From: Thermoplasmatota archaeon
GTDB lineage: Archaea; Thermoplasmatota; E2; DHVEG-1
Direction: 5' to 3'
Assembly (NCBI GenBank): GCA_036626215.1
Contig: JAZKSG010000001.1
Coordinates: forward strand, 5,634 to 69,633
DNA length: 64,000 bases
Part shown: piece after piece, positions 1 through 64,000 of the stretch
How the letters are laid out: each line of letters starts with the position of its first letter
How positions within the stretch are numbered: position 1 is the stretch's first letter
Made by a program: the position numbers and the translations under genes
Notes under the pieces: generated by a model
Seen by the model: only the letters and a program-made list of their open reading frames with translations
Told to the model about the DNA's origin: nothing
Database searches by the model: none

Positions 1-587
1 ATCAGTAGCGTCATTGATAATGGGATTGGATTTTACTACATAAAAAATCTTTTTATTCGGATGGAGTTTTTTTATTTCCTCAAGAAGTAGTTTATCGAAA
101 AATATTTCACCAGCGTTATCTCCAAGAAATAGAATCTGATCAGATTTTTTTAAAACTTTTTTGAAATAAGGATACGCGTCATGACTAAATTTTTTTTCAA
201 CTGCGTTATCTATCATCTCCTCTAGTTTGAAGCGGTTGCTTGTCCCAAAATCAATAATATTTCCAACGATAGAAAGTTTTATAGCCATAAACAATGGATC
301 ATCAGAGTTTTCAACCAGTTTTTTTAGATGAGTATATTCTTTTTCAGCCATCTTGTTCGACTGTTGTTTAACTTTTTTATAAGGATCTTTATGGCAGGTT
401 ATCTCTCTAATGATAGCATGGGCTTCACGTGAAATCTCTGGAGGAGGGCTATTAAAATCTATGTTTTGGAAATATTTCATAATTTTTTTTATAACCCTCT
501 CTTGAGTTTTTTCGTCAGCATTAGTCATACGTGCTGCTTCTAATGATTGTTTTAGAAAGCAGGGTATGCAGTCTAAATATGTTTTCA
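1..587 (-). CDS. DUF89/ARMT1-like damage-control phosphatase family protein (C-terminally truncated by window edge)
   Basis: Minus-strand ORF starting at ATG 587-585 runs off the window start. N-terminus MKTYLDCIPCFLKQSLEAARM has the CxxC-containing start typical of DUF89 proteins. Confidence 0.5.
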
Positions 588-628
588 TAATTTTTCCACA
601 AAAAAAATAGAAGGTATTGAAATTTTTT

Positions 629-1018
629 TTAAACTCTGTGTCCTCTTTTACCTTGGCCTCTAAAAGCATGTCTCTGACAAGCGTCACTTTCATCTGCTTT
701 CTGAAGCTCTCCGTTCTTGAAAGCTTTCACAGCGTCACGCACCGTCCCATGAGCTCCAATATAGACGTGTATGCCCATTTGGTTGAAAAGGCTTATAGCT
801 TTTCGGCCAAGACCCCGGCATATCATCACATCCACGTTTTCATTTTTCATAATCTCTGGTGGATCGCCTCTACCGCCCATATGATGACTGGTGTTAGGAA
901 CAACTTTTACATCATCAGTTTCAAGATCAACAATTGTGTAATTTGGAACCCGGCCGAAGTGTTCACCAATTTTTTCATCTAAACCTTTTTCACCGTTAGA
1001 AGGGACGCCTATCTTCAT
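629..1018 (-). CDS. NifX/NifB-C-terminal-like dinitrogenase FeMo-cofactor-binding domain protein
   Basis: 129 aa. MKIGVPS...GEHFGR...YTIVDLE pattern of the PF02579 family. Its stop overlaps the start of the next paralog. Confidence 0.7.
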   Translation of the reverse strand: MKIGVPSNGEKGLDEKIGEHFGRVPNYTIVDLETDDVKVVPNTSHHMGGRGDPPEIMKNENVDVMICRGLGRKAISLFNQMGIHVYIGAHGTVRDAVKAFKNGELQKADESDACQRHAFRGQGKRGHRV

Positions 1019-1413
1019 CTTTTTCCTCCATGGCCACTGCCTCGTCTTCCACCTGCACCAAAATGGCTTCCGACGTTGGGTTTTTCTGTTTCATCAAGTT
1101 CACCATTTTTAAACTGTTTAACAACGTTTTTAACAGAACCGTTGGCGCCAGTGAACACTTTTACATCTCCAGCGGACAGAGTTCTGTAGGCGTTTGGGCC
1201 GATATTGCCAGTTATAACGGCCTCGGTTTTTTTATTTACTACATCCTGAGCTGTTTGAACACCGGCTCCACCCATCGCTGAAGCATTTTCATTAGATATC
1301 GCTTCCATATCCATGGTTTCAGTATCAACAAAGATTAGATATTTACATCGTCCAAAACGAGGGTCAACATCTGCTTCGAGATTATTATTTTTTGAAGTTA
1401 CAGCTACTTTCAT
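1015..1413 (-). CDS. NifX/NifB-C-terminal-like dinitrogenase FeMo-cofactor-binding domain protein (paralog)
   Basis: 132 aa. MKVAVTS...PRFGRCKYLIFVDTE with the same fold signature. Tandem paralog with a 4-nt overlap to the downstream gene. Confidence 0.7.
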   Translation of the reverse strand: MKVAVTSKNNNLEADVDPRFGRCKYLIFVDTETMDMEAISNENASAMGGAGVQTAQDVVNKKTEAVITGNIGPNAYRTLSAGDVKVFTGANGSVKNVVKQFKNGELDETEKPNVGSHFGAGGRRGSGHGGKR

Positions 1414-1470
1414 TTTTACTTTACTTCACCTCTAATAAATGTTTTTTTAACTTATATGTAATATTAGTTT

Positions 1471-1668
1471 TCAGGCTCTTACCATCGGGGTTTCACATTT
1501 TGGGCATATTTTAGTATTACAAGGAACGCCTCTCTGATGTGGTTCTTTATGGCCACAGTTAGGGCAGCGGCATTCTCCACCTGGGCCTGCAAATCCAGCG
1601 CCTCGGCCTCTTCCTCGGCCACCAGTAGACTCCTGACCAGTTGGGCCTGTACCATTTCCACCTGGCAT
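1471..1668 (-). CDS. DUF5320-like small protein with C-terminal 4-Cys zinc ribbon
   Basis: 65 aa. N-terminus MPGGNGTGP followed by a GRGRGRG stretch. C-terminus CRCPNCG...CPKCETP (CxCxxC...CxxC). Confidence 0.55.
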   Translation of the reverse strand: MPGGNGTGPTGQESTGGRGRGRGAGFAGPGGECRCPNCGHKEPHQRGVPCNTKICPKCETPMVRA

Positions 1669-1671
1669 ATT

Positions 1672-2526
1672 TTATCTTTCACCTCCTACTTCCTCTTTTT
1701 TATTTAAAATCTTTTCTATATTTTCAACTATTTTGTTAAAAGAATTAACAGTTTCTCTATTCCTGTTTTTTAACATAAAGGTTTTTCCAGTATCTCCCGC
1801 TTCTACAATATGAGGATCCAAAGGTATGCTTCCAAGTAAAGGTATTTGAAAATCTTCTGCTGCTTTTTTTCCACCACCTGTTTTGAAGATATTTATATCT
1901 TCTCCACAATGTGGGCAAGTAAAACCACTCATATTTTCAACAATTCCTAGAATATCAAGATTTAATTTTTTTACAAAATTTATAGATTTTCTAACGCTTA
2001 CCAATGCTACATCTTGAGGAGTAGTTACTACTACGGCTCCATCGATATTTTCAAGGATTTGAGCAATGCTAAGTGGTTCATCACCTGTTCCAGGTGGTAG
2101 ATCTATAATCATGTAGTCAAGTTTCCCCCAGTTTACATCACCAAGAAGCTGTCGTATGACTCCCATCTTCATAGGTCCACGCCAAATAACAGGATCGTCG
2201 TGATTCTGTACTAAAAAACCCATAGACATTACTTTTAAACCATCTTTCGTTTGAATAGGATTTATAGACTTTTGTGTGCCTGTCGGTTTTTTGTCTTCTA
2301 CACCTAGCATTTTCGGTATACTAGGTCCATGCATATCGCTATCTAATAAACCGACTTTGTAGTTTTTTTGTGATAGGGCTACGGCGAGATTAGATGCGAC
2401 AGTGCTTTTTCCAACGCCGCCTTTGCCACTTAGGACAACTATTTTATGTTTTACATTTGGTAGATTGATTTTCATCTTCTTTTTTTGGTTGTCATCTTTT
2501 TTCATCTTTATATTGCTCCGGTTCAC
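1672..2526 (-). CDS. Mrp/NBP35/ApbC-family P-loop ATPase (Fe-S cluster carrier)
   Basis: 284 aa. Deviant Walker A VLSGKGGVGKST, and a CPHCG motif typical of Mrp/NBP35 cluster ligands. Confidence 0.85.
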   Translation of the reverse strand: MNRSNIKMKKDDNQKKKMKINLPNVKHKIVVLSGKGGVGKSTVASNLAVALSQKNYKVGLLDSDMHGPSIPKMLGVEDKKPTGTQKSINPIQTKDGLKVMSMGFLVQNHDDPVIWRGPMKMGVIRQLLGDVNWGKLDYMIIDLPPGTGDEPLSIAQILENIDGAVVVTTPQDVALVSVRKSINFVKKLNLDILGIVENMSGFTCPHCGEDINIFKTGGGKKAAEDFQIPLLGSIPLDPHIVEAGDTGKTFMLKNRNRETVNSFNKIVENIEKILNKKEEVGGER

Positions 2527-2620
2527 GTTTTTTGGTTTTTAATTCTCTTATTTTTCTTCGGTGTTCGTTATAGAAATATAAAAGAGATTTAAAGAACTCC
2601 CCTTATTATTTTTAGGGGCT

Positions 2621-2989
2621 TTATTTTTCTTCTGTGAGATCCACAAGTCTTTCTTTCAGGGCTTTGATTTCTTCTTCTAGATCTTCTATCATTGCTTCAA
2701 GGTATTCTTTTTCCTCTTCTTTGGTTGGTCTGCGATACGGTTCTCGGTAAGCTGGATCAGGATATGGTTCTCTATAGTAGGGATTACGTTCTGGGTATGG
2801 TTGTCTGTAGAATCTTCCTCTACCGAATCCTCTTCCGGATCTATGTCCTCGGCCGAAACCACGACCGTAGCCACGGCCTCGTGGTATTCCTTTGGTAAAA
2901 CCTGGGCTGTTGTATCCCGTGCAGTATCCTAAACCACGTCCGGTCATGGGGCCTCTTCCTTCTGGTCCTGTTCTGTCTCCACCTGGCAT
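2621..2989 (-). CDS. DUF5320-like Arg/Gly/Tyr-rich disordered protein with C-terminal coiled coil
   Basis: 122 aa. N-terminus MPGGDRTGP matches the start of the 65-aa paralog. Contains RGRGYGRGFGRGHRSGRGFGRGR and a (Y)REPY repeat. C-terminus is EEEKEYLEAMIEDLEEEIKALKERL. Confidence 0.55.
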   Translation of the reverse strand: MPGGDRTGPEGRGPMTGRGLGYCTGYNSPGFTKGIPRGRGYGRGFGRGHRSGRGFGRGRFYRQPYPERNPYYREPYPDPAYREPYRRPTKEEEKEYLEAMIEDLEEEIKALKERLVDLTEEK

Positions 2990-2992
2990 ATT

Positions 2993-3349
2993 TTATTTCT
3001 CACCTCCATATTCTTTTTTTCTTTGGATGTAGTCTCCGCCTTCAATGCGGATCGGATAGGCTTTGACTAATGCGCGTGTGATTTTTTTTCTCGCTCTGTG
3101 TAAATCATTCCATAGAGTTTTTCTGGAGACACCCATCATTGCTGCTGCCTCTTGTTGTGTAAGCTCCTCTAGGTCTACAAGGCGTAATGCTTCGAGTTCG
3201 TCTAATGTTATTAATATGGTTTTTTTAGGGATTTCTGGCTTTTCAGTTGGGGTGAACTCGACGGGTTTGATTGTTTTGTCTATCCATCTTTTTCCTCTTC
3301 TGCGCCCACGTCTTCCTCGGCATCTATGTCTCCGACCTGGCATCAGCAA
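2993..3349 (-). CDS. DUF134/UPF0251-family predicted DNA-binding protein (sigma-70 region-4-like HTH)
   Basis: 118 aa. Arg-rich N-terminus MPGRRHRCRGRRGRRRG. HTH segment is LTQQEAAAMMGVSRKTLWNDLHRARKKI. First gene of the minus-strand operon. Confidence 0.6.
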   Translation of the reverse strand: MLMPGRRHRCRGRRGRRRGKRWIDKTIKPVEFTPTEKPEIPKKTILITLDELEALRLVDLEELTQQEAAAMMGVSRKTLWNDLHRARKKITRALVKAYPIRIEGGDYIQRKKEYGGEK

Positions 3350-3374
3350 CTACATCCTATAGTATTTACTCTAA

Positions 3375-3396
3375 TGTGAATTATTATATAAATATT
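3375..3396 (-). promoter_or_regulatory. Candidate archaeal TATA/BRE promoter for the DUF134-DUF5320-mrp-nifX operon
   Basis: ttattatataaatatt lies ~30-45 nt upstream of the start codon at 3349 in a 150-bp divergent intergenic region. Confidence 0.3.
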
Positions 3397-3501
3397 TTGG
3401 TTTTGTTTTAAATATTATAAAACGATTACAGATACTAATATCCCTTCAGAGGAAATTGATTAAATTTATTATTAAAGGCAACATTCACAGAAAAAAGAAT
3501 T

Positions 3502-4266
3502 ATGAAACTCATCTCCTGGAACGTAAATGGAATTAGAGCAGCAAATCGTAAAGGATTTTTTGACTGGTTTCAGAAAGAATCACCAGATGTTTTATGTTTA
3601 CAGGAAATCAAAGCCTTGCCTAAACAAATCCCTCCACATCTTAAGAACACACCCGGATACCACACTTTTTTTAACTCAGCAGAAAGAAAAGGATACAGCG
3701 GTGTGGCCACATATACAAAGAAGCAACCAAAAAACGTAGAAAAAGGGATTTGGAATAAAAAAATTCGATCAAGAAGGAAGAACGCTAATAACAGAATATG
3801 AAGACTTCGTTTTATTCAACATATATTTTCCAAACGGTAAAAAAAATCAAAAAAGATTAGATTACAAACTAGATTTCTACGATACATTCTTAGCATATGC
3901 CGATAACCTAAAAGCTGAAGGAAAAAATATAGTAGTATGCGACGATTTCAACACAGCTCACAAACCAATAGATCTTGCACATCCTAAAGCCAATGAAAAA
4001 ACCTCAGGTTTTTTACCAGTTGAACGAGCATGGATTGATAGATTTATAGACCACGGATACGTTGACACATTCAGACAATTCAACAAACAACCTGAACAAT
4101 ATACCTGGTGGAGTATGCGAACAAGAGCAAGAGAAAGAAACGTTGGATGGAGACTGGATTATTTTTTTGTAAACGAAGGATTTATGCCAAACGTAAAAAA
4201 CGTGTTTATAATGCAAGATGTAAAAGGATCAGATCATTGCCCAGTAGGAATAGAAATAGAAATCTA
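3502..4266 (+). CDS. xth: Exodeoxyribonuclease III (Mth212/ExoA-like AP endonuclease), interrupted by a +1 frameshift in an A7 tract at 3757-3763
   Basis: N-terminus [23 protein letters not shown]...LCLQEIKA...[12 protein letters not shown]. After the A-run the reading frame continues in +1 as [25 protein letters not shown]...[13 protein letters not shown]...[23 protein letters not shown]...[13 protein letters not shown] and ends at 4266. Removing one A gives a continuous ~254-aa ExoIII. Confidence 0.8.
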
Positions 4267-4285
4267 AAAGATAAGGTGGAAATGA

Positions 4286-5794
4286 ATGAAGGACTCACTT
4301 GATTACATATACAAAAAACAAGAGGAACTTTCAACAATTGGAGGAATAGCTGCACTTTTAGGATGGGATCAAATGACATATATGCCTCCTAAAGGAGCTG
4401 CAGCTAGATCGAAACAATCCTCCTATGTTTCTAGGCTTGCGCATGAAAAAATTGTATCTGACAAACTATGGAAACATATACAAAAACTCTCCAAAGAAAG
4501 TAATTTTAAAAAACTATCTGAAGAAGATAAAATCGTTGTTAAAAAACTGAGGAAAGATGTAAAAAAAGCTAGAAAGGTTCCATCTGATTTTGTAGAAAAA
4601 ATGAGTGTGGCAACCACTAAAGGATATGAGGCATGGAAAAAAGCACGTAAAAAAAATAATTTCTCAACTTTTGAACCACATCTGAAAAAAATTGTTGAAT
4701 TGGAACGGGAATATTGTGATTATATAAATATACCTGGTCCAAAATACAACAGTCTCCTAGACGATTATGAAGAAGGGATGACTGTTGATAAACTAAAAAA
4801 AGAATTTGATTTTTTGAAAAAAAGATTAACCATAATATTGGATAAAATCAAAGACAGTCAAGTCTACAAAGGGCAGAGAGGTTTAGACGAAGAATTTGAT
4901 ATAGAAAAACAGAAAAGGATATGCCGTAAGATAATAAGTAAACTTCAGCTGCCGGAGGCAAAGGCTAGGCTAGATGAATCGCCACATCCGTTTACCACGT
5001 CTCTAGATCATGATGATGTTCGTATCACAACCAATTTTGAACACAAAAATCCTTTGTTTTCATTTTTTTCAACTATTCATGAAACCGGGCATGCCCTATA
5101 CGAGCTAGAAATGCCTCAAAAAAAGTATAAAAACACTGTTGTCTCTGACGCCGCATCTGTAGGGCTGCATGAATCTCAATCTCGTTTCTGGGAGAACATG
5201 ATCGGTCGAAACAAAATATTTTGGAAGCACTTCTTTCCATTTTTTAAAAAAATGTTTCATGATAAATTGAGACAGATAGATTTAGAAAGCTGGTATAAAC
5301 TTGTTAATCAAGTGAAACCTGGTTTGATAAGAGTTGAAGCTGATGAGTTAACATATAATTTACATATAATTCTAAGATTCAACCTTGAACTTGATTTAAT
5401 AAATGATAATGTTGATGTTTCTGATCTTCCAGAGATTTGGAATAGAAAAATGGATAATCTACTTGGTGTGAAGCCTTCAAAAGATAGAGAAGGAGTTTTG
5501 CAGGATATGCATTGGAGTCAAGGTCATTTTGGATATTTTCCGACTTATACAATTGGTACAATTTATGCATCTCAACTCTATTCTACTCTTACAGAGAAAA
5601 AATCCTCCATCAGAAGAGACATAGAGAATGGTGATTTTAAAAATATTGTTTCATGGCTCAAAGACAATATACATAATTATGGGAGAACTATGACAGCGGA
5701 TGAAATAATTAAAAATGTTTGCAATAGTGGTTTAAACGCAGAAGAATATATTGATTATCTAAAGAAGAAATATTTTGAAGTATATGAGATATAG
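4286..5794 (+). CDS. Carboxypeptidase Taq-like metallocarboxypeptidase (MEROPS M32)
   Basis: 502 aa. Motifs HPF, DVRITT, HETGHALYE (HExxH), HESQSRFWE, IRVEADELTYNLH, and GYFPTYTIG at the C-terminus. Confidence 0.85.
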   Translation: MKDSLDYIYKKQEELSTIGGIAALLGWDQMTYMPPKGAAARSKQSSYVSRLAHEKIVSDKLWKHIQKLSKESNFKKLSEEDKIVVKKLRKDVKKARKVPSDFVEKMSVATTKGYEAWKKARKKNNFSTFEPHLKKIVELEREYCDYINIPGPKYNSLLDDYEEGMTVDKLKKEFDFLKKRLTIILDKIKDSQVYKGQRGLDEEFDIEKQKRICRKIISKLQLPEAKARLDESPHPFTTSLDHDDVRITTNFEHKNPLFSFFSTIHETGHALYELEMPQKKYKNTVVSDAASVGLHESQSRFWENMIGRNKIFWKHFFPFFKKMFHDKLRQIDLESWYKLVNQVKPGLIRVEADELTYNLHIILRFNLELDLINDNVDVSDLPEIWNRKMDNLLGVKPSKDREGVLQDMHWSQGHFGYFPTYTIGTIYASQLYSTLTEKKSSIRRDIENGDFKNIVSWLKDNIHNYGRTMTADEIIKNVCNSGLNAEEYIDYLKKKYFEVYEI

Positions 5795-5832
5795 AAAAAG
5801 AGAAGGATATAAAATTGATTGCTTTTATTTTT

Positions 5833-6075
5833 TTAGCCTGTTAAACTTCCAGTGCTTACTAGTGTTTTTGTATCTACTACACCTTTTATAGATCTGATTT
5901 TTTTGATAACTACTTTACCGATCATGTCTAGGTTTGCACTCTCGATTTTCACTAGTATATCATATTCACCAAATAAAGGATGGACTTCTATCACTTGCGG
6001 AAGATTTTTCAGGCTTTCGTATACTTCTTTCTCTCTTAATGGACTTATTGTTATTAGTGCGAATCCTGTTGCCAT
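5833..6075 (-). CDS. Stand-alone Lrp/AsnC C-terminal (RAM) ligand-binding domain protein
   Basis: 80 aa with a beta-alpha-beta-beta-alpha-beta-like pattern. VIEVHPLFGEYDILVKIESANLDMIGKVV resembles the AsnC C-terminal domain. Confidence 0.45.
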   Translation of the reverse strand: MATGFALITISPLREKEVYESLKNLPQVIEVHPLFGEYDILVKIESANLDMIGKVVIKKIRSIKGVVDTKTLVSTGSLTG

Positions 6076-6202
6076 AGAACAATGGAATGAAGATTCTATG
6101 TTTAATATTTTTGCTTTAAACTGATTTATTGGACAGTGGTAAAAAATATAAACATGTAGTGTATTGTGTTAACAATTAACCAGCTAAAGGAGGTTTATAG
6201 TT

Positions 6203-6517
6203 TTGGTAGAAAATAAAAATACAAATCTTACAAATGTAGCTGAAAAAGAGATAGATCTTTTAGGGCGACATGTAGAGGTATTGAAAACGGTACAGAAACA
6301 TGGGCCGATAGGGATTATAAGGCTTTCGAAGATGACTGATCAGCCACAACACATGATAAGATACTCTTTACGAAAGTTAGAAAACGATGGCGTCATAGAA
6401 CCATCGCCAAATGGAGCCATGGTAACCAACAAGGCAGCTGAAACATTAGAGTCATTAGAAGATTCTATTGATGAGCTTACGACTACTATGAAAAACCTTA
6501 AAAGCAAACTTAAATAG
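6203..6517 (+). CDS. Small winged-helix transcription regulator-like protein
   Basis: 104 aa. LSKMTDQPQHMIRYSLRKLENDGVIE looks like a wHTH recognition helix plus wing. Has an SD-like aaggagg upstream. Confidence 0.3.
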   Translation: MVENKNTNLTNVAEKEIDLLGRHVEVLKTVQKHGPIGIIRLSKMTDQPQHMIRYSLRKLENDGVIEPSPNGAMVTNKAAETLESLEDSIDELTTTMKNLKSKLK

Positions 6518-6612
6518 AAAGGATAGATAAAATATATCAATTTTAGCTAAATAACTTTTATAAACTAAGTATCATTATAGGGAAAGTAGTCTAAAAGGAG
6601 GAAAAAGCGAGG

Positions 6613-7689
6613 ATGATAAAAAAAACAAAAATTATAGTGCTAGTGATATGCTGTATACTTTTCTTAACAACTATCTCTCTTGGATCAGCAGAAGAGAGTG
6701 CTGCTATAGAAGATGAGGAAAATGATATTTATGATTTTTCAGGTATGGCGCTAGGAGGAGAATATTCAGAAAAAAGTTTTAATAATCCAGCTATCGACAT
6801 AAAAGAAGTGAGCTGTTTTAAAGAGGAAAACGGAAACATTACTGCAACTCTTGAAGTATATGGAGAAATACAGGACAAAGGATCCAACGAGTCTGCCTCT
6901 CTAAATCTTTCAGATATGTCTGCTCTTTTAGAATACACCAAGCCAAATATTTACTATATGGTTCAGATAAACACCTCGCAAAATATCTACACTGTTTCAT
7001 ATATCAACAAAACTTGTAATATTACAAAGGGAGAATACTCTCTATCATCTACGCCAGGGGTCGAAGGGTCTGAGACAATAGAGGTTGATTACGAGAAAGA
7101 CGATGAGAGTAAGATAAGTTTTACTTTTGATACTGGAAATTCAAATGAAACAATTAAAGAAATAACAGGTATTTCAGCATATTTTAAATTTAATCTAACG
7201 GCTATATTACAAATGGAAGGGGGAAAAGGAGGTAGTAACTATATGTCCCTTTTGGACTATTTTGTCGACACAGCCCCTAACCCCGATTTGAGTGGCACTT
7301 TTTACACAGTTTCTGAGGGAAAAGTTGGAGAGGAAATAAATTTTACAGCAAACAGTTTTGGTGGTGCACCGCCATATAGTTTCCAGTGGGATTTTGGTGA
7401 TGGCAATAGCGATACTGGAAGAAAATTAACATACACATATGATGAAAAAGGCAACTATACCGTAAATTTAACAGTGACAGATAATAACGGCAACAAAACA
7501 TACTATACACAGCAAATCAAGATAAAATCTTCCTCAACTTCAACGCCTGACTCAAACGACGACAAAGAAGAAGGGGAGGGGGGCGATGCAGCAGACAATT
7601 TAGAGTCGAACCTGCTGATATTTATAGGATTAATATCCCTAATAGTAATCGTAGGTGTTGCAGTTTTAACATATATCAAAAAAAGATAA
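6613..7689 (+). CDS. Secreted/surface protein with PKD domain and C-terminal transmembrane anchor
   Basis: Signal peptide MIKKTKIIVLVICCILFLTTISLGSA. PKD signature FQWDFGDGNSDTGRKLTYTYDEKGNYTVNLTVTDNNGN. Ser/Thr/acidic linker followed by a C-terminal TM LLIFIGLISLIVIVGVAVL and KKR. Confidence 0.75.
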   Translation: MIKKTKIIVLVICCILFLTTISLGSAEESAAIEDEENDIYDFSGMALGGEYSEKSFNNPAIDIKEVSCFKEENGNITATLEVYGEIQDKGSNESASLNLSDMSALLEYTKPNIYYMVQINTSQNIYTVSYINKTCNITKGEYSLSSTPGVEGSETIEVDYEKDDESKISFTFDTGNSNETIKEITGISAYFKFNLTAILQMEGGKGGSNYMSLLDYFVDTAPNPDLSGTFYTVSEGKVGEEINFTANSFGGAPPYSFQWDFGDGNSDTGRKLTYTYDEKGNYTVNLTVTDNNGNKTYYTQQIKIKSSSTSTPDSNDDKEEGEGGDAADNLESNLLIFIGLISLIVIVGVAVLTYIKKR

Positions 7690-7704
7690 ATGAAAAAACA
7701 ATTC

Positions 7705-7735
7705 TCTTTTTTTACTTTTTTATAAGTTTTTTTAG
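7705..7735 (+). terminator. Oligo-T tracts (archaeal intrinsic terminator candidate) after the PKD-protein gene
   Basis: ctctttttttacttttttataagttttttt immediately 3' of the stop at 7689. Confidence 0.3.
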
Positions 7736-7788
7736 TTATATTTTTATTATGAAAATCTATCACTTCTTCACAGAGAGGATTAATTTTT

Positions 7789-9150
7789 ATGAATAAAAAG
7801 AAAAAAAACGGTGAAAAAGAGAGCAAATATGCATACAAAAGAAAAAACGGATGGACAACACTAGAAAAAAAACATAAAAAAATATATGATTTTTGTGACG
7901 AATATAAAAAGTTTTTAAACGATGCTAAAACAGAAAGAGAGGCAATACAACAGATAAAAAAAGTTGTTGATAAAAAAAATAGAGATATAAAGATAAACAA
8001 CGAAACTTCTGCAGCAATAATAGCTAAAGGAAAAAAACCTGTTGAAGAAGGGTTAAAAATCGTAATTTCGCATGTTGACTCCCCTCGTCTCGATTTAAAA
8101 CAAATCCCGCTTTTTGAAGACAACGACAGTAATTTAGCCTTATTTGAGACACATTACTATGGAGGAATAAAAAAGTTTCATTGGGTAACAATTCCACTTG
8201 CTTTACATGGAATAGTAGTAAAAGAAAATGGAGAAAAAATTGATTTTAGACTGGGTGATAAAAAAGATGACCCCTGGTTTTCAGTTCCAGATTTGCTACC
8301 TCATCTCTCACATGAAGTACAAAACACAAAAAAGATGAACAAAGCAATAAAAGGCGAATCTTTAGATATTATAGTAGGAAGTAAACCTATACAGAATGAA
8401 GAAATCAAGGAGAAAATTAAAGCAGCGGTTTTAGAAAAACTACATAAAGACTATGGTTTAATTGAGGAAGATTTTATTTCAGCTGAACTAGAAGCAATAC
8501 CCGCATATTCCTCCCGGGATATAGGTTTTGATAGATCCATGGTAGGGGGATATGGACAAGATGACCGTGTCTGTGTCTTCAGCGCTTTAAAAGCAATATT
8601 AGATATAAACAAACCAGATTATACAGCTGTGAGTTTATTTGTAGATAAAGAAGAAATAGGCAGCGAAGGAAACTCCTCAGCACAAGTAACCACGTTTCTA
8701 AGATCCATTATCAAAGAGTTGGACTCCGATGCAGATGTAGATAAAGTTATGTTGAATTCAAAAGTTGTATCAGCAGACGTAAATGCTGCAGTAACTCCAA
8801 ACTATACTCAGGTTTTTGAACTAAAAAACGCTTCTTCTCTTGGTAGAGGAGTTGTGATATCTAAATATACAGGCCATGGCGGAAAATATGCTGCCAACGA
8901 CGCAAAAGCAGAATACGTAGCAGAAATAAGGAACATGTTGAACCAAAACGACATACCCTGGCAGACAGGGGAGTTAGGAAAAGTAGACAAAGGCGGAGGA
9001 GGGACAGTAGCCAAATATCTGTCGCGGCTTGGTATGAACGTTATAGATTTAGGGCCGTCAGTTATGAGTATGCATGCTCCTTTTGAAGTAACAAGTAAGG
9101 TAGATGTTTATTCTACCTATTTAGCATACAAAACATTCTTACAGAAATAA
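7789..9150 (+). CDS. M18-family aminopeptidase (aspartyl aminopeptidase-like)
   Basis: 453 aa. VISHVDSPRLDLK, the H-x-D-S-P motif of M18. Also GYGQDDRVC, and MSMHAPFE near the C-terminus. Confidence 0.75.
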   Translation: MNKKKKNGEKESKYAYKRKNGWTTLEKKHKKIYDFCDEYKKFLNDAKTEREAIQQIKKVVDKKNRDIKINNETSAAIIAKGKKPVEEGLKIVISHVDSPRLDLKQIPLFEDNDSNLALFETHYYGGIKKFHWVTIPLALHGIVVKENGEKIDFRLGDKKDDPWFSVPDLLPHLSHEVQNTKKMNKAIKGESLDIIVGSKPIQNEEIKEKIKAAVLEKLHKDYGLIEEDFISAELEAIPAYSSRDIGFDRSMVGGYGQDDRVCVFSALKAILDINKPDYTAVSLFVDKEEIGSEGNSSAQVTTFLRSIIKELDSDADVDKVMLNSKVVSADVNAAVTPNYTQVFELKNASSLGRGVVISKYTGHGGKYAANDAKAEYVAEIRNMLNQNDIPWQTGELGKVDKGGGGTVAKYLSRLGMNVIDLGPSVMSMHAPFEVTSKVDVYSTYLAYKTFLQK

Positions 9151-9283
9151 AATTCTTCTTTTTTTTTAAGACATATCAAAAAGAGTTGTATAAAGTATGT
9201 CCTCTATGCATGGTGATAAATATAACTCTACGAAAAAAGTTAAAATAAACCGTTGTTATTCCCTTCATTGAGTTGATGAAAAG

Positions 9284-9736
9284 ATGGATATACAAATAAT
9301 CATGGGGTCAAAATCAGATACGCCGGTCGCTGAAAAAGCAGAAAAGATTTTAGATCAGTTCAATGTCGAATATAATATTAAGATTGCTTCTGCTCATCGT
9401 ACACCAGAATATTTACAGAAACTAGTTGAAGAATCAGATGCAGATGTGTTTATCGGTATCGCCGGTTTATCAGCAGCTTTACCAGGTTCCATTGCAGCTC
9501 ATACCGCTAAACCAGTTATAGGGGTACCAGTTAGTGGAAAAGTAAACTTCGACTCAATACTATCTATAATACAAATGCCGCCTGGGATACCCGTAGCAGC
9601 AGTAGGATTAGACAGAGGTGACAACGCAGCGTTACTTGCAATACAGATATTATCAATCAAAAATGATGAATTGAAAGAGGAGATCAAACAGTATCGTGAG
9701 AAAAGAAAAAATAAGACTATAAAAGATAATCAATAA
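9284..9736 (+). CDS. purE: N5-carboxyaminoimidazole ribonucleotide mutase / AIR carboxylase PurE
   Basis: 150 aa. [15 protein letters not shown]...ASAHRTPE...[13 protein letters not shown] is canonical PurE. Confidence 0.85.
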
Positions 9737-9758
9737 AAGAATTTTAAGGATATAATCT

Positions 9759-10706
9759 ATGTTTAGAGCAGAAAAATTTATAGAAAAAACTGCTAAGAAG
9801 ATAAGAGAAAAAGTAGATGGTAAAGCACTAATTGCTTTCTCCGGAGGGGTAGACAGTTCTGTCTGTGCAGCTCTAGTAAACAAAGCAATAGGTGACGACC
9901 TTGTAGCAGTACATGTTGACACTGGTTTTATGAGAAAAAATGAGTGTGAAGAAGTTAAAAAATCTATGGAGAAAATGGGGCTTAACTATCGTTTCATAGA
10001 TGCAAAAAATGATTTCTATAGTAGCTTAAAAAACGTTGTTGATCCTGAAGAGAAACGTAAAATTATTGGAGAAAAATTTATCCGTATTTTTGAAGAAGTA
10101 GCTGAAGAAGAAAATATAAAATATTTAGTTCAGGGAACTATCGCCCCTGACTGGATAGAATCAGGCGACGAGCTAAGAGACACCATAAAAAGCCATCATA
10201 ACGTTGGCGGGTTACCTGATAGAATGAATCTTGAAATAGTTGAACCACTGAGAGACCTATATAAGGACGAGGTACGTAAAGTAGCGGACAAAATAGATTT
10301 AGATATATCACATAGACAACCTTTCCCGGGCCCAGGTTTAGCTATCAGAGTTATGGGTGAAGCAACTCCTGAACGTGTAGAGATTGTTCGTGAGAGTTGC
10401 GCTATTGTCGAAGAGGAAATTGAAAAAGCCGCGGATGAGGATGCTATGTCGCTTCCTTGGCAGTATTTCGCTGTTCTTCTACCTGTAAAATCTGTTGGAG
10501 TACATGGAGACAAAAGAGTTTATGGTGAAGTCATAGTGGTTCGAGTTGTTGAGAGTGTAGACGCTATGACTTGTTCATTTAGCCAAATCCCTTACGAAGT
10601 TATGGACAATATTTCAACGAGGATAACAAACCGGTTAGGGGACAAAATAAACCGGGTAGTATATGATACAACAAACAAGCCACCTGGAACAATTGAATGG
10701 GAATAA
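9759..10706 (+). CDS. guaA: GMP synthase (glutamine-hydrolysing) subunit B (ATP pyrophosphatase)
   Basis: 315 aa. PP-loop AFSGGVDSSV and a C-terminal GMP synthase dimerisation region. Split two-gene arrangement typical of Euryarchaeota. Confidence 0.9.
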   Translation: MFRAEKFIEKTAKKIREKVDGKALIAFSGGVDSSVCAALVNKAIGDDLVAVHVDTGFMRKNECEEVKKSMEKMGLNYRFIDAKNDFYSSLKNVVDPEEKRKIIGEKFIRIFEEVAEEENIKYLVQGTIAPDWIESGDELRDTIKSHHNVGGLPDRMNLEIVEPLRDLYKDEVRKVADKIDLDISHRQPFPGPGLAIRVMGEATPERVEIVRESCAIVEEEIEKAADEDAMSLPWQYFAVLLPVKSVGVHGDKRVYGEVIVVRVVESVDAMTCSFSQIPYEVMDNISTRITNRLGDKINRVVYDTTNKPPGTIEWE

Positions 10707-10709
10707 AAA

Positions 10710-11300
10710 ATGGTTAAAGTATATGTAGTTGATAACGGCGGACAGTGGACTCATCGCGAATGGCGTACGTTAAAATATCTAGATGTTGACACCCAGATTG
10801 TACCTAACACCATATCTTTTGATAAATTAGAAAGAGAGAAGGTAGATGGTGTTGTCTTATCCGGTGGAGCCCCACGTATAGGTTTAGAAAATAAGCTTGG
10901 TAACTGTGGTGAAATATTAGAAAAAGCTGATTTTCCGGTGTTGGGTATCTGTGCAGGTCATCAATTTATGGCTCGTTTTTTTGGTGGTGAAGCAAAACCT
11001 GCAGAAAAACCAGAATTTGGCAGAGTAGAGTTAAAACTCGTTGAAAAAAATAATCCTATTTTTAGAGACGTGCCATCTAAATCTATAGTATGGGAGTCGC
11101 ATAACGACAAAGTGTCTGTCCTTCCGGAAAGTTTTATTCATCTTGCAGAGAGTAAAGATTGTAAAATTCAGGCTATGTGCCATAAAGAAAAAGAGTTGTA
11201 TGGTCTGCAGTTTCATCCAGAGGTAGAAAATACAGAATATGGCGAAAAAATTTTTGAAAATTTTGTAAACCTATGCAAAAAAAGTAAAGAACGAATTTAG
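10710..11300 (+). CDS. guaA: GMP synthase subunit A (class I glutamine amidotransferase)
   Basis: 196 aa. GICAGHQ catalytic Cys motif and the His/Glu pair LQFHPE. Lies 3 nt after subunit B. Confidence 0.85.
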   Translation: MVKVYVVDNGGQWTHREWRTLKYLDVDTQIVPNTISFDKLEREKVDGVVLSGGAPRIGLENKLGNCGEILEKADFPVLGICAGHQFMARFFGGEAKPAEKPEFGRVELKLVEKNNPIFRDVPSKSIVWESHNDKVSVLPESFIHLAESKDCKIQAMCHKEKELYGLQFHPEVENTEYGEKIFENFVNLCKKSKERI

Positions 11301-11415
11301 TTTTTCTTTAGCATACAAACTATGTAATAGATCAAGAGAAAAATAGAGATTTAAGTTAAACTCAAAAAAAGTTAAAAATAAAAGAAGTTTTTTTAGATAG
11401 GGGAGGTAGGATAAT

Positions 11416-12177
11416 TTGCTGGAAACTACAGTTAACCCAAGTGTATCCAATGCTTTAGACTTTATAAATTGTAACCATGTTTCAATGCCCGATAAAACAG
11501 TTTTACTTGTCGCTGGCGACTGCATGGTGGACTACAGAGGGAGAGCACGTTCATTTTTAGACTGGGGTGAACGCCTAGTTATAATTAAACAGGATGGTAA
11601 CGTATTGGTGCATCAACCGGTAATGCGTGAACCTATAAACTGGCAGCCAGCAGGAACAAATACAAATTTCAAAGTTGAAGAAAACAATTTAGTTATGAGG
11701 TGTAACCATACAAAACCTCCAGAAAAAATGAAGGTAACATTTAGAAAAATAAAGTTTGTAACTGTAACCAAACTTGTTGACAGAGCAGAACAAATAGTAT
11801 CTGGTATGGAGGCAGATGTAGTTAACAACATAATAGAAAAACCAGAATGTGTTGAAGAAGGGCTACGAATCAAAAATAGAGAAAAACAAGTCAAATCAGG
11901 AATGATAGACCTATTTGGCTATGATCAAGACCATAACCCTGTTATTATAGAAGTGAAGAGAAGTATAGCTAATATAAGCGCAGTGCATCAACTAAGAATG
12001 TATGTAGACGATATAAAAGGAGAAAACGAAGAAGCAGAGGTAAGAGGAATTCTATGTGCACCACACATACCAGACCTGGTTAAACACCTACTAGACGACT
12101 ATGGTCTTGAATGGCAGGAAGTAGAAAGAAAAGTAGTGATACCAGATGATTTTCAGAAAACACTAAAGGATTTCTAA
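11416..12177 (+). CDS. nucS: Endonuclease NucS/EndoMS (mismatch-specific RecB-like nuclease)
   Basis: 253 aa with a TTG start after gggagg. N-terminal ssDNA-binding half. C-terminal PD-(D/E)xK motif GMIDLFGYDQDHNPVIIEVKR. Confidence 0.8.
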   Translation: MLETTVNPSVSNALDFINCNHVSMPDKTVLLVAGDCMVDYRGRARSFLDWGERLVIIKQDGNVLVHQPVMREPINWQPAGTNTNFKVEENNLVMRCNHTKPPEKMKVTFRKIKFVTVTKLVDRAEQIVSGMEADVVNNIIEKPECVEEGLRIKNREKQVKSGMIDLFGYDQDHNPVIIEVKRSIANISAVHQLRMYVDDIKGENEEAEVRGILCAPHIPDLVKHLLDDYGLEWQEVERKVVIPDDFQKTLKDF

Positions 12178-12189
12178 AAATAAAAAAAC

Positions 12190-12744
12190 TTATTTCCAAC
12201 GTTCAAAAAGATCATGATTTAAACCAAGTTGATCAAAAATCTTCCCTACGACAAAGTCAACTAAATCATCAATTTTTTTAGGTTTATGATAAAAACCAGG
12301 TATAGCGGGAAGGACAATAGCTCCAGCCTCATAGGATTTCAACATATTCTTAATATAAGGAAGAGCTAGAGGGGTTTCTCTTGGCACTAAAACCAGTTTG
12401 TTGTTTTCTTTCAAACAACAAGAGGCAGAACGGGAGATAAGTGTGTCGCTATATCCATTAGCGACAGCAGATAAAGTTTTCATGCTACAAGGAACTATCA
12501 CCATTGCATCAATCTTATAAGTGCCGCTTGAAACAGGGGAAAACAAGTCATCATTATCATAAAAATCATCAGCTATTTTTTTCAAATCTTTATAAGTATA
12601 TCTAGTTTCATATTCCAAAATTTTTTTAGCACTCTCAGAAGCAATCATATGGGTTTCAACATTTGAACTATTGTTCAACTCTTCTAAAAGACGTATGCCG
12701 TATATGCTCCCTGAAGCCCCTGTTAAGGCAACCAAAACTTTCAT
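12190..12744 (-). CDS. ubiX: UbiX/Pad1-family flavin prenyltransferase
   Basis: 184 aa. MKVLVALTGASGSIYGIRLLEEL...MVIVPCSMKTLSAVANGYSD. Confidence 0.8.
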   Translation of the reverse strand: MKVLVALTGASGSIYGIRLLEELNNSSNVETHMIASESAKKILEYETRYTYKDLKKIADDFYDNDDLFSPVSSGTYKIDAMVIVPCSMKTLSAVANGYSDTLISRSASCCLKENNKLVLVPRETPLALPYIKNMLKSYEAGAIVLPAIPGFYHKPKKIDDLVDFVVGKIFDQLGLNHDLFERWK

Positions 12745-12798
12745 TCTAAAAACCCTACAATTAATAATCTAGATATATTAAACACAAAACCACTTTTT

Positions 12799-13557
12799 TT
12801 ATTTTTGTATAGCTTCAATTATACCGGTTAGAGTTTTGTCTAACTCAGTGTCTTCTTCTAGAGCAGTACCAGTAACTATTATATCTGCCCCCGCCCGTGT
12901 TTTACTTTCAGCAGTTTCAGCATCTCTGATTCCGCCCCCCACTATCAGAGATATATCAGTATTTTCTTTAACCGCAGAAATCATTTCATCAGAAACCGGT
13001 TGAGAAGCCCCAGACCCTGCTTCCAAATAGAAAAAATTCATACCAAGATATTGAGCTGAAAGAGCATAACCTACAGCGGTACCAACATCATCGCGTTTAA
13101 CCAAATCTACTTCACCGATTTCACCAGCAACCATACCAGGTTCCACAATAAGATAACCCATACTCAACGGCTCCAAACCTGATTTTTTTATAAAAGGAGC
13201 AGCTTTAACATGTTCACGGATCACATAATCAAGATTCCGTGAGTTGAGAAGACTCATAAAAAAAATCCCATCGGCATATCTACTTAGGAATTTAGCAGCT
13301 GATGGAAAGATTACAACGGGGATATTAGTACTTCTTTTTATTGATCTAACAGTTTCATCGACTTGCTCACAGGAAGAAAGAGTGGAGCCGCCTACCATGA
13401 TTGCACTACTACCTGCATCTTCCGCTGTTTTAGCTAACAACCCTGCTCTACGTGGTGTTTGATCCTCAGGATCGAGTAACGCGAAATGAAGTTTCTTATT
13501 TTTTACCTCGTTAATGATGTTCTCTGTTAAACTCATATTAACCCCAAAATAAAACAT
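12799..13557 (-). CDS. Geranylgeranylglyceryl phosphate synthase (PcrB/GGGPS family; archaeal ether-lipid synthesis)
   Basis: 252 aa. HFALLDP, MVGGST, and the C-terminal GADIIVTGTALEE motif. Confidence 0.8.
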   Translation of the reverse strand: MFYFGVNMSLTENIINEVKNKKLHFALLDPEDQTPRRAGLLAKTAEDAGSSAIMVGGSTLSSCEQVDETVRSIKRSTNIPVVIFPSAAKFLSRYADGIFFMSLLNSRNLDYVIREHVKAAPFIKKSGLEPLSMGYLIVEPGMVAGEIGEVDLVKRDDVGTAVGYALSAQYLGMNFFYLEAGSGASQPVSDEMISAVKENTDISLIVGGGIRDAETAESKTRAGADIIVTGTALEEDTELDKTLTGIIEAIQK

Positions 13558-13586
13558 CTCTATAATAAATCTTTAGATTCCCATAT

Positions 13587-14369
13587 TTATGAAATGATTT
13601 CACTAACTAATTCCATGTTGCCTGCTGCAACTATGCTTGTTCTTTCATCTAAACTTAGATTTATATCAAGTTTTTTACCTAATGAATCAGTAACTACTCC
13701 ACCAGCTTCACGTACAATAAGAGTAGAAGCAGCAATATCAGTAACACGTAGATAATCATGACCAACCATATAGAAATCTAAGGCACCGGTAGCCACCATA
13801 CACATCTCAAGAGAAGCAGAACCAAGAGAACGGACTTTGTTTTTCTCAGCGAGACGTATGGTTTTCTCATCATGATTAACACCTAAAGATAGAGAAGACA
13901 AAATGGTTTTCTCTGGAACCTCGGGGACTCCAATGTTTTTATTGTTAAGAAAAGCACCATATCCTCTCTCAGCGATAAATATATCTCCTGTTGGAATGTT
14001 TTTGATTATTCCATACTCGACATCAGAAAGAGTTTCTTTACCCACACCTAGAGACACTGAATAGAAAGGTATACCACGGGCAGCATTACGTGTACCATCT
14101 ATAGGATCTAAAACAAAAGTGTACTCCGCCCGGTTATCCAGAAACCCGGCTTCCTCGCTAAGCAGATTAACATCTGTATCTGATTTATCAATGACATCTA
14201 TAGCGGCATCCTCCGCAAGTTTATCAACCATTTTAGTAGGGGTTCCATCAGCACCTATCCCAACATTGTTTTTGAAACTATGGAAATTATCAGAATGTCT
14301 CTCCTTGATAGTCTGATGAACCTTATCTACAATGTTCTGAGCTAAAATCTTTATTGATTCATTATCCAT
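13587..14369 (-). CDS. suhB: Inositol monophosphatase/fructose-1,6-bisphosphatase family protein (SuhB-like)
   Basis: 260 aa. Motifs LDPIDGT, LSEE and WDxAAG-like (ATGALD). Confidence 0.75.
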   Translation of the reverse strand: MDNESIKILAQNIVDKVHQTIKERHSDNFHSFKNNVGIGADGTPTKMVDKLAEDAAIDVIDKSDTDVNLLSEEAGFLDNRAEYTFVLDPIDGTRNAARGIPFYSVSLGVGKETLSDVEYGIIKNIPTGDIFIAERGYGAFLNNKNIGVPEVPEKTILSSLSLGVNHDEKTIRLAEKNKVRSLGSASLEMCMVATGALDFYMVGHDYLRVTDIAASTLIVREAGGVVTDSLGKKLDINLSLDERTSIVAAGNMELVSEIIS

Positions 14370-14415
14370 ATTTTATTAATCAAAATATAGTAAAGACAGA
14401 CCGATATTAAAAGAA

Positions 14416-15330
14416 TTATGATAAATCAGCTACATCAAAACGAGTGCTATAATGAGATAAAGCTGCAACTAACACAACTCCAACAGCTATAGAAAAAAAG
14501 GTTATAAAAATATTAGACGGATTAGAAACAATATAGCCTCCAGGTTTACGCAATGAACCAATCATCAAACCTATAATAAAAGAAAGAGTCGCAGCATGAT
14601 ATTTTTTGAGTAGAAAAGATAAACCACGAGAGAAAACTAAAAGACCGAAAACTCCTCCTAAAACATAGGCCGATGCGTGAGGTAGAGCTGAAAAATCTAA
14701 CCCAGATATTTTCTTCAAAACGTTCAACATAAATGTATACTGGCCAAGTAAAAGCAAAATAAATGCACCAGAGACACCAGGCAATATCATCGCGCAAAAA
14801 GAAGCTGCTCCTGAAACAAAAACAATCAAAATAGAATGAGAGGCATTAACTGCGTCTAAACCAACGATATAGAAAGCTAATAGAAAACCTGGAACAGCCC
14901 ATAACAATGGAGTCCATCCAACATTTTTCTCAAGACTAAAATAAACAACAAAGGCAGATGAAACAATTAAACCAAGAAAAAAAGCATATGTATAAGATGG
15001 ATAAACATCGGTCAAAAAATCTATCACATTAGCCAACGAAATAAAAGCAACAAGTACACCCAAAGCCAAAGAAACCAGAAAAACAAAATCAATACCCAAA
15101 AAATTCTCCTTAGATTTATGGAAATATTTCCGGTCGACAAAACCTTTAAAAAAATAGGGAATAAACTTCAAATCAATAGAACGTATAGCATCAATTAAAC
15201 GCTCATAGATACCAGTGATCAAAGCTATAGTTCCACCAGAAACACCAGGTATGATGTCGGCGCTACCCATAAAGATGCCTTTAAGGAAAACGACTAACGA
15301 ATCCATCAAGTTTTGTTTTTCCTCTGTCAA
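14416..15330 (-). CDS. DUF368-family polytopic membrane protein (putative polyprenyl-phosphate translocase PopT-like)
   Basis: 304 aa, ~8 TM helices. Duplicated GVSGGTIALITG / PGVSGAFILLLLG motifs characteristic of DUF368. Confidence 0.65.
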   Translation of the reverse strand: MTEEKQNLMDSLVVFLKGIFMGSADIIPGVSGGTIALITGIYERLIDAIRSIDLKFIPYFFKGFVDRKYFHKSKENFLGIDFVFLVSLALGVLVAFISLANVIDFLTDVYPSYTYAFFLGLIVSSAFVVYFSLEKNVGWTPLLWAVPGFLLAFYIVGLDAVNASHSILIVFVSGAASFCAMILPGVSGAFILLLLGQYTFMLNVLKKISGLDFSALPHASAYVLGGVFGLLVFSRGLSFLLKKYHAATLSFIIGLMIGSLRKPGGYIVSNPSNIFITFFSIAVGVVLVAALSHYSTRFDVADLS

Positions 15331-15402
15331 AGACTCAAAATCACCCTTTTATCTAATAAAAAAACGTAGTATCTCTCTTTGTTAAAAACTTATTGAAAAA
15401 AA

Positions 15403-16701
15403 CTATACATTTTTAACAGCTCTACCAAAACCAGCATCAACTACTACATCTCCTTCCTCTATCACTCTTTTGCCTCTAATAAAAACATCAGACGGAAAAA
15501 TACCTTTCCATTCCTCAAAAGGAGTCCAATCACACTTAGAATGGAGATTTTTGGCTTCAACCTTTTTTTCTTTGTTAAGATCAACTACTATGAAATCAGC
15601 ATCAAAACCCTCTTTGATGCACCCTTTAGATACATCCATAATCTCCGCTGGTTTCTCACAAAACAAATTAAATAGTTGCTTCCACGAAATACTTTCTTTT
15701 TTAGCGAGATAAAGAAAAATAGGATACAATGTCTCAACACCAGGTAAGCCAGATGGGGCGTCATCAAAACTTTGTTGTTTCTCGTTCAATGTATGTGGGG
15801 CATGATCAGATTCCAACAACTCCACACTTCCTTGTTTTACTGCTTTAAATAGCTGTTTCATATCAAAGCTTTCACGGACAGGAGGGTTGGTTTTAAAAAA
15901 ACTTTGAGGAGTGTATTTTTCATCAACACATAGAAGACAATGATGAGGAGTGACGCCAGCAGAAACAAAACCATGGTTCCTACGGAAGTGATCAATCAGT
16001 TTGAGAGCATCATAGGAAGAAACATGACAGATATGTATATGTTTTTTAAAATGTTGAGCTGCCGAAAAAACTTTTTTTAAACTATTTGTTTCACAACCCG
16101 ATGGCCTAGACCTAAGATGGTCATAAAGATTTTTTTCTTCATCAAGCCTGTTTTCCTTAAGACACTGTTCGCTTTCAGCATGAAAAAGTACAGGAACATC
16201 AATTTCTTGTAAGTTTTCAAATAAATCTTCTAAATTATCCTCATCTAATAACAAGCTATTAGTTGAACTACCAAGATAAACTTTAAAACCGTTACAAAAT
16301 TTAGATATTTCTTCTAAATCACCAAAGTTGTTATGGGTTATGCCTGCATGAACACCAAAATCAACAAAAGATTTTTTGTCTGCCATATCCATTTTGTTCT
16401 TAGTCTCTCTAACAGAGTTAGTCTGCGGGTTTGTGTTAGGCATATCAAAAACACAGCTTACGCCACCATGAAGAGCCGCAAGGGAACCAGTTGAAAAATC
16501 TTCTTTATATGTATATCCTGGATCCCGGAAGTGAACATGTAGGTCTACACCAGCAGGCAATATAAGTTTTTTACCAAAATCGTAATGTTGATCAGAATGA
16601 AGATTTTTTTTAACAGCAGTTATCCTACCGTTTTCAACGGCTACACATGCTTTTTGAAATGTGCCATCAACAAAAATTTTTCCTTCAACGGTGAAATCCA
16701 T
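15403..16701 (-). CDS. pyrC: Dihydroorotase / cyclic amidohydrolase superfamily protein
   Basis: 432 aa. Metal-binding DLHVHFRDPG near the N-terminus. Downstream His/Asp residues fit the amidohydrolase fold. Confidence 0.7.
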   Translation of the reverse strand: MDFTVEGKIFVDGTFQKACVAVENGRITAVKKNLHSDQHYDFGKKLILPAGVDLHVHFRDPGYTYKEDFSTGSLAALHGGVSCVFDMPNTNPQTNSVRETKNKMDMADKKSFVDFGVHAGITHNNFGDLEEISKFCNGFKVYLGSSTNSLLLDEDNLEDLFENLQEIDVPVLFHAESEQCLKENRLDEEKNLYDHLRSRPSGCETNSLKKVFSAAQHFKKHIHICHVSSYDALKLIDHFRRNHGFVSAGVTPHHCLLCVDEKYTPQSFFKTNPPVRESFDMKQLFKAVKQGSVELLESDHAPHTLNEKQQSFDDAPSGLPGVETLYPIFLYLAKKESISWKQLFNLFCEKPAEIMDVSKGCIKEGFDADFIVVDLNKEKKVEAKNLHSKCDWTPFEEWKGIFPSDVFIRGKRVIEEGDVVVDAGFGRAVKNV

Positions 16702-17297
16702 CAGATTTTTTTCTCCTCTACCTCACCATATGGTTCAACTTCAGTGAAAATCTGACCAGAAAACTTAGAAATCTTTGTATCGCTATCATACCATGAATCA
16801 GGGGTTAAACCTGCTTTCATACATGTATGGTTTAAAAATTCTTCTTCATCCCAATTTTGTTCAACAGGAACCTGCGGCAATAACAACCCCTTCTGATAAC
16901 TTTTTTCGACGATCAAACCGTCTCTACCAACTTTGATTTTGTTAGGATATTCTTTAGGATCATCTACCTTTATTTTTTCTGGTTGAGATAAAACAGTGAC
17001 TTCTACCGCTATCTTATCTAACTCGTTTTCAGTAAGCGGCGGAAAACGAGGATCATTTGTAGCGGAAGAGGCTCCTTCAGCAATAGCATCCTTCAAGCCC
17101 ATAACAGGCATAGGAACACCGATGCATCCTCTTAAATCACCTTTAGGATAGGTATGAAGAGTTACAAAAGCACCATGTTTTTCATCAAAAACGCCACTGA
17201 GTTTGCACCCAGAGACGTAATCGGCTTTCACTTTTTCTTCTATAATGTTTCTTGCAAACTCTACCGCTTTTTTTCCTTCTTCTAAACTAAGCATCAA
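16701..17297 (-). CDS. AMMECR1-domain protein
   Basis: 198 aa. LRGCIGV motif and a conserved C-terminal half. Stop overlaps the start of the upstream gene by 1 nt. Confidence 0.75.
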   Translation of the reverse strand: MMLSLEEGKKAVEFARNIIEEKVKADYVSGCKLSGVFDEKHGAFVTLHTYPKGDLRGCIGVPMPVMGLKDAIAEGASSATNDPRFPPLTENELDKIAVEVTVLSQPEKIKVDDPKEYPNKIKVGRDGLIVEKSYQKGLLLPQVPVEQNWDEEEFLNHTCMKAGLTPDSWYDSDTKISKFSGQIFTEVEPYGEVEEKKI

Positions 17298-17346
17298 AAA
17301 AAAGTATTAAATAAAGAGTTAATAATTATTTGGTAGAAACCAAGTT

Positions 17347-20300
17347 TTATTCCGTATCCCTCGCCAGCATTATATCAATGCTGGTCGACTCAGCTATATG
17401 AACATTATTCTCTTTGTATGTATATGTAACATTTACATCGTTTTCAACTATAGTCTGGTCGACTGAAATATTATACCAACCCGGAGAGAGTTCTACTGAA
17501 TAGTAGCCGTCTTCATCCGAAGAAACAGTTCTACCTATAGCAGCGTTATTCTCAACCGAATAGTCTACTTTGAAATCTACTTCAACATCCCCAACAGCTT
17601 TGTTATTATTCTTGTTTTTAGTATAACCATCAACGGTAACTGAATGTTTCTCCATATCAAGAGTATACATAGTGCTGAGAGATTGGTTAACTATTAGATT
17701 ATCTGTGAAACTATACACTGGTGTATTCTCTTCTTTGTAATCAACTGTTACATTGTATATACCTGGTTTCAAAGCAGTTTTGTAATAACCGTTTTCATCT
17801 GTCGTTGCAGTGGTTTTCTCTGCAGTGTTGCTCCCAACGGATCCATCTGGCATAAATTTGATATTTATGTTTTTAGTTTCTATTGTTTTGTTGTCATATT
17901 CTATATAACCTGTTAGATTATTAGACATGGATAGATTAGTAGATTTGGTTTCATTTTCTGCGGGATAAACTGCGGTTTTCTCTGCTTTGAATCTGCCATC
18001 TTCAGCTATTGCATTTATCGAGTAATTATTGAGATTGTTACCACCTATTTTACCGGGATATATCGAAGTAAAATTATACATCCCGTTTTCATCCGTTGTG
18101 GTATTGGCGACAACATCGCTTTTAGGCATATATCCAGTTTGTCCCCCCATATTATAGGTCAACTTGTAATTGTGATTCAAAGTTACGTCAGCATCTGATA
18201 TTTCTTCACCCTCGTCATACAATCCATTTTGGTTATCATCATAATATACTCTTCCTTCTATGGTTGATTTTTTAGGTATCGAAAAGTTATAATTTTTTAA
18301 ACCAGAGTGTAGAGATAGGGACGTAGCATTGATGTAGTAACCATTGTGTTTTGCAAGGAACTCATATTTACCAGGGAAAAGATCTGTAAAGTTATATGTG
18401 CCATTTACATCAGAGTTGGTGTTTTTGGTTTCGCCATATTGAGCGTTTTGTTGTTGACGTGTGGGAAAGGCAGTAATCTCCCTCAATGAGATGGTGACAT
18501 TCTTCAACGGTTTATTTTTGGTTGAGTTGTATACAAATCCTTTCAACTCTGCAGGAGGAATAGAAAGGTTGCCTAAATTGATTATTCCTTTATCCTGTCG
18601 TCTCATGGCTTTGTCATCAGAAACGGAGAGGGTTATATTTTTCAGAATAAAAACATCGAAAAATTCAAAGGATAAATTTTTCTTAAGGCCTTGATGATAA
18701 AGATTTGAACCAACATAAGCTTCATCCAGATAAGATGAAAACTGTGAAAGTTGTTCAGGATATCTAATTACACGAATTGTAATATCTCCACCACCTGTGA
18801 GAACGCTAAAGTTTCCATCAGATATTTCTTCGCTACCATGATTTATATATAAAGTTTTACCATCTGGCCGAGTCAGATTATTCTGTACCATTATCAACAG
18901 GGATCGATCAGCTGATCCATTACCATAAACTAGTGAGCCATTAACTGTTGCGCCTTCATAATATTTGGCTATAACTACTGGTTTAAGATGCTTTTCAAAA
19001 CGAGCCCCTGTATGGAGGTATTCTGCATAAAAATGTTTCATACCCGAACACGGCAGTTGACCTAAAGGATATTTTTGATCCCGCATAGGAGAAGGCCCTA
19101 AAAATGTTCTATAAAACATGGTGTCATAGTAAAGAGACCGATGTTGCTGTCTTTGATCAACAGGCCGGATATATGTTTTTTCTTCTTCAGAAAGATTGTA
19201 ATAATATTCTGCATCTCTCCAACCTAAATCCTCAGACTCCTTCTCAGGATTGTTAGGAAAAATTCTCTGTAGTTTAAGCTGTGTTTTAACGAAGTCATCC
19301 TGTGGTGCACCCGCCATCACCAGGCTTTTATCTGATAGAAAAGCAAAAATGTTGAAAATCTGCTGATCACGTTGTTCAACACCATAATATCGTATACTGT
19401 AACCAGTAGACTCTTGCAAATCATGGTACAAACTGTTTATCTCTTCATCAGAAAGCCCATGTGTTTTATTAGTCAACATAGAGACTACATCATGATACAA
19501 AGCCATCTCTGGCCATTGCGCACCGACTTTTAAAAACCTTTTATCAACATCTTCTCTAAGATATTCATGATATTTTTTGTCTATAATTTCACCATACGAT
19601 GGTGCAGAAGTTGGAGTTTTAACCCATTTCGTAATTTTATTAGCTTTATTCCCACCTAAATATTCTTCTAAAACTTTTTTGGTGCTCTGTGAAAGAACAC
19701 CTTCATTGTCGTTAGCATCCCCTTCCAGCAATCTTACAATCCATACAGATACTGCTTCTTTTTCACTAGTAGCCGTATGAAAGTTAGATGCAGGAGGTAT
19801 ACCATCCTGGAAGTTATCAGCAACAGTAGGATGATTTCCTGTAGCTACCTCATAAAATCCATAATCCCACCAAGATATAAAGGCAGGTCGATCAACAGAA
19901 TTATTAATATCTTGATCCTGCTCACTAAGCCATTGAAAAGTCGCAGTCCAATAGGCTTCTTGATCATAGCCTAAACCAAATGGATGAGATACCTTTTCAC
20001 CCCAATAATCCTTTTTTTCTTCAAAAGGTACAGCTGAAGTGAAAGCAGGTATGGCATTTAATATCACAACCATGGCAACAAACAGAACGCCGACCAGGTG
20101 GAGAGGTTTAACACCTCTACGGAAACCATGAAGGCCTCCTCCAGCGCTCTTTATGTTACGTATCATCTTAGGGTAATTAAGCCAGCTGACTATTTTATAA
20201 ATCATAAAACCAGCGAAAATAGCTATCACAGGAGCCATATCTGTAATAAAACGACCAGCGATAGAGATAAGCCAAACATTTACAACAAAAAGGACACATA

Positions 20301-21612
20301 AAAACAAATAAGGCTTTTTACTGGTGTCTTTGTAGTATTTATAAAGCAGAAAGAAAAAACCAGCCAACCCAATCCAAAAGAGAGCAGCACCAAAATTCAT
20401 AACAGTTTGACTTATTCCAAAGGACTGAGCTTCACCAATAGTCAGAGAAACTTTTTTACCATAAATCCCGCCGGTTCCACGTATAATATCCGTAAACTTG
20501 GTCAACCTCGAAAAAGGAGCAAAAAACTGAGATAACTCTCTAGCATAATACAGAATTGAAAAACCTATCCCACCGAGTCCAATAACCACCGGTAAAGATA
20601 GAGTCCAAGGAATATTTTTACGATTCAAAAAGTAAGAGATTACGCCAAATAAAGCTACACCCAAACACAGAAAGAGAGGAATATTTATCGGCACGCCATT
20701 ATGTTTTGTAAACAAAACAGGCATTGAAACCAAATAACCTGTAACCATCATAATCAAAGGTGAAGAAAAAGTACGTAGATTTTTTTCTCCTCTTAATAAA
20801 TCTACAAAAATCTGAACGACGGCGTACAAACCGATGACGGTATAAATATACTCATGTTCAACCCATACCATACTTAAACCAGCTATAGAAAGACCGCCAA
20901 GTAAGCCATACAAAAGCGAACGAAGGTCATCTTTTTCTTTGATGCTTTTTATTAGAAACATAAAGGTGGTAAAAAACAATAGAATATTCAATGAATCATG
21001 GTCAAACAAAGAATAAATCGAGCCGTGGCTACCGCCTATAATAGCCACCATCAAAGGGATCCACAACGCAGATAATAAACCTATTTTCTTGTTGAAAATC
21101 TCTTTACCAATAAAATAAATTGGGAATACTAATAGTGCCCCAAATAAACAGGGTATAAACTGCATAGAATACCCTATCGCATCTATCTCACCCATAAAAG
21201 GCGTAAGGAAATTACTGAACCCCAAAGCCATCATGTTGAGCAAGGGAGCACGGCCACCGGACCGGGCAAGAGGGTAGTTCAAAAGTGGATCATTTTCATT
21301 ATAAAATGGATATGTCCCTGTTTCATGTGTTTTTTCAACAAGCCTCATATTGTAATATGGGTCAGTACCAGACAGATAATATTTAGATAATCCTTCACCA
21401 TCTTCATTCACATAAACACCACTCTGCATATTAAAATAAGAATTGTGAAGTAAAACAAGTAAAAATACGCCGATTAACGCTACAGTCACCCACCAGTTTT
21501 TACCTATATTGAACAGACTCTTTCTTTTACTAGTCTCCGCAGAGGTTTTTCTTGTAACATGTTTAGGTTTATCAGATGCAGATTTGCTTTTTCTTTGTGC
21601 ACGTTTTCGCAT
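17347..21612 (-). CDS. aglB: Oligosaccharyltransferase AglB (STT3 family) with long C-terminal extension carrying four Cna-B/CarboxypepD_reg-like repeats
   Basis: 1421 aa. N-terminal 13-TM region followed by the catalytic SWWDYGF motif. C-terminal ~450 aa contain four repeats of DENG-x-Y-x-F...PG-x-Y (GTYNFTDLFPGKYEF, DENGMYNFTSIYPGKI, DENGYYKTALKPGIYNVTV, DEDGYYSVELSPGWYNISV). Confidence 0.85.
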   Translation of the reverse strand: MRKRAQRKSKSASDKPKHVTRKTSAETSKRKSLFNIGKNWWVTVALIGVFLLVLLHNSYFNMQSGVYVNEDGEGLSKYYLSGTDPYYNMRLVEKTHETGTYPFYNENDPLLNYPLARSGGRAPLLNMMALGFSNFLTPFMGEIDAIGYSMQFIPCLFGALLVFPIYFIGKEIFNKKIGLLSALWIPLMVAIIGGSHGSIYSLFDHDSLNILLFFTTFMFLIKSIKEKDDLRSLLYGLLGGLSIAGLSMVWVEHEYIYTVIGLYAVVQIFVDLLRGEKNLRTFSSPLIMMVTGYLVSMPVLFTKHNGVPINIPLFLCLGVALFGVISYFLNRKNIPWTLSLPVVIGLGGIGFSILYYARELSQFFAPFSRLTKFTDIIRGTGGIYGKKVSLTIGEAQSFGISQTVMNFGAALFWIGLAGFFFLLYKYYKDTSKKPYLFLCVLFVVNVWLISIAGRFITDMAPVIAIFAGFMIYKIVSWLNYPKMIRNIKSAGGGLHGFRRGVKPLHLVGVLFVAMVVILNAIPAFTSAVPFEEKKDYWGEKVSHPFGLGYDQEAYWTATFQWLSEQDQDINNSVDRPAFISWWDYGFYEVATGNHPTVADNFQDGIPPASNFHTATSEKEAVSVWIVRLLEGDANDNEGVLSQSTKKVLEEYLGGNKANKITKWVKTPTSAPSYGEIIDKKYHEYLREDVDKRFLKVGAQWPEMALYHDVVSMLTNKTHGLSDEEINSLYHDLQESTGYSIRYYGVEQRDQQIFNIFAFLSDKSLVMAGAPQDDFVKTQLKLQRIFPNNPEKESEDLGWRDAEYYYNLSEEEKTYIRPVDQRQQHRSLYYDTMFYRTFLGPSPMRDQKYPLGQLPCSGMKHFYAEYLHTGARFEKHLKPVVIAKYYEGATVNGSLVYGNGSADRSLLIMVQNNLTRPDGKTLYINHGSEEISDGNFSVLTGGGDITIRVIRYPEQLSQFSSYLDEAYVGSNLYHQGLKKNLSFEFFDVFILKNITLSVSDDKAMRRQDKGIINLGNLSIPPAELKGFVYNSTKNKPLKNVTISLREITAFPTRQQQNAQYGETKNTNSDVNGTYNFTDLFPGKYEFLAKHNGYYINATSLSLHSGLKNYNFSIPKKSTIEGRVYYDDNQNGLYDEGEEISDADVTLNHNYKLTYNMGGQTGYMPKSDVVANTTTDENGMYNFTSIYPGKIGGNNLNNYSINAIAEDGRFKAEKTAVYPAENETKSTNLSMSNNLTGYIEYDNKTIETKNINIKFMPDGSVGSNTAEKTTATTDENGYYKTALKPGIYNVTVDYKEENTPVYSFTDNLIVNQSLSTMYTLDMEKHSVTVDGYTKNKNNNKAVGDVEVDFKVDYSVENNAAIGRTVSSDEDGYYSVELSPGWYNISVDQTIVENDVNVTYTYKENNVHIAESTSIDIMLARDTE

Positions 21613-21717
21613 AACTTTCCACCATTCAGATAAATGTAAAATATTTTAGACAAAAACCCGTAAAAACTATAGCCTTATAAATACCTTGTCTTAAAAATGA
21701 AATATTAAAAGGAAAAA

Positions 21718-22584
21718 TTATTTTTTTATAATCCCTTCCATCTTTCTAGATAAACATGATGATAAGTCTACCTTGTTGAACTCATTTTCGATGCTATCTG
21801 TACAGATTACTTCGTCGCATCCCATTGACTCAAGTTTTTCGACTGCGTTATCTGCAAAAAGTCCATGTGTACAAGCAGCATAGACTTTTTTTGCGTTATG
21901 TTTTTTCAGCTGATTTATTGATTTAGACATTGTTCCACCTGTCGAAATTATGTCATCGATTATAGCCACATTCTGATTTTTCGCATCCAAGTTTTTTGGT
22001 TTTATTTCAACTGTTGAACCATCGATACGTGTTTTTTCCATATAATCATATTCGCAATCAATGATTTCTGATGTTTTTTTGGCTCTTTTAATCGCTCCTT
22101 TATCTGGCGCCAAAACAAGATCTATATTTTTGTCTTTCAGATATTCAGCTATCGCTGGTATCGCCGTGCAGCTATAAGCTGAGCAGTCAAAAAAATCGAG
22201 GATGTATTCTTTATGAGGATCAACAGTGACAACAGTATCCGCATTTAAGCTTATCAGTTTGGCTAATGCTTCAGCGCTTATAGGTTCTCCCGATTCAAAT
22301 TTTTGATCTTGCCGAGCGTAGCCATAATAAGGTATTACAACAGTTGTTTTTTTGGCTCCCGCTCTTTTAACTGCATCTTGTAGTAGAAAAAACTCAACGA
22401 TTTTCTCATCTGGGTATGTAGTCTGAACTATTGCAATATGTTCATCTTTAATGTCTTCAAGGATGCGGACATACTGTTCTCCATCTGGAAAAAATTTATG
22501 ATCCGTCTCTATTAAAGACGTGTTTAATTTTTTGGATAATCCTTCAGCTATGTTTTTTGATGCAGATCCACCAATTATTTTCAT
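21718..22584 (-). CDS. prs: Ribose-phosphate pyrophosphokinase (PRPP synthetase)
   Basis: 288 aa. PRPP-binding loop VAIIDDIISTGGT and N-terminal PRS fold motifs. Confidence 0.9.
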   Translation of the reverse strand: MKIIGGSASKNIAEGLSKKLNTSLIETDHKFFPDGEQYVRILEDIKDEHIAIVQTTYPDEKIVEFFLLQDAVKRAGAKKTTVVIPYYGYARQDQKFESGEPISAEALAKLISLNADTVVTVDPHKEYILDFFDCSAYSCTAIPAIAEYLKDKNIDLVLAPDKGAIKRAKKTSEIIDCEYDYMEKTRIDGSTVEIKPKNLDAKNQNVAIIDDIISTGGTMSKSINQLKKHNAKKVYAACTHGLFADNAVEKLESMGCDEVICTDSIENEFNKVDLSSCLSRKMEGIIKK

Positions 22585-22735
22585 ATATCTACCTAAAGAC
22601 GGGTAATAATAAAAATGTTTTTTACCAGTTTTGGTTTGAAAAAAGATTGAATTTGATAAGAAAAATTTTTATATCTATCTGATGTTGTTAATCTGATATA
22701 AATAAGAATAGGGAATATTTGGGATGTTGTAAACA

Positions 22736-24970
22736 ATGAGAGATTTTAGAAGAGTTTTGATTTTTATACTTTTCATATTAGTTTTATCGTCATTAAACTT
22801 TGCAAGTTTGTCGTCAGCCTCTGACAATCCAGGCGATCAAATAAATGCCGTTTTTACTATCAATTTTAAAGAACCTACTCTTTTAGATATAGAAGTAACA
22901 ATAAACGTTGATAAAATAACTGTAATGGGAGGTACCCAAACATATCTGGGCAGTGAGATAAAGAATGTAGGGCCAGAAACTATAGGTATGATTAAAGAAA
23001 ATATAAGAACTAAACTTAAAAAACAGATAGGATTGGTTTTTTATGAAACAACTGAGGATGCATATGACGATATAACAGCTGAGTCTGAAGTTACACATGA
23101 GGGAAACAACGTTTTTTCAGATAACTTCGAAGTCAAACTTAACTCAGAATTTTTTGGGATACGGAAAAATGTTGAGTCTAATAATCTCATAAAATCTGTC
23201 TTAGATATGGGGGGGAAAGTCGACTATACGCTTGATCTTCAGGCAGAACCAGGATGGACAAACACATATAATATCATTTTGAATAGCTACCACCCCCTGA
23301 AACACCATGGCGAATACACCGATGCATCCGAATTTCATCCTATAATAACTAATCAGGATGGAGAGAAAACAAAAGTAGTTAAGCAGAATTTATCTTTAAA
23401 ACTTGAAGATGCTACAACGCCAACATTATCATCAGAAGACATATTTGTTAAATATTATCTGGACTCAAAAGATATGACAGATACCTCCCTCAACATTTCA
23501 TTGTTATTTAGAAATGTAGATATAAAAAATTATGATTTTTTACCTAAAAGTATAAAACTCGATTTTATACCTGCCGACGGAGTGCGTTTCTTTAACGAAC
23601 TTGGTTTACTCAACTGGAGTGATTTTAAAACAAAAACTGTTGGACCTATTATGGAAGAAATAAAGGAAGCTATTGAAAGCAGTGAGTTTGACCAAATCTT
23701 AAGTTTGTCATTCAAATGGAATAACGCTACAACTACAGAATGTAAAAATCCTTATGATATCAACAACATGGATAACAAATCAGCTATAAAAGCAGAATAT
23801 ACTGATGAAAAAGTTGATCTGAGAATGTTAGGGATAACAGATAAAGCATTCTATGGACTCATAAACTCTGGTGGAATACCAACAAATTTCACAAAAGAAG
23901 ACATCAATTTCGGTGAGAATCTATGGGAAACAGGTTACAACTATGAAATAATAATGATGATGCCTGGGAATATAACGCTCCAAGACAAAAACCCATATGT
24001 TTTGAAGAGAAACGAAACCTTTTCAGGTAGCTTCGATTCAAAAGATGCAAAACATTACAATAAAGAAAACAAAGAGATCTTTATAACTATAGATATAAAA
24101 GAACCGAGTTTAAATCTATTAAGTTTTGTAACAGGTAAAACCCAACTGGAGTTCAACGTAAATGTTGAAGAGATAAACCAGTACTATGTTTTAGATAGAA
24201 ACACATCTGGATTTACTCTTCCATCAGATATAAAACTTGATTATCTATGCGCAGACGCATTTAGATTATGTGTACAAGAGAATGTTTTCAACGAAAGCGA
24301 TATAGATGATTTTCTGAAAAATGAAAAAACTATTTTCAAAAACAGAGTGAAAAACATATGGATAGGATCAGAAATCGGTAAGAACACTAAGGTTGAAGAG
24401 AAATCTTTCAAAAAATCGATATTTAACAAGGAAATCAACATCCAAGAAATGGAGAACGCTCCATCCGTTAAAGTAAATACCAATGCGGATTTTACCAAAC
24501 CTTTACCATTTGATCTTGATTTTATTCCACCAAACTTCGATATAAAGAAACAAAACTATGAGCTAAAAGGATTAGAAGGACACAATGTTACATACAAAAT
24601 CATCTTCCCAAAAGGATTATCTCTCGACACTTCTAACGAATTAGATAAAAATCTAAACATAGATACAACAAAGGATGGAAGAAAATATGTCACTATGAGT
24701 TTTAACAAAACAGAAAGTAACCTCTCTGACACAGTTTCCTGTAAATTAAAACCTTCAGGTTTATTTGTATTAGGTGTATTCACGCCTTGTATAGTCAGCT
24801 TTGTAGTAGCAGTTATCTTAATACTTGTTATTATGTTCTTAAGACGTAAAAGACGAGGCGGAAGGACAAAGGCTTCAAAGAGAAAACCTAGGCAGGAGGA
24901 ACCAAAAGAAGAAGGAGTATATGAAGACGAAGATTTTTATATGCCGCCTCCACCAGGTTCAAAAAAATAA
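22736..24970 (+). CDS. Large secreted/surface-anchored protein of unknown function (signal peptide, C-terminal TM and charged Pro-rich tail)
   Basis: 744 aa. Signal peptide MRDFRRVLIFILFILVLSSLNFASLSSA. No recognisable catalytic motif. C-terminus PSGLFVLGVFTPCIVSFVVAVILILVIMFLRRKRRGG...FYMPPPPGSKK. Confidence 0.6.
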   Translation: MRDFRRVLIFILFILVLSSLNFASLSSASDNPGDQINAVFTINFKEPTLLDIEVTINVDKITVMGGTQTYLGSEIKNVGPETIGMIKENIRTKLKKQIGLVFYETTEDAYDDITAESEVTHEGNNVFSDNFEVKLNSEFFGIRKNVESNNLIKSVLDMGGKVDYTLDLQAEPGWTNTYNIILNSYHPLKHHGEYTDASEFHPIITNQDGEKTKVVKQNLSLKLEDATTPTLSSEDIFVKYYLDSKDMTDTSLNISLLFRNVDIKNYDFLPKSIKLDFIPADGVRFFNELGLLNWSDFKTKTVGPIMEEIKEAIESSEFDQILSLSFKWNNATTTECKNPYDINNMDNKSAIKAEYTDEKVDLRMLGITDKAFYGLINSGGIPTNFTKEDINFGENLWETGYNYEIIMMMPGNITLQDKNPYVLKRNETFSGSFDSKDAKHYNKENKEIFITIDIKEPSLNLLSFVTGKTQLEFNVNVEEINQYYVLDRNTSGFTLPSDIKLDYLCADAFRLCVQENVFNESDIDDFLKNEKTIFKNRVKNIWIGSEIGKNTKVEEKSFKKSIFNKEINIQEMENAPSVKVNTNADFTKPLPFDLDFIPPNFDIKKQNYELKGLEGHNVTYKIIFPKGLSLDTSNELDKNLNIDTTKDGRKYVTMSFNKTESNLSDTVSCKLKPSGLFVLGVFTPCIVSFVVAVILILVIMFLRRKRRGGRTKASKRKPRQEEPKEEGVYEDEDFYMPPPPGSKK

Positions 24971-24981
24971 AAAAACTTTTT

Positions 24982-26181
24982 TTATTTCTTAAAATACGCT
25001 GGAAGAAGCTTTAGTAAAGAGGGTTTCTTAGTTAATAAAGGTCTAACAAGATTAGAAGGATAATCAATATCTCCATATTCGTTTATAACATCTATAACTT
25101 TTGGATCCTGCAGTTTTTTTATGTATTTATCCATCTGCCGGTCGGTGAGTTTACAAAATATTTTCCTAAAATGCAGACTTTTTTTGATTTCTTTGCCTAC
25201 ATCAGCAGTCCATCTTTTATGATACTCTTTTAGAGAATAACTAGAAAGATCTTGTTTTTCAAAAGAACTTGATATAACATCTATAGCATGCTTTGCTGCT
25301 ACTAAACCAGGATAGATGCCGCCTCCGGAGGTGGGTTTTACTTGTGCCGCTGCATCACCTATCAGCAAAATTTGATCTTTATATGTCTCAGGCAGATATC
25401 CAAGAGGTATTACCCCCGCTATCTTTTTGTTTAAAACAGGTTTATCAAAAAATTTACTAGTTTTTTTACTTTCCAAAAATTTTTGAAAACATTTTTTAGA
25501 CGACAGAGATGAACTAGCAGTTGTGCATAGTCCTACTCGTGCTTTCGATCCATCTTTATTGATAGGGATAACCCATGCAAAAAAACCAGGGGCGATGTTG
25601 TTTCCAACAAATATTTCTACAAAATCTGGGTTTAAACAGGTATTCTCTATCTCTGCTCCAATCCCTATTAGTTTCTCCCTGGGTTGGGGAAAATCAAATT
25701 TTTTTCTAACCACAGAGTTTGCCCCATCGGCACCTATGAGAAGTTTGCATTCTACTTGTTTCTTCTTAGGAGTCTCAAAAAAGATTTTTTTGTTTTTTCT
25801 CTTGAATTTTATGGCTTTGTTTTCTGTAAAAAACTTTGCGTTTTGTTTTTTAGCAACTTTAATGATTTCTTTGTCAAACTTTATACGATTTATAACCAAC
25901 GCATGTTTTTTATCTCCACCAACTGAAAGTACGTGATCTGATGGAGGGTGTATGTTCGCACCTTTTATCGTATTTTGAACAGTTTTTGATTTTGAAGCAA
26001 CAGTATAGTCGAAAACCCTTGGTGTTATCAAACCTGCACATTGTAATGGCTCCCCTACAGATGGTTTTTTTTCAAAAACTGCTACAGAATGTTTTTTATC
26101 TGCTAAAACCGCCGCAGTGGTCCCTCCAACAGGACCTCCGCCTATTATCGCTACGTCGTATTCTTCTTTTTTATTGTTCAT
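24982..26181 (-). CDS. Geranylgeranyl reductase-family FAD-dependent oxidoreductase (digeranylgeranylglycerophospholipid reductase-like)
   Basis: 399 aa. FAD-binding YDVAIIGGGPVGGTTA, LIGADGANSVVRK, and GDAAAQVKPTSGGGI near the C-terminus. Confidence 0.8.
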   Translation of the reverse strand: MNNKKEEYDVAIIGGGPVGGTTAAVLADKKHSVAVFEKKPSVGEPLQCAGLITPRVFDYTVASKSKTVQNTIKGANIHPPSDHVLSVGGDKKHALVINRIKFDKEIIKVAKKQNAKFFTENKAIKFKRKNKKIFFETPKKKQVECKLLIGADGANSVVRKKFDFPQPREKLIGIGAEIENTCLNPDFVEIFVGNNIAPGFFAWVIPINKDGSKARVGLCTTASSSLSSKKCFQKFLESKKTSKFFDKPVLNKKIAGVIPLGYLPETYKDQILLIGDAAAQVKPTSGGGIYPGLVAAKHAIDVISSSFEKQDLSSYSLKEYHKRWTADVGKEIKKSLHFRKIFCKLTDRQMDKYIKKLQDPKVIDVINEYGDIDYPSNLVRPLLTKKPSLLKLLPAYFKK

Positions 26182-26284
26182 AGTTTTTTTGTTGTAATGT
26201 CAAAAAGATTTATAACAGAATCGTTGATTCACAGCGTCTAACAACAAAAAGATTGAACAAACAGGCTTTTTACGAGAAGGCGGA

Positions 26285-26638
26285 ATGTTTATGACAAGGA
26301 AGTTAAAAAAGAAAGGAGATATATTCTTTTTTTCCAAGATTTTCGGAGATAAAAAGAAGAGAGATGACAAAGAAGAAAAAGATCATGAAGAGATGTTATG
26401 TCGTTTTGTCTTAGATGGAGCAGGAAAAAAAATCGGTGAAAGCATAGCAGTTGATGATGACTTGCTGATAATTAAATCAGATGATGAATATATGGGTGTG
26501 CCTTTGAAACATCTTGAGAAACAAGATAAAACCTTGTTGGTGAAAGGATTAGTTGATCGAGACCAAGCTGTTAAACTTGGGGAGAAATGGAGAGAAAAAG
26601 CTCATTATGAAATAGACCATCCTGAAAGCGAGGATTAA
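26285..26638 (+). CDS. Hypothetical protein, possible PRC-barrel-like fold
   Basis: 117 aa. Lys-rich N-terminus. Core FVLDGAGKKIGESIAVDDDLLIIKSDD. Stop TAA directly abuts the ATG of pth2, suggesting translational coupling. Confidence 0.3.
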   Translation: MFMTRKLKKKGDIFFFSKIFGDKKKRDDKEEKDHEEMLCRFVLDGAGKKIGESIAVDDDLLIIKSDDEYMGVPLKHLEKQDKTLLVKGLVDRDQAVKLGEKWREKAHYEIDHPESED

Positions 26639-26998
26639 ATGAATTTTGAATACAAAATGGCGATTATCACACGTAAAGATTTAGATCTAACGCCTGGTAA
26701 GTTAGCTGTTCAGGTAGCCCATGCCGCTGTAAACTGTGCCTTTGAAACAAAAAAAAGAAAAAAAGACTGGTTTAAAAAATGGGAGAAAACCGGGGCAAAA
26801 AAAGCTGTTTTAAAAACCGATTGTGTAGAAGATTTTTATTTTTTGAAAGAAAACGCAGAGGAGTTAGAAATAGCTACTTCTCTTGTCAAAGATGCTGGAC
26901 ATACCGAGATCCAAAAAGGCACAAAAACGGTTCTTGGTATAGGACCTGCCCCCAGTAACTTGATAGATAAAGTAACCGGCGATCTAACTCTACTATAA
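26639..26998 (+). CDS. pth2: Peptidyl-tRNA hydrolase, archaeal/eukaryotic type (Pth2)
   Basis: 119 aa. KMAIITRKDLDLTPGKLAVQVAHAAV...KAVLK...LVKDAGHTEI...TKTVLGIGPAP. Confidence 0.85.
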   Translation: MNFEYKMAIITRKDLDLTPGKLAVQVAHAAVNCAFETKKRKKDWFKKWEKTGAKKAVLKTDCVEDFYFLKENAEELEIATSLVKDAGHTEIQKGTKTVLGIGPAPSNLIDKVTGDLTLL

Positions 26999-27057
26999 AA
27001 AACCATAGTAGCGGAGAAAAATATTAGAGGGATCATATCAATATTTTTTAATAACGT

Positions 27058-27630
27058 ATGAAGAAACAGATACGGCTTCTCGGGATAGATGATTCACCTT
27101 TTACATTCTCCGATAAATACAGCAATGTTGTAGGGGCAATTATGAGAGGGGGAGAATATCTTGAATGTGTGCTAAAAAGCCAAGTGATGATTGATGGTGA
27201 GGATGCAACCGCGGTGGTTAAAGAAATGGTGGTAAATACCCGGCATCGTGAACAATTGAAAGCATTGCTTCTAGATGGAATAGCTCTAGGCGGGTTTAAC
27301 GCGGTAGACATCCATGAGATATATGAAACCATCGATTTACCCGTCATAACCGTAACACGAGATAAACCTGATTTTGAAAAAATGAAAACTGCGTTAAAGA
27401 AAAATTTTAAAGACTGGAAAAAACGCTGGAAGCTTCTAGACAGAGGCTCTCTCTACAAAGTTGAAACAAAACATAACCCTATATACATTAAAACTTCAGG
27501 GATATCTTTGGAGGAAGCAAAAGAAATAATAAAGATTTCAACGATACGAGGAGTTATACCTGAACCTATCCGTGTAGCTCATCTAATAGCATCAGGTATA
27601 GCCAGAGGTGAATCATATGGGAAAGCCTAA
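27058..27630 (+). CDS. DUF99/UPF0215-family protein
   Basis: 190 aa. MKKQIRLLGIDDSPF N-terminus typical of UPF0215. Its 3' end overlaps the ferredoxin gene by 23 nt. Confidence 0.55.
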   Translation: MKKQIRLLGIDDSPFTFSDKYSNVVGAIMRGGEYLECVLKSQVMIDGEDATAVVKEMVVNTRHREQLKALLLDGIALGGFNAVDIHEIYETIDLPVITVTRDKPDFEKMKTALKKNFKDWKKRWKLLDRGSLYKVETKHNPIYIKTSGISLEEAKEIIKISTIRGVIPEPIRVAHLIASGIARGESYGKA

Positions 27631-27826
27631 AGCAAAAGTAGACGAAAAACAGTGTTTAGCCTGCGGCGGATGCATAAGTGTTTGTCCTCAAGATGCAATC
27701 TCCATGGAGGGAAGAAAAGCATTTGTGGATTCCAGAAAATGTGTTGGCTGTAAAATCTGTATAAAAACATGCCCAATTGGAGCAATAAAAGAAACAAAGG
27801 GGGAAACAGTAGATGCAGAAATATGA
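27608..27826 (+). CDS. 2x[4Fe-4S] ferredoxin
   Basis: 72 aa. CLACGGCISVCP and CVGCKICIKTCP. Overlaps the upstream DUF99 gene and the downstream GGR gene. Confidence 0.85.
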   Translation: MNHMGKPKAKVDEKQCLACGGCISVCPQDAISMEGRKAFVDSRKCVGCKICIKTCPIGAIKETKGETVDAEI

Positions 27827-29030
27827 TGCAATAGTGGTTGGAAGTGGACCCGCAGGCAGTGTAACAGGACGTTTCGCAGCTGAAAACGATGCAAACGTAC
27901 TGATAATAGATAGAAGACAGACAGTTGGTGTACCCGTTCTATGCGGAGAAGGAATCAGCCGGAAGATAGACGACTGGGATATGTTAAGAGGAGATCGTTG
28001 GATAGCAGGGCGAATGGATGGCGCTAGGATTTATAGCCCTGATGGCACGATGGTTGAACTTTCAGCAGATATAGCGGGTAACGAAACCGGATATGTAGTA
28101 TACAGAGATTTATTTGATCAAGAACTTGCTCATAGAGCTGCAGAAGCAGACGTCGAAATAATGATGAACACCCAAGCAACAGGATTAATCAAAGAAAACG
28201 GAGAGTTAAAAGGTGTTGAAGCAAAAAGATTTAGCGAAAAAGTTGAGATAGAAGCCGACTTAGTAGTAGGTGCAGACGGTGTAGAATCAAAAGTTGGAAA
28301 ATGGGGTGGAATAAATACAACACTTAAACCTGATGAGTTGGAAACCTGTTGCCAGTATACTCTAACCAATGTAGACGTAAAAGATGCATACTGTGATTTC
28401 TACCTTGGAAAAAAAATAGCTCCAGGTGGCTATATATGGGTTTTCCCCAAAGGAAATAACACCGCAAATGTAGGTATCGGGATCTTAGCGAGTCTAAGTA
28501 ACCCTGGTGAAGCAAAAAAACTTCTTGATGAGTTTATCAAAAAAGATAAAAGGCTTAAAAAAGGCCAACCTATCCGTTTTCTCGCTGGAGCTGTACCCGT
28601 AACGACACCTAAGAAAACCGTTAAAGACAATTTAATGTTAGTAGGCGATGCAGCCAGACAGGTAGACCCTATAACGGGAGGAGGATTAACTCATAGTCTT
28701 CAGGCAGGTAAAATAGCTGGTGAAGTCATCGGTGAGGCAGTAGAAAAACAAGATTTCTCAGAAGACTTTCTGATGAAATATGAAAAACAATGGAAACAAC
28801 AGATAGGACAAAAACTTAAAAGAAACAACATGGTAAAAGAAGTAATGTTAGATATGGATGATAAAACGTTTAACATGTTAGCTGACTCACTTAAAGACTA
28901 CAAATTTGAAGAACTCAGCACATTCAGCCTAATAAAAGCACTTGTCACCAAACACCCAACCTTACTCATGAAATTAAAACCCTTATTAAAAGTTTCAAAA
29001 GAAAACAAAAAAAAGAAAAGTAGGGAGTAA
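27813..29030 (+). CDS. Geranylgeranyl reductase-family FAD-dependent oxidoreductase (second paralog; ferredoxin-coupled)
   Basis: 405 aa. YDAIVVGSGPAGS, VVGADGVESKVGK, GDAARQVDPITGGGL. Start overlaps the ferredoxin gene by 14 nt. Confidence 0.8.
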   Translation: MQKYDAIVVGSGPAGSVTGRFAAENDANVLIIDRRQTVGVPVLCGEGISRKIDDWDMLRGDRWIAGRMDGARIYSPDGTMVELSADIAGNETGYVVYRDLFDQELAHRAAEADVEIMMNTQATGLIKENGELKGVEAKRFSEKVEIEADLVVGADGVESKVGKWGGINTTLKPDELETCCQYTLTNVDVKDAYCDFYLGKKIAPGGYIWVFPKGNNTANVGIGILASLSNPGEAKKLLDEFIKKDKRLKKGQPIRFLAGAVPVTTPKKTVKDNLMLVGDAARQVDPITGGGLTHSLQAGKIAGEVIGEAVEKQDFSEDFLMKYEKQWKQQIGQKLKRNNMVKEVMLDMDDKTFNMLADSLKDYKFEELSTFSLIKALVTKHPTLLMKLKPLLKVSKENKKKKSRE

Positions 29031-29039
29031 TAAAACGAT

Positions 29040-29852
29040 ATGAAATGGGGTTTAATATATAATCTACATAACGAAAAAGCTAAAACCCTAGCGCAGGACA
29101 CATATGAATTTCTCAACAAAAACGGTGAAGTATTTCTAGAGAAAAAATTTGATGAAAAACAAAATATAAAAGAATATTCTCTAGAGGAAATAAACAAAAA
29201 ATCAGAGATAATAGTAACCATCGGGGGAGATGGAACAATACTTAGGGCTTTAACCGAAATCGAGAAACCTATCTTCGCTATAAACTCTGGCGGAATGGGG
29301 TTTCTATGTGAATCAGAATCAAAATACGCCCAAAGTGGTCTACAAAAAGTGATAGATGGAGATTATAATGTCGAAGAACGAGCTAAACTAAAAATAACTC
29401 TAGACGGAGAGAGGCTGCCAGACGCAGCAAACGAAGCAACAGTTCAAACCGCACGTATCGCCAAAATAATGTATCTACAAGTTTTCGTGGAAGATGAACT
29501 ACTTGAAACATTAGGTGCGGACGGTGTGATAGTTTCTACGCCTACAGGATCTACAAGCTACTCTCTCAGTGTAGGAGGTCCTATAATGGACCCTTCAGTC
29601 AACGCAATGATAGTTGCGCCATTAGCTCCTTTTAAACTCTCTGCGAGACCATGGGTGGTTCCACTAGACAAAAAAGTTAGGATTAAAGTACTCGCTAAAA
29701 GCAAAGAACCCAGGTTAGTCATAGATGGTGAATCACCACAACAAGTCACTCCAGACAGTGAAATCATAATAACTGGCTCGGAAAAAAAAGCTCGTTTCGT
29801 TCGATTTGGTGAATCTTTTTATCAAATGGTTCGTCTTAAACTTGTTAGATAA
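29040..29852 (+). CDS. nadK: NAD kinase
   Basis: 270 aa. GGDGTILRA motif, NEATV, and DGVIVSTPTGSTSYSLSVGGPI. Confidence 0.85.
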   Translation: MKWGLIYNLHNEKAKTLAQDTYEFLNKNGEVFLEKKFDEKQNIKEYSLEEINKKSEIIVTIGGDGTILRALTEIEKPIFAINSGGMGFLCESESKYAQSGLQKVIDGDYNVEERAKLKITLDGERLPDAANEATVQTARIAKIMYLQVFVEDELLETLGADGVIVSTPTGSTSYSLSVGGPIMDPSVNAMIVAPLAPFKLSARPWVVPLDKKVRIKVLAKSKEPRLVIDGESPQQVTPDSEIIITGSEKKARFVRFGESFYQMVRLKLVR

Positions 29853-29859
29853 AGAAAAA

Positions 29860-30285
29860 ATGTGGTTTTTTAAGAAAAAACGAAACAGAAAAAGAAAAAA
29901 CTCCACTAGGAAACCTTGGAAGATTACTCGAAGGTGTTTGAATCTAATTTTGGAGAATTCCAAAGATTCCTATCCAAACGAATTTGGTGCAATGTTACGT
30001 GTTGATGAAAAAAATAAGAACATTATAACAGAGCTTGTTATGCTGCCCGGTACATTATCAGGAAGCAGTCATGCAATTTTCAAAATGCATATGAAACCCA
30101 TTGATTTCAGCTTAGTGGGAACGGTACACAGCCATCCCTCCAGCTCAAATCATCCATCTAGGGCAGATGTAGAATTTTTTAGAAAACACGGCAAAATCCA
30201 TATAATAGCAGCCTATCCCTTCAACAAACAAAGCTGGCAGAGTTATGATTACAATGGAACCCCAGTAGAGATAGAGGTAATCTAA
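29860..30285 (+). CDS. JAB1/MPN/Mov34 (JAMM) metalloprotease domain protein
   Basis: ~141 aa from ATG 29860. The tracked ORF starts at 29806 inside the nadK 3' end. Complete JAMM motif: E (NEFGAMLRVDE), then HSHPSSSNHPSRAD (H-x-H-x7-S-x2-D). Confidence 0.75.
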   Translation: MWFFKKKRNRKRKNSTRKPWKITRRCLNLILENSKDSYPNEFGAMLRVDEKNKNIITELVMLPGTLSGSSHAIFKMHMKPIDFSLVGTVHSHPSSSNHPSRADVEFFRKHGKIHIIAAYPFNKQSWQSYDYNGTPVEIEVI

Positions 30286-30381
30286 AAAAACTTTTTTTTA
30301 TGCCAACCTCTTTTAGATAGAGAAATGTAATCAGGTTTAAATAAATACAGCTGTATTCCATTCAAAAAACTGAGGAGAAAA

Positions 30382-31452
30382 ATGGGAGATTTATCAATAG
30401 ATGTAATGGTTTTTGCTCCATTAGCCCCTATACTATGCGTCCTATTATTCTGGTTTATACAGCTACTATTCATAGAAAGCGAAAAATATCTACTTGAACA
30501 AGTCCGTCCGAAACATAAACCTCTATGTCGTTTCACCAATTTTTTAGGGATACTATTCCAAACAATCTGCCATGCATTGGGATATACAGTCACAAAAAGC
30601 GGCGTCTCAAATTTCCATATAACTATCCATTATGGGAAAGTAAAGCCTAAAAAAGAGAGAGAAGGAGTTTTTGAATGGATTTCTAATGCGTTCCTCTTCA
30701 TAGGGCCTTTTTTTATTCCTCCTGCTTTGCTACTCATTTGTCTCTTTTTCCTAATACAGGGCAGCTTTGAGATAATATCAGTCTCTCAACTTGTGAACCT
30801 CGAATACAGTTTTGGAGGGCAAACTGTAACATTTGGAGCTAGTCTATACGTTTTTTCAAAAGATTTTCTAGAATTTCTTGTAAATATTGACTTTTTGCAT
30901 CCTGCTCATCTGGGTTTCACCATTTTCATGGTTCTACTCGGTCTTGGTATAAGGCCGTTATATATAAAGGATAAGAGACATCAAAAAGTTGATTTGATTT
31001 ACGATCTACGAAATGTATGGGGCCTAATAAGACAAAAACCGTTGTATTTGTTTTTTCTATTTTTGATGTGTTATATTTTATTCTATCTTTCCTTGTTTCT
31101 GGAGGTTAACTGGTATATAGCGTTGTTTGTAGTTTTTGGTTGGCTTTCAATTACCGCCATAATTTCGATACTGGTTGCAAATTTAGTCCTACTTTTTATA
31201 AAAGCTACAGACGGAATAGAGAGATATAAGAGAATAATTCCTTTTGTTGTAATCCCTATTTCTTATCTATCAATGAGAGTGTTTTTTTATTATTTCCAAT
31301 CTCCATATACTTATAGCATGTCGCTTTTAGTTATGTTGTTGTCAACGTTTCTCGTTGTCCTATTATTACTTAGAAGTAGGACCAATAAATTTAAAACTAA
31401 CTTCAGTATAAATCCGTTTAGTAAATTTAGTAAAAAACGTGGAGAAAAATAA
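30382..31452 (+). CDS. Polytopic membrane protein of unknown function
   Basis: 356 aa, ~8 predicted TM helices, no motifs recognised. Stop abuts the start of the next gene. Confidence 0.4.
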   Translation: MGDLSIDVMVFAPLAPILCVLLFWFIQLLFIESEKYLLEQVRPKHKPLCRFTNFLGILFQTICHALGYTVTKSGVSNFHITIHYGKVKPKKEREGVFEWISNAFLFIGPFFIPPALLLICLFFLIQGSFEIISVSQLVNLEYSFGGQTVTFGASLYVFSKDFLEFLVNIDFLHPAHLGFTIFMVLLGLGIRPLYIKDKRHQKVDLIYDLRNVWGLIRQKPLYLFFLFLMCYILFYLSLFLEVNWYIALFVVFGWLSITAIISILVANLVLLFIKATDGIERYKRIIPFVVIPISYLSMRVFFYYFQSPYTYSMSLLVMLLSTFLVVLLLLRSRTNKFKTNFSINPFSKFSKKRGEK

Positions 31453-32334
31453 ATGGATGAAGATGAGCTTTTAGAGGATGAAGAGTTAGAGAAAGTGCTC
31501 TCACCGCACCCATTGTCTTTTATGGGGCTTCAATCTCTATGTATCTTTCTCCTAGTATGGGGCATCCTCCTAGGATGGTTAGTAAATTTTTCTGATTTTC
31601 GTGGTATTTTAAACTCAAATGAATGGTTTCCCGTTATGGTATGGGGGCTTGTATTATTGGTGGCAGGAGTAATAGCATCTTTAATCGCTATACGGTGGCG
31701 TATCTTTTTCTTTTACCTTGCTGTATTCGCCGCCGGCTTAGGTATAATGTTAGCTTTAGGATGGATGGATGCGGCAGGGGTCTTCATACCGTTCTACACC
31801 GCCTCTATATCTATACTCGGTTTTCTGATGGTGGAACTGTTTAGAAGAAGCCACAAATATATTATTTCAAACAAGAGGTTAAAATTCCAAGGCGGCATAG
31901 TCACCAAAGAGGAACGAACTATAAGATACGACAAAATATCAGATATAAACTCTAAACAAGGAATACTAGGGCAAATATTTGGTTTCGGAACGATAATCCC
32001 TATCAGTCAATCAGGTTTTGGACTAGGGAGCGATAAAACTTTTGCAGGTGGCGGAGTGGGCGGCGGTAAGAAATTAAACCTATTTGGTTTTGCAGGTGGA
32101 GGAAAAGAGGTAAATATACCAAGATCCCGAAGTTATTTTGAATTACACGGCATATATCCGTACAAAGAAGTAAAAAAACTAGTGGAAAAACTTGTACAGG
32201 AAAGAGAGATAACCCCTTATCAACAAGAACAGGTAGCTTTTCAAAAAGAACAGGTAGATGTACAAAAACAAATGCGGGATCTACTTAAAATGCAGGACGA
32301 AAAAAAAGGCAACAGCGAAGAGGTAGAAGAATAA
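31453..32334 (+). CDS. Membrane protein with bacterial-type PH (bPH_2/YdbS-like) domain
   Basis: 293 aa. Three TM segments, then HKYIISNKRLKFQGGIVTKEERTIRYDKISDINSKQG (PF03703-like). Followed by a Gly-rich segment and a QQEQVAFQKEQVDVQKQ tail. Confidence 0.55.
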   Translation: MDEDELLEDEELEKVLSPHPLSFMGLQSLCIFLLVWGILLGWLVNFSDFRGILNSNEWFPVMVWGLVLLVAGVIASLIAIRWRIFFFYLAVFAAGLGIMLALGWMDAAGVFIPFYTASISILGFLMVELFRRSHKYIISNKRLKFQGGIVTKEERTIRYDKISDINSKQGILGQIFGFGTIIPISQSGFGLGSDKTFAGGGVGGGKKLNLFGFAGGGKEVNIPRSRSYFELHGIYPYKEVKKLVEKLVQEREITPYQQEQVAFQKEQVDVQKQMRDLLKMQDEKKGNSEEVEE

Positions 32335-32395
32335 AAAAACAACACAAAGCAAAAAAACTAAAGTTAGCGTTTAGGATAGGTGACTATTTTTTTCT

Positions 32396-32902
32396 ATGGT
32401 TCCAAAAAAAATGTTTTTAACAAAGGGGCTAGGGAGAGATAAAAACAAACTGCAATCTTTCGAAATGGCTTTAAGAGACGCAGGTATAGAAAAATGCAAC
32501 TTGGTAAGAGTTTCTAGTATCGTCCCACCCTCCTGTAAAATCATAAAAAAAGAAGACGGGATAAAAGAGATTACACCAGGTATGATAACATTCTGTGTTT
32601 TATGTAAAAATCAGACCAAAAAAAAAGATGAAACAATAGGTGCAGGAATAGGAGTTGCAACATCTAATAAAAAAAATTTACATGGATATGTTGCTGAACA
32701 AACAGCCTACAATGAAGAATGTAGAAAGTTAGAAAAAAATGTAGAAAAAACAGCTAAAAAAATGCTTGCCACGACAGGCGCCATAAAGAAAGAGGGTTTT
32801 ATGAAAAACAATAAACAAACAATTAACGCTACACAGATAGCTACATGCAAAAAAGAAGGTGTTTGGACGACGGGTGTAGCCGCCGCTGTTTTTATAATAT
32901 AG
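32396..32902 (+). CDS. pdaD: Pyruvoyl-dependent arginine decarboxylase (PdaD family)
   Basis: 168 aa. FLTKGLG...SFEMALRDAGIEKCNLVRVSSIVPP contains the Ser-Ser self-cleavage site context of the PdaD family. Confidence 0.7.
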   Translation: MVPKKMFLTKGLGRDKNKLQSFEMALRDAGIEKCNLVRVSSIVPPSCKIIKKEDGIKEITPGMITFCVLCKNQTKKKDETIGAGIGVATSNKKNLHGYVAEQTAYNEECRKLEKNVEKTAKKMLATTGAIKKEGFMKNNKQTINATQIATCKKEGVWTTGVAAAVFII

Positions 32903-32979
32903 TAATGTTCTATACTTATGAAGAAAGGTTTTATATATGGTTTTTTCTTACCATGCTTCAACTAAGGAGTGAAGTTCAT

Positions 32980-35373
32980 ATGAAAAAAGTGTTCAATATT
33001 TGGTTCGAAGACCTAGGAATGAATGATGTCGCCTCTGTAGGTGGAAAAAATGCTTCTCTAGGTGAAATGATTAGTGCACTCAAAGAAAAAGGAGTAAATG
33101 TTCCCTCTGGCTTTGCAGTAACAGCATATGCATACAAATACACCCTAGAAGAAGCAGGAGTAGATGAAAAAATCAAAGAAATACTCTCCGATCTTGACAC
33201 ACACGATGTCAACAACCTAAAAGAAAGAGGGCAGAAAGTAAGGGAATTAATAAAAAACACCCCGCTACCAGAGGATCTACGTGAGGATATAAAAAAACAT
33301 TATAAAGGGATGGAAGAACGATACGGTGAAAACGTTGATGTAGCAGTAAGAAGTAGTGCTACAGCAGAAGACCTTCCAGATGCCAGTTTCGCAGGACAAC
33401 AAGAAACATATCTAAACGTAACCGGAGAAGAAGAACTATTAAAAAAAGTCCGTGAATGCTTCGCATCACTCTTTACCAACAGAGCAATATCATACAGAGA
33501 AGACAAAGGGTTCGACCATTTCGATGTATATCTCTCAGTAGGCATACAGAAAATGATTAGATCAGACTTGGCAAGCAGCGGAGTTATGTTTTCAATAGAC
33601 ACAGAAAGTGGATTTGAAGACGCCGTATTTATAACCGGAGCATGGGGGCTCGGAGAAAACGTTGTACAAGGAACAGTCAATCCAGATCAGTTCTACGTTT
33701 TCAAACCTACACTTAAAGAGGGATATCGACCAGTAGTGGAAAAGAAACTAGGTAGCAAAGAAAAAAAGATGATCTACTCAGAGGAAGGCACAAAAAATAT
33801 AGATGTTGATCAAGAAGAGAGAGATAAATTTGTAATCAACGATGATGAAATACTACAGCTTGCTAAATGGGCCTGTGCCATTGAAGACCACTATGAAAAG
33901 CCAATGGATATAGAATGGGCAAAAGACGGGGAAACTGGTGAGCTCTTCATAGTTCAAGCTAGACCCGAGACAGTTCACAGTCAAAAAGATGCTGCAACTT
34001 TAGAAACATATGTTCTTGAAGAAAAAAGCGACATTATAGCAGAAGGAGAAGCAGTAGGAAGCAAAATAGGAAAAGGAAAAGTAAACGTGATAGAAAGCGC
34101 CGAAAACATAGATCAATTCAAAAAAGGACAAGTTCTAGTTACCGATATGACCGACCCGGATTGGGAACCAATAATGAAAATCGCCGGAGCAATCGTCACC
34201 AACAGCGGAGGGAGAACCTGTCATGCAGCAATCATAAGCCGTGAACTCGGAATCCCCTGTGTTATAGGGACAGAAAACGGTACAGAAAAAATTAAAGATG
34301 GAGAAGAGGTAACCGTAGACTGCAGCGAAGGAGTAGGAAGAATCTACGAAGGAGGACTTAACTTCAGAGTGGATAAAACACACTTGGAAGAGATACCAGA
34401 TACCAAAACACAAATTCTAATGAATGTTGGAACGCCAGAAAAAGCATTTCAACAAGGACAGATTCCAAACGACGGAGTAGGGCTTGCAAGAGAGGAATTC
34501 ATCATAAACAGCCACATAGGCATACATCCATTAGCATTACTACAATATAAAGAACTGAAAAAGAAAGCAAAAAACGATGAAAAAATCGCAGAAGTAATCA
34601 AAAAGATAGATGAAAAAACCAAAGGATACGAAGACAAAGAAAAATTTTTCATAGACAAACTAACAAGAGGAATAGCAAAAATCGCTTCAGCATTCTACCC
34701 ACGAGACGTCATAGTCCGAATGAGTGACTTCAAAACCAACGAATACGCAAACCTAATAGGCGGATACCTGTACGAACCCGAAGAACACAACCCGATGATA
34801 GGGTGGAGAGGTGCCAGCAGATATTATGACGAAAAATTCAAACCAGCATACGGGCTCGAATGTCAAGCTATCAAAAAAGCAAGAGATGAAATGGGGCTCA
34901 CCAATATCAAGCCAATGATACCGTTCTGCCGTACGCCAGAAGAAGGGAAAAAAGTCATAGAAACAATGGAAGAATTCGGATTGAAACAAGGTGAAAACGA
35001 CCTGGAGATCTACGTAATGTGTGAAATACCAAGCAACGTAGTAGTAGCAGACCAGTTCGCAGAAATATTCGACGGATTCAGCATAGGGAGCAACGACCTC
35101 ACACAGCTAACACTAGGGCTAGACCGTGACTCAGATCTCGTAGCACACATATTTGATGAAAGACAAGACGCCGTAAAAAGACTAGTAAAACAAGTAATAG
35201 AAACCGCCCACAACCATGAACCAAGACGAAAAGTTGGAATATGTGGACAAGCACCGTCTGATTTCCCAGAATTCGCAGAATACCTAGTAGAGTGCGGAAT
35301 AGACAGTATCAGTTTAAATCCCGACACAGTCGTCAAAACCCGACTGACGATAGCAGACGCAGAAAAAAACTAA
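32980..35373 (+). CDS. ppsA: Phosphoenolpyruvate synthase (pyruvate, water dikinase)
   Basis: 797 aa from ATG 32980 after aaggagtg. The tracked ORF 32845 is an upstream extension. N-terminus MKKVFNIWFEDLGMNDVASVGGKNASLGEM. Phosphohistidine swivel motif GGRTCHAAIISRELGIPCVIG. C-terminal PEP-utilising TIM-barrel motifs IGSNDLTQLTLG. Confidence 0.9.
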   Translation: MKKVFNIWFEDLGMNDVASVGGKNASLGEMISALKEKGVNVPSGFAVTAYAYKYTLEEAGVDEKIKEILSDLDTHDVNNLKERGQKVRELIKNTPLPEDLREDIKKHYKGMEERYGENVDVAVRSSATAEDLPDASFAGQQETYLNVTGEEELLKKVRECFASLFTNRAISYREDKGFDHFDVYLSVGIQKMIRSDLASSGVMFSIDTESGFEDAVFITGAWGLGENVVQGTVNPDQFYVFKPTLKEGYRPVVEKKLGSKEKKMIYSEEGTKNIDVDQEERDKFVINDDEILQLAKWACAIEDHYEKPMDIEWAKDGETGELFIVQARPETVHSQKDAATLETYVLEEKSDIIAEGEAVGSKIGKGKVNVIESAENIDQFKKGQVLVTDMTDPDWEPIMKIAGAIVTNSGGRTCHAAIISRELGIPCVIGTENGTEKIKDGEEVTVDCSEGVGRIYEGGLNFRVDKTHLEEIPDTKTQILMNVGTPEKAFQQGQIPNDGVGLAREEFIINSHIGIHPLALLQYKELKKKAKNDEKIAEVIKKIDEKTKGYEDKEKFFIDKLTRGIAKIASAFYPRDVIVRMSDFKTNEYANLIGGYLYEPEEHNPMIGWRGASRYYDEKFKPAYGLECQAIKKARDEMGLTNIKPMIPFCRTPEEGKKVIETMEEFGLKQGENDLEIYVMCEIPSNVVVADQFAEIFDGFSIGSNDLTQLTLGLDRDSDLVAHIFDERQDAVKRLVKQVIETAHNHEPRRKVGICGQAPSDFPEFAEYLVECGIDSISLNPDTVVKTRLTIADAEKN

Positions 35374-35392
35374 AATAAAAAAAAATACAACA

Positions 35393-35417
35393 TTTTCTTT
35401 TTTTCTCTATTTTTTTA
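35393..35417 (+). terminator. Oligo-T terminator candidate after ppsA
   Basis: ttttctttttttctctattttttt 3' of the stop at 35373. Confidence 0.3.
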
Positions 35418-35479
35418 AACATTTTAAAATAGGATAAACTTTTATGTTACATACTATGTTTCTTTTTTTATAGAGAATC

Positions 35480-36082
35480 ATGAAAATTATTCCAGTGATA
35501 CATCTGCAGAAAAGAAAAATATTTGACCACCATAACGGCAAGAATATAGATTTAGAACAAATTTTATCAGAGATAAAAGAAAACAAAGAATTATATCTCC
35601 TAGACTGGGATGCATTAGAAAAAAGTCGACCCAACCTCTGCATATATCAACGATTTTCCTCAATCTTTAACCTATGGGTTGACTCTGGTGTACAAACCAT
35701 GGGAGACACGGTAGATGTTTTAACCGCAGGAGCAGAAAAACTTGTTTTTAGAAGAAAAATATGGCCGAGTCTAAACTTCAAAGATATCAAAGAAATCACG
35801 GATAACGAAATATATAATAAGATAGAATTTGGCAAACACGTCGGAAATAGATTTGAGATACCGACACACAACGATGTCGACGGTTTAGTGATTATGGAAA
35901 GCCGCAGAGAGCTTGAAGAAGACTACAAAGCGATTAATTTATTGAAAACACTTGCAGAGAAACAAAAAATATTTTGTTATGAAAACAACAGCGATAACGT
36001 TCGCTACTGGGAAGATAGAGATATAAAAGGTTTATTAGTTGATTTTAAAGATTTTAAAAGGATAAAAAAATATGGCGACTGA
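35480..36082 (+). CDS. Hypothetical protein with HisA/HisF-like (beta-alpha)-barrel segment
   Basis: 200 aa. MKIIPVIHLQKRKI and IYQRFSSIFNLWVDSGVQTMGDTVDVLTAGAEKLVF resemble the phosphate-binding half-barrel of HisA/HisF. Weak. Confidence 0.3.
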   Translation: MKIIPVIHLQKRKIFDHHNGKNIDLEQILSEIKENKELYLLDWDALEKSRPNLCIYQRFSSIFNLWVDSGVQTMGDTVDVLTAGAEKLVFRRKIWPSLNFKDIKEITDNEIYNKIEFGKHVGNRFEIPTHNDVDGLVIMESRRELEEDYKAINLLKTLAEKQKIFCYENNSDNVRYWEDRDIKGLLVDFKDFKRIKKYGD

Positions 36083-36569
36083 AGAAAAAAACATTATAGC
36101 TTTTCTGTTTAAAAGAAGTGGTAAAGAAAAACTTGAGGTTTCAGAGTTTTATCTACCAATGTCTATGGAACTAAAATGGTGTAAACCCCAACAGGCTAAA
36201 AAATTTGTTCAAAACTCATTAGAAAAAAACTTGTTAGAAAAAGAAAAAGGTCTGTTAAAACCAGGTTTTGACATCGAAAAAGTGGACATCCCTGTGGGCT
36301 TCCAACCCTCAGATGGTTTTTTTGAAACATCTAATAGAGAAAACAAAGAAGAAAGTGAAAACAGTTTTTTGGACTCAGTTATAAACAAAATTAGTGAAAA
36401 ATCGGATGAAAAAACCGAAGTTTTAAGAAGCGAAATTAAAGCGTATGCTAATAAAAAAAATATTTTTCCAGAGGTTGCAGCTTTAATTAAAGCCAAAGAA
36501 TATAAAGTCTCCATTAAAGAATTTGAAGAAAGCCTTGAAAAACTGATTTTTAAAGAAAATAAAGAATAA
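36072..36569 (+). CDS. Hypothetical acidic protein
   Basis: 165 aa with an 11-nt overlap to the upstream gene. No motif recognised. Confidence 0.3.
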   Translation: MATEEKNIIAFLFKRSGKEKLEVSEFYLPMSMELKWCKPQQAKKFVQNSLEKNLLEKEKGLLKPGFDIEKVDIPVGFQPSDGFFETSNRENKEESENSFLDSVINKISEKSDEKTEVLRSEIKAYANKKNIFPEVAALIKAKEYKVSIKEFEESLEKLIFKENKE

Positions 36570-37914
36570 TTGGAAATAACAAGATCCCCATACAATGGCT
36601 TCGGCGTACACCCCACAACACTGGGATCAAACCAATTATTGTGGCAACTAAGAGTACTAAAAGTCCAACTATGCCTGTGAATAGGAAAACTAAAGTTGTT
36701 ACAAAAAGTATTGTTAGGATAACTAAAGGCTGATAAGGTATTTTTGAGAAATGTTTAGCAAAAAATATACCTGTTTTCAAGGTGGAAAAATAAGATAAAA
36801 CACCAGCAAGTAGGACAGCTATCATCAAAAAAGAGAGATTAGAGGGTAATAGTAAGCTACTCCACTCTTCTATTGAAACTAGTTCTGCCGCTGCTATAGC
36901 AGCTCCACTCCTCGGCCTCAAAATCACGAAAAGCATTACCACTACAAAAAAGGCACATGCAGTGTTTACAGCGGATAACGTAGTGATAGTCTGTTTTTTG
37001 TTAGAATCATCCGTATTTTCGCCTCCAGTTTTACCTCGCGCGTTCATAGCTATAACAGTTCCAGTAGCAGAAGTAATACCTGGTATAATAGAGACTAATA
37101 TACCCCCTAAACTACCCGTTATAACAGATATTATTGACGATTTTTTGGTTTTTTTATCAAAATTTGGTTCTGAAATTGACTGCGTAGGTATATCCGGGTT
37201 GTTTTTTAGAGAATGTATTAGAGTTGATATACCAAAAAGACCGGTTAATGCAGGGAAAAGTACAGGTGATTGAAGACCTATCGGTGAATCAACTGTTAAC
37301 TCAAATACTACTACACCGAAGATGCCGGATAAAAAGAAGAGAAACGCTGCGAATGCCATCCCGAGAAAATAAGGTTTTTTTCCTTTTAGGTTGAAATCAG
37401 TAATTTTTCCTTTCTCTGTTAATATCATTATTATGGTTATGCAGATTAGAACCCATAGCATGTTGTCTTTTATCGTTTCATATAGATAGATTGGTTCTCC
37501 TATCACAAAGCGGACGGGTAGGAGGAGCAAAAAACAGAAAAATATGGCGCCTAAACTTCCGGTGGCTGAGAAAAAGACTCCTTCATATGCTTTTCCTTTT
37601 AGAAGTAAGGTATGGGCAGGTAGAACAGATAATGCTGTGTCGGCGTCTGGAGCACCCAGGAAGGAGGATGGAATATAATCGTGAAATGTATGGGAGATGC
37701 TAACACTAGTGATGAATATTGCTATCAATAACAAAATGAAGCTCTCTGTCAACCCTTGTTGATACAAAAATGTTAAAGAACCTACTATAACCCCAGAAAG
37801 AGAAAGTAAGATAAGAGAGATATTGTTTACATGCAACCCCGGTAGCAGCCCAGTTGCTATACCTGTTATCACACCAAAGATACAGAAAATACAAACTAAA
37901 AATAGATCTATCAT
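36550..37914 (-). CDS. TctA-family (DUF112) tripartite tricarboxylate transporter-like permease
   Basis: 454 aa polytopic membrane protein. N-terminal GIATGLLPGLHVNNISLILL and a second internal GSLGGILVSIIPGITSATGTVIAM repeat typical of the TctA duplication. Confidence 0.55.
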   Translation of the reverse strand: MIDLFLVCIFCIFGVITGIATGLLPGLHVNNISLILLSLSGVIVGSLTFLYQQGLTESFILLLIAIFITSVSISHTFHDYIPSSFLGAPDADTALSVLPAHTLLLKGKAYEGVFFSATGSLGAIFFCFLLLLPVRFVIGEPIYLYETIKDNMLWVLICITIIMILTEKGKITDFNLKGKKPYFLGMAFAAFLFFLSGIFGVVVFELTVDSPIGLQSPVLFPALTGLFGISTLIHSLKNNPDIPTQSISEPNFDKKTKKSSIISVITGSLGGILVSIIPGITSATGTVIAMNARGKTGGENTDDSNKKQTITTLSAVNTACAFFVVVMLFVILRPRSGAAIAAAELVSIEEWSSLLLPSNLSFLMIAVLLAGVLSYFSTLKTGIFFAKHFSKIPYQPLVILTILFVTTLVFLFTGIVGLLVLLVATIIGLIPVLWGVRRSHCMGILLFPIILYFL

Positions 37915-37938
37915 TGTTAATCACCAAACAAAATAATG

Positions 37939-38577
37939 TTACACTTGTTTCAGCTGAGTGTTTTTTATTTCGTATCTAAACTGTTTTTTGTTAAAAGAGA
38001 AGGTGCCTGTTAAGTAGATTTTTTGTCCTTTGTTGTGTATCTGTTTTGTATCATTTGGTATATGTATAGGAAGAAGATAGGTTTCGTTTGCATCAGTCAG
38101 ATATAGATAGTCTTCATCTGCTTCTTTTATTATCCCTCTGGTTTGTATTTGTAGTCCTTCATAATGTGAGGGTTTTGTTGCAAGCTCCCATAGTGGTGTT
38201 TCGATTTTGTTCCATTTTTTTATAATTTTTATATTTCTGTTATTATCTACTATTATTTCCATCTCGTTTTGATATTTTTGAACTTCACCTGTAACCTCTA
38301 TTTGGTCTCCAAAATCCAGGTTTAGAGGTGTTTCAAGAAATAATTTAACCGTGTTCTCTTCTTTTTTTATAGTTACTATTTGGTTTCCGTAGGAAGTCAA
38401 GTAATATTCTTTTACTCTTCCATTGGTGGTTATTCTTTTTCCTTCATGTTCCTGTATTTCTCCCAGATCTATCTTTGTGGGTTGGGTTAGTGTTGATATT
38501 GTATATAATATTGTTATTCCAATAATTGCAAAGACTATTAGTAGGTATTTTGGGTTTATTGTCTTTCTGAAATTCAT
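37939..38577 (-). CDS. Membrane-anchored protein of unknown function (possible OB-fold repeats)
   Basis: 212 aa. N-terminal TM YLLIVFAIIGITILYTI, then two beta-rich repeats. Confidence 0.3.
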   Translation of the reverse strand: MNFRKTINPKYLLIVFAIIGITILYTISTLTQPTKIDLGEIQEHEGKRITTNGRVKEYYLTSYGNQIVTIKKEENTVKLFLETPLNLDFGDQIEVTGEVQKYQNEMEIIVDNNRNIKIIKKWNKIETPLWELATKPSHYEGLQIQTRGIIKEADEDYLYLTDANETYLLPIHIPNDTKQIHNKGQKIYLTGTFSFNKKQFRYEIKNTQLKQV

Positions 38578-38699
38578 TTAAACTCATATTTAAATATTAA
38601 TTGTATTATTAAAATTATCTATTATTTATGTTGATGTTTTGGGAAAGGTTTATATGCACCTTATCCTTAATCTGTTAACGATTGTTAACGAAGTGGTGA

Positions 38700-39077
38700 G
38701 TGATGACTATAAAATATGGAAACAACGGAGAAACAACAAGCTTAAACACCTTATCAGAAAAAAAGCTATACGAGATTATAGAAGAAGTTAGAAACAAATT
38801 AAGTGATATAGATTCAGCTCAAAATAAAATAAAAGCTAATTATGATATCATAGAAACAGATAGAGAAATCAATCTTACTATGAATCTCCCTGAGCCTAAC
38901 AAACAAGATATAGATATAAAAACAACAGAAAGCAGTATAAAAATAGTTATTTTCACTCCAAAAAAAATACTAAAGGAAAACATAGAACTACCTCTGAAGA
39001 TAAAACCAAAAGAGACAAAGGCAACATATAAAAATGGTGTGCTTGATTTATCTTTAAAACGTAAAAACAAAAAATGA
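38700..39077 (+). CDS. Hsp20/alpha-crystallin-like small heat-shock protein
   Basis: 125 aa. INLTMNLPEPNKQDIDIKTTESSIKIV...ATYKNGVLDLSLKRK fits the ACD beta-sandwich pattern with the C-terminal 'NGVL-I-LPK' signature. Confidence 0.5.
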   Translation: MMTIKYGNNGETTSLNTLSEKKLYEIIEEVRNKLSDIDSAQNKIKANYDIIETDREINLTMNLPEPNKQDIDIKTTESSIKIVIFTPKKILKENIELPLKIKPKETKATYKNGVLDLSLKRKNKK

Positions 39078-39186
39078 AAAAATTGAATAGCAAAGAAAAT
39101 GTTGATATTTTTTAGGAAATTAATAGGTAGAAAAATTTATATTATATAGATAATTGTTTGAAAGGAAATCTGGTGGAATCATTAAA

Positions 39187-41397
39187 ATGAATAAAGAGGA
39201 AATTACTTTAAAAATATCAGAAGCATTTCAACAAGATGTAGGCTACGGCAGAGCACGTATCGATAATCAAACACGTGTAGAACTCGACTTATCTATAGGA
39301 GATGTCATAGAAATAGAAGGACAAAAAACTACCGCTGCAGTCGTATGGAGAGCACACCCAACCGACGAGGGAAAGAAAATACTGCGCATAGATAATCTTA
39401 CACGTAAAAACTGTGGTGCCGGACTAGGAGACAGAGTGAAAGTAAGAAAAGCAGACATAAACGAAGCTAAACAAGTAACTCTTGCACCTCTTATATCCAA
39501 AGGTCAACAGATACAATTTGGCAGAGGGATAGACAACCTAATCAAAAAAGGACTTCTTAAAAGACCTCTAACCAAAGGAGATAACGTCATAATCCCTGGT
39601 ATAGCCTTATTCGGGAGTTCGCTCCCTTTTGTCATAATCAACACCAACCCTAGCGGCATAGTATCAATTAACGAAAATACTAACATCAAAGTTAAAGAAG
39701 AAGCTGCCAAAACAGAGGATATGGAAGGACCAAGCGTAAGCTACGAAGACATCGGAGGTCTGAACGAAGAGATATCTAGAGTGCGTGAAATGATAGAGCT
39801 GCCTCTAAAACATCCAGAGTTGTTTGACCGACTGGGTATAGACCCGCCAAAAGGAGTTTTACTACATGGTCCTCCAGGAACAGGAAAAACACTGATAGCA
39901 AAGGCAGTGGCAAACGAATCCGGGGCAAACTTCTACACAATAAACGGCCCCGAAATCATGAGTAAATACTATGGGCAGAGTGAAGAAAATCTAAGGAAAA
40001 TTTTTGATGAGGCAGAAAAAAATGCGCCATCAATTGTTTTCATAGACGAAATCGATGCAATAGCCAGTAAAAGAGCTGAAACACACGGAGAAGTAGAAAA
40101 ACGTGTAGTGTCGCAACTTCTAACACTGATGGATGGGTTAAAAGGAAGAGGGAAAGTCATTGTTATAGGAGCCACAAACATACCAGATCAAGTAGACCCC
40201 GCACTTCGCCGGCCAGGCCGATTTGACCGAGAAATACGAATCGATGCACCAGATCGAGGAGGACGTAAAGAAATTCTACAAATACACACCCGTGGTATGC
40301 CAAAAGCAGAAAATATAGACCTTGAACAGCTAGCTGATATCACCTATGGATATGTAGGAGCAGACCTTGCAGCTCTTGCAAGAGAATCAGCGATGAATTC
40401 ACTTAGAAGATACCTACCCGAAATAAACCTAGACGAACCCATACCTGTAGACGTCCTAGAAAAAATGGAAGTCAACATGGATGATTTTAAAGAGGCACAT
40501 CGTGGTATCGAACCATCCGCGATGAGAGAATTTATTGTACAGGTACCAAAAGTATCGTGGGAAGACGTAGGTGGGTTAGAAAACGTTAAACAACAGTTGC
40601 GCGAAGCAGTAGAATGGCCGCTAACCAAAAAAGAAGTCTTTGAAAGAATGGGTATAGAAACACCAAGCGGAATTTTACTTTACGGCCCACCCGGAACTGG
40701 AAAAACATTACTAGCGAAAGCAGTGGCGCATGAATCAAAAGCTAATTTCATTTCAATAAAAGGACCAGAAGTTATGAGCAAATGGGTAGGCGAAAGTGAA
40801 AAAGCAGTAAGAGAATTATTCAAAAAAGCTCGACAGGTTGCACCAACCATAGTTTTCCTTGATGAACTAGACAGCATCGCTCCTCAGAGAGGCACCCACA
40901 CTGGCTCCCATGTCACAGATAGTGTGGTAAACCAACTGCTGACGAGTATCGACGGACTTGAAAGCATGGAAGGAGTCGTTGTAGTCGGTGCTACAAACAG
41001 ACCCGATATAATTGATCCCGGTCTGTTGAGACCTGGCCGTTTCGATAGACTTATATCTATTCCTTCACCAGATCGAAAAGCAAGATTAGAGATACTTAAA
41101 ATCCATACACGTCGTATGCCAATCGCAGATGACGTAGATCTAGAAGAATTAGCCGATAAAACAGAGAATTATTCAGGCGCAGACATTGAAGCATTATGCC
41201 GAGAGGCAGCAATGATAGCAATAAGACAGGACGAAAACGCTGATAAAGTAGAGATGAAACACTTTGATGAAGCCATGGAAAGTGTTAGAGCATCTATAAC
41301 CCCAGATATGAAAAACTTCTATGAGAAAATGTCTGGAGATCTTGGCAAGGGTGTAGCAAACAAAGACATAGAAAAAAGACAGTTAGATGTAGCCTAA
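39187..41397 (+). CDS. cdc48: CDC48/VCP-like AAA+ ATPase (two AAA domains)
   Basis: ~736 aa from ATG 39187. The tracked ORF starts 33 nt earlier at 39154. N-domain [22 protein letters not shown]1 and D2 Walker [10 protein letters not shown] twice. Walker B IVFIDEID / [11 protein letters not shown] motifs present. Confidence 0.9.
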
Positions 41398-41424
41398 AAT
41401 AAAACAGTTGTTCTCTACTCTTCT

Positions 41425-41447
41425 CTACTCTTTTTTTCTATTTTTAG
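41425..41447 (+). terminator. Oligo-T terminator candidate after cdc48, preceded by direct repeat CTCTACTCTTCTCTACTC
   Basis: ctctactcttctctactctttttttctattttt. Confidence 0.3.
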
Positions 41448-41519
41448 GGAAAAAGGATAAAAATAGATACTTCTATTCAATATACGAGATTCATTATAAA
41501 ATAAAGGAGGTAAAAAAAT

Positions 41520-41756
41520 ATGAAAATCACCGAAGATGAACTAAGAGGAAAAACAGTCATGAGTGAAGAAGGACTTTATCTAGGGGTTATGCGTAATTCA
41601 ACTACGGATAAAAAAACAGGTGAACTTGTAAACATTTTAGTAGAACCTTCAGAAGATGTAGACCCGAGACTTTATCATTTGGATGATGGGGGGAATCTTA
41701 TATTTCCATTCAAATCAATAAAATCAGTAAAAGACGTTATAATAATTGGTAACTAA
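41520..41756 (+). CDS. PRC-barrel domain protein
   Basis: 78 aa. LRGKTVMSEEGLYLGVMRNSTTDKKTGELVNILVEP. Upstream aaggagg SD. Confidence 0.5.
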   Translation: MKITEDELRGKTVMSEEGLYLGVMRNSTTDKKTGELVNILVEPSEDVDPRLYHLDDGGNLIFPFKSIKSVKDVIIIGN

Positions 41757-41921
41757 AACCAGTTTGCAGTTTGAAAATATAATTCATAAACCCTATCTTT
41801 TAGACTTTTTCTTAAAAATTTTACGTTTTTTTTTTGATAGATTTATAGTCTTCTATCTATCATGCAACATGATTTTTTTCCTAAAATTTTATCTAGAATA
41901 GAGAATAGTACGATAAAAGAG

Positions 41922-41946
41922 ACACCCCTTCATTTCGACTGGAAGA
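41922..41946 (-). promoter_or_regulatory. Origin recognition box (ORB), minus orientation
   Basis: Reverse complement reads TCTTCCAGTCGAAATGAAGGGGTGT. This matches the archaeal ORB consensus (TCCAGTGGAAA...GGGGT) with a terminal G-string. Confidence 0.65.
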
Positions 41947-42127
41947 GGATCAATGGCGGGGTATAGTTTCATATATAATATGTAAGACGTAAGTATAGAC
42001 AGCAACGTATTCGTTTAATGGTATTTCAATATTCTCATTTTTAAAAATATATTAATAGACAAATCTTTTTATTTTTTATTCAAAATCACAAAATTTGACA
42101 CTTTTTTGGCAACCCACACATTTTTCT

Positions 42128-42148
42128 TTTCCACATGAAACAAAGGCC
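42128..42148 (+). promoter_or_regulatory. mini-ORB-like element
   Basis: TTTCCACATGAAACAAAGGCC has the TCCA...GAAAC core but no G-string. Confidence 0.4.
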
Positions 42149-42264
42149 TATCCCATTATTGTTTTAACCAACTAATATTATAAACTAAAATCAATTTTTT
42201 AAGGAGTACCCTCCTAGAGATAGGTACTGAAAAATATAAACAAGTTTTTAATACCACCCTCCCA

Positions 42265-42288
42265 TTACACATGAAATGAAGGGGGAAT
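42265..42288 (+). promoter_or_regulatory. Origin recognition box (ORB), plus orientation, abutting orc1 start
   Basis: TTACACATGAAATGAAGGGGGAAT shares GAAATGAAGGGG exactly with the inverted ORB at 41922-41946. Confidence 0.6.
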
Positions 42289-42291
42289 ATT

Positions 42292-43554
42292 TTGGCGAAT
42301 AAGAAAAACACTGTTAACAGTGACATATTTGGTAGACTACTAAAATCTAACGGTATTTTTATGAACCGTGAGGCAATGCGCCCATCTTACATGCCTGATG
42401 TTTTACCACATAGGGAAAAAGAAATAGATAACTTAGCTTCTGTTCTTGTACCTGCTCTAAGAGGAGAAACACCTTCAAATGTTTTCATATATGGTAAAAC
42501 TGGAACTGGAAAAACAGCAGTTACTAAGTTTCTAGGGAAAGAACTTTTGAAGAAAGGTGAAGAAACAGGAAAAGACGTTAATTTTATTTATATTAACTGT
42601 GAAGTGGTCGACACACAATATCGTCTTCTCCAGAACATAACTAATCATTTTATTGAAGAGTGGTCTGAAAGAATTCCTTTTACCGGTTGGCCAACTGACC
42701 AAGTTTTTGCTAAGCTTAAAAAGATGATTGAAAAAAACGGTGGAGTAGCTGTCATCATACTCGATGAAATTGACAAGTTAAAAGGAGATGAAGCTCTCTA
42801 TAATCTTTCACGTATCAACAGCGACCTACAAAACGCCAAAGTTTCTATTGTAGGAATTTCAAATGATCTTAAATTCACTGAGTTTCTTGATCCACGGGTA
42901 AAATCTAGTCTCGGTGAAGAAAATATGATTTTTCCACCCTATAACGCTGGAGAACTACAAGACATTCTGCATCAAAGGGTAGATATTGCGTTGAGAGATA
43001 ACGCAGTAAGCGATGATGTGATCCCTCTCTGTGCTGCTCTTGCTGCACAGGAACATGGTGATGCCCGTAGAGCATTAGACCTTCTTCGTATGAGTGCTGA
43101 ACTTGTGGAACGAAGTGATTCTCCTAAAGTTACAAAAAAATTTGTTCGACTAGCTCAAAACAAGATAGAAGTAGATCGTGTTATAGAAGTAGTTAGAACA
43201 CTTCCCACTCAATCTAAACTTATCCTATTCGCTATTTTGTTGCAAGAAAAGCACAACAAGAAGACTGAGTCAGCTGCTGCTATAACTACAGGAGAGGTCT
43301 ATAGCGTCTATAAAAACCTTTGTAAAAGAACTCGGACAGATTGTTTAACCCAGCGAAGGGTGGCAGATCTTATTTCTGAGTTGGATATGCTTGGCATAAT
43401 TACAGCAAGGGTAATATCTAAGGGTAGATATGGCCGGACACGTGAAATCAAGATGTCTTCTTCTTCTGAAGAAATCGCTGATATTCTTAAGGAAGATGAG
43501 GTTTTTGAAGATCTATCTAATTATAAATTCCATGGACAGGCAAGATTGATTTAA
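42292..43554 (+). CDS. orc1: Orc1/Cdc6 replication initiator
   Basis: 420 aa with a TTG start. Walker A YGKTGTGKTA. Walker B VIILDEID. Sensor and C-terminal winged-helix region present. Confidence 0.9.
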   Translation: MANKKNTVNSDIFGRLLKSNGIFMNREAMRPSYMPDVLPHREKEIDNLASVLVPALRGETPSNVFIYGKTGTGKTAVTKFLGKELLKKGEETGKDVNFIYINCEVVDTQYRLLQNITNHFIEEWSERIPFTGWPTDQVFAKLKKMIEKNGGVAVIILDEIDKLKGDEALYNLSRINSDLQNAKVSIVGISNDLKFTEFLDPRVKSSLGEENMIFPPYNAGELQDILHQRVDIALRDNAVSDDVIPLCAALAAQEHGDARRALDLLRMSAELVERSDSPKVTKKFVRLAQNKIEVDRVIEVVRTLPTQSKLILFAILLQEKHNKKTESAAAITTGEVYSVYKNLCKRTRTDCLTQRRVADLISELDMLGIITARVISKGRYGRTREIKMSSSSEEIADILKEDEVFEDLSNYKFHGQARLI

Positions 43555-44009
43555 AAGATAGAAAATTTTCTTTTCCCTTTTTCATTTTATTTCATATTTT
43601 TTCTAAAAAACATTTTAAAAAATCTTGATTAAAAGTGTAATTAAGGGGGCCGGGGAAATTACAGTTTTTTTGTTGTTATCATGAAAGCCATGATTTCTTT
43701 TTGTTAGGAATCGGGAATTTTGGTAAGCCCCATCCTTTTACCCTCTCTTTCTTCTTTAACTCGTTCCACCGGTTTTCCCCCAAAAATTTACAAATAGAAT
43801 GTAATACGGAACGCATTATTAAACTTTTACAAATAAATTGATGCCGCCGTTGATAAGATAATGTTAGACTTAGAAACTATGCCTAAAATGCCAAAGCAAC
43901 GATTAATATCTGGGCATAATAAATATTTACTTTTATGTAACAAAGTTTATAAAATATAAAAACAAATATTATTATAGAAAGATATAATAAAATGATGGAT
44001 TGAAGGTAT

Positions 44010-44459
44010 ATGATAAAAAATAAAGAAATCATTGGACCGTTAATTATGACATTTCTTTTGATATCACTGTTTTGTATAATGCCTGTTTCTTCAGAAAAAG
44101 AAAAAAATTTTAAAAAAGAAGAGTTAAACAACTCAGGTATATTCGATAAACTTTCGGTTTTTTGCAAGATTAATTCTTCTGGGAAAGCCAGAATAGTAAC
44201 TGGAGGGGAAGGGTATCCTTCAAAGAATTCAAGTTTGACTATACTTATAGATATAGATTGCAGCGGAGAAGAATCCTACGGGGAGACTAATATAACCCCT
44301 ATGCTTGGATATGCTCCTTGGAATAAAAAAATAAATGGATCACATAGACTCATAATTTGGGGTTTCTGGGGTGATTTTCAGCGAGAAAATCTTGAAACCT
44401 CATCTGGACCCGTAGATTATACTTTGAATGGAAAAGCTCTATTTGTCCAAATAATATAA
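44010..44459 (+). CDS. Small secreted hypothetical protein
   Basis: 149 aa. Signal/TM IIGPLIMTFLLISLFCIMPVSS. No motif. Confidence 0.3.
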   Translation: MIKNKEIIGPLIMTFLLISLFCIMPVSSEKEKNFKKEELNNSGIFDKLSVFCKINSSGKARIVTGGEGYPSKNSSLTILIDIDCSGEESYGETNITPMLGYAPWNKKINGSHRLIIWGFWGDFQRENLETSSGPVDYTLNGKALFVQII

Positions 44460-44515
44460 AAAAACACATATTTTTTCTGTAAATATCTATAAAGAAATAA
44501 TAAAGAGGATGTTTT

Positions 44516-46537
44516 TTATTGCGGGTATCCTCCAATTTTTAGGCTCGGGTCTCCAAGTAAAACCCATTGTTGAACTGTTTTAGCATGACCTGCAGGGACA
44601 TCTGACATGTCGAAAGTGTCAACATAGGTTTTTATTGATTCCATGAAAGCTTCTCCCAGTATTTCGTGGCCATGTTCACCATATTGTCTAAAGAATTCTA
44701 TAGTTATCCATCCGTCCCCACCATCAGTTGTGGATATTTTACCTATACGTCCATATCCTAATCCGGTGTTTCCTATAGTGGCTATAGCTCCCCCTTCTTT
44801 CAAACGTACAATATTCCAGCTGAAACATTCAGGTACAGGTGAACCATATGTCCACATCTGGTTGTCTTTTCCAAGCTGATAGTATAAGATGTGCATGATA
44901 GTTGGAATTAATGACACGTTGAACTGACTGTTATGGCATCCTCCTATAACCATCACAGGTAGCTTATCATCATTAGAAAGTTTATTCATTGGGTAATACG
45001 GGCGGTCAAGGAAGGATTTGAGTCTGTGTGGTTTTAGAGTTGTTACACGTAGACCTGTAACACTACCACCACTACGATCTCCTGGTACGCCGGGGTAATG
45101 GTCTGCCCAAACATTAGGGCTTCCATGTCCGGACATAAATACAAAACCATTTCCTTCGTTTAATGCCTCCATGACATCTTTTTCACCGGAGAAGCCGCCG
45201 TTTGAAGCCCAGAGTATATTCTTTTTGAATTCATCTGGCATATAGTATAATGCTCCTCCTCTACCCATCAGTTTTTTGTCGCCAGTTACCCATTCACCTT
45301 CATAGTACATTTCGGTGTTGTTTCTCCATTCGTTGAAAACCTTCTCACCGTCTTCGTTCTCTACCCATATATGCATATTTGTTGTGTTTCCATATGGTTT
45401 TGGGTCATATGATTTACCCCGTATATGCATTGTTTTGTTTTCGTAGCTGACGTTTGCCCAACCTGTAAATTCATTACAATAATCATTTGCTTGTGGGTCA
45501 AAAGATACATCATCTTTCCCTAAGACATCTCCATCTGATGGTGAAGTAATCTCTGCTATTGGTAGGGCAGGATATTGATTCACCTGTAGATTATCGTCAT
45601 GATTGAAAGTAACAGATGATTCTGATGAATGATTAACAGTTACTTTAACTATATCCAGATTTCCTTTTACTCCTTCTTTGTTGGTGCTTTGTCCATAAAT
45701 AGTATATTCACCAGATGGTAGACCACTACTGTTCCATTGGAAATCAAGGTCTTCTTGATCGAGGAAACCATCCCCGGATACCACTGTCATCTTTTTAAAC
45801 CATTCTTTTCCATACGTATTTTTCTCATAGTGAATTATTTTATCTACAACGTTTTTTACCTCTAGACGATTTCTGCATGCTAGACGACCAACTGCTATCT
45901 CTGGCGAGTAGTCTATGCCGCTGTCGTTTTTTTCAACACCAGGTTTATCATATACTGCAAAATAATCATCATTATTTGGATCCCAGCTGCTGAAAGTATC
46001 ATTTTCATCATATATATCTGCGTAGTATAAATCACTTATTACACCAGGGTCGTGAACATCTGAGGCAGATGCTGTAACAGTATTCAACGGATGCTTAGGG
46101 TTGTCATAAAAATTGGTATAACGAACAGGAACATACCAATGATCTGCTCCATAGTTTGCTGTGTCTCTAGGCCTAGCATATATTTTTGATTTTAAACCTC
46201 CAACCAGCAATAGGTATTTGATATTCCATTCATCATAGGCATGTTTCACAAAATATTTGATTTTCTCTGGTTTGTCTCGGCCGTCGTAGTTTTGATAGAT
46301 GTTGTCTGTCGTCTCCATAATTGTTTTTATGCCCATTTCTTCTTTATGATCAACTAACCTTTGTAATTGCCGGGTAAACGTTTTGTGGGTAATTATCAGC
46401 AAATCATATTCTGAATTTGTTGATGATTTTTCTATATTGTTACTCGTTGTTTCATTTGACTCTATTGCGAAAGCCCCAGCTGCGTTCAATAAAAACAGGC
46501 CTGCCACCAAAATAGGCAGTATTTTTTTTATATTCAT
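44516..46537 (-). CDS. Secreted clan-CD-like cysteine peptidase (gingipain C25 / clostripain C11-like) with C-terminal beta-rich extension
   Basis: 673 aa. Signal peptide MNIKKILPILVAGLFLLNAAGAFA. Candidate His-Gly / Cys dyad: FVFMSGHGSPNVW ... VMVIGGCHNSQFN, each preceded by a hydrophobic beta-strand, as in clan CD. Confidence 0.4.
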   Translation of the reverse strand: MNIKKILPILVAGLFLLNAAGAFAIESNETTSNNIEKSSTNSEYDLLIITHKTFTRQLQRLVDHKEEMGIKTIMETTDNIYQNYDGRDKPEKIKYFVKHAYDEWNIKYLLLVGGLKSKIYARPRDTANYGADHWYVPVRYTNFYDNPKHPLNTVTASASDVHDPGVISDLYYADIYDENDTFSSWDPNNDDYFAVYDKPGVEKNDSGIDYSPEIAVGRLACRNRLEVKNVVDKIIHYEKNTYGKEWFKKMTVVSGDGFLDQEDLDFQWNSSGLPSGEYTIYGQSTNKEGVKGNLDIVKVTVNHSSESSVTFNHDDNLQVNQYPALPIAEITSPSDGDVLGKDDVSFDPQANDYCNEFTGWANVSYENKTMHIRGKSYDPKPYGNTTNMHIWVENEDGEKVFNEWRNNTEMYYEGEWVTGDKKLMGRGGALYYMPDEFKKNILWASNGGFSGEKDVMEALNEGNGFVFMSGHGSPNVWADHYPGVPGDRSGGSVTGLRVTTLKPHRLKSFLDRPYYPMNKLSNDDKLPVMVIGGCHNSQFNVSLIPTIMHILYYQLGKDNQMWTYGSPVPECFSWNIVRLKEGGAIATIGNTGLGYGRIGKISTTDGGDGWITIEFFRQYGEHGHEILGEAFMESIKTYVDTFDMSDVPAGHAKTVQQWVLLGDPSLKIGGYPQ

Positions 46538-46620
46538 TTCTATAGCCTCCCTACTAATTCAAAATTATTAATAATATAATTGCTTATAAATATTATGTAT
46601 GTTTTTTCAAATACCAGTTT

Positions 46621-48096
46621 TTATAGAGATAACTCTCCTTTTCTAAGAGCTTCTACCGGTGGGAGCATAGATGCTTTTTTAGCAGGTATAGCTGCTGCTA
46701 ATACTGACAAAAGTACAGGTAGGAGCAAAGCCACCAACAAGGTAAGCCAGTTAACTATAAAACCAATTTTCAGTTGTGTGCCTGCAATAAACTCTACGCT
46801 TAGACCATACCAGTTAACTATATTCATTACAATCAAAGAGAGAACAATCCCAACCACACCAGCTATAAAACCGATTATTAACCCCTGGTATAAAAATATT
46901 TTAAATATCGTCCTATCACGCGCTCCAAATGCTTTTAAACTCCCTATTTCTCGGGTTTTCCGCATTATAATTGAACCCATCACATATTTTATTGCTGCTC
47001 CGCATAAGAACAATGTAACTCCTATGCTTCCCCAGAGCATAATTGTTACAACATCTTGCATGCTCCCTGTGATATATATCAAAAAATCATGCCAGCTAAA
47101 AACTTTATAATTTGGTACAGCATCACTAATCTCTTCTTTTATCTCCTGGGAGCGCCCTGCAGGATTTAGCCTGTGTAAAGGCTCTGGTGCTTTAACTAAT
47201 ACGGCATCTCCTCGGCTTCTATCTACTTCTATGGGGTGGTATCCTTTAAATGTTCCAACCCCCGGGATATACCAATCTTTACCAGTTATTTCCCCGTATC
47301 CTTTGATTTCTCTTACGCTGTCGGCATGCATAAACCATATCATAGCTTCCAATGTTGGCGTTCCGCTAGTGTATAACCCAATTACTTTTACAGGTACGGT
47401 TGCATAACTGGCTTGATTTCCGGAAACACTTAGCGTTAAGGATATTGTTTTACCTACATCTATATACGGATGGATTTTAGCTGCAGTTTCACCTACAATA
47501 ATAGGATAAGGTTCTTCGTTCTCAAACGGTTTTTCGCTACTTCCATATGTAAAATCTGGGAGATCACCAGGTCCTTTAACTTCTATATATAATGGTGTGT
47601 GCCCTCGCAAAACAGGGTCATTTTCTCGAAAAAAACGTCCTTTAACTATTTTATCCTGTATGTTAGAAACAAGTTTTTCTTTTTCTGGGTTGATCCCTTG
47701 GACTGTACAGGCATCCATCATGCCTTCTTCAGCTCCCAAACCATAAGCTCCTTGAGCCGTTACTCTGATACTTGTCATATACTCAGGAAATCTATTTTCG
47801 ATTTTTTTTGCTATTTCGCCTGCATCCTTTAATTCAGGCTCTGTACCATATATGTCTCTGGCATTGCAGCTTGGATCAACGATTATTGCGTCACTGGTAA
47901 CCAGTTTTGTAGTGTCATCAACTACTTGCATCATATAGTTTAGATATGCGTTTTCCAACATGAAGGAAGACATAGTCAACGCTATAACTAAGATAATAAC
48001 TCCATAAATCCGTTTATGGTCTCTTAATTCACCAATTGCGAGACGGCTACTAACACCCAATTTTAAACTCCCTCCTTCCTTCTGAGTTAGAATCAT
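46621..48096 (-). CDS. ABC transporter permease, FtsX/MacB-like (large extracytoplasmic domain)
   Basis: N-terminal TM, ~250-aa extracytoplasmic domain, then a C-terminal 3-TM FtsX domain (FKIFLYQGLIIGFIAGVVGIVLSLIV...). Start is ambiguous: ATG 48096, or TTG 48060 preceded by GGAGG. It overlaps the ATPase gene end. Confidence 0.7.
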   Translation of the reverse strand: MILTQKEGGSLKLGVSSRLAIGELRDHKRIYGVIILVIALTMSSFMLENAYLNYMMQVVDDTTKLVTSDAIIVDPSCNARDIYGTEPELKDAGEIAKKIENRFPEYMTSIRVTAQGAYGLGAEEGMMDACTVQGINPEKEKLVSNIQDKIVKGRFFRENDPVLRGHTPLYIEVKGPGDLPDFTYGSSEKPFENEEPYPIIVGETAAKIHPYIDVGKTISLTLSVSGNQASYATVPVKVIGLYTSGTPTLEAMIWFMHADSVREIKGYGEITGKDWYIPGVGTFKGYHPIEVDRSRGDAVLVKAPEPLHRLNPAGRSQEIKEEISDAVPNYKVFSWHDFLIYITGSMQDVVTIMLWGSIGVTLFLCGAAIKYVMGSIIMRKTREIGSLKAFGARDRTIFKIFLYQGLIIGFIAGVVGIVLSLIVMNIVNWYGLSVEFIAGTQLKIGFIVNWLTLLVALLLPVLLSVLAAAIPAKKASMLPPVEALRKGELSL

Positions 48097-48784
48097 CAAC
48101 GATTTTACCGTCTTGTAATGTTATCGTACGTCTGCCATATCTCGAAATATTTTCTTCATGGGAAACAAATACATAAGTCACGTTTCTTTTTTTATTGAGT
48201 TTAACTAACAGCTTCATAATGGCTTTGCTGCTTTCTGAGTCTAAGGCCCCTGTTGGTTCATCAGCTAAAACTATTACAGGGTCATTAATCAAAGCTCTAG
48301 CTATAGCCACACGTTGCTGTTCTCCTCCAGAGAGATGTATTCCTTTATGGTCTGCACGGTGTGAGATGCCCACATCTTTTAACAAAGATAAAGCTCTTTT
48401 TTTAAGCAAACCCTCATCTTTATTCATTATACGTCCAGGTAGCAAAATATTTTCTAGAACAGTTAAACGAGGAATCAAATTATAACTCTGGAAGACAAAA
48501 CCAATTTTTTCTCCTCTAAGTAGAGCTATCTCTTTACCACTTATCTTAGAAGCATCTTTACCTTCGACATAGAGGGTTCCTTTAGTTGGTTTATCTAACA
48601 GACCCATACAATGAAGAAGTGTTGATTTACCGCTGCCGGATGCACCAACTACAGATACAAATTCACCAGTATAAATCTTTAATGAAACATCATCTAAAGC
48701 CTTTACTTTGTTTCCATATTCTTTGTATATTTTAGAAATTTGCTCGAGGTGAAGAATCGGTTTTTTAGATGGCCTCTCTGGCAT
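48050..48784 (-). CDS. ABC transporter ATP-binding protein (MacB/LolD-like)
   Basis: 244 aa. Walker A GASGSGKST, signature LSGGEQQRVAIARAL, Walker B VLADEPTGALD. Confidence 0.9.
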   Translation of the reverse strand: MPERPSKKPILHLEQISKIYKEYGNKVKALDDVSLKIYTGEFVSVVGASGSGKSTLLHCMGLLDKPTKGTLYVEGKDASKISGKEIALLRGEKIGFVFQSYNLIPRLTVLENILLPGRIMNKDEGLLKKRALSLLKDVGISHRADHKGIHLSGGEQQRVAIARALINDPVIVLADEPTGALDSESSKAIMKLLVKLNKKRNVTYVFVSHEENISRYGRRTITLQDGKIVDDSNSEGRREFKIGC

Positions 48785-48883
48785 TAAGAAATCAAGTATA
48801 AAAAAAGGGATAAGACATATAAAAATTTAATGAGTAAATTATTATAAAAAGAATAATAAAATACGGAATATCTCTTTGTTTTT

Positions 48884-49165
48884 TTATCCTACGTAATGCG
48901 AAACACCTTTATCGTCATCCTCTTCTAAGTTTTCTTTTGCCTTTAATATGTCTATAGCGAGTATGACATGTAAAGGAATAATTCTTTTCTTTCCGGATAA
49001 CTCGTCATGATTTTCATCAAGCTCCATTAAGACGGCATTTTCATCTATCCCAATGGATATAAAACCTCTAAATATTCCTTGAGTTTCTATTGTTTTGTTT
49101 CTTCCACCTAATGAGGTTATCTTATATTCTGATCCTTCGGTTAGTTCCTTTTCTGCTTTTTTCAT
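48884..49165 (-). CDS. Hypothetical small acidic protein
   Basis: 93 aa. ATGA overlap with the upstream wHTH gene points to an operon. Confidence 0.3.
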   Translation of the reverse strand: MKKAEKELTEGSEYKITSLGGRNKTIETQGIFRGFISIGIDENAVLMELDENHDELSGKKRIIPLHVILAIDILKAKENLEEDDDKGVSHYVG

Positions 49166-49608
49166 TCTACTTCGCTCCTCTGTTTTTCAATTAAATTTTG
49201 GAGATGTTCAACAGTTTTTCCATAATTCTCTATAGCTACTTTAATGTGCGCTTCAACAAAATTCCAAGCTTTTTCCAGATTTCCATATCTTAAACGATAT
49301 GCCTTCTTGTTCTGTTGTGTATTTTCATCGAAGACTTGTATCTCTTCAAGTATATCTAAACCCTTCAATTTGTTCAGATGTCGGTATACGGTGGGTTTTG
49401 ATGTATCAAGATTGGATGCTATCTCTTCTACGTACCATGCTTTGGAGGGATGGCTAAGAAAGAAATCATTAAAAATTTTGAAAGGAATATCTGGATTTGA
49501 TCCTTTAGAAAGGTATCCTATTTGTTCAAAAAATTTTTTAGCTACCTCTTCAGGGTCATCTTCTCCAACTAACGGCGTGTTGCTAACAACTTTGATTTCA
49601 AATCCCAT
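49162..49608 (-). CDS. Winged-helix (ArsR/TrmB-like) transcription regulator
   Basis: 148 aa. WYVEEIASNLDTSKPTVYRHLNKLKGLDILEE is HTH recognition helix-like. Confidence 0.4.
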   Translation of the reverse strand: MGFEIKVVSNTPLVGEDDPEEVAKKFFEQIGYLSKGSNPDIPFKIFNDFFLSHPSKAWYVEEIASNLDTSKPTVYRHLNKLKGLDILEEIQVFDENTQQNKKAYRLRYGNLEKAWNFVEAHIKVAIENYGKTVEHLQNLIEKQRSEVE

Positions 49609-49723
49609 GTTTATTCCGCCACCTTAGACGATATCTAAATATACGAGGAGATTTATAACATTTACTTAACAAAGGCAACATCTTCTATTAAAAAGTATAC
49701 TTTCAACTTTAAAAAGACTTTTT

Positions 49724-51061
49724 TTATAAGACCGGTATATATTTGTCTATCTCCCATTTTGTGACTTGTGTTCTATATTTCTCCCATTCTTCATTTTTTA
49801 CATGAAGAAAATTATTGAATATGTGGCTGCCTAACGTCTCCTTCATAAAAGCACTTTCTTCCATCAGGGAAATGGCATGGCCTAGACTCTCCGGTAGTTG
49901 TTTAATACCATGCTTTTTTCTTTCACCTTCTGTTAATTCGTATATGTTTTCTTCAACTGGTTTAGGCGGCACAATTCTATTTTCAATTCCCTCTAAACCT
50001 GCAGAGAGCATTACTGCAAACTGTAGATAAGGGTTACCAGATAAATCCGGGCTTCTAAGTTCTACTCTTGCTCCTTTGCCTTTGCTTGTAGGGATACGAA
50101 TTAGAGCACTTCTGTTTCTTTTTGCCCAGGAGATATACGTTGGCGCCTCGTAACCAGGCACCAGTCTTTTATAAGAGTTTACTGTAGGATTGCAAATACA
50201 GGTTATTTCTTTTATATGTTTCAGCAAGCCCCCTATGAAAAATTTTGCTGTATCACTAAGCATATCTTCACTATCTGGATTGTAAAAACCGTTTTTCCTG
50301 TTAGAATCGAAGAGAGACATATGTGTATGCATACCAGATCCATTCAAACCAAAAATAGGTTTAGGCATAAAAGATGCATGGAGATTGTGTTTGTTTGCTA
50401 TCACCTTGGTAACGTATTTTAATGTTATCGTCCTGTCTGCTGTGGTTAACGCATCGGAATAACGGAAATTTATCTCATGTTGACCCTCAGCTACCTCATG
50501 GTGGGAGGTGTATGTCTGTATCCCAAGTTCATCCAAAGCAAGCGATATATCTGCTCTTACCCCCTCAGCTAAATCTCTATGAGAAAGTTCGAAATATCCT
50601 GCATGATCATTAGGTCTTAGAGTTGAAACACCATCCTCCTTTTTAAAAAGAAAAAACTCACATTCTGGACCAGTATTAAAGACATATCCTTTCTTCTCTG
50701 CTTTCTGCATAGTTCTTTCAAGAACATATTTAGAGTCACCTTCAAATCGCGAACCACTTGGATCAAAGATATCACAGTTTAATTTAGCAGTTTTTCTCTT
50801 TTCTATCTCCTCTGGAATTATTACAAAACTTTTAGGGTCTGGCTTAGCAATATAATCTGATTCTTCGATTGTGGCATATCCTGCTATTGAAGACCCATCG
50901 AAAGATATGCCTTCTTCTAAAGCCTCTTCTAATCTACTGTTAGGGATTACAATATTTTTTGGAAAACCAAGTATATCTACAAATTGTAGTCTAATAAAAT
51001 CAACTTTTTCTTGATTACAAACTTCTAAAACTTTTTCTTTGGTGCAACCACAGGATTCCAT
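49724..51061 (-). CDS. glnA: Glutamine synthetase type I
   Basis: 445 aa. GS beta-grasp N-terminus FVDILGFPK. Catalytic motifs MPKPIFGLNGSGMHTHMSLF and NPYLQFAVMLSAGLEGIE. RSPD lies upstream of the adenylylation-loop region. Confidence 0.9.
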   Translation of the reverse strand: MESCGCTKEKVLEVCNQEKVDFIRLQFVDILGFPKNIVIPNSRLEEALEEGISFDGSSIAGYATIEESDYIAKPDPKSFVIIPEEIEKRKTAKLNCDIFDPSGSRFEGDSKYVLERTMQKAEKKGYVFNTGPECEFFLFKKEDGVSTLRPNDHAGYFELSHRDLAEGVRADISLALDELGIQTYTSHHEVAEGQHEINFRYSDALTTADRTITLKYVTKVIANKHNLHASFMPKPIFGLNGSGMHTHMSLFDSNRKNGFYNPDSEDMLSDTAKFFIGGLLKHIKEITCICNPTVNSYKRLVPGYEAPTYISWAKRNRSALIRIPTSKGKGARVELRSPDLSGNPYLQFAVMLSAGLEGIENRIVPPKPVEENIYELTEGERKKHGIKQLPESLGHAISLMEESAFMKETLGSHIFNNFLHVKNEEWEKYRTQVTKWEIDKYIPVL

Positions 51062-51325
51062 CTTAAACCATTATCCTCCATGACTAAAAAACTTATAGTT
51101 TCACTTAAAAAACTTGGAACATTAATTGTAAACCAAATTTTCTTATTAAAACCTATTTAATTCTACAAAAATTGATAAAAATATTAGTAAAAATGTAGAA
51201 CCAGCAGTAGTTTTTTTATACATTTTAACTAAAATGTTGCAATAAAGTTTTAATAAGGATGTTTTATAAGGAGACCACTGAAATTATGAAAATTGAAACC
51301 TATTATTGGGAGGTTTTATAAAAAA

Positions 51326-52672
51326 ATGAATGCAGAAAACGTCAAATGTTTTATGGATGAGTGCTGTAAGAGAAAGAACCCTGGTCAGGAGGAATTCCAT
51401 CAGGCGGTGCGTGAAGTTGTAGAGAGTATTATGCCTTTTGTGGAAAAACATCCTAAATATAAAGAACATAAAATCTTAGAAAGAATAATTGAACCTGAAA
51501 GAGTTATTATGTTCCGTGTTCCATGGCTTGATGATAATGGCGAACCGCAGATAAACCGTGGTTATCGAATCGAGATGAACAGTGCGATAGGTCCATATAA
51601 AGGAGGGTTACGTTTTCATCCAACTGTTAACCTTAGCATTTTAAAATTCCTTGCTTTCGAACAGATTTTCAAAAACAGTCTTACCACCCTCCCGATGGGT
51701 GGCGGAAAAGGCGGGTCTGATTTTAATCCTAAAGGAAAGTCTGATAACGAAGTTATGAAGTTCTGTCAGAGTTTTATGACTGAACTCTGCCGTCATATTG
51801 GTCCGGATACTGATGTCCCAGCAGGAGATATAGGAGTTGGTGGACGTGAAGTAGGATATCTTTTTGGTCAATACAAAAGAATTAGAAACGAGTTCACTGG
51901 TGTTCTAACAGGTAAAGGACTTGGATGGGGTGGAAGCCTTATACGTCCGGAAGCAACAGGATATGGTTCAACATATTTTGCTCAGGAAATGTTGAAAACG
52001 CGTAACGAGAAAATAAAAGGAAAAACTGTAACCATCTCTGGATCTGGAAACGTAGCACAACATACCTGTGAAAAAGTTTTACAGTTAGGTGGAAAAGTAG
52101 TCACTCTATCTGACTCCTCAGGCATGATACATGATCCAGAGGGAATTGATAGAGAGAAACTTGATTTCGTGATGGAGCTTAAAAATGTTAAACGTGGCCG
52201 GATAAGAGAATATGCTGAAGAGTTTGATGACGTTACTTATGAGGATGGAAAAAGACCTTGGAACATTCCTTGTGACATAGCGTTCCCATCAGCCACTCAA
52301 AACGAGATAAGTGAAGATGATGCCAAGGCACTGGTTGATAATGGATGCATATGCGTATCAGAAGGAGCTAACATGCCTACAGTACCAGAGGGAATAGACG
52401 TATTCTTAGAAAACAAAATCCTTTACGGCCCTGGAAAAGCAGCTAACGCAGGCGGCGTATCAGTTAGCGGTCTTGAAATGTCTCAGAACAGTTTACATAT
52501 GAATTGGTCTAGGGAAGAAGTAGATAACAAACTCCAGAACATCATGAAATCCATACATGAGACATGTCTAAAATATGGTAAAGAAGATGGTTTTTGCAAC
52601 TATGCAAAAGGGGCCAACATCGGTGGGTTCGTAAAAGTTGCAGATGCAATGATAGACCAAGGACTCGTCTAA
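51326..52672 (+). CDS. gdhA: Glutamate dehydrogenase, large bacterial (E. coli GdhA-like, NADP-type) family
   Basis: ~448 aa from ATG 51326 after gggagg. The tracked ORF 51293 is an extension. Contains PGQEEFHQAVREV and the catalytic Lys loop LPMGGGKGGSDFNPKGKSD. Rossmann GSGNVAQH. Confidence 0.9.
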   Translation: MNAENVKCFMDECCKRKNPGQEEFHQAVREVVESIMPFVEKHPKYKEHKILERIIEPERVIMFRVPWLDDNGEPQINRGYRIEMNSAIGPYKGGLRFHPTVNLSILKFLAFEQIFKNSLTTLPMGGGKGGSDFNPKGKSDNEVMKFCQSFMTELCRHIGPDTDVPAGDIGVGGREVGYLFGQYKRIRNEFTGVLTGKGLGWGGSLIRPEATGYGSTYFAQEMLKTRNEKIKGKTVTISGSGNVAQHTCEKVLQLGGKVVTLSDSSGMIHDPEGIDREKLDFVMELKNVKRGRIREYAEEFDDVTYEDGKRPWNIPCDIAFPSATQNEISEDDAKALVDNGCICVSEGANMPTVPEGIDVFLENKILYGPGKAANAGGVSVSGLEMSQNSLHMNWSREEVDNKLQNIMKSIHETCLKYGKEDGFCNYAKGANIGGFVKVADAMIDQGLV

Positions 52673-52745
52673 AAAAACATTTTTTTTCTCTTTTTTTATT
52701 TTTTTGTGAAAAGAATAAAATACAGCAATTTTTTTATTTGGTTTT

Positions 52746-53783
52746 ATGGAACTTTTGGAAGATGATCTAAATCTTTACCTTCTTCGCTACCTAGTTTCCG
52801 GTGAAGGGGTTTCAGTTAATATTCGTTCTGTAGCACGTGAGCTTGATATTCATCGTGCTACTGCCAAAAGAAGGATTAGTTTTTTGTATGATAAAAAAAT
52901 CCTTAACCCTCCCTTTTATTCTTTTCCCCAGCTCTATAAGGAGTACCCTTTACTTATCTTGGTTAAAGCAGATATGCCTAGAACTCAAGAGGTTAAAGAT
53001 TTTTTAAAAGATGATTCTCATGTTTTTGCTGCTTTTTCTTGTATGGAAGGGCCGTATAATACTTTTTTAATGGAGTTTTTTGAAGATTTAAAATCATATC
53101 ATTCTTGGCGTGAACAGATTGTGGCGGATAAAAAAATTCCTACTAGGCATAATCGAGCGGCTGCTTCTGCCAATATTTTCAGTAATAATCTAACGTTCAA
53201 GTATGAACCTAATTGTTTTGTAAAAGAACTGAGGAAGGAATTTGATAGAGATGGTTTTGTTCAGATAGGTGATGTAAGGCTTGGATATGAAAAGTTTAGT
53301 ATTATGTATGATTTGACCCAGGGTAAACATCTTCAGAGAAATGATTCTTTTTTATCAAGAGAGTTGGGTGTGAATAGAAAAACAATCAAACATCGTGTTG
53401 GTACATTGCTTGATGCAGGTGTTATAGATCCTCCTAAATGTTTTTTTCCAAACTTGTTTATCCCTCCGACATATAACTTGGTTGTTTCTTTGATTGAGGT
53501 AAAATCAGGGGTTGATGATGTTAAAAAGTATATTATGGATAATAATAATATTTCTCGTGCGCAGGAAGCTAGCACTGGGCGGTATAACTTTTTGATTTTT
53601 TCTGCTTTTAAAACCATTGAACATTTTTTTGATACGGGTCGAGAACTAATTTCACGTTTTCCCAACGCCATAGGAGATATTTCTAATACTATTTTGTCTT
53701 CAAAGATGATTCATACTATCAAACCTCAGAAACTTTCTCTTGGTTGGATTGAGAGAAAGCTTTGGGAATTGAAACAAAAATAG
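52746..53783 (+). CDS. Tandem-duplicated Lrp/AsnC-like transcription regulator (two HTH + RAM-like units)
   Basis: 345 aa. Unit 1 HTH IRSVARELDIHRATAKRRISFL plus LLILVKADMP. Unit 2 HTH LSRELGVNRKTIKHRVGTLLDAGVI plus VVSLIEVKSG. Confidence 0.45.
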   Translation: MELLEDDLNLYLLRYLVSGEGVSVNIRSVARELDIHRATAKRRISFLYDKKILNPPFYSFPQLYKEYPLLILVKADMPRTQEVKDFLKDDSHVFAAFSCMEGPYNTFLMEFFEDLKSYHSWREQIVADKKIPTRHNRAAASANIFSNNLTFKYEPNCFVKELRKEFDRDGFVQIGDVRLGYEKFSIMYDLTQGKHLQRNDSFLSRELGVNRKTIKHRVGTLLDAGVIDPPKCFFPNLFIPPTYNLVVSLIEVKSGVDDVKKYIMDNNNISRAQEASTGRYNFLIFSAFKTIEHFFDTGRELISRFPNAIGDISNTILSSKMIHTIKPQKLSLGWIERKLWELKQK

Positions 53784-53924
53784 ACACCATAGAATATTTG
53801 TCCATTAAAAAGATACTTTTTTACCCAAGCTGTACATAGATTAAATATTTTTTTATAACCCAACTATATATATCACTTTAATAATGCGACGAAAAAATCA
53901 AAAACATAAGGAGCAATCTGAGAT

Positions 53925-55214
53925 ATGGTAGAAGAAGGATACAACCCATTTAAAATGGCACAAAAACAATTTGATAGAGTCGCAGAGAAACTAGAATTAG
54001 ACGACTCAGTAAGAGAATTTTTGAGAGAACCAATGAGAGAATATCATTTTTCTATACCTGTCAAGATGGATGATGGCAAAGTCAAAACTTTTAAAGGATT
54101 CAGAGTACAGCATAACGACGCCCGCGGCCCTTGTAAAGGAGGGATAAGATTTCACCCTCAGGAAACAATTGACACGGTTAGGGCATTGGCTATGTGGATG
54201 ACTTGGAAATGTGCAGTAATAGACATCCCTCTTGGAGGTGGGAAAGGAGGAGTTATATGTGATCCACATGATCTTTCGGAAGATGAACAGGAAAAACTGT
54301 GCAGAGGGTGGATCCGTCAGTTGTCACAAGACATTGGCCCAGTAAGAGATGTTCCAGCACCGGATGTAATGACCAATAGCCAACATATGCTTTGGATGAT
54401 GGATGAATATCAAGCAATCCATGGAGGACAATACCAGCCTGGAGTTATAACGGGTAAACCCGTTGCACAAGGCGGGTCTCTTGGAAGAAAAGAAGCTACC
54501 GGCTATGGGTTAGTATACATTTTAAGAGAATGTTTGAAGGAAATGGATATCGACATAAACAAGGCAACTGCATCAATACAGGGTTTTGGAAATGTGGCAC
54601 AACATGCCGCAGAATTATTCATAGATTTAGGGGGAACTGTAGTTTCCGTTTCTTGTTGGAATCAAAAAGACAGCAAGCCCTATTCCTTTTATAAAGAAGA
54701 CGGAATCGATTTGAAAGAATTATTAAAAATCACAGATCATTTCGGCACAATCGATAAAAAAGAAGCGGAAAAACTTGGGTATGAAGTTCTTCCGGGAGAA
54801 GACTGGATTAAACATGATGTAGATATTCTTATACCCGCTGCTTTGGAAAACGCTATAACAAAAGACAATGTGGACAAAATACAGCCAAGTGTAAAACTTA
54901 TCATATCTGGTGCAAACGGCCCTATAACTCCTGAAGCAGACGACACATTAAATGAGAAAGAAGTAGTAGTTATACCAGATTTTTTAGCTAACGCTGGAGG
55001 TGTAGTATGTAGTTATTTCGAACAAGTACAGAGCAATCAAAACTATTACTGGCCTAAAGAAGAAGTACTAGGAAAACTTGATAATAAAATGACAGATGCG
55101 TTCTACAAAGTATGGGAGTTATCTCAACGTAGAAAAATAAGAGTAAGCGATGCAGCTTATATGATCGCTATTTCAAGAGTGGCAGAATCCTGTCAGATTA
55201 GAGGATGGGTCTAA
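53925..55214 (+). CDS. gdhA: Glutamate dehydrogenase (archaeal ~420-aa type), paralog 2
   Basis: 429 aa. GFRVQHNDARGPCKGGIRFHP, IPLGGGKGGV, Rossmann QGFGNVAQHAA. Confidence 0.9.
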   Translation: MVEEGYNPFKMAQKQFDRVAEKLELDDSVREFLREPMREYHFSIPVKMDDGKVKTFKGFRVQHNDARGPCKGGIRFHPQETIDTVRALAMWMTWKCAVIDIPLGGGKGGVICDPHDLSEDEQEKLCRGWIRQLSQDIGPVRDVPAPDVMTNSQHMLWMMDEYQAIHGGQYQPGVITGKPVAQGGSLGRKEATGYGLVYILRECLKEMDIDINKATASIQGFGNVAQHAAELFIDLGGTVVSVSCWNQKDSKPYSFYKEDGIDLKELLKITDHFGTIDKKEAEKLGYEVLPGEDWIKHDVDILIPAALENAITKDNVDKIQPSVKLIISGANGPITPEADDTLNEKEVVVIPDFLANAGGVVCSYFEQVQSNQNYYWPKEEVLGKLDNKMTDAFYKVWELSQRRKIRVSDAAYMIAISRVAESCQIRGWV

Positions 55215-55235
55215 AAAGAGAATTATGAATATAAA

Positions 55236-58229
55236 ATGATAGAAGAAAATAAAGAAGAAAAAATTTTATCAAAAATTGAGGAGATTACAGGGATAAAACC
55301 CCATAAGGAAGAAGAGAGATATACAGATAAAACAGAAAAACTTAGAAAATACGAAATCGACAGCGTTCTAATCGTTTCTTCTTCCTATGATTATTTTCTT
55401 TTGGAAGAAGAGGGAAGATTAAGCAATCTCTTCTCGGAACTATATTCTCCTTCTGGAAAAAACCCTCCCAGTGTTTCACATGTCGAAACAGAGGAGAGTG
55501 CTCTTAAAAAACTCTCTGACAAAACCTTTGATTTAACAATTATTTTCAACAAACCTGAAGATATAGGGGTTCTCGATTTAGCTAAAAAGATTAGAGACCA
55601 TTCTAAATCCAAGATAGTTATATTAAACAACGATATCGAAAAAATCAGAAAAATATCAGAAGCAGATGAAGACAATCTAATCACAGAGTTTTTTACTTGG
55701 AATGGCGATGGGAAAGTAGTTTTAGGGATAGTTCAGCTAATAGAAGACTCAGTTAACTTAGAGAAAATCAAAAAAGGAGAAAAATGTAGATGCATTCTTC
55801 TAATAGAAGACTCGATACAACATTATTCTAACTATATAACATTGATATATGATGAAATTAGAGAATTTTTAGATGAGATAATAGATAAGAATTTAACTGA
55901 TAAACAAAAAGACATCCGTTTTGATAGGAGGCCTTTTGTTTTTCATGCTAAAGATCTTGACACATCTATCCATTTTTTTGAAAAATTCAAAGATGATTTA
56001 GTTTGTATAATAACTGACAACCATTTAGGCGATGCCGAAAATAGGGTTGAAAACGCAGGTGTAGAGTTTACCAAAAAAATAATTGATGAGGGCTATGATA
56101 TTCCTATAGCTATTCAGTCTTCGGAACCGATCCATGATTGTGATTTCCCAAGTAAAAAAATACAGTTTCTCTCTAAAAACTCAGCAAATCTAATCGGGAA
56201 ATTGAAAAGATTTATAGAGAAAAGCATAGAGCCAAAGAAAATCAGATATAAACCCAATGACGGCGAAGTTAAAGTTATGGACGATATATCTGATTTGCAG
56301 GATTTTTTACTGTTTGAAGATAGTTATTTGGTTGTAAATCTCGCTAAAAAAAATGTTTTTTCTAATTGGTTCAACTCTTTGGGTGAATTTGAGCTATCTG
56401 AAAAGTTTCGTTTCTTTGAGAACGGTTTTGAAAAACCTGATAAATTACAGAAAAATTTATTGGATGTTATAGAAAACTACAGATATTCTTTGAATCAGGT
56501 AGCTATTAAAAAATTTGAACGACGGGAAGATGAAGAAAAAACTAAGATTAGATGTATAGGCGATGGTGCATTGGGCGGTAAAGCTCGTGGTTTGGCTTTC
56601 CTCTCTAAAATTTTTTCTAAATATGTATCTGAAGATATGCTTCCTGGTCTTCGTGTTACGATTCCTCGTAGTATTGTTTTATCTACTGATGTTTTTGATT
56701 CTTTTTTAGAACGCAATGATTTGCTTGAAGAACCTCTCTTTGAGTTGTCTGATGAACGCATAGCTTCTAAGTTTATGAAATCAGACCTTCCTGCTATCGT
56801 CCTTGGTGATTTACGTTCTTTTGTTAGAAACACCAGGAAACCTTTGATCATCCGGTCGTCAGGCGTTCTCGAGGATTCTTTATTGCAGCCTTTTGCAGGT
56901 GTTTATGCCTCTATGCTTCTTCCAAATGAATCTTGGGAGACAGATCTTCGTTTCCAGGAGGCATGTAACGCCATTAAATATGTTTATGCTTCTACATATT
57001 TTGAAAGAGCTCGTAACTATGTCAGATCTACTCCTAAAAGTATAACCGATGAGAAGATGGGGGTGCTTATACAGGAGGTTGTAGGTAAAAAGTATGGAAC
57101 CTATTTTTATCCGGATGTTTCTGGGGTAGCAAAATCTTATAATTATTACCCCTCCGGTGATTGCAAACCAGAGGATGGAATTGTTTATCTGGCTTTGGGG
57201 TTAGGAAAATCAATTGTTGAAGGCGGGAGTAGTTTTTGTTTTTGCCCTGAAAAACCTAAAAAACCTTTGGCAGGAACGCCAAAAGATTTCATGAGATATT
57301 CTCAAAGAGATTTTTATGCCTTGAATCTTAGATCTGTTTATCGGATAGTAAACAAAAACGAAGAAAGTTCCTTAGATAAATTAGATCTTGATGTCGCAAA
57401 AAAACACGGTGTTTTAGATAAACTTGTATCTACCTATGATCCTCGAGACGACCGACTCTATCCAGGATATTCAAATGAGGGTCATCCTGTCTTAGATTTC
57501 AGTCCTATTGTAAAATATAATGAGATCCCTCTTTCCAAAGCAATGAAACTTTTACTAAATGTCTGCGAAATCATTTTAGGTTATCCTGTAGAGATAGAGT
57601 TTGCAGTTAACTTATTTAAAGAAAAAGACAAACCCGCAGAGCTAACAATTCTACAGATTAGAAACATGCGCCCCCCTGGAGAATCACCAACATTATCAAA
57701 TAAAGATTTAAAATCCAACGATGTTTTGTGTTATAGTAAACACGCTTTGGGTAATGGAGTCATAAAAAATATTAAAGACATAGTATTTGTTAAATCAGAA
57801 AAATATGATATGTCGAATTCAATGCAGGTTGTAGACCAAGTCAAAAAAATTAACAGAAAACTCATGGATGAGGACAAACCTTACATCCTTGCTGGACCCG
57901 GGCGTTGGGGGTCAGCAGACCAATGGCTTGGAATACCTGTAGCGTGGGGAGATATAGCAGGCGCAAAAGTAATAATAGAGACGCCTTTTGAAAGAAGATC
58001 TATAGATTTCTCCCAAGGGTCACACTTTTTCCATGATATGCTTTCCTCTAACGTTGCATATCTAAAAACTGAAAAAGGAGAAGGAAACCTTGATTGGAAT
58101 CTGCTAAATTCGTTTCAGACTGTTGACGAAATAGGGGAGATAAAACATGTAAAAACCCCCTATCCTTTAGAGGTCGTAGTTGATGGAAAAAATGGAAAAG
58201 CAGTTATTAAAAAAGATAAAGAAAAATAA
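55236..58229 (+). CDS. Multidomain protein: N-terminal receiver-like repeats + PEP synthase N-terminal-type ATP-grasp (PPDK_N) domain + conserved C-terminal module
   Basis: 997 aa. The core aligns by eye with the ppsA N-domain in this window: IGDGALGGKARGLAFL ~ VGGKNASLGEM; LIIRSSGVLEDS ~ VAVRSSATAEDL; LIQEVVG...DVSGVAKS; IEFAV...LQIRNMR ~ DIEWAK...VQARPE. It lacks the GGRTCHAAI swivel motif and instead has GPGRWGS...GDI...SQGSHFFHD. The N-terminal 430 aa contain two CheY-like alpha/beta stretches (DSVLIVSSSYD..., CRCILLIEDS...). Confidence 0.55.
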   Translation: MIEENKEEKILSKIEEITGIKPHKEEERYTDKTEKLRKYEIDSVLIVSSSYDYFLLEEEGRLSNLFSELYSPSGKNPPSVSHVETEESALKKLSDKTFDLTIIFNKPEDIGVLDLAKKIRDHSKSKIVILNNDIEKIRKISEADEDNLITEFFTWNGDGKVVLGIVQLIEDSVNLEKIKKGEKCRCILLIEDSIQHYSNYITLIYDEIREFLDEIIDKNLTDKQKDIRFDRRPFVFHAKDLDTSIHFFEKFKDDLVCIITDNHLGDAENRVENAGVEFTKKIIDEGYDIPIAIQSSEPIHDCDFPSKKIQFLSKNSANLIGKLKRFIEKSIEPKKIRYKPNDGEVKVMDDISDLQDFLLFEDSYLVVNLAKKNVFSNWFNSLGEFELSEKFRFFENGFEKPDKLQKNLLDVIENYRYSLNQVAIKKFERREDEEKTKIRCIGDGALGGKARGLAFLSKIFSKYVSEDMLPGLRVTIPRSIVLSTDVFDSFLERNDLLEEPLFELSDERIASKFMKSDLPAIVLGDLRSFVRNTRKPLIIRSSGVLEDSLLQPFAGVYASMLLPNESWETDLRFQEACNAIKYVYASTYFERARNYVRSTPKSITDEKMGVLIQEVVGKKYGTYFYPDVSGVAKSYNYYPSGDCKPEDGIVYLALGLGKSIVEGGSSFCFCPEKPKKPLAGTPKDFMRYSQRDFYALNLRSVYRIVNKNEESSLDKLDLDVAKKHGVLDKLVSTYDPRDDRLYPGYSNEGHPVLDFSPIVKYNEIPLSKAMKLLLNVCEIILGYPVEIEFAVNLFKEKDKPAELTILQIRNMRPPGESPTLSNKDLKSNDVLCYSKHALGNGVIKNIKDIVFVKSEKYDMSNSMQVVDQVKKINRKLMDEDKPYILAGPGRWGSADQWLGIPVAWGDIAGAKVIIETPFERRSIDFSQGSHFFHDMLSSNVAYLKTEKGEGNLDWNLLNSFQTVDEIGEIKHVKTPYPLEVVVDGKNGKAVIKKDKEK

Positions 58230-58249
58230 TGAAGGCGGACAATTAAAAA

Positions 58250-61200
58250 ATGAATGATCGAAATAAAGAATTTGAAAACATAAAGAACAAACTTGATAAA
58301 CAAGTCCCTGAAGCGTTGCAAGAGAGAGTAAAAGAACTTAATTGCCTGTATGGTCTTACTAATATAGTTAAAGATAAATCTCTGTCTAAAGATGAGGCTT
58401 TGCAGAAAATAGTTGATTTAATTCCTCCTTCTTGGCAGTATCCAGACATAACTTGTGCGCGAATAAAATTAAAAGATGAGGGAGTGTATAAAACAGATAA
58501 TTTCAGGGAGACGAAATGGAGTCAAATCAGCAATATTTTTTCTGACGACAAAAAAATTGGTACACTTGAAGTATATTATCTTGAAGAAAAACCAAAGTTA
58601 GATGAAGGTCCTTTCCTTAAGGAGGAAAGATGGTTAATTGATGCTATAGCAGACTTAATTGGAAAATATATTGGTGAAATACAGATAAAGGAAGAATTGA
58701 AGCAGCATAAGGAAAAACTTGACCAGGTTGAAAAAACAGGACAAAAATTTGAAGAAGCCGAGATCACAGACAAGAAGCATGATTGGGAGGTAATTATTGA
58801 TCTTCTGATTAAAACCGACCCTCGTATGCTTCTTCGTATAACCCGGAAGATGGTATATCATCTGTATCGTTTTGAAAATGAAAAAATCAACAATCTTTTA
58901 AGTACTGTTTGTCCAGTGGATAGAGATTCTTCTTCAACCCAATGGTGCGGTATTAACATGCCTAACCCCCGTCAAAATATAGAATCTCTCAAAAGAGTCC
59001 AACAGCAGGTTTTTGAATTAGCAAAAGAATGTTTTACTCCAGAAGAACTCTCTCGGCTATTCCATTACTATATTAAACAAGATAAAGTACGTCCATTGTT
59101 GCTGACATCTCAGAAACACGGAGTCCCTCTTGTTGAAATAACAAATGAGCTTATTCGTTTCTTTGACAAAGCTGATGAGGAAATTGAGATTTCACCTGAA
59201 GATCGCCTGAGTATTACCACGGCGTTAATCAGGCGTTTTTTTACGGATAGACTTGATTATGTTAATGTCGCTAAACAGTTTATCAATGTTGAAGATTTTA
59301 TTCCTCTTCTGAAACATGTGGTGGGCCCTGCGCAGGGAGCTGGCAAGTTAGGAGGTAAAACCTCTGGAGTATATTTGGCTGAGAAAATTATAAAAGAGGA
59401 AATGGAAACGAAGGATGTGCTTAGCGACATTGCCTTCCCGCGTAGTTGGTATCTCACCTCTGATGCAATACATAATTTTATACATTATAACGATCTCGAT
59501 GAAGTATTTCATCACAAATATTTGGATCCAGAAGAAATACGACAAGAGCAGGTTTTTTTAGAGCAAATCTTTAAAAACGCTGTTTTTCCACCAGAAATCG
59601 TGGAAAACCTAAGAAAAATCATCCATGATATCGACGATAAACCTATAATCGTCCGCTCATCAAGTTTACTAGAAGATAGCTTCGGAGCGGCTTTCAGTGG
59701 AAAATATAAAAGTCTGTTTGTCCCTAACACAGGGTCAGAAGAAGAAAGACTTTATGCTTTAATGGATGCAATAGCTGAGGTTTATGCCTCTACTTTTGGC
59801 CCTGATCCTATAGAGTATCGACGGGAGAGAGGCTTACTTGATTTCAGTGAAGAAATGGGAGTTCTCATACAGGAAGTAGTTGGTATCAAGGTCGGCAAGT
59901 ATTATATGCCGATGTTTGGAGGAGTAGCTTTCAGCAGAAACGAATTCCGATGGTCTCCACGGATAAGAAGAGAAGACGGCGTAATTCGTTTGGTACCTGG
60001 TCTTGGAACCAGAGCTGTAGACCGGGTAAGTAATGATTACCCTATCCTGGTTTCACCGAGCAGACCCGAGCTACAGGTAAATACTTTGGTTGAAGAAAGA
60101 ATCCGTTACTCACCTCATTATATGGACGTTATTAATCTTGAATCTGGAGCAATAGAAACGATAGATGCAATAGAGTTATTCAAACAACACCCAGACGAAT
60201 TTCCGAAATTAAATCAGATTATTTCAATAAATAAAGATGGGCGCTTAGCTAAACCATCTGGCCTGTTGCTCAATCCTGAAGAAGAGGATATGGTGGTAAC
60301 ATTCTCAAATTTATTTGATAAAACAGATTTTCTTGAAAAAATAGAGACACTGCTTGATATATTAGAGGAAAACATTGGCACACCTGTCGATGTAGAATTT
60401 GCATCTGATGGAGAAAAACTTTATTTCCTTCAATGTAGACCCCAGAGTCAATCTTTGGATATCGAACGTGTACCTATACCTAAAAACATTCCAGATAAGA
60501 GAAAACTGTTCTCCTCAGATAAATATGTTACAACTGCTCAAATAGAAAACATCGAATACATTGTATATGTGAAACCGGAGGGATATGCAAATCTACAAGA
60601 TAGGGAGGAAATGCAAAAGATTGCGACTATTGTAAACCGTCTAAACGCTAAACTCCCTAAGAGAAAATTTATTTTAATGGGTCCTGGACGTTGGGGTAGC
60701 CGTGGCGACATTAAATTGGGTGTTCCAGTTAAATATGGAGACATAAACAACACTTCTCTCTTGGTAGAAGTTGCAAGAGAAAAAGGAGATTATACACCAG
60801 AACTTTCCTTTGGAACACATTTCTTCCAGGATCTCGTAGAAGCAGATATAAAATATCTGCCATTATATCCCGATCATCCTAACAACTTGTTCAACGAAAA
60901 ATTGTTATTAGATGCAGAGAACAAACTTTCGGAGATAACTCCATCTTTCAAAGATTATGAAGAGGTAGTAAAAATAGTTAAAGTATCTGACCTAGTTGAT
61001 GGCGGAACTTTGTCTGTGATTATGGATGGAGAAGCCGGAAAGGCATTAGCCTTCCTTAAACCTCCTGATCACTGGAGTTGGAGGATGCAACAAGTAAAAA
61101 AAATAGCGGATGATCTAGACCCTGAAGTTTACTCTATAGATTCATTATATCTGGTTGGGAGTACTAAAGATGGTAGCGCTGGTCCAGGTAGTGACATAGA

Positions 61201-61444
61201 TTTAATCGTACATTTCTCAGGAAACGAAGAACAAAAAGAGAAACTTTTAGCTTGGTTTGACAAATGGAATAAAAAACTAGAAAAAGAAAACCAAGAAAGA
61301 ACAGGTATGAAAACCAAAGATATGTTAGATGTACACATAATTACAGATGAAGACATAAAAAACAAAACTTCTTGGGCGACACATATAACATCAAGATACA
61401 AATCAGTTAGAGAGATACCAATAAAAAAGGATGAAAAGAATTAA
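58250..61444 (+). CDS. Multidomain protein: N-terminal sensor-like domain + PPDK_N ATP-grasp domain + conserved C-terminal module + Pol-beta-type nucleotidyltransferase domain
   Basis: 1064 aa. Paralog of 55236-58229 across the ATP-grasp (GAGKLGGKTSGVYLA, IIVRSSSLLEDSFGAAFSG, VLIQEVVG, VEFASDGEKLYFLQCRP) and the C-module (GPGRWGSRGDIKLGVPVKYGDI...SFGTHFFQD). C-terminus YLVGSTKDGSAGPGSDIDLIVHF matches the GS-x(9-13)-DxD nucleotidyltransferase signature. Confidence 0.55.
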   Translation: MNDRNKEFENIKNKLDKQVPEALQERVKELNCLYGLTNIVKDKSLSKDEALQKIVDLIPPSWQYPDITCARIKLKDEGVYKTDNFRETKWSQISNIFSDDKKIGTLEVYYLEEKPKLDEGPFLKEERWLIDAIADLIGKYIGEIQIKEELKQHKEKLDQVEKTGQKFEEAEITDKKHDWEVIIDLLIKTDPRMLLRITRKMVYHLYRFENEKINNLLSTVCPVDRDSSSTQWCGINMPNPRQNIESLKRVQQQVFELAKECFTPEELSRLFHYYIKQDKVRPLLLTSQKHGVPLVEITNELIRFFDKADEEIEISPEDRLSITTALIRRFFTDRLDYVNVAKQFINVEDFIPLLKHVVGPAQGAGKLGGKTSGVYLAEKIIKEEMETKDVLSDIAFPRSWYLTSDAIHNFIHYNDLDEVFHHKYLDPEEIRQEQVFLEQIFKNAVFPPEIVENLRKIIHDIDDKPIIVRSSSLLEDSFGAAFSGKYKSLFVPNTGSEEERLYALMDAIAEVYASTFGPDPIEYRRERGLLDFSEEMGVLIQEVVGIKVGKYYMPMFGGVAFSRNEFRWSPRIRREDGVIRLVPGLGTRAVDRVSNDYPILVSPSRPELQVNTLVEERIRYSPHYMDVINLESGAIETIDAIELFKQHPDEFPKLNQIISINKDGRLAKPSGLLLNPEEEDMVVTFSNLFDKTDFLEKIETLLDILEENIGTPVDVEFASDGEKLYFLQCRPQSQSLDIERVPIPKNIPDKRKLFSSDKYVTTAQIENIEYIVYVKPEGYANLQDREEMQKIATIVNRLNAKLPKRKFILMGPGRWGSRGDIKLGVPVKYGDINNTSLLVEVAREKGDYTPELSFGTHFFQDLVEADIKYLPLYPDHPNNLFNEKLLLDAENKLSEITPSFKDYEEVVKIVKVSDLVDGGTLSVIMDGEAGKALAFLKPPDHWSWRMQQVKKIADDLDPEVYSIDSLYLVGSTKDGSAGPGSDIDLIVHFSGNEEQKEKLLAWFDKWNKKLEKENQERTGMKTKDMLDVHIITDEDIKNKTSWATHITSRYKSVREIPIKKDEKN

Positions 61445-62295
61445 AGAGCTTTCTCCACCCTTTTTGCATCCTTGATATCGTCTGTATCGAACATTATAAA
61501 ACAGGCTTTACTTTTTTTGCATGCTCCGTTGAAAGAAAAAGCATCACCAATTCTCTGTTTCCACCTTCCAGTCATATCGGTTGATTCATGGACATGTCCA
61601 TGTAGTGTTAGAAGAGGCTGTTTTTTCTTGATAAAACGTTTTATGGCTATACTTCCAACGTGTACATCAACTGGTGCATGATCTACTTTTTTACCATCTA
61701 GATCTGCTCTATCAAGATAGGTTTGATAGGGAGGTGAATGAAATAAGAATATTGTTTTGTCTAACGGAGAGTTTTGAGAAATTTTCTCTAAATCTTTTTT
61801 TATAGTTGAATATCTTTTTTTATCAGAGGAAATCGACACAGTCCGTTTTCCCTCCTCAGGAGAAATAGCACCTACATCTACATGGCGCGACACATCATAT
61901 TTCTCCCAGTCTTTCAGACGGAAAGGAGTAGGAGGCACAAAAGAATAACCAGTTATATACAAACCATTGTGTCTAACCGTTTTTTCATTAACGTATTCTA
62001 TTAAACCATCATTATGAGCTTTTTTGAATACTTTTTCATATATGCGAGGGTCATCATTCCCCATAATCAAAAAAAATTTTATCCTGTTTTTACAGTTTTT
62101 TTTACATTCTCTAATTTTATCAAAAATATGTTTCTCTATAAACTCTTCCATGGTCATATTTTTAGGAGGTTTTAGAGGTAGAAGGTCGCCACCTAAAAAA
62201 ACACCATCTGGAGCATTTTTTATTATTTCTTGAAAAAAAACATTATATTTTTTTTGCTTTCCATGAAAATCTGTTGCAAATATGTATTTCAACAA
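61441..62295 (-). CDS. Calcineurin-like metallophosphoesterase
   Basis: 284 aa. ATDFHG, GGDLL, IMGNDD (GNHD-like), HSPP, and GHVHE motifs in canonical order. Its stop overlaps the stop of the convergent upstream gene (shared TTAA). Confidence 0.7.
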   Translation of the reverse strand: MLKYIFATDFHGKQKKYNVFFQEIIKNAPDGVFLGGDLLPLKPPKNMTMEEFIEKHIFDKIRECKKNCKNRIKFFLIMGNDDPRIYEKVFKKAHNDGLIEYVNEKTVRHNGLYITGYSFVPPTPFRLKDWEKYDVSRHVDVGAISPEEGKRTVSISSDKKRYSTIKKDLEKISQNSPLDKTIFLFHSPPYQTYLDRADLDGKKVDHAPVDVHVGSIAIKRFIKKKQPLLTLHGHVHESTDMTGRWKQRIGDAFSFNGACKKSKACFIMFDTDDIKDAKRVEKAL

Positions 62296-62434
62296 TATAA
62301 CCTCATCTAATTTCTATGGTTTCTCTCTATGTTTTATGGATAAAGAGATACATAGATAAAAGTTACCGGTTTTTTTACAAAAGCTTTATATCTATAGAAT
62401 TGAATCTTGAGGTATATCGGAAATAATATTTGAT

Positions 62435-63715
62435 TTGTATGGGGGAATTAGTATAGCGCAGACTTTTTATGAAAGTGTTTTAGAGCAGATTGACTCAATC
62501 GCTGAGAGAACGGATTTAGATAAAGGCATACATAAAAAAATCCGTCAACCTGAACGCGAGTTGACAGTTAGCATCCCGATTGAAACCGATGAAGGCGAAA
62601 TAGATGTTTTCACAGGTTACAGGGTACAGCATTCTAGTGCACGTGGGCCTTGTAAAGGAGGGATACGTTATCATCAGGATACTAACTTGGATGAAGTTAA
62701 AGCTTTAGCTACGTTGATGTCTTTGAAATGTGCTGTTGCAAATGTTCCTTATGGCGGAGCAAAAGGCGGTGTTACATGTGATCCTTCAAATTTATCAAAA
62801 AAAGAGATTCAACGTTTAACTAAACGTTATGCTACTGCGATATTGCCCATCATTGGTCCTCGTGCTGATATTCCGGCACCAGATGTTAACACTAATGCTG
62901 AAACCATGGGTTGGATTATGGATGCTATAAGTATGCATAGAGGCTCTACAGTTCTGGATATTGTTACAGGCAAACCTATTGATTTAGGAGGGTCTCTTGG
63001 CCGTAATGAGGCCACAGGGCGAGGCGTCATGCTTAACACCATGGAGATGTTAGATAAATTAAATAAAAACCCTAAGGAAACGAGTGTTGCTGTTCAAGGT
63101 TTTGGTAACGTAGGATCTATTGGTTCTGCTTTGCTTTATGGTGAAGACTGTCAAATCAATGCGGTTAGCGACGTCTCTGGCGGGTTGCACAATCCTAATG
63201 GTTTAGATATCCCTGATTTAATCAGATACATTAATTCTCAGCCTCGTCTGCCTCTATTAAAAAACTATGATCATGGTAAAAATGATGAGTTTATTTCTAA
63301 TGAGGAGCTTTTAGAGTTGGATGTGGATGTTTTGATACCTGCAGCTCTTGAAAACCAGATTCATAGCGATAATGCAGACGATATAAAAGCAGATATCATT
63401 GTTGAAGGTGCAAATGGGCCAGTTACTAAACAAGCTGATGAGATACTAAATGAAAAAGATGTTTATGTAGTTCCAGATATACTTGCTAACAGTGGAGGAG
63501 TAATAGTATCCTATTTTGAATGGGTACAAAGCATACAGTCATTTTTCTGGGATATCGACGAGGTAAACAAAAACCTTAGAGATATTATGTTAAAAAGTTT
63601 TGCAGATGTATGGAGCATCTCTCAAAAAGAAAAATCGTCTCTAAGAGATGCAGCTTTTATCGATGCCATACAGAAAATTTCGAGAGCTATAGAACTCAGA
63701 GGTATTTTTCCATAA
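62435..63715 (+). CDS. gdhA: Glutamate dehydrogenase, paralog 3
   Basis: 426 aa. GYRVQHSSARGPCKGGIRYH, VPYGGAKGGV, QGFGNVGS. Confidence 0.9.
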   Translation: MYGGISIAQTFYESVLEQIDSIAERTDLDKGIHKKIRQPERELTVSIPIETDEGEIDVFTGYRVQHSSARGPCKGGIRYHQDTNLDEVKALATLMSLKCAVANVPYGGAKGGVTCDPSNLSKKEIQRLTKRYATAILPIIGPRADIPAPDVNTNAETMGWIMDAISMHRGSTVLDIVTGKPIDLGGSLGRNEATGRGVMLNTMEMLDKLNKNPKETSVAVQGFGNVGSIGSALLYGEDCQINAVSDVSGGLHNPNGLDIPDLIRYINSQPRLPLLKNYDHGKNDEFISNEELLELDVDVLIPAALENQIHSDNADDIKADIIVEGANGPVTKQADEILNEKDVYVVPDILANSGGVIVSYFEWVQSIQSFFWDIDEVNKNLRDIMLKSFADVWSISQKEKSSLRDAAFIDAIQKISRAIELRGIFP

Positions 63716-63821
63716 AAAAACTTACATTTTTTACAGGTTTTTTACATTCACGACATAAAGTTTTAAAAAACCCTCTTGTTTCAGGTTATCTGTCAAAAAA
63801 ATTTGTTTTGATGTGTTTCAC

Positions 63822-64000
63822 ATGTATGAGATTGTTGATAAAAAGACATTGTCAGAAAACGTTAAGCAGATGAAAATAAAGGCGCCTATGGTGGCTCGGA
63901 AGGCTAAACCCGGGCAGTTTATCATCTTACGTATCGATGAAAAAGGGGAGCGTATCCCTCTTACGATTGCAGATTATGATGAGGATAGAGGCACCATAAC
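63822..64000 (+). CDS. FAD/NAD(P)-binding oxidoreductase subunit (PyrK/GltD-small-subunit/sulfide-dehydrogenase-beta-like), 5' partial
   Basis: MYEIVDKKTLSENVKQMKIKAPMVARKAKPGQFIILRIDEKGERIPLTIADYDEDRGTI is the typical N-terminus of ferredoxin-NADP-reductase-like electron-transfer subunits. Truncated by the window end. Confidence 0.5.
   Translation, partial: MYEIVDKKTLSENVKQMKIKAPMVARKAKPGQFIILRIDEKGERIPLTIADYDEDRGTI

Follow-up and report, generated by a model that had tools for sequence, protein, structure and literature searches.

An archaeal ORP-type gene cluster in a Thermoplasmatota contig, with a proposed role in metal-sulfide handling

A run of minus-strand genes near the start of the stretch of Thermoplasmatota DNA analysed here (64,000 nucleotides, hereafter the window) raises the question of what system would combine two NifX-like proteins, an Mrp/NBP35 ATPase and small Arg/Gly-rich proteins. 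The locus is the archaeal form of a gene cluster known from anaerobes as ORP ('orange protein'), and the window holds its front, promoter-proximal end; taken together with a proposed metal-sulfide-handling mechanism, this is one explanation of the locus, and a moderately probable one. The ORP cluster is a conserved yet poorly understood iron-sulfur handling system. An earlier note on this DNA had described the neighbourhood as lacking an assigned function; it does have a literature, that on the Desulfovibrio cluster type (MrpORP, Orp3/4, Orp8, OrpR; PMC6345978, PMC8359166). The observations of that note were confirmed in part, in that all six genes exist and only one family call fails, and its interpretation is likewise partly supported, the suggested metallocluster-trafficking or regulatory module fitting everything found in the analysis. 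What this adds is that small Arg/Gly-rich proteins of unknown function are regular, often fused, components of the ORP-type system.

The gene order on the minus strand is DUF134, DUF5320, Mrp, a Cys5-His ribbon protein, NifX_b, NifX_a and then an ARMT1/DUF89 gene cut by the window edge. Six minus-strand open reading frames appear in the ORF list (629-1018, 1015-1413, 1471-1668, 1672-2526, 2621-2989 and 2993-3349), whose coordinates bear out the co-directional arrangement described earlier; the ends then quoted, 617 and 3362, are those of spurious ORFs on the plus strand. Tight packing with overlapping stops and starts is found in one pair (1015-1018), whereas the rest are separated by gaps, two pairs lying 3 nt apart and the remaining gaps measuring 42, 57 and about 94-115 nt. 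Nor is this a closed six-gene operon, because the window edge interrupts a seventh gene, beyond which synteny puts further ones. This ARMT1-like/DUF89 gene (588..1, overlooked in the earlier listing) contributes its N-terminal 196 codons (1..588, minus strand, start ATG 588-586) before running off the left edge; it matches PF01937 (E 5e-48), contains an N-terminal CxxC (CIPC) and is 64% identical to the gene in the equivalent position of contig L001. Between it and NifX_a the sequence shows a T8 tract (600..607, minus strand) that might act, as oligo-T signals do in archaea, in termination or attenuation. The intergenic region after DUF5320 (2506..2620, minus strand) contains a hairpin CCCCT-N9-AGGGG (2600-2618), T-rich tracts and the TATA-like CTTTTATATTT (2574-2584), and may serve as an attenuator plus internal promoter; T-rich/TATA-like spacers lie at the equivalent place in several relatives, including L001, L007, L008 and L014. 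Because T-rich and TATA-like signals follow both DUF5320 and NifX_a, more than one transcription unit is suggested.

The Mrp/NBP35 P-loop ATPase (about 277 aa, 1672..2505, minus strand; PF10609 E 7e-107, in agreement with the earlier family call) probably starts at ATG 2505, with GGAG 10 nt upstream, rather than at the GTG at 2526 chosen by the ORF finder. It carries a deviant Walker A motif (GKGGVGKS) and a CPHC (CxxC) motif, and finds its best PDB match in Cfd1 (6g2g, E 4e-71), while in NCBIfam it scores 395.7 bits against MrpORP over model positions 3-257 and 256.5 bits against ApbC. The NifX-fold (Nitro_FeMo-Co) protein NifX_a (129 aa, 629..1018, minus strand; PF02579 E 1e-22) in turn matches positions 266-364 of the MrpORP model (44.9 bits). 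Because the two proteins cover these respective parts of one model, MrpORP is, on this alignment, split here into two genes, Mrp being the P-loop half and NifX_a corresponding to the detached Di-Nase domain. The NifX_a tail, DAC-QR-H-AFRGQGKRGHRV, when compared with the tails of relatives, comprises a Cys-x-x-His motif ahead of a basic end, and the best PDB matches of this protein are PH0822 (2yx6) and TM1816. Fused MrpORP genes adjoin DUF5320 in the bacterial loci L058, L074 and L084, where they reach 515-546 bits (the NCBIfam equivalog cutoff being 450 bits) and carry the published motifs CxHFGHCE, PPPHEPG and CDH (PMC6345978).

The second NifX-fold protein, NifX_b (132 aa, 1015..1413, minus strand; PF02579 E 5e-21), is ORP/MTH1175-like, with PDB matches to MTH1175 (1eo1, E 9e-19) and the orange protein (2wfb, E 1e-14), and has the motif PNVGSHFGAGG after the domain and then a Gly/Arg tail. 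Both NifX-like assignments of the earlier note are thus upheld. The Pfam name of PF02579 is the sole support for genuine nitrogenase cofactor (FeMo-co) maturation by NifX/NafY-type carriers, an explanation that we regard as scarcely credible: the window proteins have this fold family in common with NifX/NafY/NifB-C FeMo-co carriers, but they lack nif context, match no NCBIfam NifX or NafY model (only MrpORP and, weakly, AnfO) and have non-nif proteins as closest solved relatives (PH0822, TM1816, MTH1175, ORP). That no nitrogenase genes are visible, as had been stated, is borne out because tblastn with NifH across the 64-kb window gave only a weak P-loop match, on Mrp, with no NifH homologue within 64 kb, and because no nif genes occur among the window's large ORFs, which are ordinary for an archaeon.

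In Desulfovibrio vulgaris Hildenborough and D. alaskensis G20 the ORP cluster comprises Orp3, Orp4, Orp5, Orp8 and Orp9 (MrpORP), with the regulator OrpR. The present locus resembles it in having an Mrp/NBP35 ATPase for which MrpORP is the nearest model, a Di-Nase/NifX-fold domain carrying a Cys/His motif at its C-terminus, an ORP/Orp8-like NifX-fold protein and a dedicated regulator encoded at the cluster head, as well as in its restriction to anaerobes; syntenic relatives add a pair of MinD-like ATPases with [4Fe-4S] ferredoxin inserts, and bacterial loci bona fide fused MrpORP genes beside DUF5320. It differs in the division of MrpORP into Mrp and NifX_a genes, the ORP/MTH1175-like NifX_b also being counted among three differences from the Desulfovibrio cluster. 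In place of OrpR, a sigma54 enhancer-binding protein that contains an Fe-S PAS domain, the regulator here is a small DUF134 helix-turn-helix (HTH) protein with an archaeal TATA promoter. Extra conserved members, undescribed in PMC6345978 and PMC8359166, are DUF5320, the Cys5-His ribbon protein and ARMT1/DUF89.

DUF5320 (122 aa, 2621..2989, minus strand; PF17253 102 bits, as the earlier note had proposed) consists of four segments, namely an N-terminal motif invariant in the alignment, MPGGDRTGPxGxGPxTGRGxGYCxG..PG[FY] (residues 1-31), an RG/aromatic stretch of net charge +10 (32-62), a Pro/Tyr-rich linker (63-92) and an acidic four-heptad leucine zipper (93-122). AlphaFold2 gives mostly low pLDDT over residues 1-89 (10-residue block means 42-66) and a single helix over residues 90-120 (block means 84-92), that is, a predicted build of a disordered part plus a zipper. 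The 65-aa gene (1471..1668, minus strand) had been taken for a second DUF5320, which is the one family call that the Pfam profile check of each ORF did not sustain: it scores 16.9 bits against PF17253, below the cutoff of 27, and is matched over residues 1-39 alone. According to its family alignment, an MPGGNGTGP plus RG-rich N-terminal module is followed by a C-terminal ribbon of the pattern CxCPxCG-x4-H-x3-GxPC-x4-CPxCG, and sequence comparison assigns it to a separate family of Cys5-His ribbon proteins, with 929 cluster representatives at E<=1e-3, that has only the N-terminal MPGGxGTGP/RG module in common with DUF5320. A structure search found no solved relative for this protein, which is a candidate metal or Fe-S sensing/binding partner. 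All three small proteins begin M-P-G, provided that DUF134 starts at ATG 3343, and the description 'strongly cationic' suits DUF134 (pI 10.4), whereas DUF5320 and the 65-aa protein (pI about 9.2) have strongly cationic segments only.

Conservation of the neighbourhood was evident from the same gene order in at least six independent, divergent Thermoplasmatota contigs; it recurs despite DUF5320 identities (the sole protein compared) of about 46-62%, which goes beyond chance. In L001, L003, L007, L008, L011 and L014 the order runs on as ARMT1, two CbiA+Fer4 genes and then cupin or NifU, and by synteny with these relatives two Orp3/Orp4-type MinD-like [4Fe-4S] ATPase genes would lie beyond the window edge. 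Their position outside the window, assigned by synteny, counts against the ORP reading. Within 6 kb of DUF5320 in 80 species genomes, NifX-like genes were present in 61/80, CbiA+Fer4 (Orp3/4-like) ATPases in 49/80, Mrp in 39/80, the Cys-ribbon protein in 31/80 and DUF134 in 27/80, a NifX-like gene also being the commonest one immediately downstream of DUF5320 (27/80). Natural fusion of these modules is frequent. A NifX-DUF5320 fusion in L063 scores PF02579 E 3e-24 and PF17253 36 bits, and the two domains occur together in 119 of the 120 best-scoring clusters; these fusions keep the RG and coiled-coil half without the N-terminal peptide (Pfam model positions 22-98). The ribbon module of the 65-aa protein is also fused to DUF134 and to NifX-like domains, and close DUF134 homologues are fused to the four-Cys Fe-S domain PF04060.

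The coupling to ATPases bears on the proposal, first made for Desulfovibrio ORP, of a positioning or cell-division machine in which Orp3/Orp4 and Mrp are motors and Fe-S clusters mere cofactors. DUF5320 would then be a MinE/ParG-like dimeric coiled coil whose basic N-terminal peptide docks on and stimulates a deviant-Walker-A ATPase, in keeping with its conserved disordered N-terminus joined to a leucine zipper, its co-occurrence with CbiA+Fer4 and Mrp ATPases, the morphological defect of an orpR mutant and the location of MrpORP at the cell pole (PMC6345978, PMC8359166). The only similarity of the DUF5320 profile to the PDB, to the ATPase inhibitor IF1 (E 2e-5), points the same way, although it is probably compositional. 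DUF5320 is, however, coupled most strongly to NifX-fold proteins and not to ATPases, as neighbourhood counts and fusions indicate, the absence of the N-terminal peptide from these fusions is hard to square with an essential activating peptide, and an apparently related cluster in Methanococcus voltae (see below) responds to the Fe/S source; we therefore consider a division machine unlikely. The Desulfovibrio ORP complex is nevertheless tied to cell morphology and division and not to storage, which stands against our preferred explanation, as does the near invariance of the first 30 residues of DUF5320, including Cys23, for which simple electrostatics gives no explanation.

By analogy with IssA and ORP, the most likely function of the ORP-type locus would be to handle or store Fe-S or another metal-sulfide species, with control that responds to Fe-S. 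In Pyrococcus furiosus, IssA (PF2025) is a thioferrate Fe-S storage protein whose expression is induced by sulfide plus iron and which stores thioferrate via a cationic Gly/Arg/aromatic tail (PMC5524996). Judged by composition, the window NifX-fold proteins belong with those treated as IssA/IssX Fe-S storage proteins in the literature (PMC5524996): a NifX-fold (IPR003731) domain precedes a flexible cationic Gly-rich tail, and both have the composition that defines IssX, with pI >=8, <10 Cys and >=10% Gly in the last 40 residues (NifX_b: pI 8.73, 1 Cys, 22% Gly). MTH1175, the best PDB relative of NifX_b, was assigned to the IssA clade by the authors of the IssA paper, and net positive, Gly/Arg-rich tails occur in 37 of 47 ORP-like (type b) NifX proteins with a tail of >=12 residues. 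In being Pro-rich plus Gly/Arg/aromatic, DUF5320 matches the published composition of the IssA tail, and a large family fuses it to NifX domains. Against this explanation, the window NifX tails are about 24 aa long compared with about 70 in IssA, and the pI of the two proteins, 8.6-8.7, lies below the IssA cutoff of 9; tryptophan-rich repeats are absent from the window proteins, and IssA is a single gene, not described within an Mrp/MinD cluster. In the proposed mechanism, an Mrp dimer would bind a bridging [4Fe-4S] at its CxxC and pass clusters to partner ATPases and Cys-rich proteins, in the way that Desulfovibrio MrpORP supplies Orp3/Orp4. [quoted passage not shown] That known NifX-fold cargoes differ (Mo-Cu-S, [3Fe-4S], thioferrate, FeMo-co) counts against this proposal.

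The nature of the cargo is also addressed by a block that is apparently related, likened by gene descriptions, in M. voltae (archaeal NifX-like/CbiA genes plus small uncharacterised proteins). Mvol_0689-0696, called 'IssA-like1/2' genes, comprise NifX-like, two CbiA, NifX-like, two uncharacterised proteins and a radical SAM protein, and their products, Mvol_0690 not being reported, were 2.3- to 95-fold more abundant on FeS2 (pyrite) than on Fe(II)/HS- (PMC8516115). In Desulfovibrio the orp operons are expressed at low redox potential and switched off once H2S is sparged away (PMC8359166). The same architecture might instead carry a heterometal sulfide (thiomolybdate or thiotungstate with Cu), the NifX-fold proteins sequestering or detoxifying Mo/W-Cu-S species that arise spontaneously in sulfidic habitats, on the model of the orange protein with [S2MoS2CuS2MoS2]3-. 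NifX_b does match the D. gigas orange protein (2wfb), whose cluster is anionic and non-covalently bound (PMC6345978 and references therein), and cationic Gly/Arg tails would therefore suit it equally well; related loci also hold CDF metal-efflux transporters with a fused NifX-like domain. Yet genes for Mo/W or Cu transport or cofactors did not turn up among the window ORFs next to the cluster, the MrpORP Di-Nase domain, Orp3/4 and IssA all bind Fe-S, and the M. voltae inducer is an Fe/S mineral, so that such a cargo is judged quite improbable.

The cluster is headed by DUF134/UPF0251 (116 aa, 2993..3343, minus strand; PF02001 90 bits, confirming the earlier call; Sigma70_r4_2 39.4 bits), in which a disordered Arg-rich N-terminal arm, MPGRRHRCRGRRGRRRGKRW (net +10), precedes a sigma-70 region-4-like HTH with AlphaFold2 pLDDT of 88-95 over residues about 41-100; Foldseek ranks ECF sigma region 4 structures highest, with an rmsd of 0.5-1.3 A across about 45-50 residues. 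Its start is more likely ATG 3343 than 3349 of the ORF list, as confirmed by a 100% identical NCBI protein of 116 aa from a Thermoplasmatota MAG. RG/RGG stretches are classical nucleic-acid binders, and DUF134, DUF5320 and the 65-aa protein might all be RGG/G-quadruplex-type regulators of the adjacent Fe-S genes, never touching metal clusters themselves. The three proteins do have Arg/Gly-rich stretches, the HTH of DUF134 is genuine, DUF134 adjoins DUF5320 and is probably co-transcribed with it, and a motif scan flagged M. mazei DUF134 and DUF5320 as candidate G4 binders (PMC7565180). This idea seems decidedly improbable to us, since a large family joins the RG plus zipper half of DUF5320 to NifX-fold domains, fusions of the ribbon module involve NifX-like domains as well as DUF134, and NifX-fold proteins have comparable Gly/Arg tails of their own; the nucleic-acid binding typical of RG/RGG stretches, and the adjacency and possible co-transcription of DUF5320 with the regulator DUF134, remain points against the metal-sulfide explanation.

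Under the metal-sulfide explanation DUF134, the probable transcription regulator of the cluster, would auto-regulate it from an operator adjoining the TATA box, the Cys5-His ribbon protein, or the fused Fe-S domain in relatives, would be its Fe-S/redox sensor, and this arrangement would play the part in archaea that the Fe-S-sensing OrpR plays in Desulfovibrio. The promoter/leader of DUF134 (3344..3400, minus strand; alignment of 8 loci) contains a TATA box, ATTTATATAA, at about 3384-3393, the adjacent operator-like element TTCACATTAGAGTAA at 3366-3380 and then an SD-like AGGATG. The window copy of the element is degenerate, with 3 mismatches and not significant alone, which is a point against the explanation. 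In relatives the same element is a perfect palindrome, CTCATATGAG, conserved upstream of DUF134 in the 8-locus alignment, with exactly one copy in each locus, in every case 24-33 nt ahead of the ATG of DUF134.

All six co-directional minus-strand genes proposed in an earlier note, made by reading the sequence without database searches, were recovered as ORFs between 629 and 3349, while the ends quoted there, 617 and 3362, come from spurious ORFs on the plus strand. Five of the six family calls held in Pfam profile searches: the two NifX-like proteins, NifX_a (629-1018, minus strand) and NifX_b (1015-1413, minus), match PF02579 (Nitro_FeMo-Co) at E 1e-22 and 5e-21, respectively, the Mrp/NBP35 ATPase (1672-2526, minus) matches PF10609 at E 7e-107, the 122-aa DUF5320 protein (2621-2989, minus) matches PF17253 at 102.2 bits over the full model length, and the DUF134 protein (2993-3349, minus; 116 aa from the ATG at 3343) matches PF02001 at 90 bits. 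The sixth, a 65-aa protein (1471-1668, minus) that had likewise been assigned to DUF5320, reaches only 16.9 bits on PF17253, below the gathering threshold of 27 bits, and covers model positions 1-38 alone (protein residues 1-39); its positional homologue in the related contig L001 scores 21.6 bits. The overlapping stops and starts that had been described apply to one gene pair (1015-1018), two further gaps being of 3 nt and the others of 42, 57 and ~94-115 nt. The DUF134 start is placed at 3343 because a GenBank protein from a Candidatus Thermoplasmatota archaeon MAG is 100% identical to the 116-aa ATG-started form, and therefore all three small proteins do begin with M-P-G; the strong cationic charge ascribed to them corresponds to pI values of 9.2, 9.2 and 10.4. 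A further minus-strand gene, ARMT1-like/DUF89 (ATG 588-586; PF01937, E 5e-48), runs open past the left window edge and shares 64% identity with its positional counterpart in L001.

The window Mrp carries the PF10609 domain, the deviant Walker A motif GKGGxGK[ST] (GKGGVGKS in the translation) and the CxxC motif (CPHC) that define Mrp/NBP35 proteins, and its closest solved relative is Cfd1 (6g2g, E 4e-71). Its best NCBIfam match is MrpORP, with 395.7 bits over model positions 3-257 versus 256.5 bits for ApbC. A fused MrpORP was not found in the window, since this score lies below the 450-bit cutoff of the equivalog (NF041136) and the Di-Nase part is encoded by a separate gene, NifX_a, which gives 44.9 bits on positions 266-364 of the same model. 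Because the two proteins cover complementary parts of the MrpORP model, Mrp and NifX_a together constitute a split MrpORP, and the C-terminus of NifX_a, DAC-x-x-H-AFR followed by a basic or His-rich tail, parallels the C-terminal CDH of MrpORP. NifX_b, in which a conserved PxVGSH[FH]GMGG motif is followed by a Gly/Arg tail, is closest to MTH1175 among solved structures (E 9e-19) and also matches the D. gigas orange protein (2wfb, E 1e-14), as expected of an ORP/Orp8-like NifX-fold protein.

The orange protein (ORP) complex of Desulfovibrio is composed of Orp3, Orp4, Orp5 (DVU2105/Dde_3197), Orp8 and Orp9 (MrpORP); for Orp7 (DVU2107), literature searches yielded a regulon table only. MrpORP binds a bridging [4Fe-4S] cluster, with a [3Fe-4S] cluster located in the Di-Nase domain, and is responsible for maturing Orp3/Orp4 (PMC6345978). 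Expression of the orp genes requires OrpR, an Fe-S redox sensor that is active at low potential and inactive once H2S is sparged away, and the complex, for which an archaeal origin has been suggested, is of unclear function (PMC8359166). The Desulfovibrio system uses sigma54 promoters together with the Fe-S PAS sensor of OrpR, whereas the window has DUF134 and an archaeal TATA-type promoter; MrpORP is fused in the former and split into Mrp and NifX_a in the latter. With these differences, the assignment of the locus as an ORP-type cluster is well supported and, in our judgement, very probably correct. What is new is that an archaeal cluster of ORP type has a split MrpORP, carries DUF134 where Desulfovibrio has OrpR, and includes three conserved accessory families not mentioned in the ORP descriptions of PMC6345978 and PMC8359166.

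Conservation of the neighbourhood, which the earlier note had stated, was borne out both by gene order in related contigs and by co-occurrence of the families across 80 loci. The closest DUF5320 homologues are ~46-62% identical, the best genome matches being MAGs labelled 'uncultured Thermoplasmatales', and their contigs share the order DUF134, DUF5320, Mrp, small Cys protein, two NifX-like genes, ARMT1-like gene, two ATPases combining CbiA and ferredoxin domains, and cupin or NifU, with an M32 peptidase and ExoIII on the divergent side. In six of them (L001, L003, L007, L008, L011 and L014) the pair of CbiA/MinD-like [4Fe-4S] ATPases directly follows the ARMT1-like gene. No homologue of Orp3/Orp4-type ATPases was found elsewhere in the 64-kb window, where the cluster is cut at base 1; because related contigs continue with ARMT1, the ATPases, and cupin or NifU, the window probably contains only the promoter-proximal part of a cluster of ~10 genes. 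DUF5320 relatives were detected in at least 461 genomes (one genome per species scanned), spread over Thermoplasmatota, Asgard, DPANN, Methanosarcinales and many anaerobic bacterial phyla. In the 80 best loci, annotated by iterated profile searches on six-frame ORF calls, the families found within 6 kb of DUF5320 were NifX-like proteins (61/80), CbiA+Fer4 ATPases (49/80), Mrp (39/80), DUF134 (27/80), ARMT1-like proteins (17/80) and the family of the 65-aa protein (31/80, a short low-complexity family of the kind that such ORF calls may over- or under-count). Of the 42 loci whose flanks reach 4 kb or more on each side, 35 have NifX-like genes, 34 CbiA+Fer4 and 28 Mrp, and a NifX-like gene is the commonest immediate downstream neighbour of DUF5320 (27 of the 80 loci).

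Fusions connect the same modules. In L058, L074 and L084, all three bacterial, the Mrp next to DUF5320 includes a fused Di-Nase domain, scores 515-546 bits, above the MrpORP cutoff, and carries the published MrpORP motifs CxHFGHCE, PPPHEPG and CDH; DUF5320 therefore occurs in bona fide ORP clusters. A protein of L063 joins a NifX domain (PF02579, E 3e-24) to the RG and coiled-coil part of DUF5320 (PF17253, 36 bits, positions 22-98), and when this protein served as query, 119 clusters among the best 120 (190-230 aa; from WOR-3, Aminicenantes and others) had both domains. The Cys-rich ribbon module of the 65-aa protein is fused behind DUF134 in P0264 and P0293 and behind a third NifX subtype with a 'MPGC..RRR' tail in P0289, P0292 and P0273, while close homologues of the window DUF134 end in a four-Cys Fe-S domain (PF04060). 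That the modules are combined in so many ways speaks for direct physical cooperation among them, and for the regulator working together with a Cys-rich sensor. The third, divergent NifX-like subtype belongs to bacterial loci, where it usually lies directly upstream of DUF5320 (L070:6374-6769, L050:5969-6382, L074:4919-5392 and L080:9502-10014; also L015, L033, L043, L060, L067 and L075), and its tail, 'MPGC..RRRRxRRG', resembles the DUF134 N-terminus (MPG-RRHRCRGRRGRRRG). CDF metal-efflux transporters fused to a NifX-like domain occur in related loci (L032:14000-15502 and probably the long 'NifX' ORFs of L047, L065 and L076), and in L013 a CDF transporter adjoins; these arrangements suggest that NifX-fold domains are tied to metal export or homeostasis.

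DUF5320 begins with 30 nearly invariant residues containing a single Cys (family alignment A1), followed by an RG/aromatic stretch with a charge of +10, a Pro/Tyr-rich linker and an acidic leucine zipper of four heptads. Its AlphaFold2 model, which is too disordered for a fold search, is mostly of low confidence over residues 1-89 and has a single confident helix at 90-120. A bZIP reading was rejected because the 30-residue Pro/Tyr linker parts the basic stretch from the zipper. Purely nucleic-acid-binding RGG regulators are one rival reading. Searched against the PDB, the A1 profile matched below 1e-3 only mitochondrial IF1 ATPase inhibitors (E 2e-5 to 7e-4) and otherwise generic coiled coils, matches that were judged probably compositional. 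IF1, like DUF5320, combines a disordered Gly/Arg-rich N-terminal part with a dimerising coiled coil, and the match is worth noting because P-loop ATPases neighbour DUF5320. Another rival reading is a positioning machine of the MinD type, in which DUF5320 would serve as a MinE/ParG-like activator. The N-terminal motif of DUF5320 is duplicated in tandem in P0072 (191 aa) and elsewhere stands as a short gene of its own immediately before a full DUF5320, such duplicated or separate copies being seen further at L005:4746-4967 and in L022, L046, L067, L072 and L074; 13 of the 80 loci have another DUF5320-type gene within 6 kb. The 65-aa protein shares the MPGGxGTGP/RG module of DUF5320 and continues with a conserved CxCPxCG-x4-H-x3-GxPC-x4-CPxCG ribbon, a family of 929 cluster representatives for which Pfam has no model. 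Very long proteins (P0242 of 988 aa, P0245 and P0331) carry 3-5 Cys5-His ribbon repeats, accompanied in P0242 by PDZ domains and a NifX-like domain. No solved sequence relatives of DUF134 or of the ribbon protein were found in the PDB. Literature searches on DUF5320, DUF134 and UPF0251 returned no functional study and none tying DUF5320 or DUF134 to ORP or IssA, nor was DUF89 tied to this gene context.

The DUF134 protein scores above its gathering threshold and has the HTH core typical of DUF134/UPF0251: in the predicted structure a disordered Arg-rich arm precedes a core of three helices, which fits ECF sigma region 4 to within 0.5-1.3 A. A TATA box, TATTTATATA, precedes DUF134 in eight related loci. 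Six distinct loci of the eight aligned also have, five bases downstream of this box, the perfect palindrome CTCATATGAG, which is present exactly once per locus and always 24-33 nt before the DUF134 ATG. Such a TATA-proximal position is typical of archaeal repressor operators; the palindrome is a candidate operator. The window copy (3366-3380) has three mismatches and on its own is without significance, since 3 or more such matches arise in 73 of 100 shuffles. A hairpin, T-rich tracts and a TATA-like element after DUF5320, and a T8 tract after NifX_a, suggest that the 'operon' may comprise two or three transcription units. A scan for bacterial sigma70 promoters and terminators, which is unsuited to an archaeon, did not rise above shuffles (15 found, 11.6 expected), and an Rfam search of the window gave zero RNA family matches. 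In three Thermoplasmatota loci (L007 ~9540-9600, L008 ~9530-9590, L014 ~2470-2530) a conserved element of ~50 nt, CAGCCGyATrCGACA...CCGACAATGCGACAG..CCCC, precedes the DUF134 TATA box by ~60 nt; the window lacks this element.

It had been noted earlier that nitrogenase genes are missing, and indeed no NifH homologue was found in the 64-kb window, neither NifX-like protein has a NifX/NafY match in NCBIfam, and the neighbours are ordinary archaeal genes. For these reasons true nitrogenase cofactor maturation, still listed among the alternatives, is excluded for this window. In IssA of P. furiosus a NifX fold carries a cationic Gly/Arg/aromatic tail; sulfide together with iron induces this protein, in which Fe and S are stored as thioferrate, and a mesophilic, uncharacterised 'IssX' clade has shorter Gly-rich tails (PMC5524996). 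Both window NifX proteins have the globular domain of IssA (IPR003731/PF02579). IssA is defined by pI >=9, <5 Cys and >=20% Gly in the last 40 residues, and IssX by pI >=8, <10 Cys and >=10% Gly (PMC5524996); NifX_b (pI 8.73, 1 Cys, 22% Gly in the last 40 residues) and NifX_a (pI 8.60, 2 Cys, 12% Gly) fall short of IssA in pI and lie within the looser IssX limits. The IssA tail is ~70 aa, Pro-rich and then Gly/Arg/aromatic, whereas those of the window proteins are ~23-24 aa, a sequence resembling the IssA tail being encoded here separately as DUF5320, which in relatives is fused to NifX domains. IssA binds thioferrate and forms nanoparticles, and thioferrate of this type shows a broad EPR signal at g~2.2 whose intensity rises with temperature. 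In published proteomics M. voltae Mvol_0689-0696, which encode a NifX-like protein, two CbiA proteins, another NifX-like protein, two uncharacterised proteins and a radical SAM protein, were 2.3- to 95-fold more abundant on FeS2 (Mvol_0690 was not reported).

The best-supported reading is that the cluster is a handling and storage module for Fe-S or another metal-sulfide, a Mo/W-Cu-sulfide cargo standing as the rival to iron. The biochemical roles that follow are proposed tentatively and are somewhat more likely wrong than right. Mrp would be the donor of [4Fe-4S] clusters to the partner ATPases and to Cys proteins. An inorganic, anionic cluster would be bound, without covalent links, by the NifX-fold proteins, and polycationic charge and oligomerisation would come from the Gly/Arg tails of these proteins and, in trans, from DUF5320. 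Expression would follow the Fe-S or redox state through DUF134 and a Cys-rich sensor. A bolder and rather improbable extension is that DUF5320 and the NifX Gly/Arg tails are widespread disordered polycations that template, wrap or condense anionic thioferrate-like iron-sulfide polymers on NifX-fold scaffolds, so that the ORP-type cluster would be a modular Fe-S mineral store or buffer, 'IssA in pieces', whose load would be sensed by DUF134, either with its own RG arm or by way of a Cys-rich partner, be it the ribbon protein or a fused Fe-S domain. What the ORP complex does has been an open question since 2011, and how anaerobes store and traffic Fe-S is poorly understood. The present analysis connects DUF5320, DUF134 and a Cys5-His ribbon family that has no name with clusters of ORP type in Archaea and anaerobic Bacteria alike, with frequent fusion of these modules to NifX-fold domains or to the regulator, and joins three separate literatures, on Desulfovibrio ORP, Pyrococcus IssA and pyrite-grown methanogens; should the storage model prove right, anaerobes would have a common Fe-S buffering system that has gone unrecognised.

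Elsewhere in the window, the divergent exonuclease III gene (xth, 3502-4267, plus strand) is split over two reading frames, residues 1-83 of the L001 orthologue aligning in frame 1 (3502-3750) and residues 47-254 in frame 2 (3641-4264), which makes it either a frameshifted pseudogene or a MAG assembly error. A 744-aa ORF (22736-24970, plus) has no Pfam match at E<=1e-5. Two adjacent large paralogues of 997 and 1064 aa (55236-58229 and 58250-61444, plus) have PPDK_N (ATP-grasp) as their only domain, apart from a nucleotidyltransferase domain in the second, and both are distinct from the complete PEP synthase at 32845-35373. A 1421-aa AglB/STT3 oligosaccharyltransferase with C-terminal CarboxypepD_reg/SdrD_B-like domains is encoded at 17347-21612 (minus), and the archaeal origin of the window is therefore supported.

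Follow-up and report, generated by a model that had tools for sequence, protein, structure and literature searches.

A DUF5320 protein in an archaeal NifX-like/Mrp gene cluster: a possible accessory subunit in metal-sulfur cluster handling

A DUF5320 protein beside an Mrp-type ATPase

Within a stretch of 64,000 nucleotides from a Thermoplasmatota archaeon (assembly GCA_036626215.1, contig JAZKSG010000001.1; the whole stretch is called the window below), a short gene encodes a 122-aa protein that, judged by its profile match, is an ordinary further member of the catalogued DUF5320 family of unknown function. What is such a protein doing in a cluster with an Mrp-type ATPase and two NifX-like proteins? 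We tentatively read it, with slightly less than even confidence, as a subunit with an accessory role in a NifX-like/Mrp system of the anaerobe type that handles metal-sulfur clusters, and with the same reserve we take that system to be what corresponds in archaea to the Desulfovibrio 'orange protein' (ORP) cluster and to IssA-type iron-sulfur storage. The reading rests on family membership, conservation, disorder followed by a helix, operon context and domain fusions; what we infer is the ligand of the RG region, the state of oligomerisation and the function of the N-terminal motif. DUF5320 is a large, anaerobe-restricted and unstudied family, genetically tied to NifX-like, Mrp/NBP35 and ferredoxin modules, and the storage and delivery of iron-sulfur clusters in anaerobes (IssA, ORP complex) are so far poorly understood. 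The fusions, a shared N-terminal peptide and IssA-like chemistry together offer a testable hypothesis for the RG-rich disordered region, with the caution that RG repeats of prokaryotes should not be taken as RNA-binding by default.

The reading frame and its family

The gene and its ribosome binding site are located as follows.

2621..2989, minus strand: DUF5320 coding sequence, 122 aa, stop included (ORF list; PF17253; dN/dS against relatives)
3000..3007, minus strand: Shine-Dalgarno sequence GGAGGTGA (sequence; alignment with the equivalent Mrp-to-p65 junction)

The frame starts with ATG and its product matches PF17253 (DUF5320) at 102.2 bits (E = 3.7e-29; gathering cut-off 27 bits), with residues 1-117 aligned to profile positions 1-98 of 99, which is the full length. 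This is the sole match in a Pfam search, and NCBIfam has no model for it or for a 65-aa protein encoded nearby. The nearest database members are only 55-72% identical, and dN/dS against four relatives is 0.07-0.23, by which measure the frame is under purifying selection. The Shine-Dalgarno sequence sits 10 nt 5' of the ATG. As it falls within the final codons of the preceding DUF134 gene, 3 nt away from DUF5320, translational coupling of the two genes is suggested. DUF5320 is thus most tightly coupled, in the window, to a gene for a helix-turn-helix (HTH) protein and not to a NifX-like gene, which counts against our main reading.

Could the frame be a compositional artefact, a non-coding stretch open by chance? 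It is GC-richer (47% G+C against 36% in the window) and alternative-frame ORFs overlap it, but the Pfam E-value, thousands of DUF5320 homologues, a dN/dS well below 1, a strong Shine-Dalgarno sequence, conserved synteny and the near absence of DNA-level tandem repeats leave practically no room for this idea, which we reject. The sole tandem repeat found by TRF is 12-nt x 2.2, so the repeats of the protein are not recent tandem duplications of DNA. The earlier note on this DNA described the frame and quoted its peptides correctly, and had considered that its repeats might turn out a GC-skew artefact; they are conserved in kind among homologues, as set out below, and that possibility falls away. 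It underestimated the content of Arg, Gly, Tyr and Pro, put at ~40%: the value is 52%, and among the window's 156 ORFs with 60 aa or more (median 18%, 95th percentile 28%) none comes higher, the 65-aa neighbour being second at 46%. Of two overlapping frames that it called antisense, the one at 2692-2898 is antisense and the one at 2689-2874 runs on the same strand in another frame; neither has any support.

PF17253 comprises about 7,320 representatives at 50% identity, spread over many phyla of anaerobic Bacteria and Archaea (Thermoplasmatota, Methanosarcinales, Asgard and DPANN among them), and the searchable literature names DUF5320 twice, both times in passing. Three parts are conserved in the homologues: an N-terminal motif (consensus MPGGDxTGPxGxGPxTGRGxGYCxG), a region of GRG-aromatic repeats and a C-terminal leucine-zipper helix (consensus EEKxYLExxxKxLExELKxIxxRLxELSKEKK). 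The window protein matches the family in all three and differs by about 20 extra residues, mainly tandem YREPY units; nothing essential is different.

Architecture of the protein

From the N- to the C-terminus the following segments can be distinguished.

2900..2989, minus strand: N-terminal motif MPGGDRTGPEGRGPMTGRGLGYCTGYNSPG, residues 1-30 (family alignment; dN/dS)
2810..2884, minus strand: GRG-aromatic repeats PRGRGYGRGFGRGHRSGRGFGRGRF, residues 36-60 (composition, pI 12; pLDDT <50)
2726..2809, minus strand: Tyr/Pro-rich stretch, residues 61-88 (read from sequence)
2624..2725, minus strand: acidic amphipathic helix with leucine-zipper-like heptads, residues 89-122 (heptad register; AlphaFold2)

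The N-terminal motif begins at residue 1 in 107/114 homologues, as it does here, and dN/dS over residues 1-30 is 0.05-0.15. M1, G4, G8, P9, G11, G13, G17, R18, G21, C23, G25 and G30 are invariant in 30 aligned sequences, every one of them is present in the window protein, and C23 (2921-2923) is its only cysteine. By itself the motif yields a 39-bit PF17253 match in other small proteins.

What kind of repeat follows? The protein contains 8 RG dipeptides, compared with 3.1 +/- 1.5 in composition-preserving shuffles, and they are clustered (spacing of 0-4 residues, tri-RG) in RGRGYGRGFGRG and RSGRGFGRGR, while RGG triplets number 0. The repeat is of the RG or GRG-aromatic type and is not an RGG box, so that only the RG half of the label 'RGG/RG box', given previously, can be kept. 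The region is retained in kind in the family, though the number of copies varies (per homologue the median is 6 for RG and 0 for RGG). Gly and aromatic residues make up 20% each of residues 24-88 and Arg 22%; the pI is about 11 for residues about 30-88 and 10.7 for residues 1-88, the latter with one Cys. RG/aromatic repeats are also classic binders of nucleic acids, a point that counts against the main reading. The Tyr/Pro-rich stretch consists of three imperfect units (YRQPYPERNP, YYREPYPDPA and YREPYRRP). Homologues carry YYPEPYYEPAPYY-like stretches, with PYY in 79/114, but exact Y[RK]EPY in only 2/114, and by these counts the exact YREPY repeat is lineage-specific. Do orthologues conserve the repeats, as the earlier note asked? 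The RG region and the Tyr/Pro stretch are conserved in kind, the exact unit is not.

The C-terminal 34 residues have a net charge of -8 and a pI of 4.3, and form a clean heptad pattern with L97, L104, L111 and L118 at a and I101, I108 and L115 at d. AlphaFold2 predicts a helix over residues 90-120 (pLDDT 86-94), the only confident part of the model, with residues 1-88 at pLDDT 44-53 and lacking secondary structure. Composition, heptads and prediction thus agree with the previous description of a disordered cationic RG/Tyr/Pro region followed by an acidic helix of coiled-coil type. The resulting charge dipole is +12 in the N-terminal and -8 in the C-terminal part. A PDB profile search with the protein gave no homologue, only the ATPase inhibitor IF1 and generic coiled coils; the IF1 match (E = 4e-5) was inspected and judged compositional or architectural.

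The gene cluster in the window

The gene lies in a same-strand cluster in the order DUF134 (HTH), DUF5320, Mrp/NBP35, 65-aa Cys6His protein, NifX-like, NifX-like and DUF89.

2993..3349, minus strand: DUF134, sigma-70 region-4-like HTH protein (Pfam PF02001, 90 bits)
2600..2618, minus strand: hairpin CCCCTAAAAATAATAAGGGG and T-rich tract directly 3' of the DUF5320 stop (pattern match)
1672..2526, minus strand: Mrp/NBP35-type iron-sulfur carrier ATPase with a CPHC motif (Pfam ParA/NUBPL PF10609, 357 bits)
1471..1668, minus strand: 65-aa paralogue-like protein with the N-terminal motif, an RG linker and a Cys6His module (alignments; AlphaFold2)
1015..1413, minus strand: NifX-like (Nitro_FeMo-Co) protein a, MTH1175 / orange-protein type (PF02579)
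629..1018, minus strand: NifX-like (Nitro_FeMo-Co) protein b, PH0822 / TM1816 type (PF02579)
1..588, minus strand: ARMT1-like/DUF89 protein, first 196 residues, cut by the window edge (PF01937, 164 bits)

DUF134 probably starts at the ATG at 3343, giving MPGRRHRCRGRRG..., and a TATA-like box, TTTATATA, is found in the start region; a text search of the literature for DUF134 returned nothing useful, mostly DUF134x families. The hairpin is followed by another TATA-like sequence, TTTATATT, at about 2576-2583, also from a pattern match, and the two may mark a transcript boundary ahead of the Mrp gene. A promoter/terminator scan stayed at background level and an Rfam scan of the whole window gave no match. 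The Mrp ATPase probably starts at the ATG at 2505. The NCBIfam model MrpORP matches it with 396 bits over the P-loop part only, below the 450-bit cut-off: model positions 3-257 align with the ATPase, and positions 265-364 with the two NifX-like proteins. Protein a, which has a short cationic Gly-rich tail, matches PDB entries 1eo1 (9e-19) and 2wfb (ORP; 1e-14), and protein b, with a Cys/His/Arg tail, matches 2yx6 (3e-19). DUF89 is the last visible gene, and the cluster runs off position 1; in the closest relative, L081, the gene order is identical and two CbiA+Fer4 ATPases come after DUF89.

The 65-aa protein deserves a closer look, as it begins like DUF5320. Nine of the first 11 residues are identical in both proteins (MPGG[D/N]xTGPxG), as are G17-R18-G19, and at the DNA level the two genes are near-identical over the stretch between the Shine-Dalgarno sequence and codon 9. 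BLASTP returns no alignment of the pair since the shared stretch is short and of low complexity, and the common N-terminus was shown through DNA and family alignments instead; the similarity noticed before is real, although it does not cover the full 20 residues then proposed. Its counterparts in relatives retain the full motif and are often labelled PF17253 too, and at least three different small proteins begin with this motif. The Cys6His module has the pattern CxCPxCG...H...C...CPxC, with C33, C35, C38, H44, C50, C55 and C58 invariant across its family. AlphaFold2 models residues 30-65 with pLDDT 79-87, and a Foldseek search with the model returned rubredoxin and zinc-ribbon folds as top matches, none of them significant. 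The CxCxxC...CxxC zinc ribbon proposed earlier falls short in that six Cys and one His are invariant, more than a simple four-Cys ribbon needs. In other proteins RG linkers attach the module to domains of the DUF134, NifX-like, CDF transporter and ferredoxin kinds, and such RG-rich linkers recur among the proteins of the NifX-like/Mrp system.

Neighbours and fusions across the family

Is this context a peculiarity of one lineage? Partners were sought within 5 kb in 80 related loci from many phyla. At least one partner is found in 68/80, and the 12/80 loci that have none count against the main reading. NifX-like genes occur within this distance in 55/80 loci, with all 88/88 matches on the same strand, and are the immediately next gene in 22/76. 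Mrp-type matches occur in 41/80, which is an undercount as MinD-Fer4 ATPases are missed by tblastn, and DUF134 is within 5 kb in 28/80. An unbiased Pfam census of 149 flanking ORFs counts Nitro_FeMo-Co (25), NUBPL/ParA (15), DUF134 (8) and Fer4 (7).

Fusions bring the modules closer still. PF02579 and PF17253 are found together in 119 of the best 120 matches to one fusion protein, and by these domain assignments a NifX-like domain is joined to the RG-plus-helix module of DUF5320 in at least 119 protein clusters. Single fusions score 35-36 bits on PF17253, above its cut-off, some NifX::DUF5320 fusions add a 2x[4Fe-4S] ferredoxin domain, and one chain (P0126) is arranged as NifXa, RG plus helix and NifXb. 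The NifX fusions do not have the first 16-21 positions of the PF17253 profile, nor the invariant Cys. The tail model behind our main reading therefore leaves the most conserved part of the free-standing protein unexplained, which counts against that reading.

Comparison with IssA and the ORP cluster

IssA of Pyrococcus furiosus stores thioferrate and is made of a Nitro_FeMo-Co domain and an unstructured tail, which is Pro-rich, then cationic, aromatic and Gly-rich, has a pI of 10.7, contains the only Cys of the protein and has been proposed to wrap the anionic thioferrate (PMC5524996). Taking from that work the features of such a tail (unstructured, cationic, Gly and aromatics, pI >=9, few Cys), residues 1-88 of DUF5320 show all of them. 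Both proteins combine an unstructured cationic Gly/aromatic segment, a Pro-rich segment, a pI of about 10.7 and a single Cys with a functional tie to the Nitro_FeMo-Co/IPR003731 domain. They differ in that the tail of IssA is in cis on the NifX-like domain, whereas in the window DUF5320 is a separate gene (cis-fused in many bacteria): Pfam finds no PF02579 in the 122-aa protein, and it is two genes lying 1.2-2 kb downstream that encode the domain. DUF5320 also has a conserved N-terminal motif and a coiled-coil helix, not reported for IssA, and the order of Pro-rich and RG-rich parts is different. The parallel is best described as one of composition and gene context, and not as homology, which counts against the main reading.

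The ORP clusters of Desulfovibrio, orp5-orp4-orp3 and orp7-orp8-orp9 (PMC6345978, PMC8359166), have in common with the window an orange-protein-type NifX-like protein, an Mrp/NBP35 ATPase with a NifX-like domain and a small Cys-rich protein. Mrp/NBP35 and NifX-like proteins are encoded together here as in those clusters, but what is a single protein in the ORP system, MrpORP, is split into separate genes in the window. The MinD-ferredoxin ATPases (Orp3/Orp4) have counterparts outside the window, directly following DUF89 in the syntenic relative L081 and in L026. Regulation appears to differ: in place of the sigma-54/OrpR regulator of the ORP system, the archaeal cluster is headed by the DUF134 HTH gene, with archaeal TATA-like boxes, and it contains no enhancer-binding protein. 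In both systems a small first gene stands ahead of a NifX-like gene, and the order orp7-orp8-orp9 (PMC8359166) parallels DUF5320, NifX and Mrp. By gene position, Orp7 (DVU2107) might then correspond to DUF5320 and Orp5 to the Cys6His protein.

How might DUF5320 work?

As an accessory subunit in metal-sulfur handling, DUF5320 would oligomerise through its C-terminal leucine-zipper helix. Its polycationic, Gly/aromatic disordered region (residues about 30-88) would bind and charge-neutralise anionic iron-sulfur or thiometallate species, inorganic and held non-covalently by NifX-like domain proteins, as has been proposed for the cationic tail of IssA with thioferrate, and might in this way connect a number of NifX-like subunits. 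The strictly conserved N-terminal peptide and its one Cys, common to the 65-aa Cys6His protein, would be a docking or ligand element that brings the small proteins to one partner, either a NifX-like domain or an Mrp/MinD-type ATPase. A bolder version, which we regard as rather improbable, makes the polyanion partner of DUF5320 inorganic instead of RNA: the protein would wrap or condense a thioferrate-like iron-sulfur polymer or thiometallate clusters on scaffolds of the NifX-like kind (in trans in this archaeon, in cis in many bacteria), and its conserved N-terminal peptide would then hand the particles to ParA/MinD-type ATPases. If true, anaerobes would store and deliver iron-sulfur by means of a prokaryotic condensate or mineral-organising system.

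Is the partner instead an ATPase? DUF5320 could be an adaptor of the ParA/MinD-family ATPases of the cluster (Mrp/NBP35, MinD-ferredoxin), in the manner of MinE, ParG or McdB. In such a scheme the conserved, flexible N-terminal peptide with its invariant Arg18 would reach into the ATPase dimer and regulate ATP hydrolysis, DUF5320 would form dimers by way of its coiled coil, and the basic disordered region together with the acidic helix would give condensate-like self-association, linking NifX-like/Fe-S cargo to the ATPase. The gene after DUF5320 in the window does encode the Mrp ATPase, Mrp-type genes are near in about half of the loci even as undercounted, NUBPL/ParA is the second commonest neighbour family, and one motif on several different small proteins is what a shared docking peptide would look like. 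McdB, an adaptor of a ParA/MinD ATPase, combines a basic N-terminal disordered region with a coiled coil and is able to condense (PMC10554743), MrpORP has a polar location in Desulfovibrio (PMC6345978), and a link between the ORP complex and cell division has been drawn (PMC4672049). The weak architectural match to the ATPase inhibitor IF1 points the same way. DUF5320 resembles partners of the McdB type in being a small protein encoded beside a deviant-Walker-A ATPase, with an N-terminal part that is basic and disordered, a coiled coil for oligomerisation, and N- and C-terminal halves that make it polyampholytic. However, there is no detectable sequence similarity, a Pfam search (E <= 0.01) finding none to the MinE, ParG, McdB or IF1 families, and the IF1 alignment is of low identity and looks compositional. 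DUF5320 is fused to NifX-like domains, not to ATPases or anything positioning-related, and NifX-like genes are commoner and closer neighbours than ATPases. On balance we hold an ATPase adaptor to be unlikely.

Binding to nucleic acids is the function that the repeats bring to mind, and, in an extension of the earlier note's model, DUF5320 could be an RG-motif protein, possibly phase-separating, that binds RNA or G-quadruplexes or acts with DUF134 as a co-regulator on operon DNA. It has tri-RG type repeats with flanking aromatics in a disordered region, its charge dipole would favour self-association, and in this lineage its gene seems to be translationally coupled to that of the DUF134 HTH protein, which lies within 5 kb in 28/80 loci. 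An in-silico screen flagged the DUF5320 and DUF134 proteins of Methanosarcina mazei for an RG-rich quadruplex-binding motif (PMC7565180), but that motif screen is purely computational. Pfam finds no RRM, KH or other RNA-binding domain in the 122-aa protein, which has no RGG triplets either; genes of RNA metabolism are absent from the neighbour census; the fusion partners are NifX-like and ferredoxin domains; and fusion to DUF134 was seen for the Cys6His form alone, not for the one with the coiled coil. A preference for nucleic-acid binding over the metal-cluster context is not supported by anything found in these comparisons, and we consider the idea improbable. Eukaryotic RGG/RG-motif RNA-binding proteins (FUS, hnRNP and nucleolin GAR domains) do share with DUF5320 clustered RG and nearby aromatics in a disordered region, whereas DUF5320 has no RGG triplets, RNA-binding domain or homology to them and stands in a metal-cluster operon. 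The earlier view, in which this architecture is rare among archaea and characteristic of phase-separating, RNA-binding proteins of eukaryotes, gives way to a prokaryotic family of ~7,320 representatives, with neighbours and fusions from metal-sulfur metabolism.

The DUF5320 protein and its family

The minus-strand ORF 2621-2989 encodes a 122-aa protein, MPGGDRTGPEGRGPMTGRGLGYCTGYNSPGFTKGIPRGRGYGRGFGRGHRSGRGFGRGRFYRQPYPERNPYYREPYPDPAYREPYRRPTKEEEKEYLEAMIEDLEEEIKALKERLVDLTEEK, which an earlier note had picked out from the sequence, and that observation is borne out with small corrections. Arg, Gly, Tyr and Pro make up 52% of the residues rather than the ~40% first given, the top outlier among the 156 window ORFs of at least 60 aa (median 18%, 95th percentile 28%); next comes the neighbouring 65-aa ORF (1471-1668), and the upstream DUF134 gene ranks fifth. 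The RG repeats stand (8 RG dipeptides vs 3.1 ± 1.5 in shuffles), but the proposed RGG box does not, as the protein has no RGG triplet. Disorder and a coiled-coil tail had also been predicted, and both are recovered: AlphaFold2, run with a 30-sequence alignment, predicts with confidence only a helix spanning residues 90-120 (pLDDT 86-94), with clean heptads (a = L97, L104, L111, L118; d = I101, I108, L115), and leaves residues 1-88 devoid of secondary structure (pLDDT 44-53). The protein is a charge dipole, with a pI of 10.7 for residues 1-88, rising to 12 in the RG block (residues 36-60), and a pI of 4.3 and net charge of -8 for residues 89-122. Within the final codons of the upstream gene, 10 nt 5' of the ATG, is a Shine-Dalgarno sequence, GGAGGTGA, and there is almost no tandem repeat in the gene at the DNA level. 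Two overlapping ORFs had been described as antisense; this is true of 2692-2898, but 2689-2874 reads in a different frame of the gene's own strand.

Is this ORF a compositional artefact? That reading was rejected because PF17253 (DUF5320) covers the whole protein (102 bits, E = 3.7e-29; Pfam), homologues occur across many phyla and dN/dS against four relatives is low (0.07-0.23 overall, 0.05-0.15 over residues 1-35). No NCBIfam model matches the protein. A word-indexed search returned 351 relatives, all with PF17253, and an exhaustive profile search returned 7,320 representatives (clusters at 50% identity) with E <= 1e-3, of which 3,109 reach E <= 1e-10. At least 459 relatives turned up when one genome per species was scanned, among archaea in Thermoplasmatales, Methanosarcinales, Asgard and DPANN, and among bacteria in Atribacterota, Bacteroidales, Syntrophia, Anaerolineae, Firmicutes, Planctomycetes and others. 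The closest are uncultured Thermoplasmatales/MBG-D-type MAGs (62% identity by tblastn, 72% by alignment). The gene joins a family already catalogued but uncharacterised, and with the family broad in both Bacteria and Archaea, its reading as a eukaryote-like, RNA-binding architecture rare in archaea is without support. The points of interest sit at the family level: NifX fusions, a common N-terminal peptide and IssA-like chemistry.

Parts of the family in the 30-sequence alignment
Part 1: N-terminal motif, MPGGDxTGPxGxGPxTGRGxGYCxGYxxPG
Part 2: GRG-aromatic repeats of variable copy number, consensus GRGFGRGxGRGxGRGFGRGRGFW
Part 3: Tyr/Pro-rich stretch, then helix EEKxYLExxxKxLExELKxIxxRLxELSKEKK

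Invariant in this alignment are M1, G4, G8, P9, G11, G13, G17, R18, G21, C23, G25, G30, G42, G44, G56 and E93. The motif begins at residue 1 in 107 of 114 homologues; in their middle region the median count is 6 RG and 0 RGG (23% Gly, 13% Arg, 20% aromatic). Because the RG repeats and the Tyr/Pro stretch are retained in kind across these 114 homologues, the loss of repeats that would have spoken against the earlier note is not what is seen. The Tyr/Pro repeats are kept as PYY (79/114) but not as exact Y[RK]EPY (only 2/114), and the tandem YREPY is a local elaboration.

The gene cluster and its probable NifX-like hub

From position 3349 down to 1, every gene lies on the minus strand:

2993-3349, minus: DUF134 (HTH)
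2621-2989, minus: DUF5320
1672-2526, minus: Mrp/NBP35 iron-sulfur carrier ATPase
1471-1668, minus: 65-aa Cys6His protein
1015-1413, minus: NifX-like protein a, MTH1175/orange-protein type
629-1018, minus: NifX-like protein b, PH0822/TM1816 type
1-588, minus: DUF89/ARMT1-like, cut by the window edge

The P-loop part of the NCBIfam MrpORP model matches the ATPase and its C-terminal part both NifX-like proteins, which makes this a split MrpORP. The closest relative (L081) has the same gene order, including the flanking xth and M32 peptidase genes. Since its DUF89 gene precedes two CbiA+Fer4 (Orp3/Orp4-like) ATPases, a cupin and a thioredoxin, the cluster very likely extends left of position 1. 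At least one partner lies within 5 kb of DUF5320 in 68 of 80 related loci (NifX-like in 55, Mrp in 41, Cys6His protein in 37, DUF134 in 28). All 88 NifX-like hits near DUF5320 in these loci are on its strand, and the adjacent next gene is NifX-like in 22/76 loci. Among 149 naive flanking ORFs taken from 50 loci, an unbiased Pfam census counted Nitro_FeMo-Co 25, NUBPL/ParA 15, DUF134 8, Fer4 7, ArsP permease 6 and DUF89 3. A deltaproteobacterial locus (L026) has, on one strand, Cys6His, DUF5320, NifX, MinD-Fer4, MinD-Fer4, Mrp, NifX, Cys6His and CDF::NifX.

At several loci a single chain runs from Nitro_FeMo-Co through a Gly/Arg(/Met)-rich repeat and a Pro-rich stretch to a coiled-coil helix. 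The tails exceed the Pfam cut-off for PF17253 (35-36 bits, profile positions about 17-98), and 119 of the 120 best matches to one fusion query carry PF02579 and PF17253. The invariant Cys and the opening 16-21 positions of the profile are missing from these fusions; some add a C-terminal 2x[4Fe-4S] ferredoxin domain, and one 319-aa chain (P0126) reads NifXa, RG + helix, NifXb. Across genomes the partners fused to the NifX-like domain are Mrp, DUF5320, the Cys6His module, DUF134 and a CDF transporter, and the domain looks like the hub of the system. Examples are a CDF cation-efflux transporter (L026, 12000-13499) and a DUF134 (HTH) protein (L053, 7219-7977), each fused to Nitro_FeMo-Co. In the window, NifX-like a (1015-1413) and b (629-1018) end past the domain in short basic tails, ...NVGSHFGAGGRRGSGHGGKR and ...DACQRHAFRGQGKRGHRV. 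The endings 'NVGSHFGM' and 'DACxxHAFRG' recur in relatives, the former being where the RG + helix module is attached in fusions.

A shared N-terminal peptide

The 65-aa and 122-aa proteins do have a common N-terminus, shorter than the ~20 residues claimed: 9 of the first 11 are identical, plus G17-R18-G19, with near-identity at the DNA level from the Shine-Dalgarno through codon 9. The Cys6His family comprises at least 2,646 clusters and retains the N-terminal motif in full, together with an RG-rich linker and the invariant module GxCxCPxCG-x4-H-x2-G-x-PC-x4-CPxCG-x2-M-x-R. About half its members bear the PF17253 label; the module itself has no Pfam model. AlphaFold2 folds residues 30-65 of the 65-aa protein (pLDDT 79-87), and a structural search with this model gave rubredoxins and zinc ribbons as top matches, none significant. 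RG-rich linkers fuse the module to DUF134, Nitro_FeMo-Co, a CDF cation-efflux transporter and ferredoxin (module loci: L006, L007, L022, L024, L025, L035, L040, L042, L044, L079). A third small architecture consists of the motif and a ~40-aa non-RG tail, its PF17253 score coming from the motif alone. All three carry the motif, and the N-terminal peptide is thus a module common to several small proteins encoded in these gene clusters.

The tail of the third architecture, 'C[IV]L[KR][IL]D...', has neither RG region nor helix (P0409, P0380, P0500, P0072). In many bacteria this architecture sits just upstream of canonical DUF5320 genes, sometimes called as a single fused ORF (tandem hits at -220 to -330 nt: L016, L038, L041, L055, L058, L062, L066, L067, L069). 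In the window, one ~30-nt junction, GGAGGTGAnAnATAAAATATGCCAGGTGGA, occurs on the minus strand at both DUF134->DUF5320 (2985-3007) and Mrp->65-aa gene (1664-1686). At each, the upstream gene closes with ...GGE(K/R)*, its final codons contain the Shine-Dalgarno, and the next ATG follows after only 3 nt. The repeat suggests duplication of junction and N-terminal motif, or strong convergent translational coupling.

Proposed role

What could DUF5320 do? Its neighbourhoods have the same part list as the anaerobe-specific ORP cluster of Desulfovibrio. There, the orp5-orp4-orp3 operon encodes a small Cys-rich [2Fe-2S] protein (Orp5) and two MinD-ferredoxin ATPases (Orp4 and Orp3), while the orp7-orp8-orp9 operon includes the genes for the NifX-like orange protein (Orp8) and MrpORP (Orp9) (PMC6345978, PMC8359166). 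By gene position only, Orp7 would correspond to DUF5320, and Orp5 may correspond to the 65-aa Cys6His protein. Among characterised proteins, only IssA of P. furiosus has a comparable appendage; it is a NifX-like domain with an unstructured tail, Pro-rich, then cationic, aromatic and Gly-rich (PMC5524996). That tail has a pI of 10.7, holds the sole Cys of the protein and has been proposed to wrap anionic thioferrate electrostatically (PMC5524996); DUF5320 residues 1-88 are chemically alike.

Because of the NifX-like hub and this IssA-like chemistry, we tentatively favour, at somewhat under an even chance, an accessory subunit. DUF5320 would oligomerise, its cationic disordered region would bind and neutralise Fe-S or thiometallate anions on NifX-like proteins, and the N-terminal peptide would be a shared docking or ligand element. 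That DUF5320 belongs to the NifX-like/Mrp system at all is held with more confidence. That DUF5320 partners the Mrp and MinD-Fer4 ATPases much as MinE, ParG or McdB do theirs seems unlikely; adaptors with a basic disordered region and coiled coil have precedent (PMC10554743), and a PDB match to the ATPase inhibitor IF1 is weak and probably compositional. Still less probable is a nucleic-acid-binding RG protein or DUF134 co-regulator, for which the literature's sole hint comes from motif screening in silico (PMC7565180).

Upstream flank

DUF134 probably starts not at the TTG listed (3349) but at the ATG at 3343 (MPGRRHRCRGRRGRRRGKRW...); the N-terminal segment is itself Arg/Gly-rich and cationic with one Cys, and a TATA-like TTTATATA lies ~40 nt 5' of the start. 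The exonuclease III-like xth gene (3502-4267, plus strand) has a single frameshift near 3735-3745 within an A-run, its N-terminal part in frame 0 and the remainder in frame 1. The homologue in L081 is intact (254 aa); xth here is a pseudogene, or else the split is a sequencing error at the homopolymer.

Follow-up and report, generated by a model that had tools for sequence, protein, structure and literature searches.

AglB is the single enzyme common to all archaeal N-glycosylation pathways. In the 64,000-nucleotide stretch of contig JAZKSG010000001.1 analysed here (the window), from a Thermoplasmatota archaeon, one minus-strand gene encodes an AglB of 1421 aa, whereas the characterised enzymes have about 590-970 aa. 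What is the extra length made of, and what could it do for a membrane-bound oligosaccharyltransferase? A preliminary description of the locus had seen an AglB of this length followed by four Cna-B/CarboxypepD_reg-like repeats, and had suggested that these carbohydrate-binding-like modules could tether the enzyme to the S-layer or to glycan substrates. Here we find that the enzyme and the repeats stand, and we favour a stalk over a tether.

An intact oligosaccharyltransferase with a non-canonical candidate pocket motif

By its sequence, the product of the gene is a genuine, intact AglB/STT3 oligosaccharyltransferase of family GT66 from an uncultured sediment Thermoplasmatota archaeon. The 100% identical NCBI protein is named [quoted passage not shown], and the N-terminus, MRKRAQRKSK, is conserved in homologs. 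The gene and its catalytic part comprise the following features:

17347-21612, minus strand: aglB, complete and uninterrupted open reading frame, 1421 aa plus stop
20023-21612, minus strand: N-terminal cytoplasmic tail and multi-span STT3 transmembrane catalytic domain, aa 1-530, delimited by Pfam, alignment and hydrophobicity
19030-20022, minus strand: extracellular catalytic core, aa 531-861, with a CC-type unit, a helical insertion and a beta region
19858-19872, minus strand: WWDYG motif, aa 581-585, aligned to the WWDYG of Archaeoglobus fulgidus AglB-L
19345-19368, minus strand: candidate DK/MI-equivalent, D749-Q-Q-I752-F-N-I-F756, on a predicted broken (kinked) helix

Pfam STT3 matches aa 78-470 (2e-19, 70.7 bits against a cutoff of 24.5), and A. 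fulgidus AglB-L (3WAJ) aligns to aa 80-620 with an E-value of 1e-13, or 3e-19 when the family profile is used. In this alignment GTDPYY (aa ~82-87), DHD (aa 204-206) and TIGE (aa 391-394), all near-invariant across the family, pair with GNDPWY, DHH and TIAE, and WWDYG shows no variation in 83 sequences. The first two correspond to the acidic motifs of the external loops (first D and second, DxD-type) that serve catalysis and metal binding, the third to the TIXE/SVSE motif of EL5. Judged by these motifs (the STT3 domain, D, DHD, TIGE, WWDYG and the CC-type core), the catalytic apparatus is complete and of the canonical type. The preliminary description was thus right about the enzyme, its length of 1421 aa and the presence of WWDYG, which lies at aa 581-585 and not at ~590. 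Membership of the archaeosortase A-associated STT3 subfamily (TIGR04154, archaeo_STT3) was considered and rejected, as the match scores 194.3 bits against an NCBIfam cutoff of 450 and spans aa 70-623 only.

The Ser/Thr pocket of known AglBs is marked by the DK motif, DXXKXXX(M/I), by its insertion variant or by the MI motif, MXXIXXX(I/V/W), carried on a kinked helix (PMC3703281). The preliminary description had proposed looking for them; neither canonical motif is present in this protein, and a hybrid, D749-x-x-I752-x-x-x-F756, occupies the expected place. In the structure model it follows the strand SIRYYGV, and DSSP assigns a strand to 740-746 and helix to 747-750 and 753-759. In the family alignment the D, I, F, I and F of D749-Q-Q-I752-F-N-I-F756 are invariant; DxxI is found in 118 of 120 family members, and its Ile is kept in distant homologs as well. 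The giant homologs described below have an insertion inside the equivalent segment, as seen by local alignment. By alignment and model, D749xxI752xxxF756 is a candidate DK/MI-equivalent of this AglB, and its invariance on a predicted broken helix in the expected place suggests an Ile-type pocket.

A tail of beta-sandwich modules

Beyond the core, the protein continues as follows:

18757-19029, minus strand: module 0, aa ~862-952, a diverged transthyretin-like beta-sandwich that starts near a conserved AKYYEG
18559-18756, minus strand: linker, aa 953-1018, with a helix, a low-confidence loop (aa ~965-985) and a beta-hairpin
18268-18558, minus strand: module 1, aa 1019-1115, CarboxypepD_reg/SpaA prealbumin-like by Pfam
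17926-18267, minus strand: module 2, aa 1116-1229, SdrD_B-like (33.7 bits, cutoff 29.7)
18202-18240, minus strand: EF-hand-like loop of module 2, DDNQNGLYDEGEE, aa 1125-1137
17641-17925, minus strand: module 3, aa 1230-1324, copy-number-variable repeat unit (CarboxypepD_reg 24.4 bits, E 4e-5)
17350-17640, minus strand: module 4, aa 1325-1421, terminal repeat unit (CarboxypepD_reg 20.5 bits, NOMO_5th 19.5)

Over the whole protein, CarboxypepD_reg (PF13620) matches four stretches (1e-18, 67.9 bits against a cutoff of 32.3), as does SdrD_B (PF17210; 3e-14, 53.6 bits against 29.7). Taken alone, module 1 passes the cutoffs of both CarboxypepD_reg (36.6 bits; cutoff 32.3) and SpaA (27.7; cutoff 23.1), whereas modules 3 and 4 fall singly below the CarboxypepD_reg cutoff yet are homologous to module 1 (hhalign 97%). 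Four signature pairs recur with a spacing of ~100 aa, at aa 1068/1080 (DVNGTYNF...PGKY), 1174/1186 (DENGMYNF...PGKI), 1272/1283 (DENGYYKT...PGIY) and 1366/1377 (DEDGYYSV...PGWY). Modules 1-4 are homologous to one another (hhalign 87-99.9%), modules 3 and 4 most closely (99.9%, E 1.7e-33). This homology is visible only with profiles, as BLASTP of the tail against itself finds no repeats. For aa 1010-1421, AF2 predicts four modules made up wholly of beta structure (pLDDT 93.9, pTM 0.78). Profiles and model together show a module 0, a short linker and four CarboxypepD_reg/SdrD_B-type modules of ~95-115 aa after the core.

The four repeats of the preliminary description are therefore borne out by Pfam, hhalign and the structure prediction that it had named as a check. 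The interval that it gave, 17347-18750 (aa ~955-1421), takes in the linker and these four modules and omits a fifth, module 0. Its label Cna-B holds at the level of the fold; the families matched are CarboxypepD_reg, SdrD_B, SpaA and, weakly, NOMO, and Pfam Cna_B gives no match at E<=1 in the whole protein or in single modules. When the isopeptide triad (Lys, Asn or Asp, Glu or Asp) was sought, no invariant Lys/Asn pair appeared among the conserved columns. The conserved positions of the tail are mainly fold-core Gly, Tyr and Pro and N-glycosylation sequons.

The membrane topology of AglB is known (3WAJ), and hydrophobic segments occur until aa 530 and none beyond, so the tail should be extracellular. 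Module 0 and the tail carry 4.2-4.4 sequons per 100 aa, whereas the transmembrane and core regions have 0-0.9 (z 3.5-5.1). This enrichment is in part compositional, as Asn makes up 12% of the tail. The family means for the same regions are 3.79 and 0.87 per 100 aa, and ten N-X-S/T positions are conserved in 65-95% of family members. The EF-hand-like loop, with the pattern D-x-N-x-N-G-x-x-D-x-x-E, is present here and in 83 of 120 homologs.

Distribution and copy number

The same architecture was found in at least 120 full-length protein clusters with 42-52% identity to the query. Species-level genomes gave 154 loci; 68 complete open reading frames of 1139-1645 aa share the architecture, some of them on closed chromosomes (CP070712, CP070724 and CP070798). 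The neighbourhood of aglB is conserved among 80 loci, with AMMECR1 in 76, DHOase in 74 and PRPP synthetase in 61. Within this family, units of the module 3/4 type have been duplicated or lost, as sequence comparison shows: their copy number varies (0-3 copies of module 3 among 120 homologs) while modules 0, 1 and 2 stay in place, and the distal module 4 is kept in nearly all variants.

Across Thermoplasmatota, AglB tails form a continuum from 0 to ~12 modules in proteins of ~700 to 2775 aa. Many homologs have 2000-2775 aa, which makes the present protein mid-sized, and module 0 is present even in ~1000-aa relatives. Giant forms of about 1700-2775 aa from Methanomassiliicoccaceae and Thermoplasmata MAGs (e.g., HOQ25765.1 and MFA5772382.1) resemble it in the STT3 core (30-36% identity), in having module 0 next and in the kinds of module that make up the array. 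They differ in having 6-12 modules and extra C-terminal regions such as CARDB, whereas the query is a shorter, four-repeat form. On the evidence of these homologs, the beta-sandwich tail is the normal AglB design across uncultured Thermoplasmatota. The length comparison that the preliminary description had proposed thus supports its word "unusual" relative to the characterised AglBs, and not within the lineage of the window and related Thermoplasmatota, where the tail is the rule. We found no paper on an STT3 core joined to a beta-sandwich array.

Relation to known systems

The AglB-L enzymes of A. fulgidus (3WAJ, 5GMY, 7E9S; 868 aa) and P. furiosus (2ZAG/2ZAI) carry one or two peripheral units, P1 and P2, and reach a length of about 870-970 aa, whereas five beta-sandwiches follow the core here. 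The idea of an expanded P1 was considered after hmmsearch gave an alignment, below threshold, to aa 767-837 of A. fulgidus AglB-L. This was rejected at the sequence level: AglB_L1 (PF18079, P1) matches neither the whole query nor any module, and hhalign of P1 against modules 0-4 gives <=8%. The A. fulgidus P1 fragment scores 67 bits with the same model.

With Foldseek, the best structural matches of the tail are B. anthracis TIE (BaTIE; 6FWV), the BcpA, SpaA and PitA pilins and SdrD, with E-values down to 2.5e-11. These CnaB/prealbumin-like arrays of Gram-positive bacteria share with the tail the SdrD_B and SpaA Pfam matches, an EF-hand-like loop and variable copy number. However, they are sortase-anchored adhesin or pilus stalks, whereas the array described here is fused to an archaeal integral-membrane enzyme. 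BaTIE is a rod built of four Ig domains, with a length of about 19 nm (PMC8327139). Its overall inter-domain geometry differs from that of the tail (TM about 0.2), and this value, together with the pTM of 0.78, indicates that the modules are arranged unlike those of the BaTIE rod. The family tail profile also matches NOMO2 (2.8e-11), and Pfam NOMO models match weakly. Like the tail, NOMO1/2 (BOS complex; 9C7V) is a membrane-anchored, transthyretin-like chain of CarboxypepD_reg type in a compartment of N-glycosylation; unlike it, NOMO stands alone as a type I membrane protein of 12 domains that is not joined to STT3. The length of the NOMO rod determines the spacing of membranes (PMC8327139). 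By sequence, the likeness lies at the level of domain families and does not support orthology or shared function.

Discussion

From sequence, structure models and analogy, we propose, with a probability of roughly 0.6, that the tail stands out from AglB as a glycosylated stalk of variable length. Its modules would form beads on a string, with Ca2+ at module 2 probably adding stiffness and with heavy N-glycosylation at about ten conserved sequons, presumably by AglB itself. The stalk would reach out into the space of the cell envelope, with the catalytic head at its membrane end. Its stalk-like character is suggested by the matches to BaTIE, pilins, SdrD and NOMO2 and by a copy number of 0 to ~12, and such a projection would point to a structural role, as a spacer, a scaffold or a shielded element of the surface coat, and not to a catalytic one. 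One could go further and see in the array a length-coded ruler or strut coupling AglB to an outer surface layer, or a glycosylated coat in its own right. We hold this extension to be quite improbable. If it were true, module number (0 to ~12) would either fix or correspond to how wide the envelope space is, and the array would be an archaeal counterpart, fused to the oligosaccharyltransferase, of the eukaryotic ER-lumen spacer NOMO.

It is conceivable, if on balance unlikely, that the modules bind carbohydrate or the S-layer, as the preliminary description had it, and so anchor AglB at the surface layer or keep substrates or products, whether glycans or glycoproteins, close to the enzyme. CarboxypepD_reg-type sandwiches share fold classes with carbohydrate-binding modules, near-invariant loops such as N-T-A in module 3 and residues of the terminal module 4 could be ligand sites, and the persistence of this distal module is what one would expect of a docking end. 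However, no CBM or lectin family was matched in Pfam at E<=1 by the whole protein or its modules, so that the earlier claim finds no direct support, and the best structural analogues are stalk domains. The predominance of fold-core residues among the invariant positions also argues against binding, near-identical units in varying number are typical of spacers, and the predicted heavy glycosylation would hide much of the module surface. We give still less credence to the modules being extra peripheral units that pack on and stabilise the core, in the manner of P1 and P2 in the two AglB-L enzymes described above. The peripheral units of known AglBs are beta-rich, and a stabilising role has been proposed for them. 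Module 0 would suit such a role, as it persists in ~1000-aa relatives and is predicted to pack compactly with the core (pTM 0.89), but the reading is plausible for this module only. Modules 1-4 are separated from the core by the low-confidence linker (pLDDT < 50 at model residues 426-446), arrays of 4-12 modules cannot all touch it, the sequence relationship to AglB_L1/P1 is lacking, and the hosts, known from sediment MAGs, are not evidently hyperthermophiles.

The preliminary description had also raised the possibility that the extension is an assembly fusion with a downstream gene. We found nothing in favour of an assembly or annotation artefact joining AglB to a downstream surface-protein gene, consider the chance of it negligible and reject it. 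The frame is continuous, and the linker carries conserved residues, among them a D-D-x-A-M-R in its beta-hairpin whose A, M and R are invariant or near-invariant. The same fusion recurs in at least 120 clusters from independent assemblies, with 68 complete genes, conserved synteny and closed chromosomes.

The array bears on what accessory extracellular units do for AglB, a question that extends to the crystallised enzymes. Here a phylum-level group, which includes gut-associated relatives of Methanomassiliicoccales, appends a modular, copy-number-variable and sequon-rich beta-sandwich array to this enzyme. The range from 0 to ~12 modules offers a natural deletion and expansion series with which the function of such units could be probed, and the array hints at how AglB may be positioned within the envelope of these uncultured organisms. 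For annotation, long AglB open reading frames in Thermoplasmatota are real, and the family of the present protein has a non-canonical DxxIxxxF at the expected position of the Ser/Thr pocket. At least two giant forms are named at NCBI only as "carboxypeptidase regulatory-like domain-containing protein", despite their STT3 core.

Architecture of the protein

The aglB gene, which codes for the archaeal N-glycosylation oligosaccharyltransferase (AglB/STT3), is one unbroken minus-strand ORF of the length first described. Its features are listed below, with the Pfam matches of the tail modules m1-m4 when each was scanned alone.

17347..21612 (-), aglB ORF, 1421 aa
aa 78-470, STT3 domain (Pfam, 2e-19)
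aa 581-585, WWDYG motif
aa ~862-952, module 0, a diverged transthyretin-like beta-sandwich
aa 1019-1115, m1, CarboxypepD_reg (36.6 bits, cutoff 32.3) and SpaA (27.7 bits, cutoff 23.1)
aa 1116-1229, m2, SdrD_B (33.7 bits, cutoff 29.7)
aa 1230-1324, m3, weak CarboxypepD_reg (24.4 bits, below the cutoff of 32.3)
aa 1325-1421, m4, weak CarboxypepD_reg (20.5 bits, below the cutoff of 32.3) and NOMO_5th (19.5)

Among solved structures, A. fulgidus AglB-L (AfAglB-L; 3WAJ, 5GMY, 7E9S) is the nearest in sequence and aligns over aa ~80-625 with E values of 1e-13 (single sequence) and 3e-19 (family profile). GTDPYY, DHD, TIGE and WWDYG align with GNDPWY, DHH, TIAE and WWDYG of AfAglB-L and are invariant or almost so across 83 relatives; WWDYG had been placed slightly too far downstream, at ~590. 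Judged from sequence, the enzymatic portion of the protein is that of a canonical AglB. The protein lies outside the archaeosortase-associated STT3 subfamily, since the NCBIfam model scores 194 bits, below the cutoff of 450.

The published Ser/Thr-pocket (DK/MI) motifs, DXXKXXX(M/I), MXXIXXX(I/V/W) and the insertion variant E<>KXXX(M/I/P), sit on a kinked helix of the catalytic core (CC) unit, where the second residue lines the +2 Ser/Thr pocket (PMC3703281). Neither the canonical DK nor the canonical MI form, which the preliminary description had suggested looking for in the periplasmic domain, was found in this AglB. In their place stands D749-x-x-I752-F-x-I-F756, invariant in the family, with DxxI in 118 of 120 members. 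In the predicted model, this segment comes straight after the strand SIRYYGV, and its helix is split (H747-750 and H753-759). Distant homologs keep the Ile but have an insertion of ~10 residues between Asp and Ile (...D-x-R...G-I-F-Y-A-P...). Solely from position and conservation, we read the segment as a putative Ile-type pocket with Asp at the first position.

The region 17347-18750 (aa ~955-1421) had been described as four Cna-B/CarboxypepD_reg-like repeats. Four signature pairs, ~100 aa apart, are indeed present (aa 1068/1080, 1174/1186, 1272/1283 and 1366/1377), and the predicted structure of aa 1010-1421, built on an alignment of 67 sequences (pLDDT 93.9, pTM 0.78), is all beta, with four beta-sandwich modules starting near aa 1021, 1116, 1230 and 1325. 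The whole protein matched CarboxypepD_reg (1e-18; 67.9 bits, cutoff 32.3) and SdrD_B (3e-14) in four stretches each, as well as SpaA and, weakly, NOMO models; Pfam Cna_B was matched neither by the whole protein nor by single modules, so the name "Cna-B" is right only as a fold class. Profile-profile scores were 99.9% for m3 and m4 (E 1.7e-33), 97-98% for m1 against m2, m3 and m4, 95.5% for m2 and m3, and 87.4% for m2 and m4; with all pairs between 87.4 and 99.9%, this comparison of sequence profiles shows m1-m4 to be true repeats. In m2, DDNQNGLYDEGEE at aa 1125 fits the pattern of the EF-hand-like loop found in SdrD B repeats; the motif recurs in 83/120 homologs. SdrD B domains bind Ca2+.

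Module 0, a fifth beta-sandwich, falls outside the region first described. In the core model it starts near the invariant AKYYEG; after it, the chain runs through a helix, a low-confidence loop (aa ~965-985) and a hairpin that bears a conserved D-D-x-A-M-R. It has no Pfam match and is weakly linked to m3 and m4 (hhalign 56-63%). [quoted passage not shown] Membership in the P1 family (PF18079) was rejected for module 0 and the tail, as hhalign gave at most 8% and none of these modules matched PF18079, while the P1 fragment of AfAglB-L matched it at 67 bits.

Distribution among Thermoplasmatota

The 120 best database matches are full-length (1273-1645 aa, 42-52% identity) and have the same domain set; the entries that bear a name come from MAGs of Thermoplasmatota, Thermoplasmata or "Thermoplasmatales", SG8-52-1 and SG8-52-4 among them. 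One database entry is 100% identical to the 1421-aa protein. Module HMMs gave the family architecture m1-m2-(m3)n-m4, with m1-m2-m3-m4 in 98 of the 120, m1-m2-m4 in 13, m1-m2-m3 in one, and five or six modules (additional m3 or m4) in eight. Scanning one genome per species yielded 154 loci, all from uncultured Thermoplasmatota. The best 80 include 68 complete genes (1139-1645 aa) and show aglB in conserved housekeeping synteny with genes for AMMECR1 (76/80), a dihydroorotase-like protein (74/80), inositol monophosphatase (67/80), PRPP synthetase (61/80) and PcrB (57/80). With the same architecture recurring in full-length relatives and complete, syntenic genes, it is barely conceivable that the long ORF is an artefact, such as the assembly fusion considered in the preliminary description.

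With only the STT3 core (aa 60-640) as query, 1.84 billion representatives were searched exhaustively, and 214 matched at E<=1e-30. The best 150 comprise the present family, a ~1000-1060-aa tier, ~700-aa proteins and a large set of 2000-2775 aa (30-36% identity over the STT3 core). All 150 were scanned with the module HMMs, and WWDxG is present in 136, among which 68 have at least 1700 aa and 2 to 12 modules, and 25 have 1100-1700 aa and at least two. The ~1000-aa tier retains module 0, with m1 present or absent, and most ~700-aa forms lack modules. In the giants, STT3 is followed by CarboxypepD_reg/SdrD_B arrays, some with CARDB (Pfam), and many carry 6-12 modules of these types; some have an additional, unassigned C-terminal region of ~250-400 aa. 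Two giant clusters are named (Methanomassiliicoccaceae and "Thermoplasmata archaeon"), both labelled by NCBI only as "carboxypeptidase regulatory-like domain-containing protein".

Among characterised AglBs, AfAglB-S1/S2 have ~590 aa and P. furiosus AglB ~970 aa. AfAglB-L has 868 aa (PMC3703281). As related AglBs run from ~700 to 2775 aa with 0-12 modules, the 1421-aa protein is thus mid-sized within a continuum; it is long, and its architecture unusual as first proposed, only against the characterised enzymes. A literature search found no paper on AglB with CarboxypepD_reg arrays or on giant Thermoplasmatota AglBs, and annotation pipelines already tag the domains. For a specialist, the 1421-aa protein is a modest surprise; the series of 0 to 12 modules across the clade and the proteins of 2000-2775 aa are a somewhat greater one.

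Role of the tail

No hydrophobic stretch lies beyond the last transmembrane segment, which, given AglB topology, puts the tail outside the cell. Sequons (N-X-S/T) number 4.4 per 100 aa in module 0 and 4.2 in the tail, versus 0 in the transmembrane region and 0.94 in the core (z against shuffles 5.1 for module 0 and 3.5 for the tail); family mean densities are 3.79 versus 0.87. Ten positions (N891, N912, N992, N1015, N1029, N1074, N1220, N1226, N1287 and N1394) are kept in 65-95% of members. The m0-m1-m2 order is constant and module copy number variable. Foldseek matched the tail to tandem CnaB/prealbumin-like arrays in the PDB (B. anthracis TIE, 2.5e-11; the BcpA, PitA and SpaA pilins; GBS52; SdrD) at low TM-scores of about 0.2, so that single domains are alike and the overall arrangement is not. 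The family profile matches human NOMO2 (9C7V, 2.8e-11). BaTIE has four Ig domains and measures about 19 nm, and the rod-shaped NOMO1 sets the spacing of ER membranes by its length (PMC8327139). By structural analogy, the best counterparts of the tail are stalks and spacers.

We propose, with a probability of roughly 0.6, that the tail is a length-variable stalk standing out from the catalytic head, predicted to be glycosylated and probably stiffened by Ca2+; what doubt is left lies mostly in what the tail does rather than in how it is built. The active site would be held at the membrane by the lipid-linked donor, so the tail would be unable to reposition catalysis and would have to act by outward reach, serving as spacer, as scaffold or as part of a coat. 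The preliminary description had instead seen carbohydrate-binding-like modules that might tether the enzyme to glycans or the S-layer. We regard such binding as unlikely, as Pfam matched no carbohydrate-binding module family in the whole protein or in single modules. Stabilization of the core, as proposed for the accessory units IS, P1 and P2 (bioRxiv 10.1101/2020.08.18.256065), is more doubtful still for the modules as a set, being plausible for module 0 only.

Other genes of the window

14416-15330 (-), DUF368/PF04018 "undecaprenyl phosphate translocase-like" protein (2e-65)
12799-13557 (-), 24982-26181 (-) and 27813-29030 (+), isoprenoid-lipid genes around aglB: PcrB/GGGP-synthase-like and two of the geranylgeranyl-reductase family
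22736-24970 (+), 744-aa protein
6613-7689 (+), 358-aa protein with a PKD domain
4286-5794 (+), 7789-9150 (+) and 44516-46537 (-), M32 carboxypeptidase, M18 aminopeptidase and C25 (gingipain-like) peptidase
42292-43554 (+), Cdc6/Orc1
55236-58229 (+) and 58250-61444 (+), adjoining 997- and 1064-aa proteins

The DUF368 gene, which shares the strand of aglB, lies three genes further downstream and is found in just 22/80 related loci, encodes a candidate recycler or flippase of the polyprenyl (dolichyl) phosphate carrier. PcrB is syntenic in 57/80 loci and the first geranylgeranyl-reductase-family gene in 51/80. The 744-aa protein, whose gene is on the strand opposite to aglB, just past the upstream PRPP synthetase gene, and is conserved in 54/80 related loci, has a signal-peptide-like N-terminus, 13 sequons, a C-terminal transmembrane anchor, a basic, Pro-rich cytoplasmic tail and no Pfam match, and might be a surface glycoprotein specific to its lineage. 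The PKD protein is likely another surface protein. The three peptidases are consistent with a protein-degrading sediment archaeon. Cdc6/Orc1 lies at the turning point of the cumulative GC skew, which reaches its peak of 0.66 at 42-44 kb and declines from there, and the region ~42000-44000 may be a replication origin. The 997- and 1064-aa proteins each carry a PPDK_N (PEP/pyruvate-binding) domain within otherwise unassigned sequence, the latter with a nucleotidyltransferase domain as well, and these architectures are unusual.
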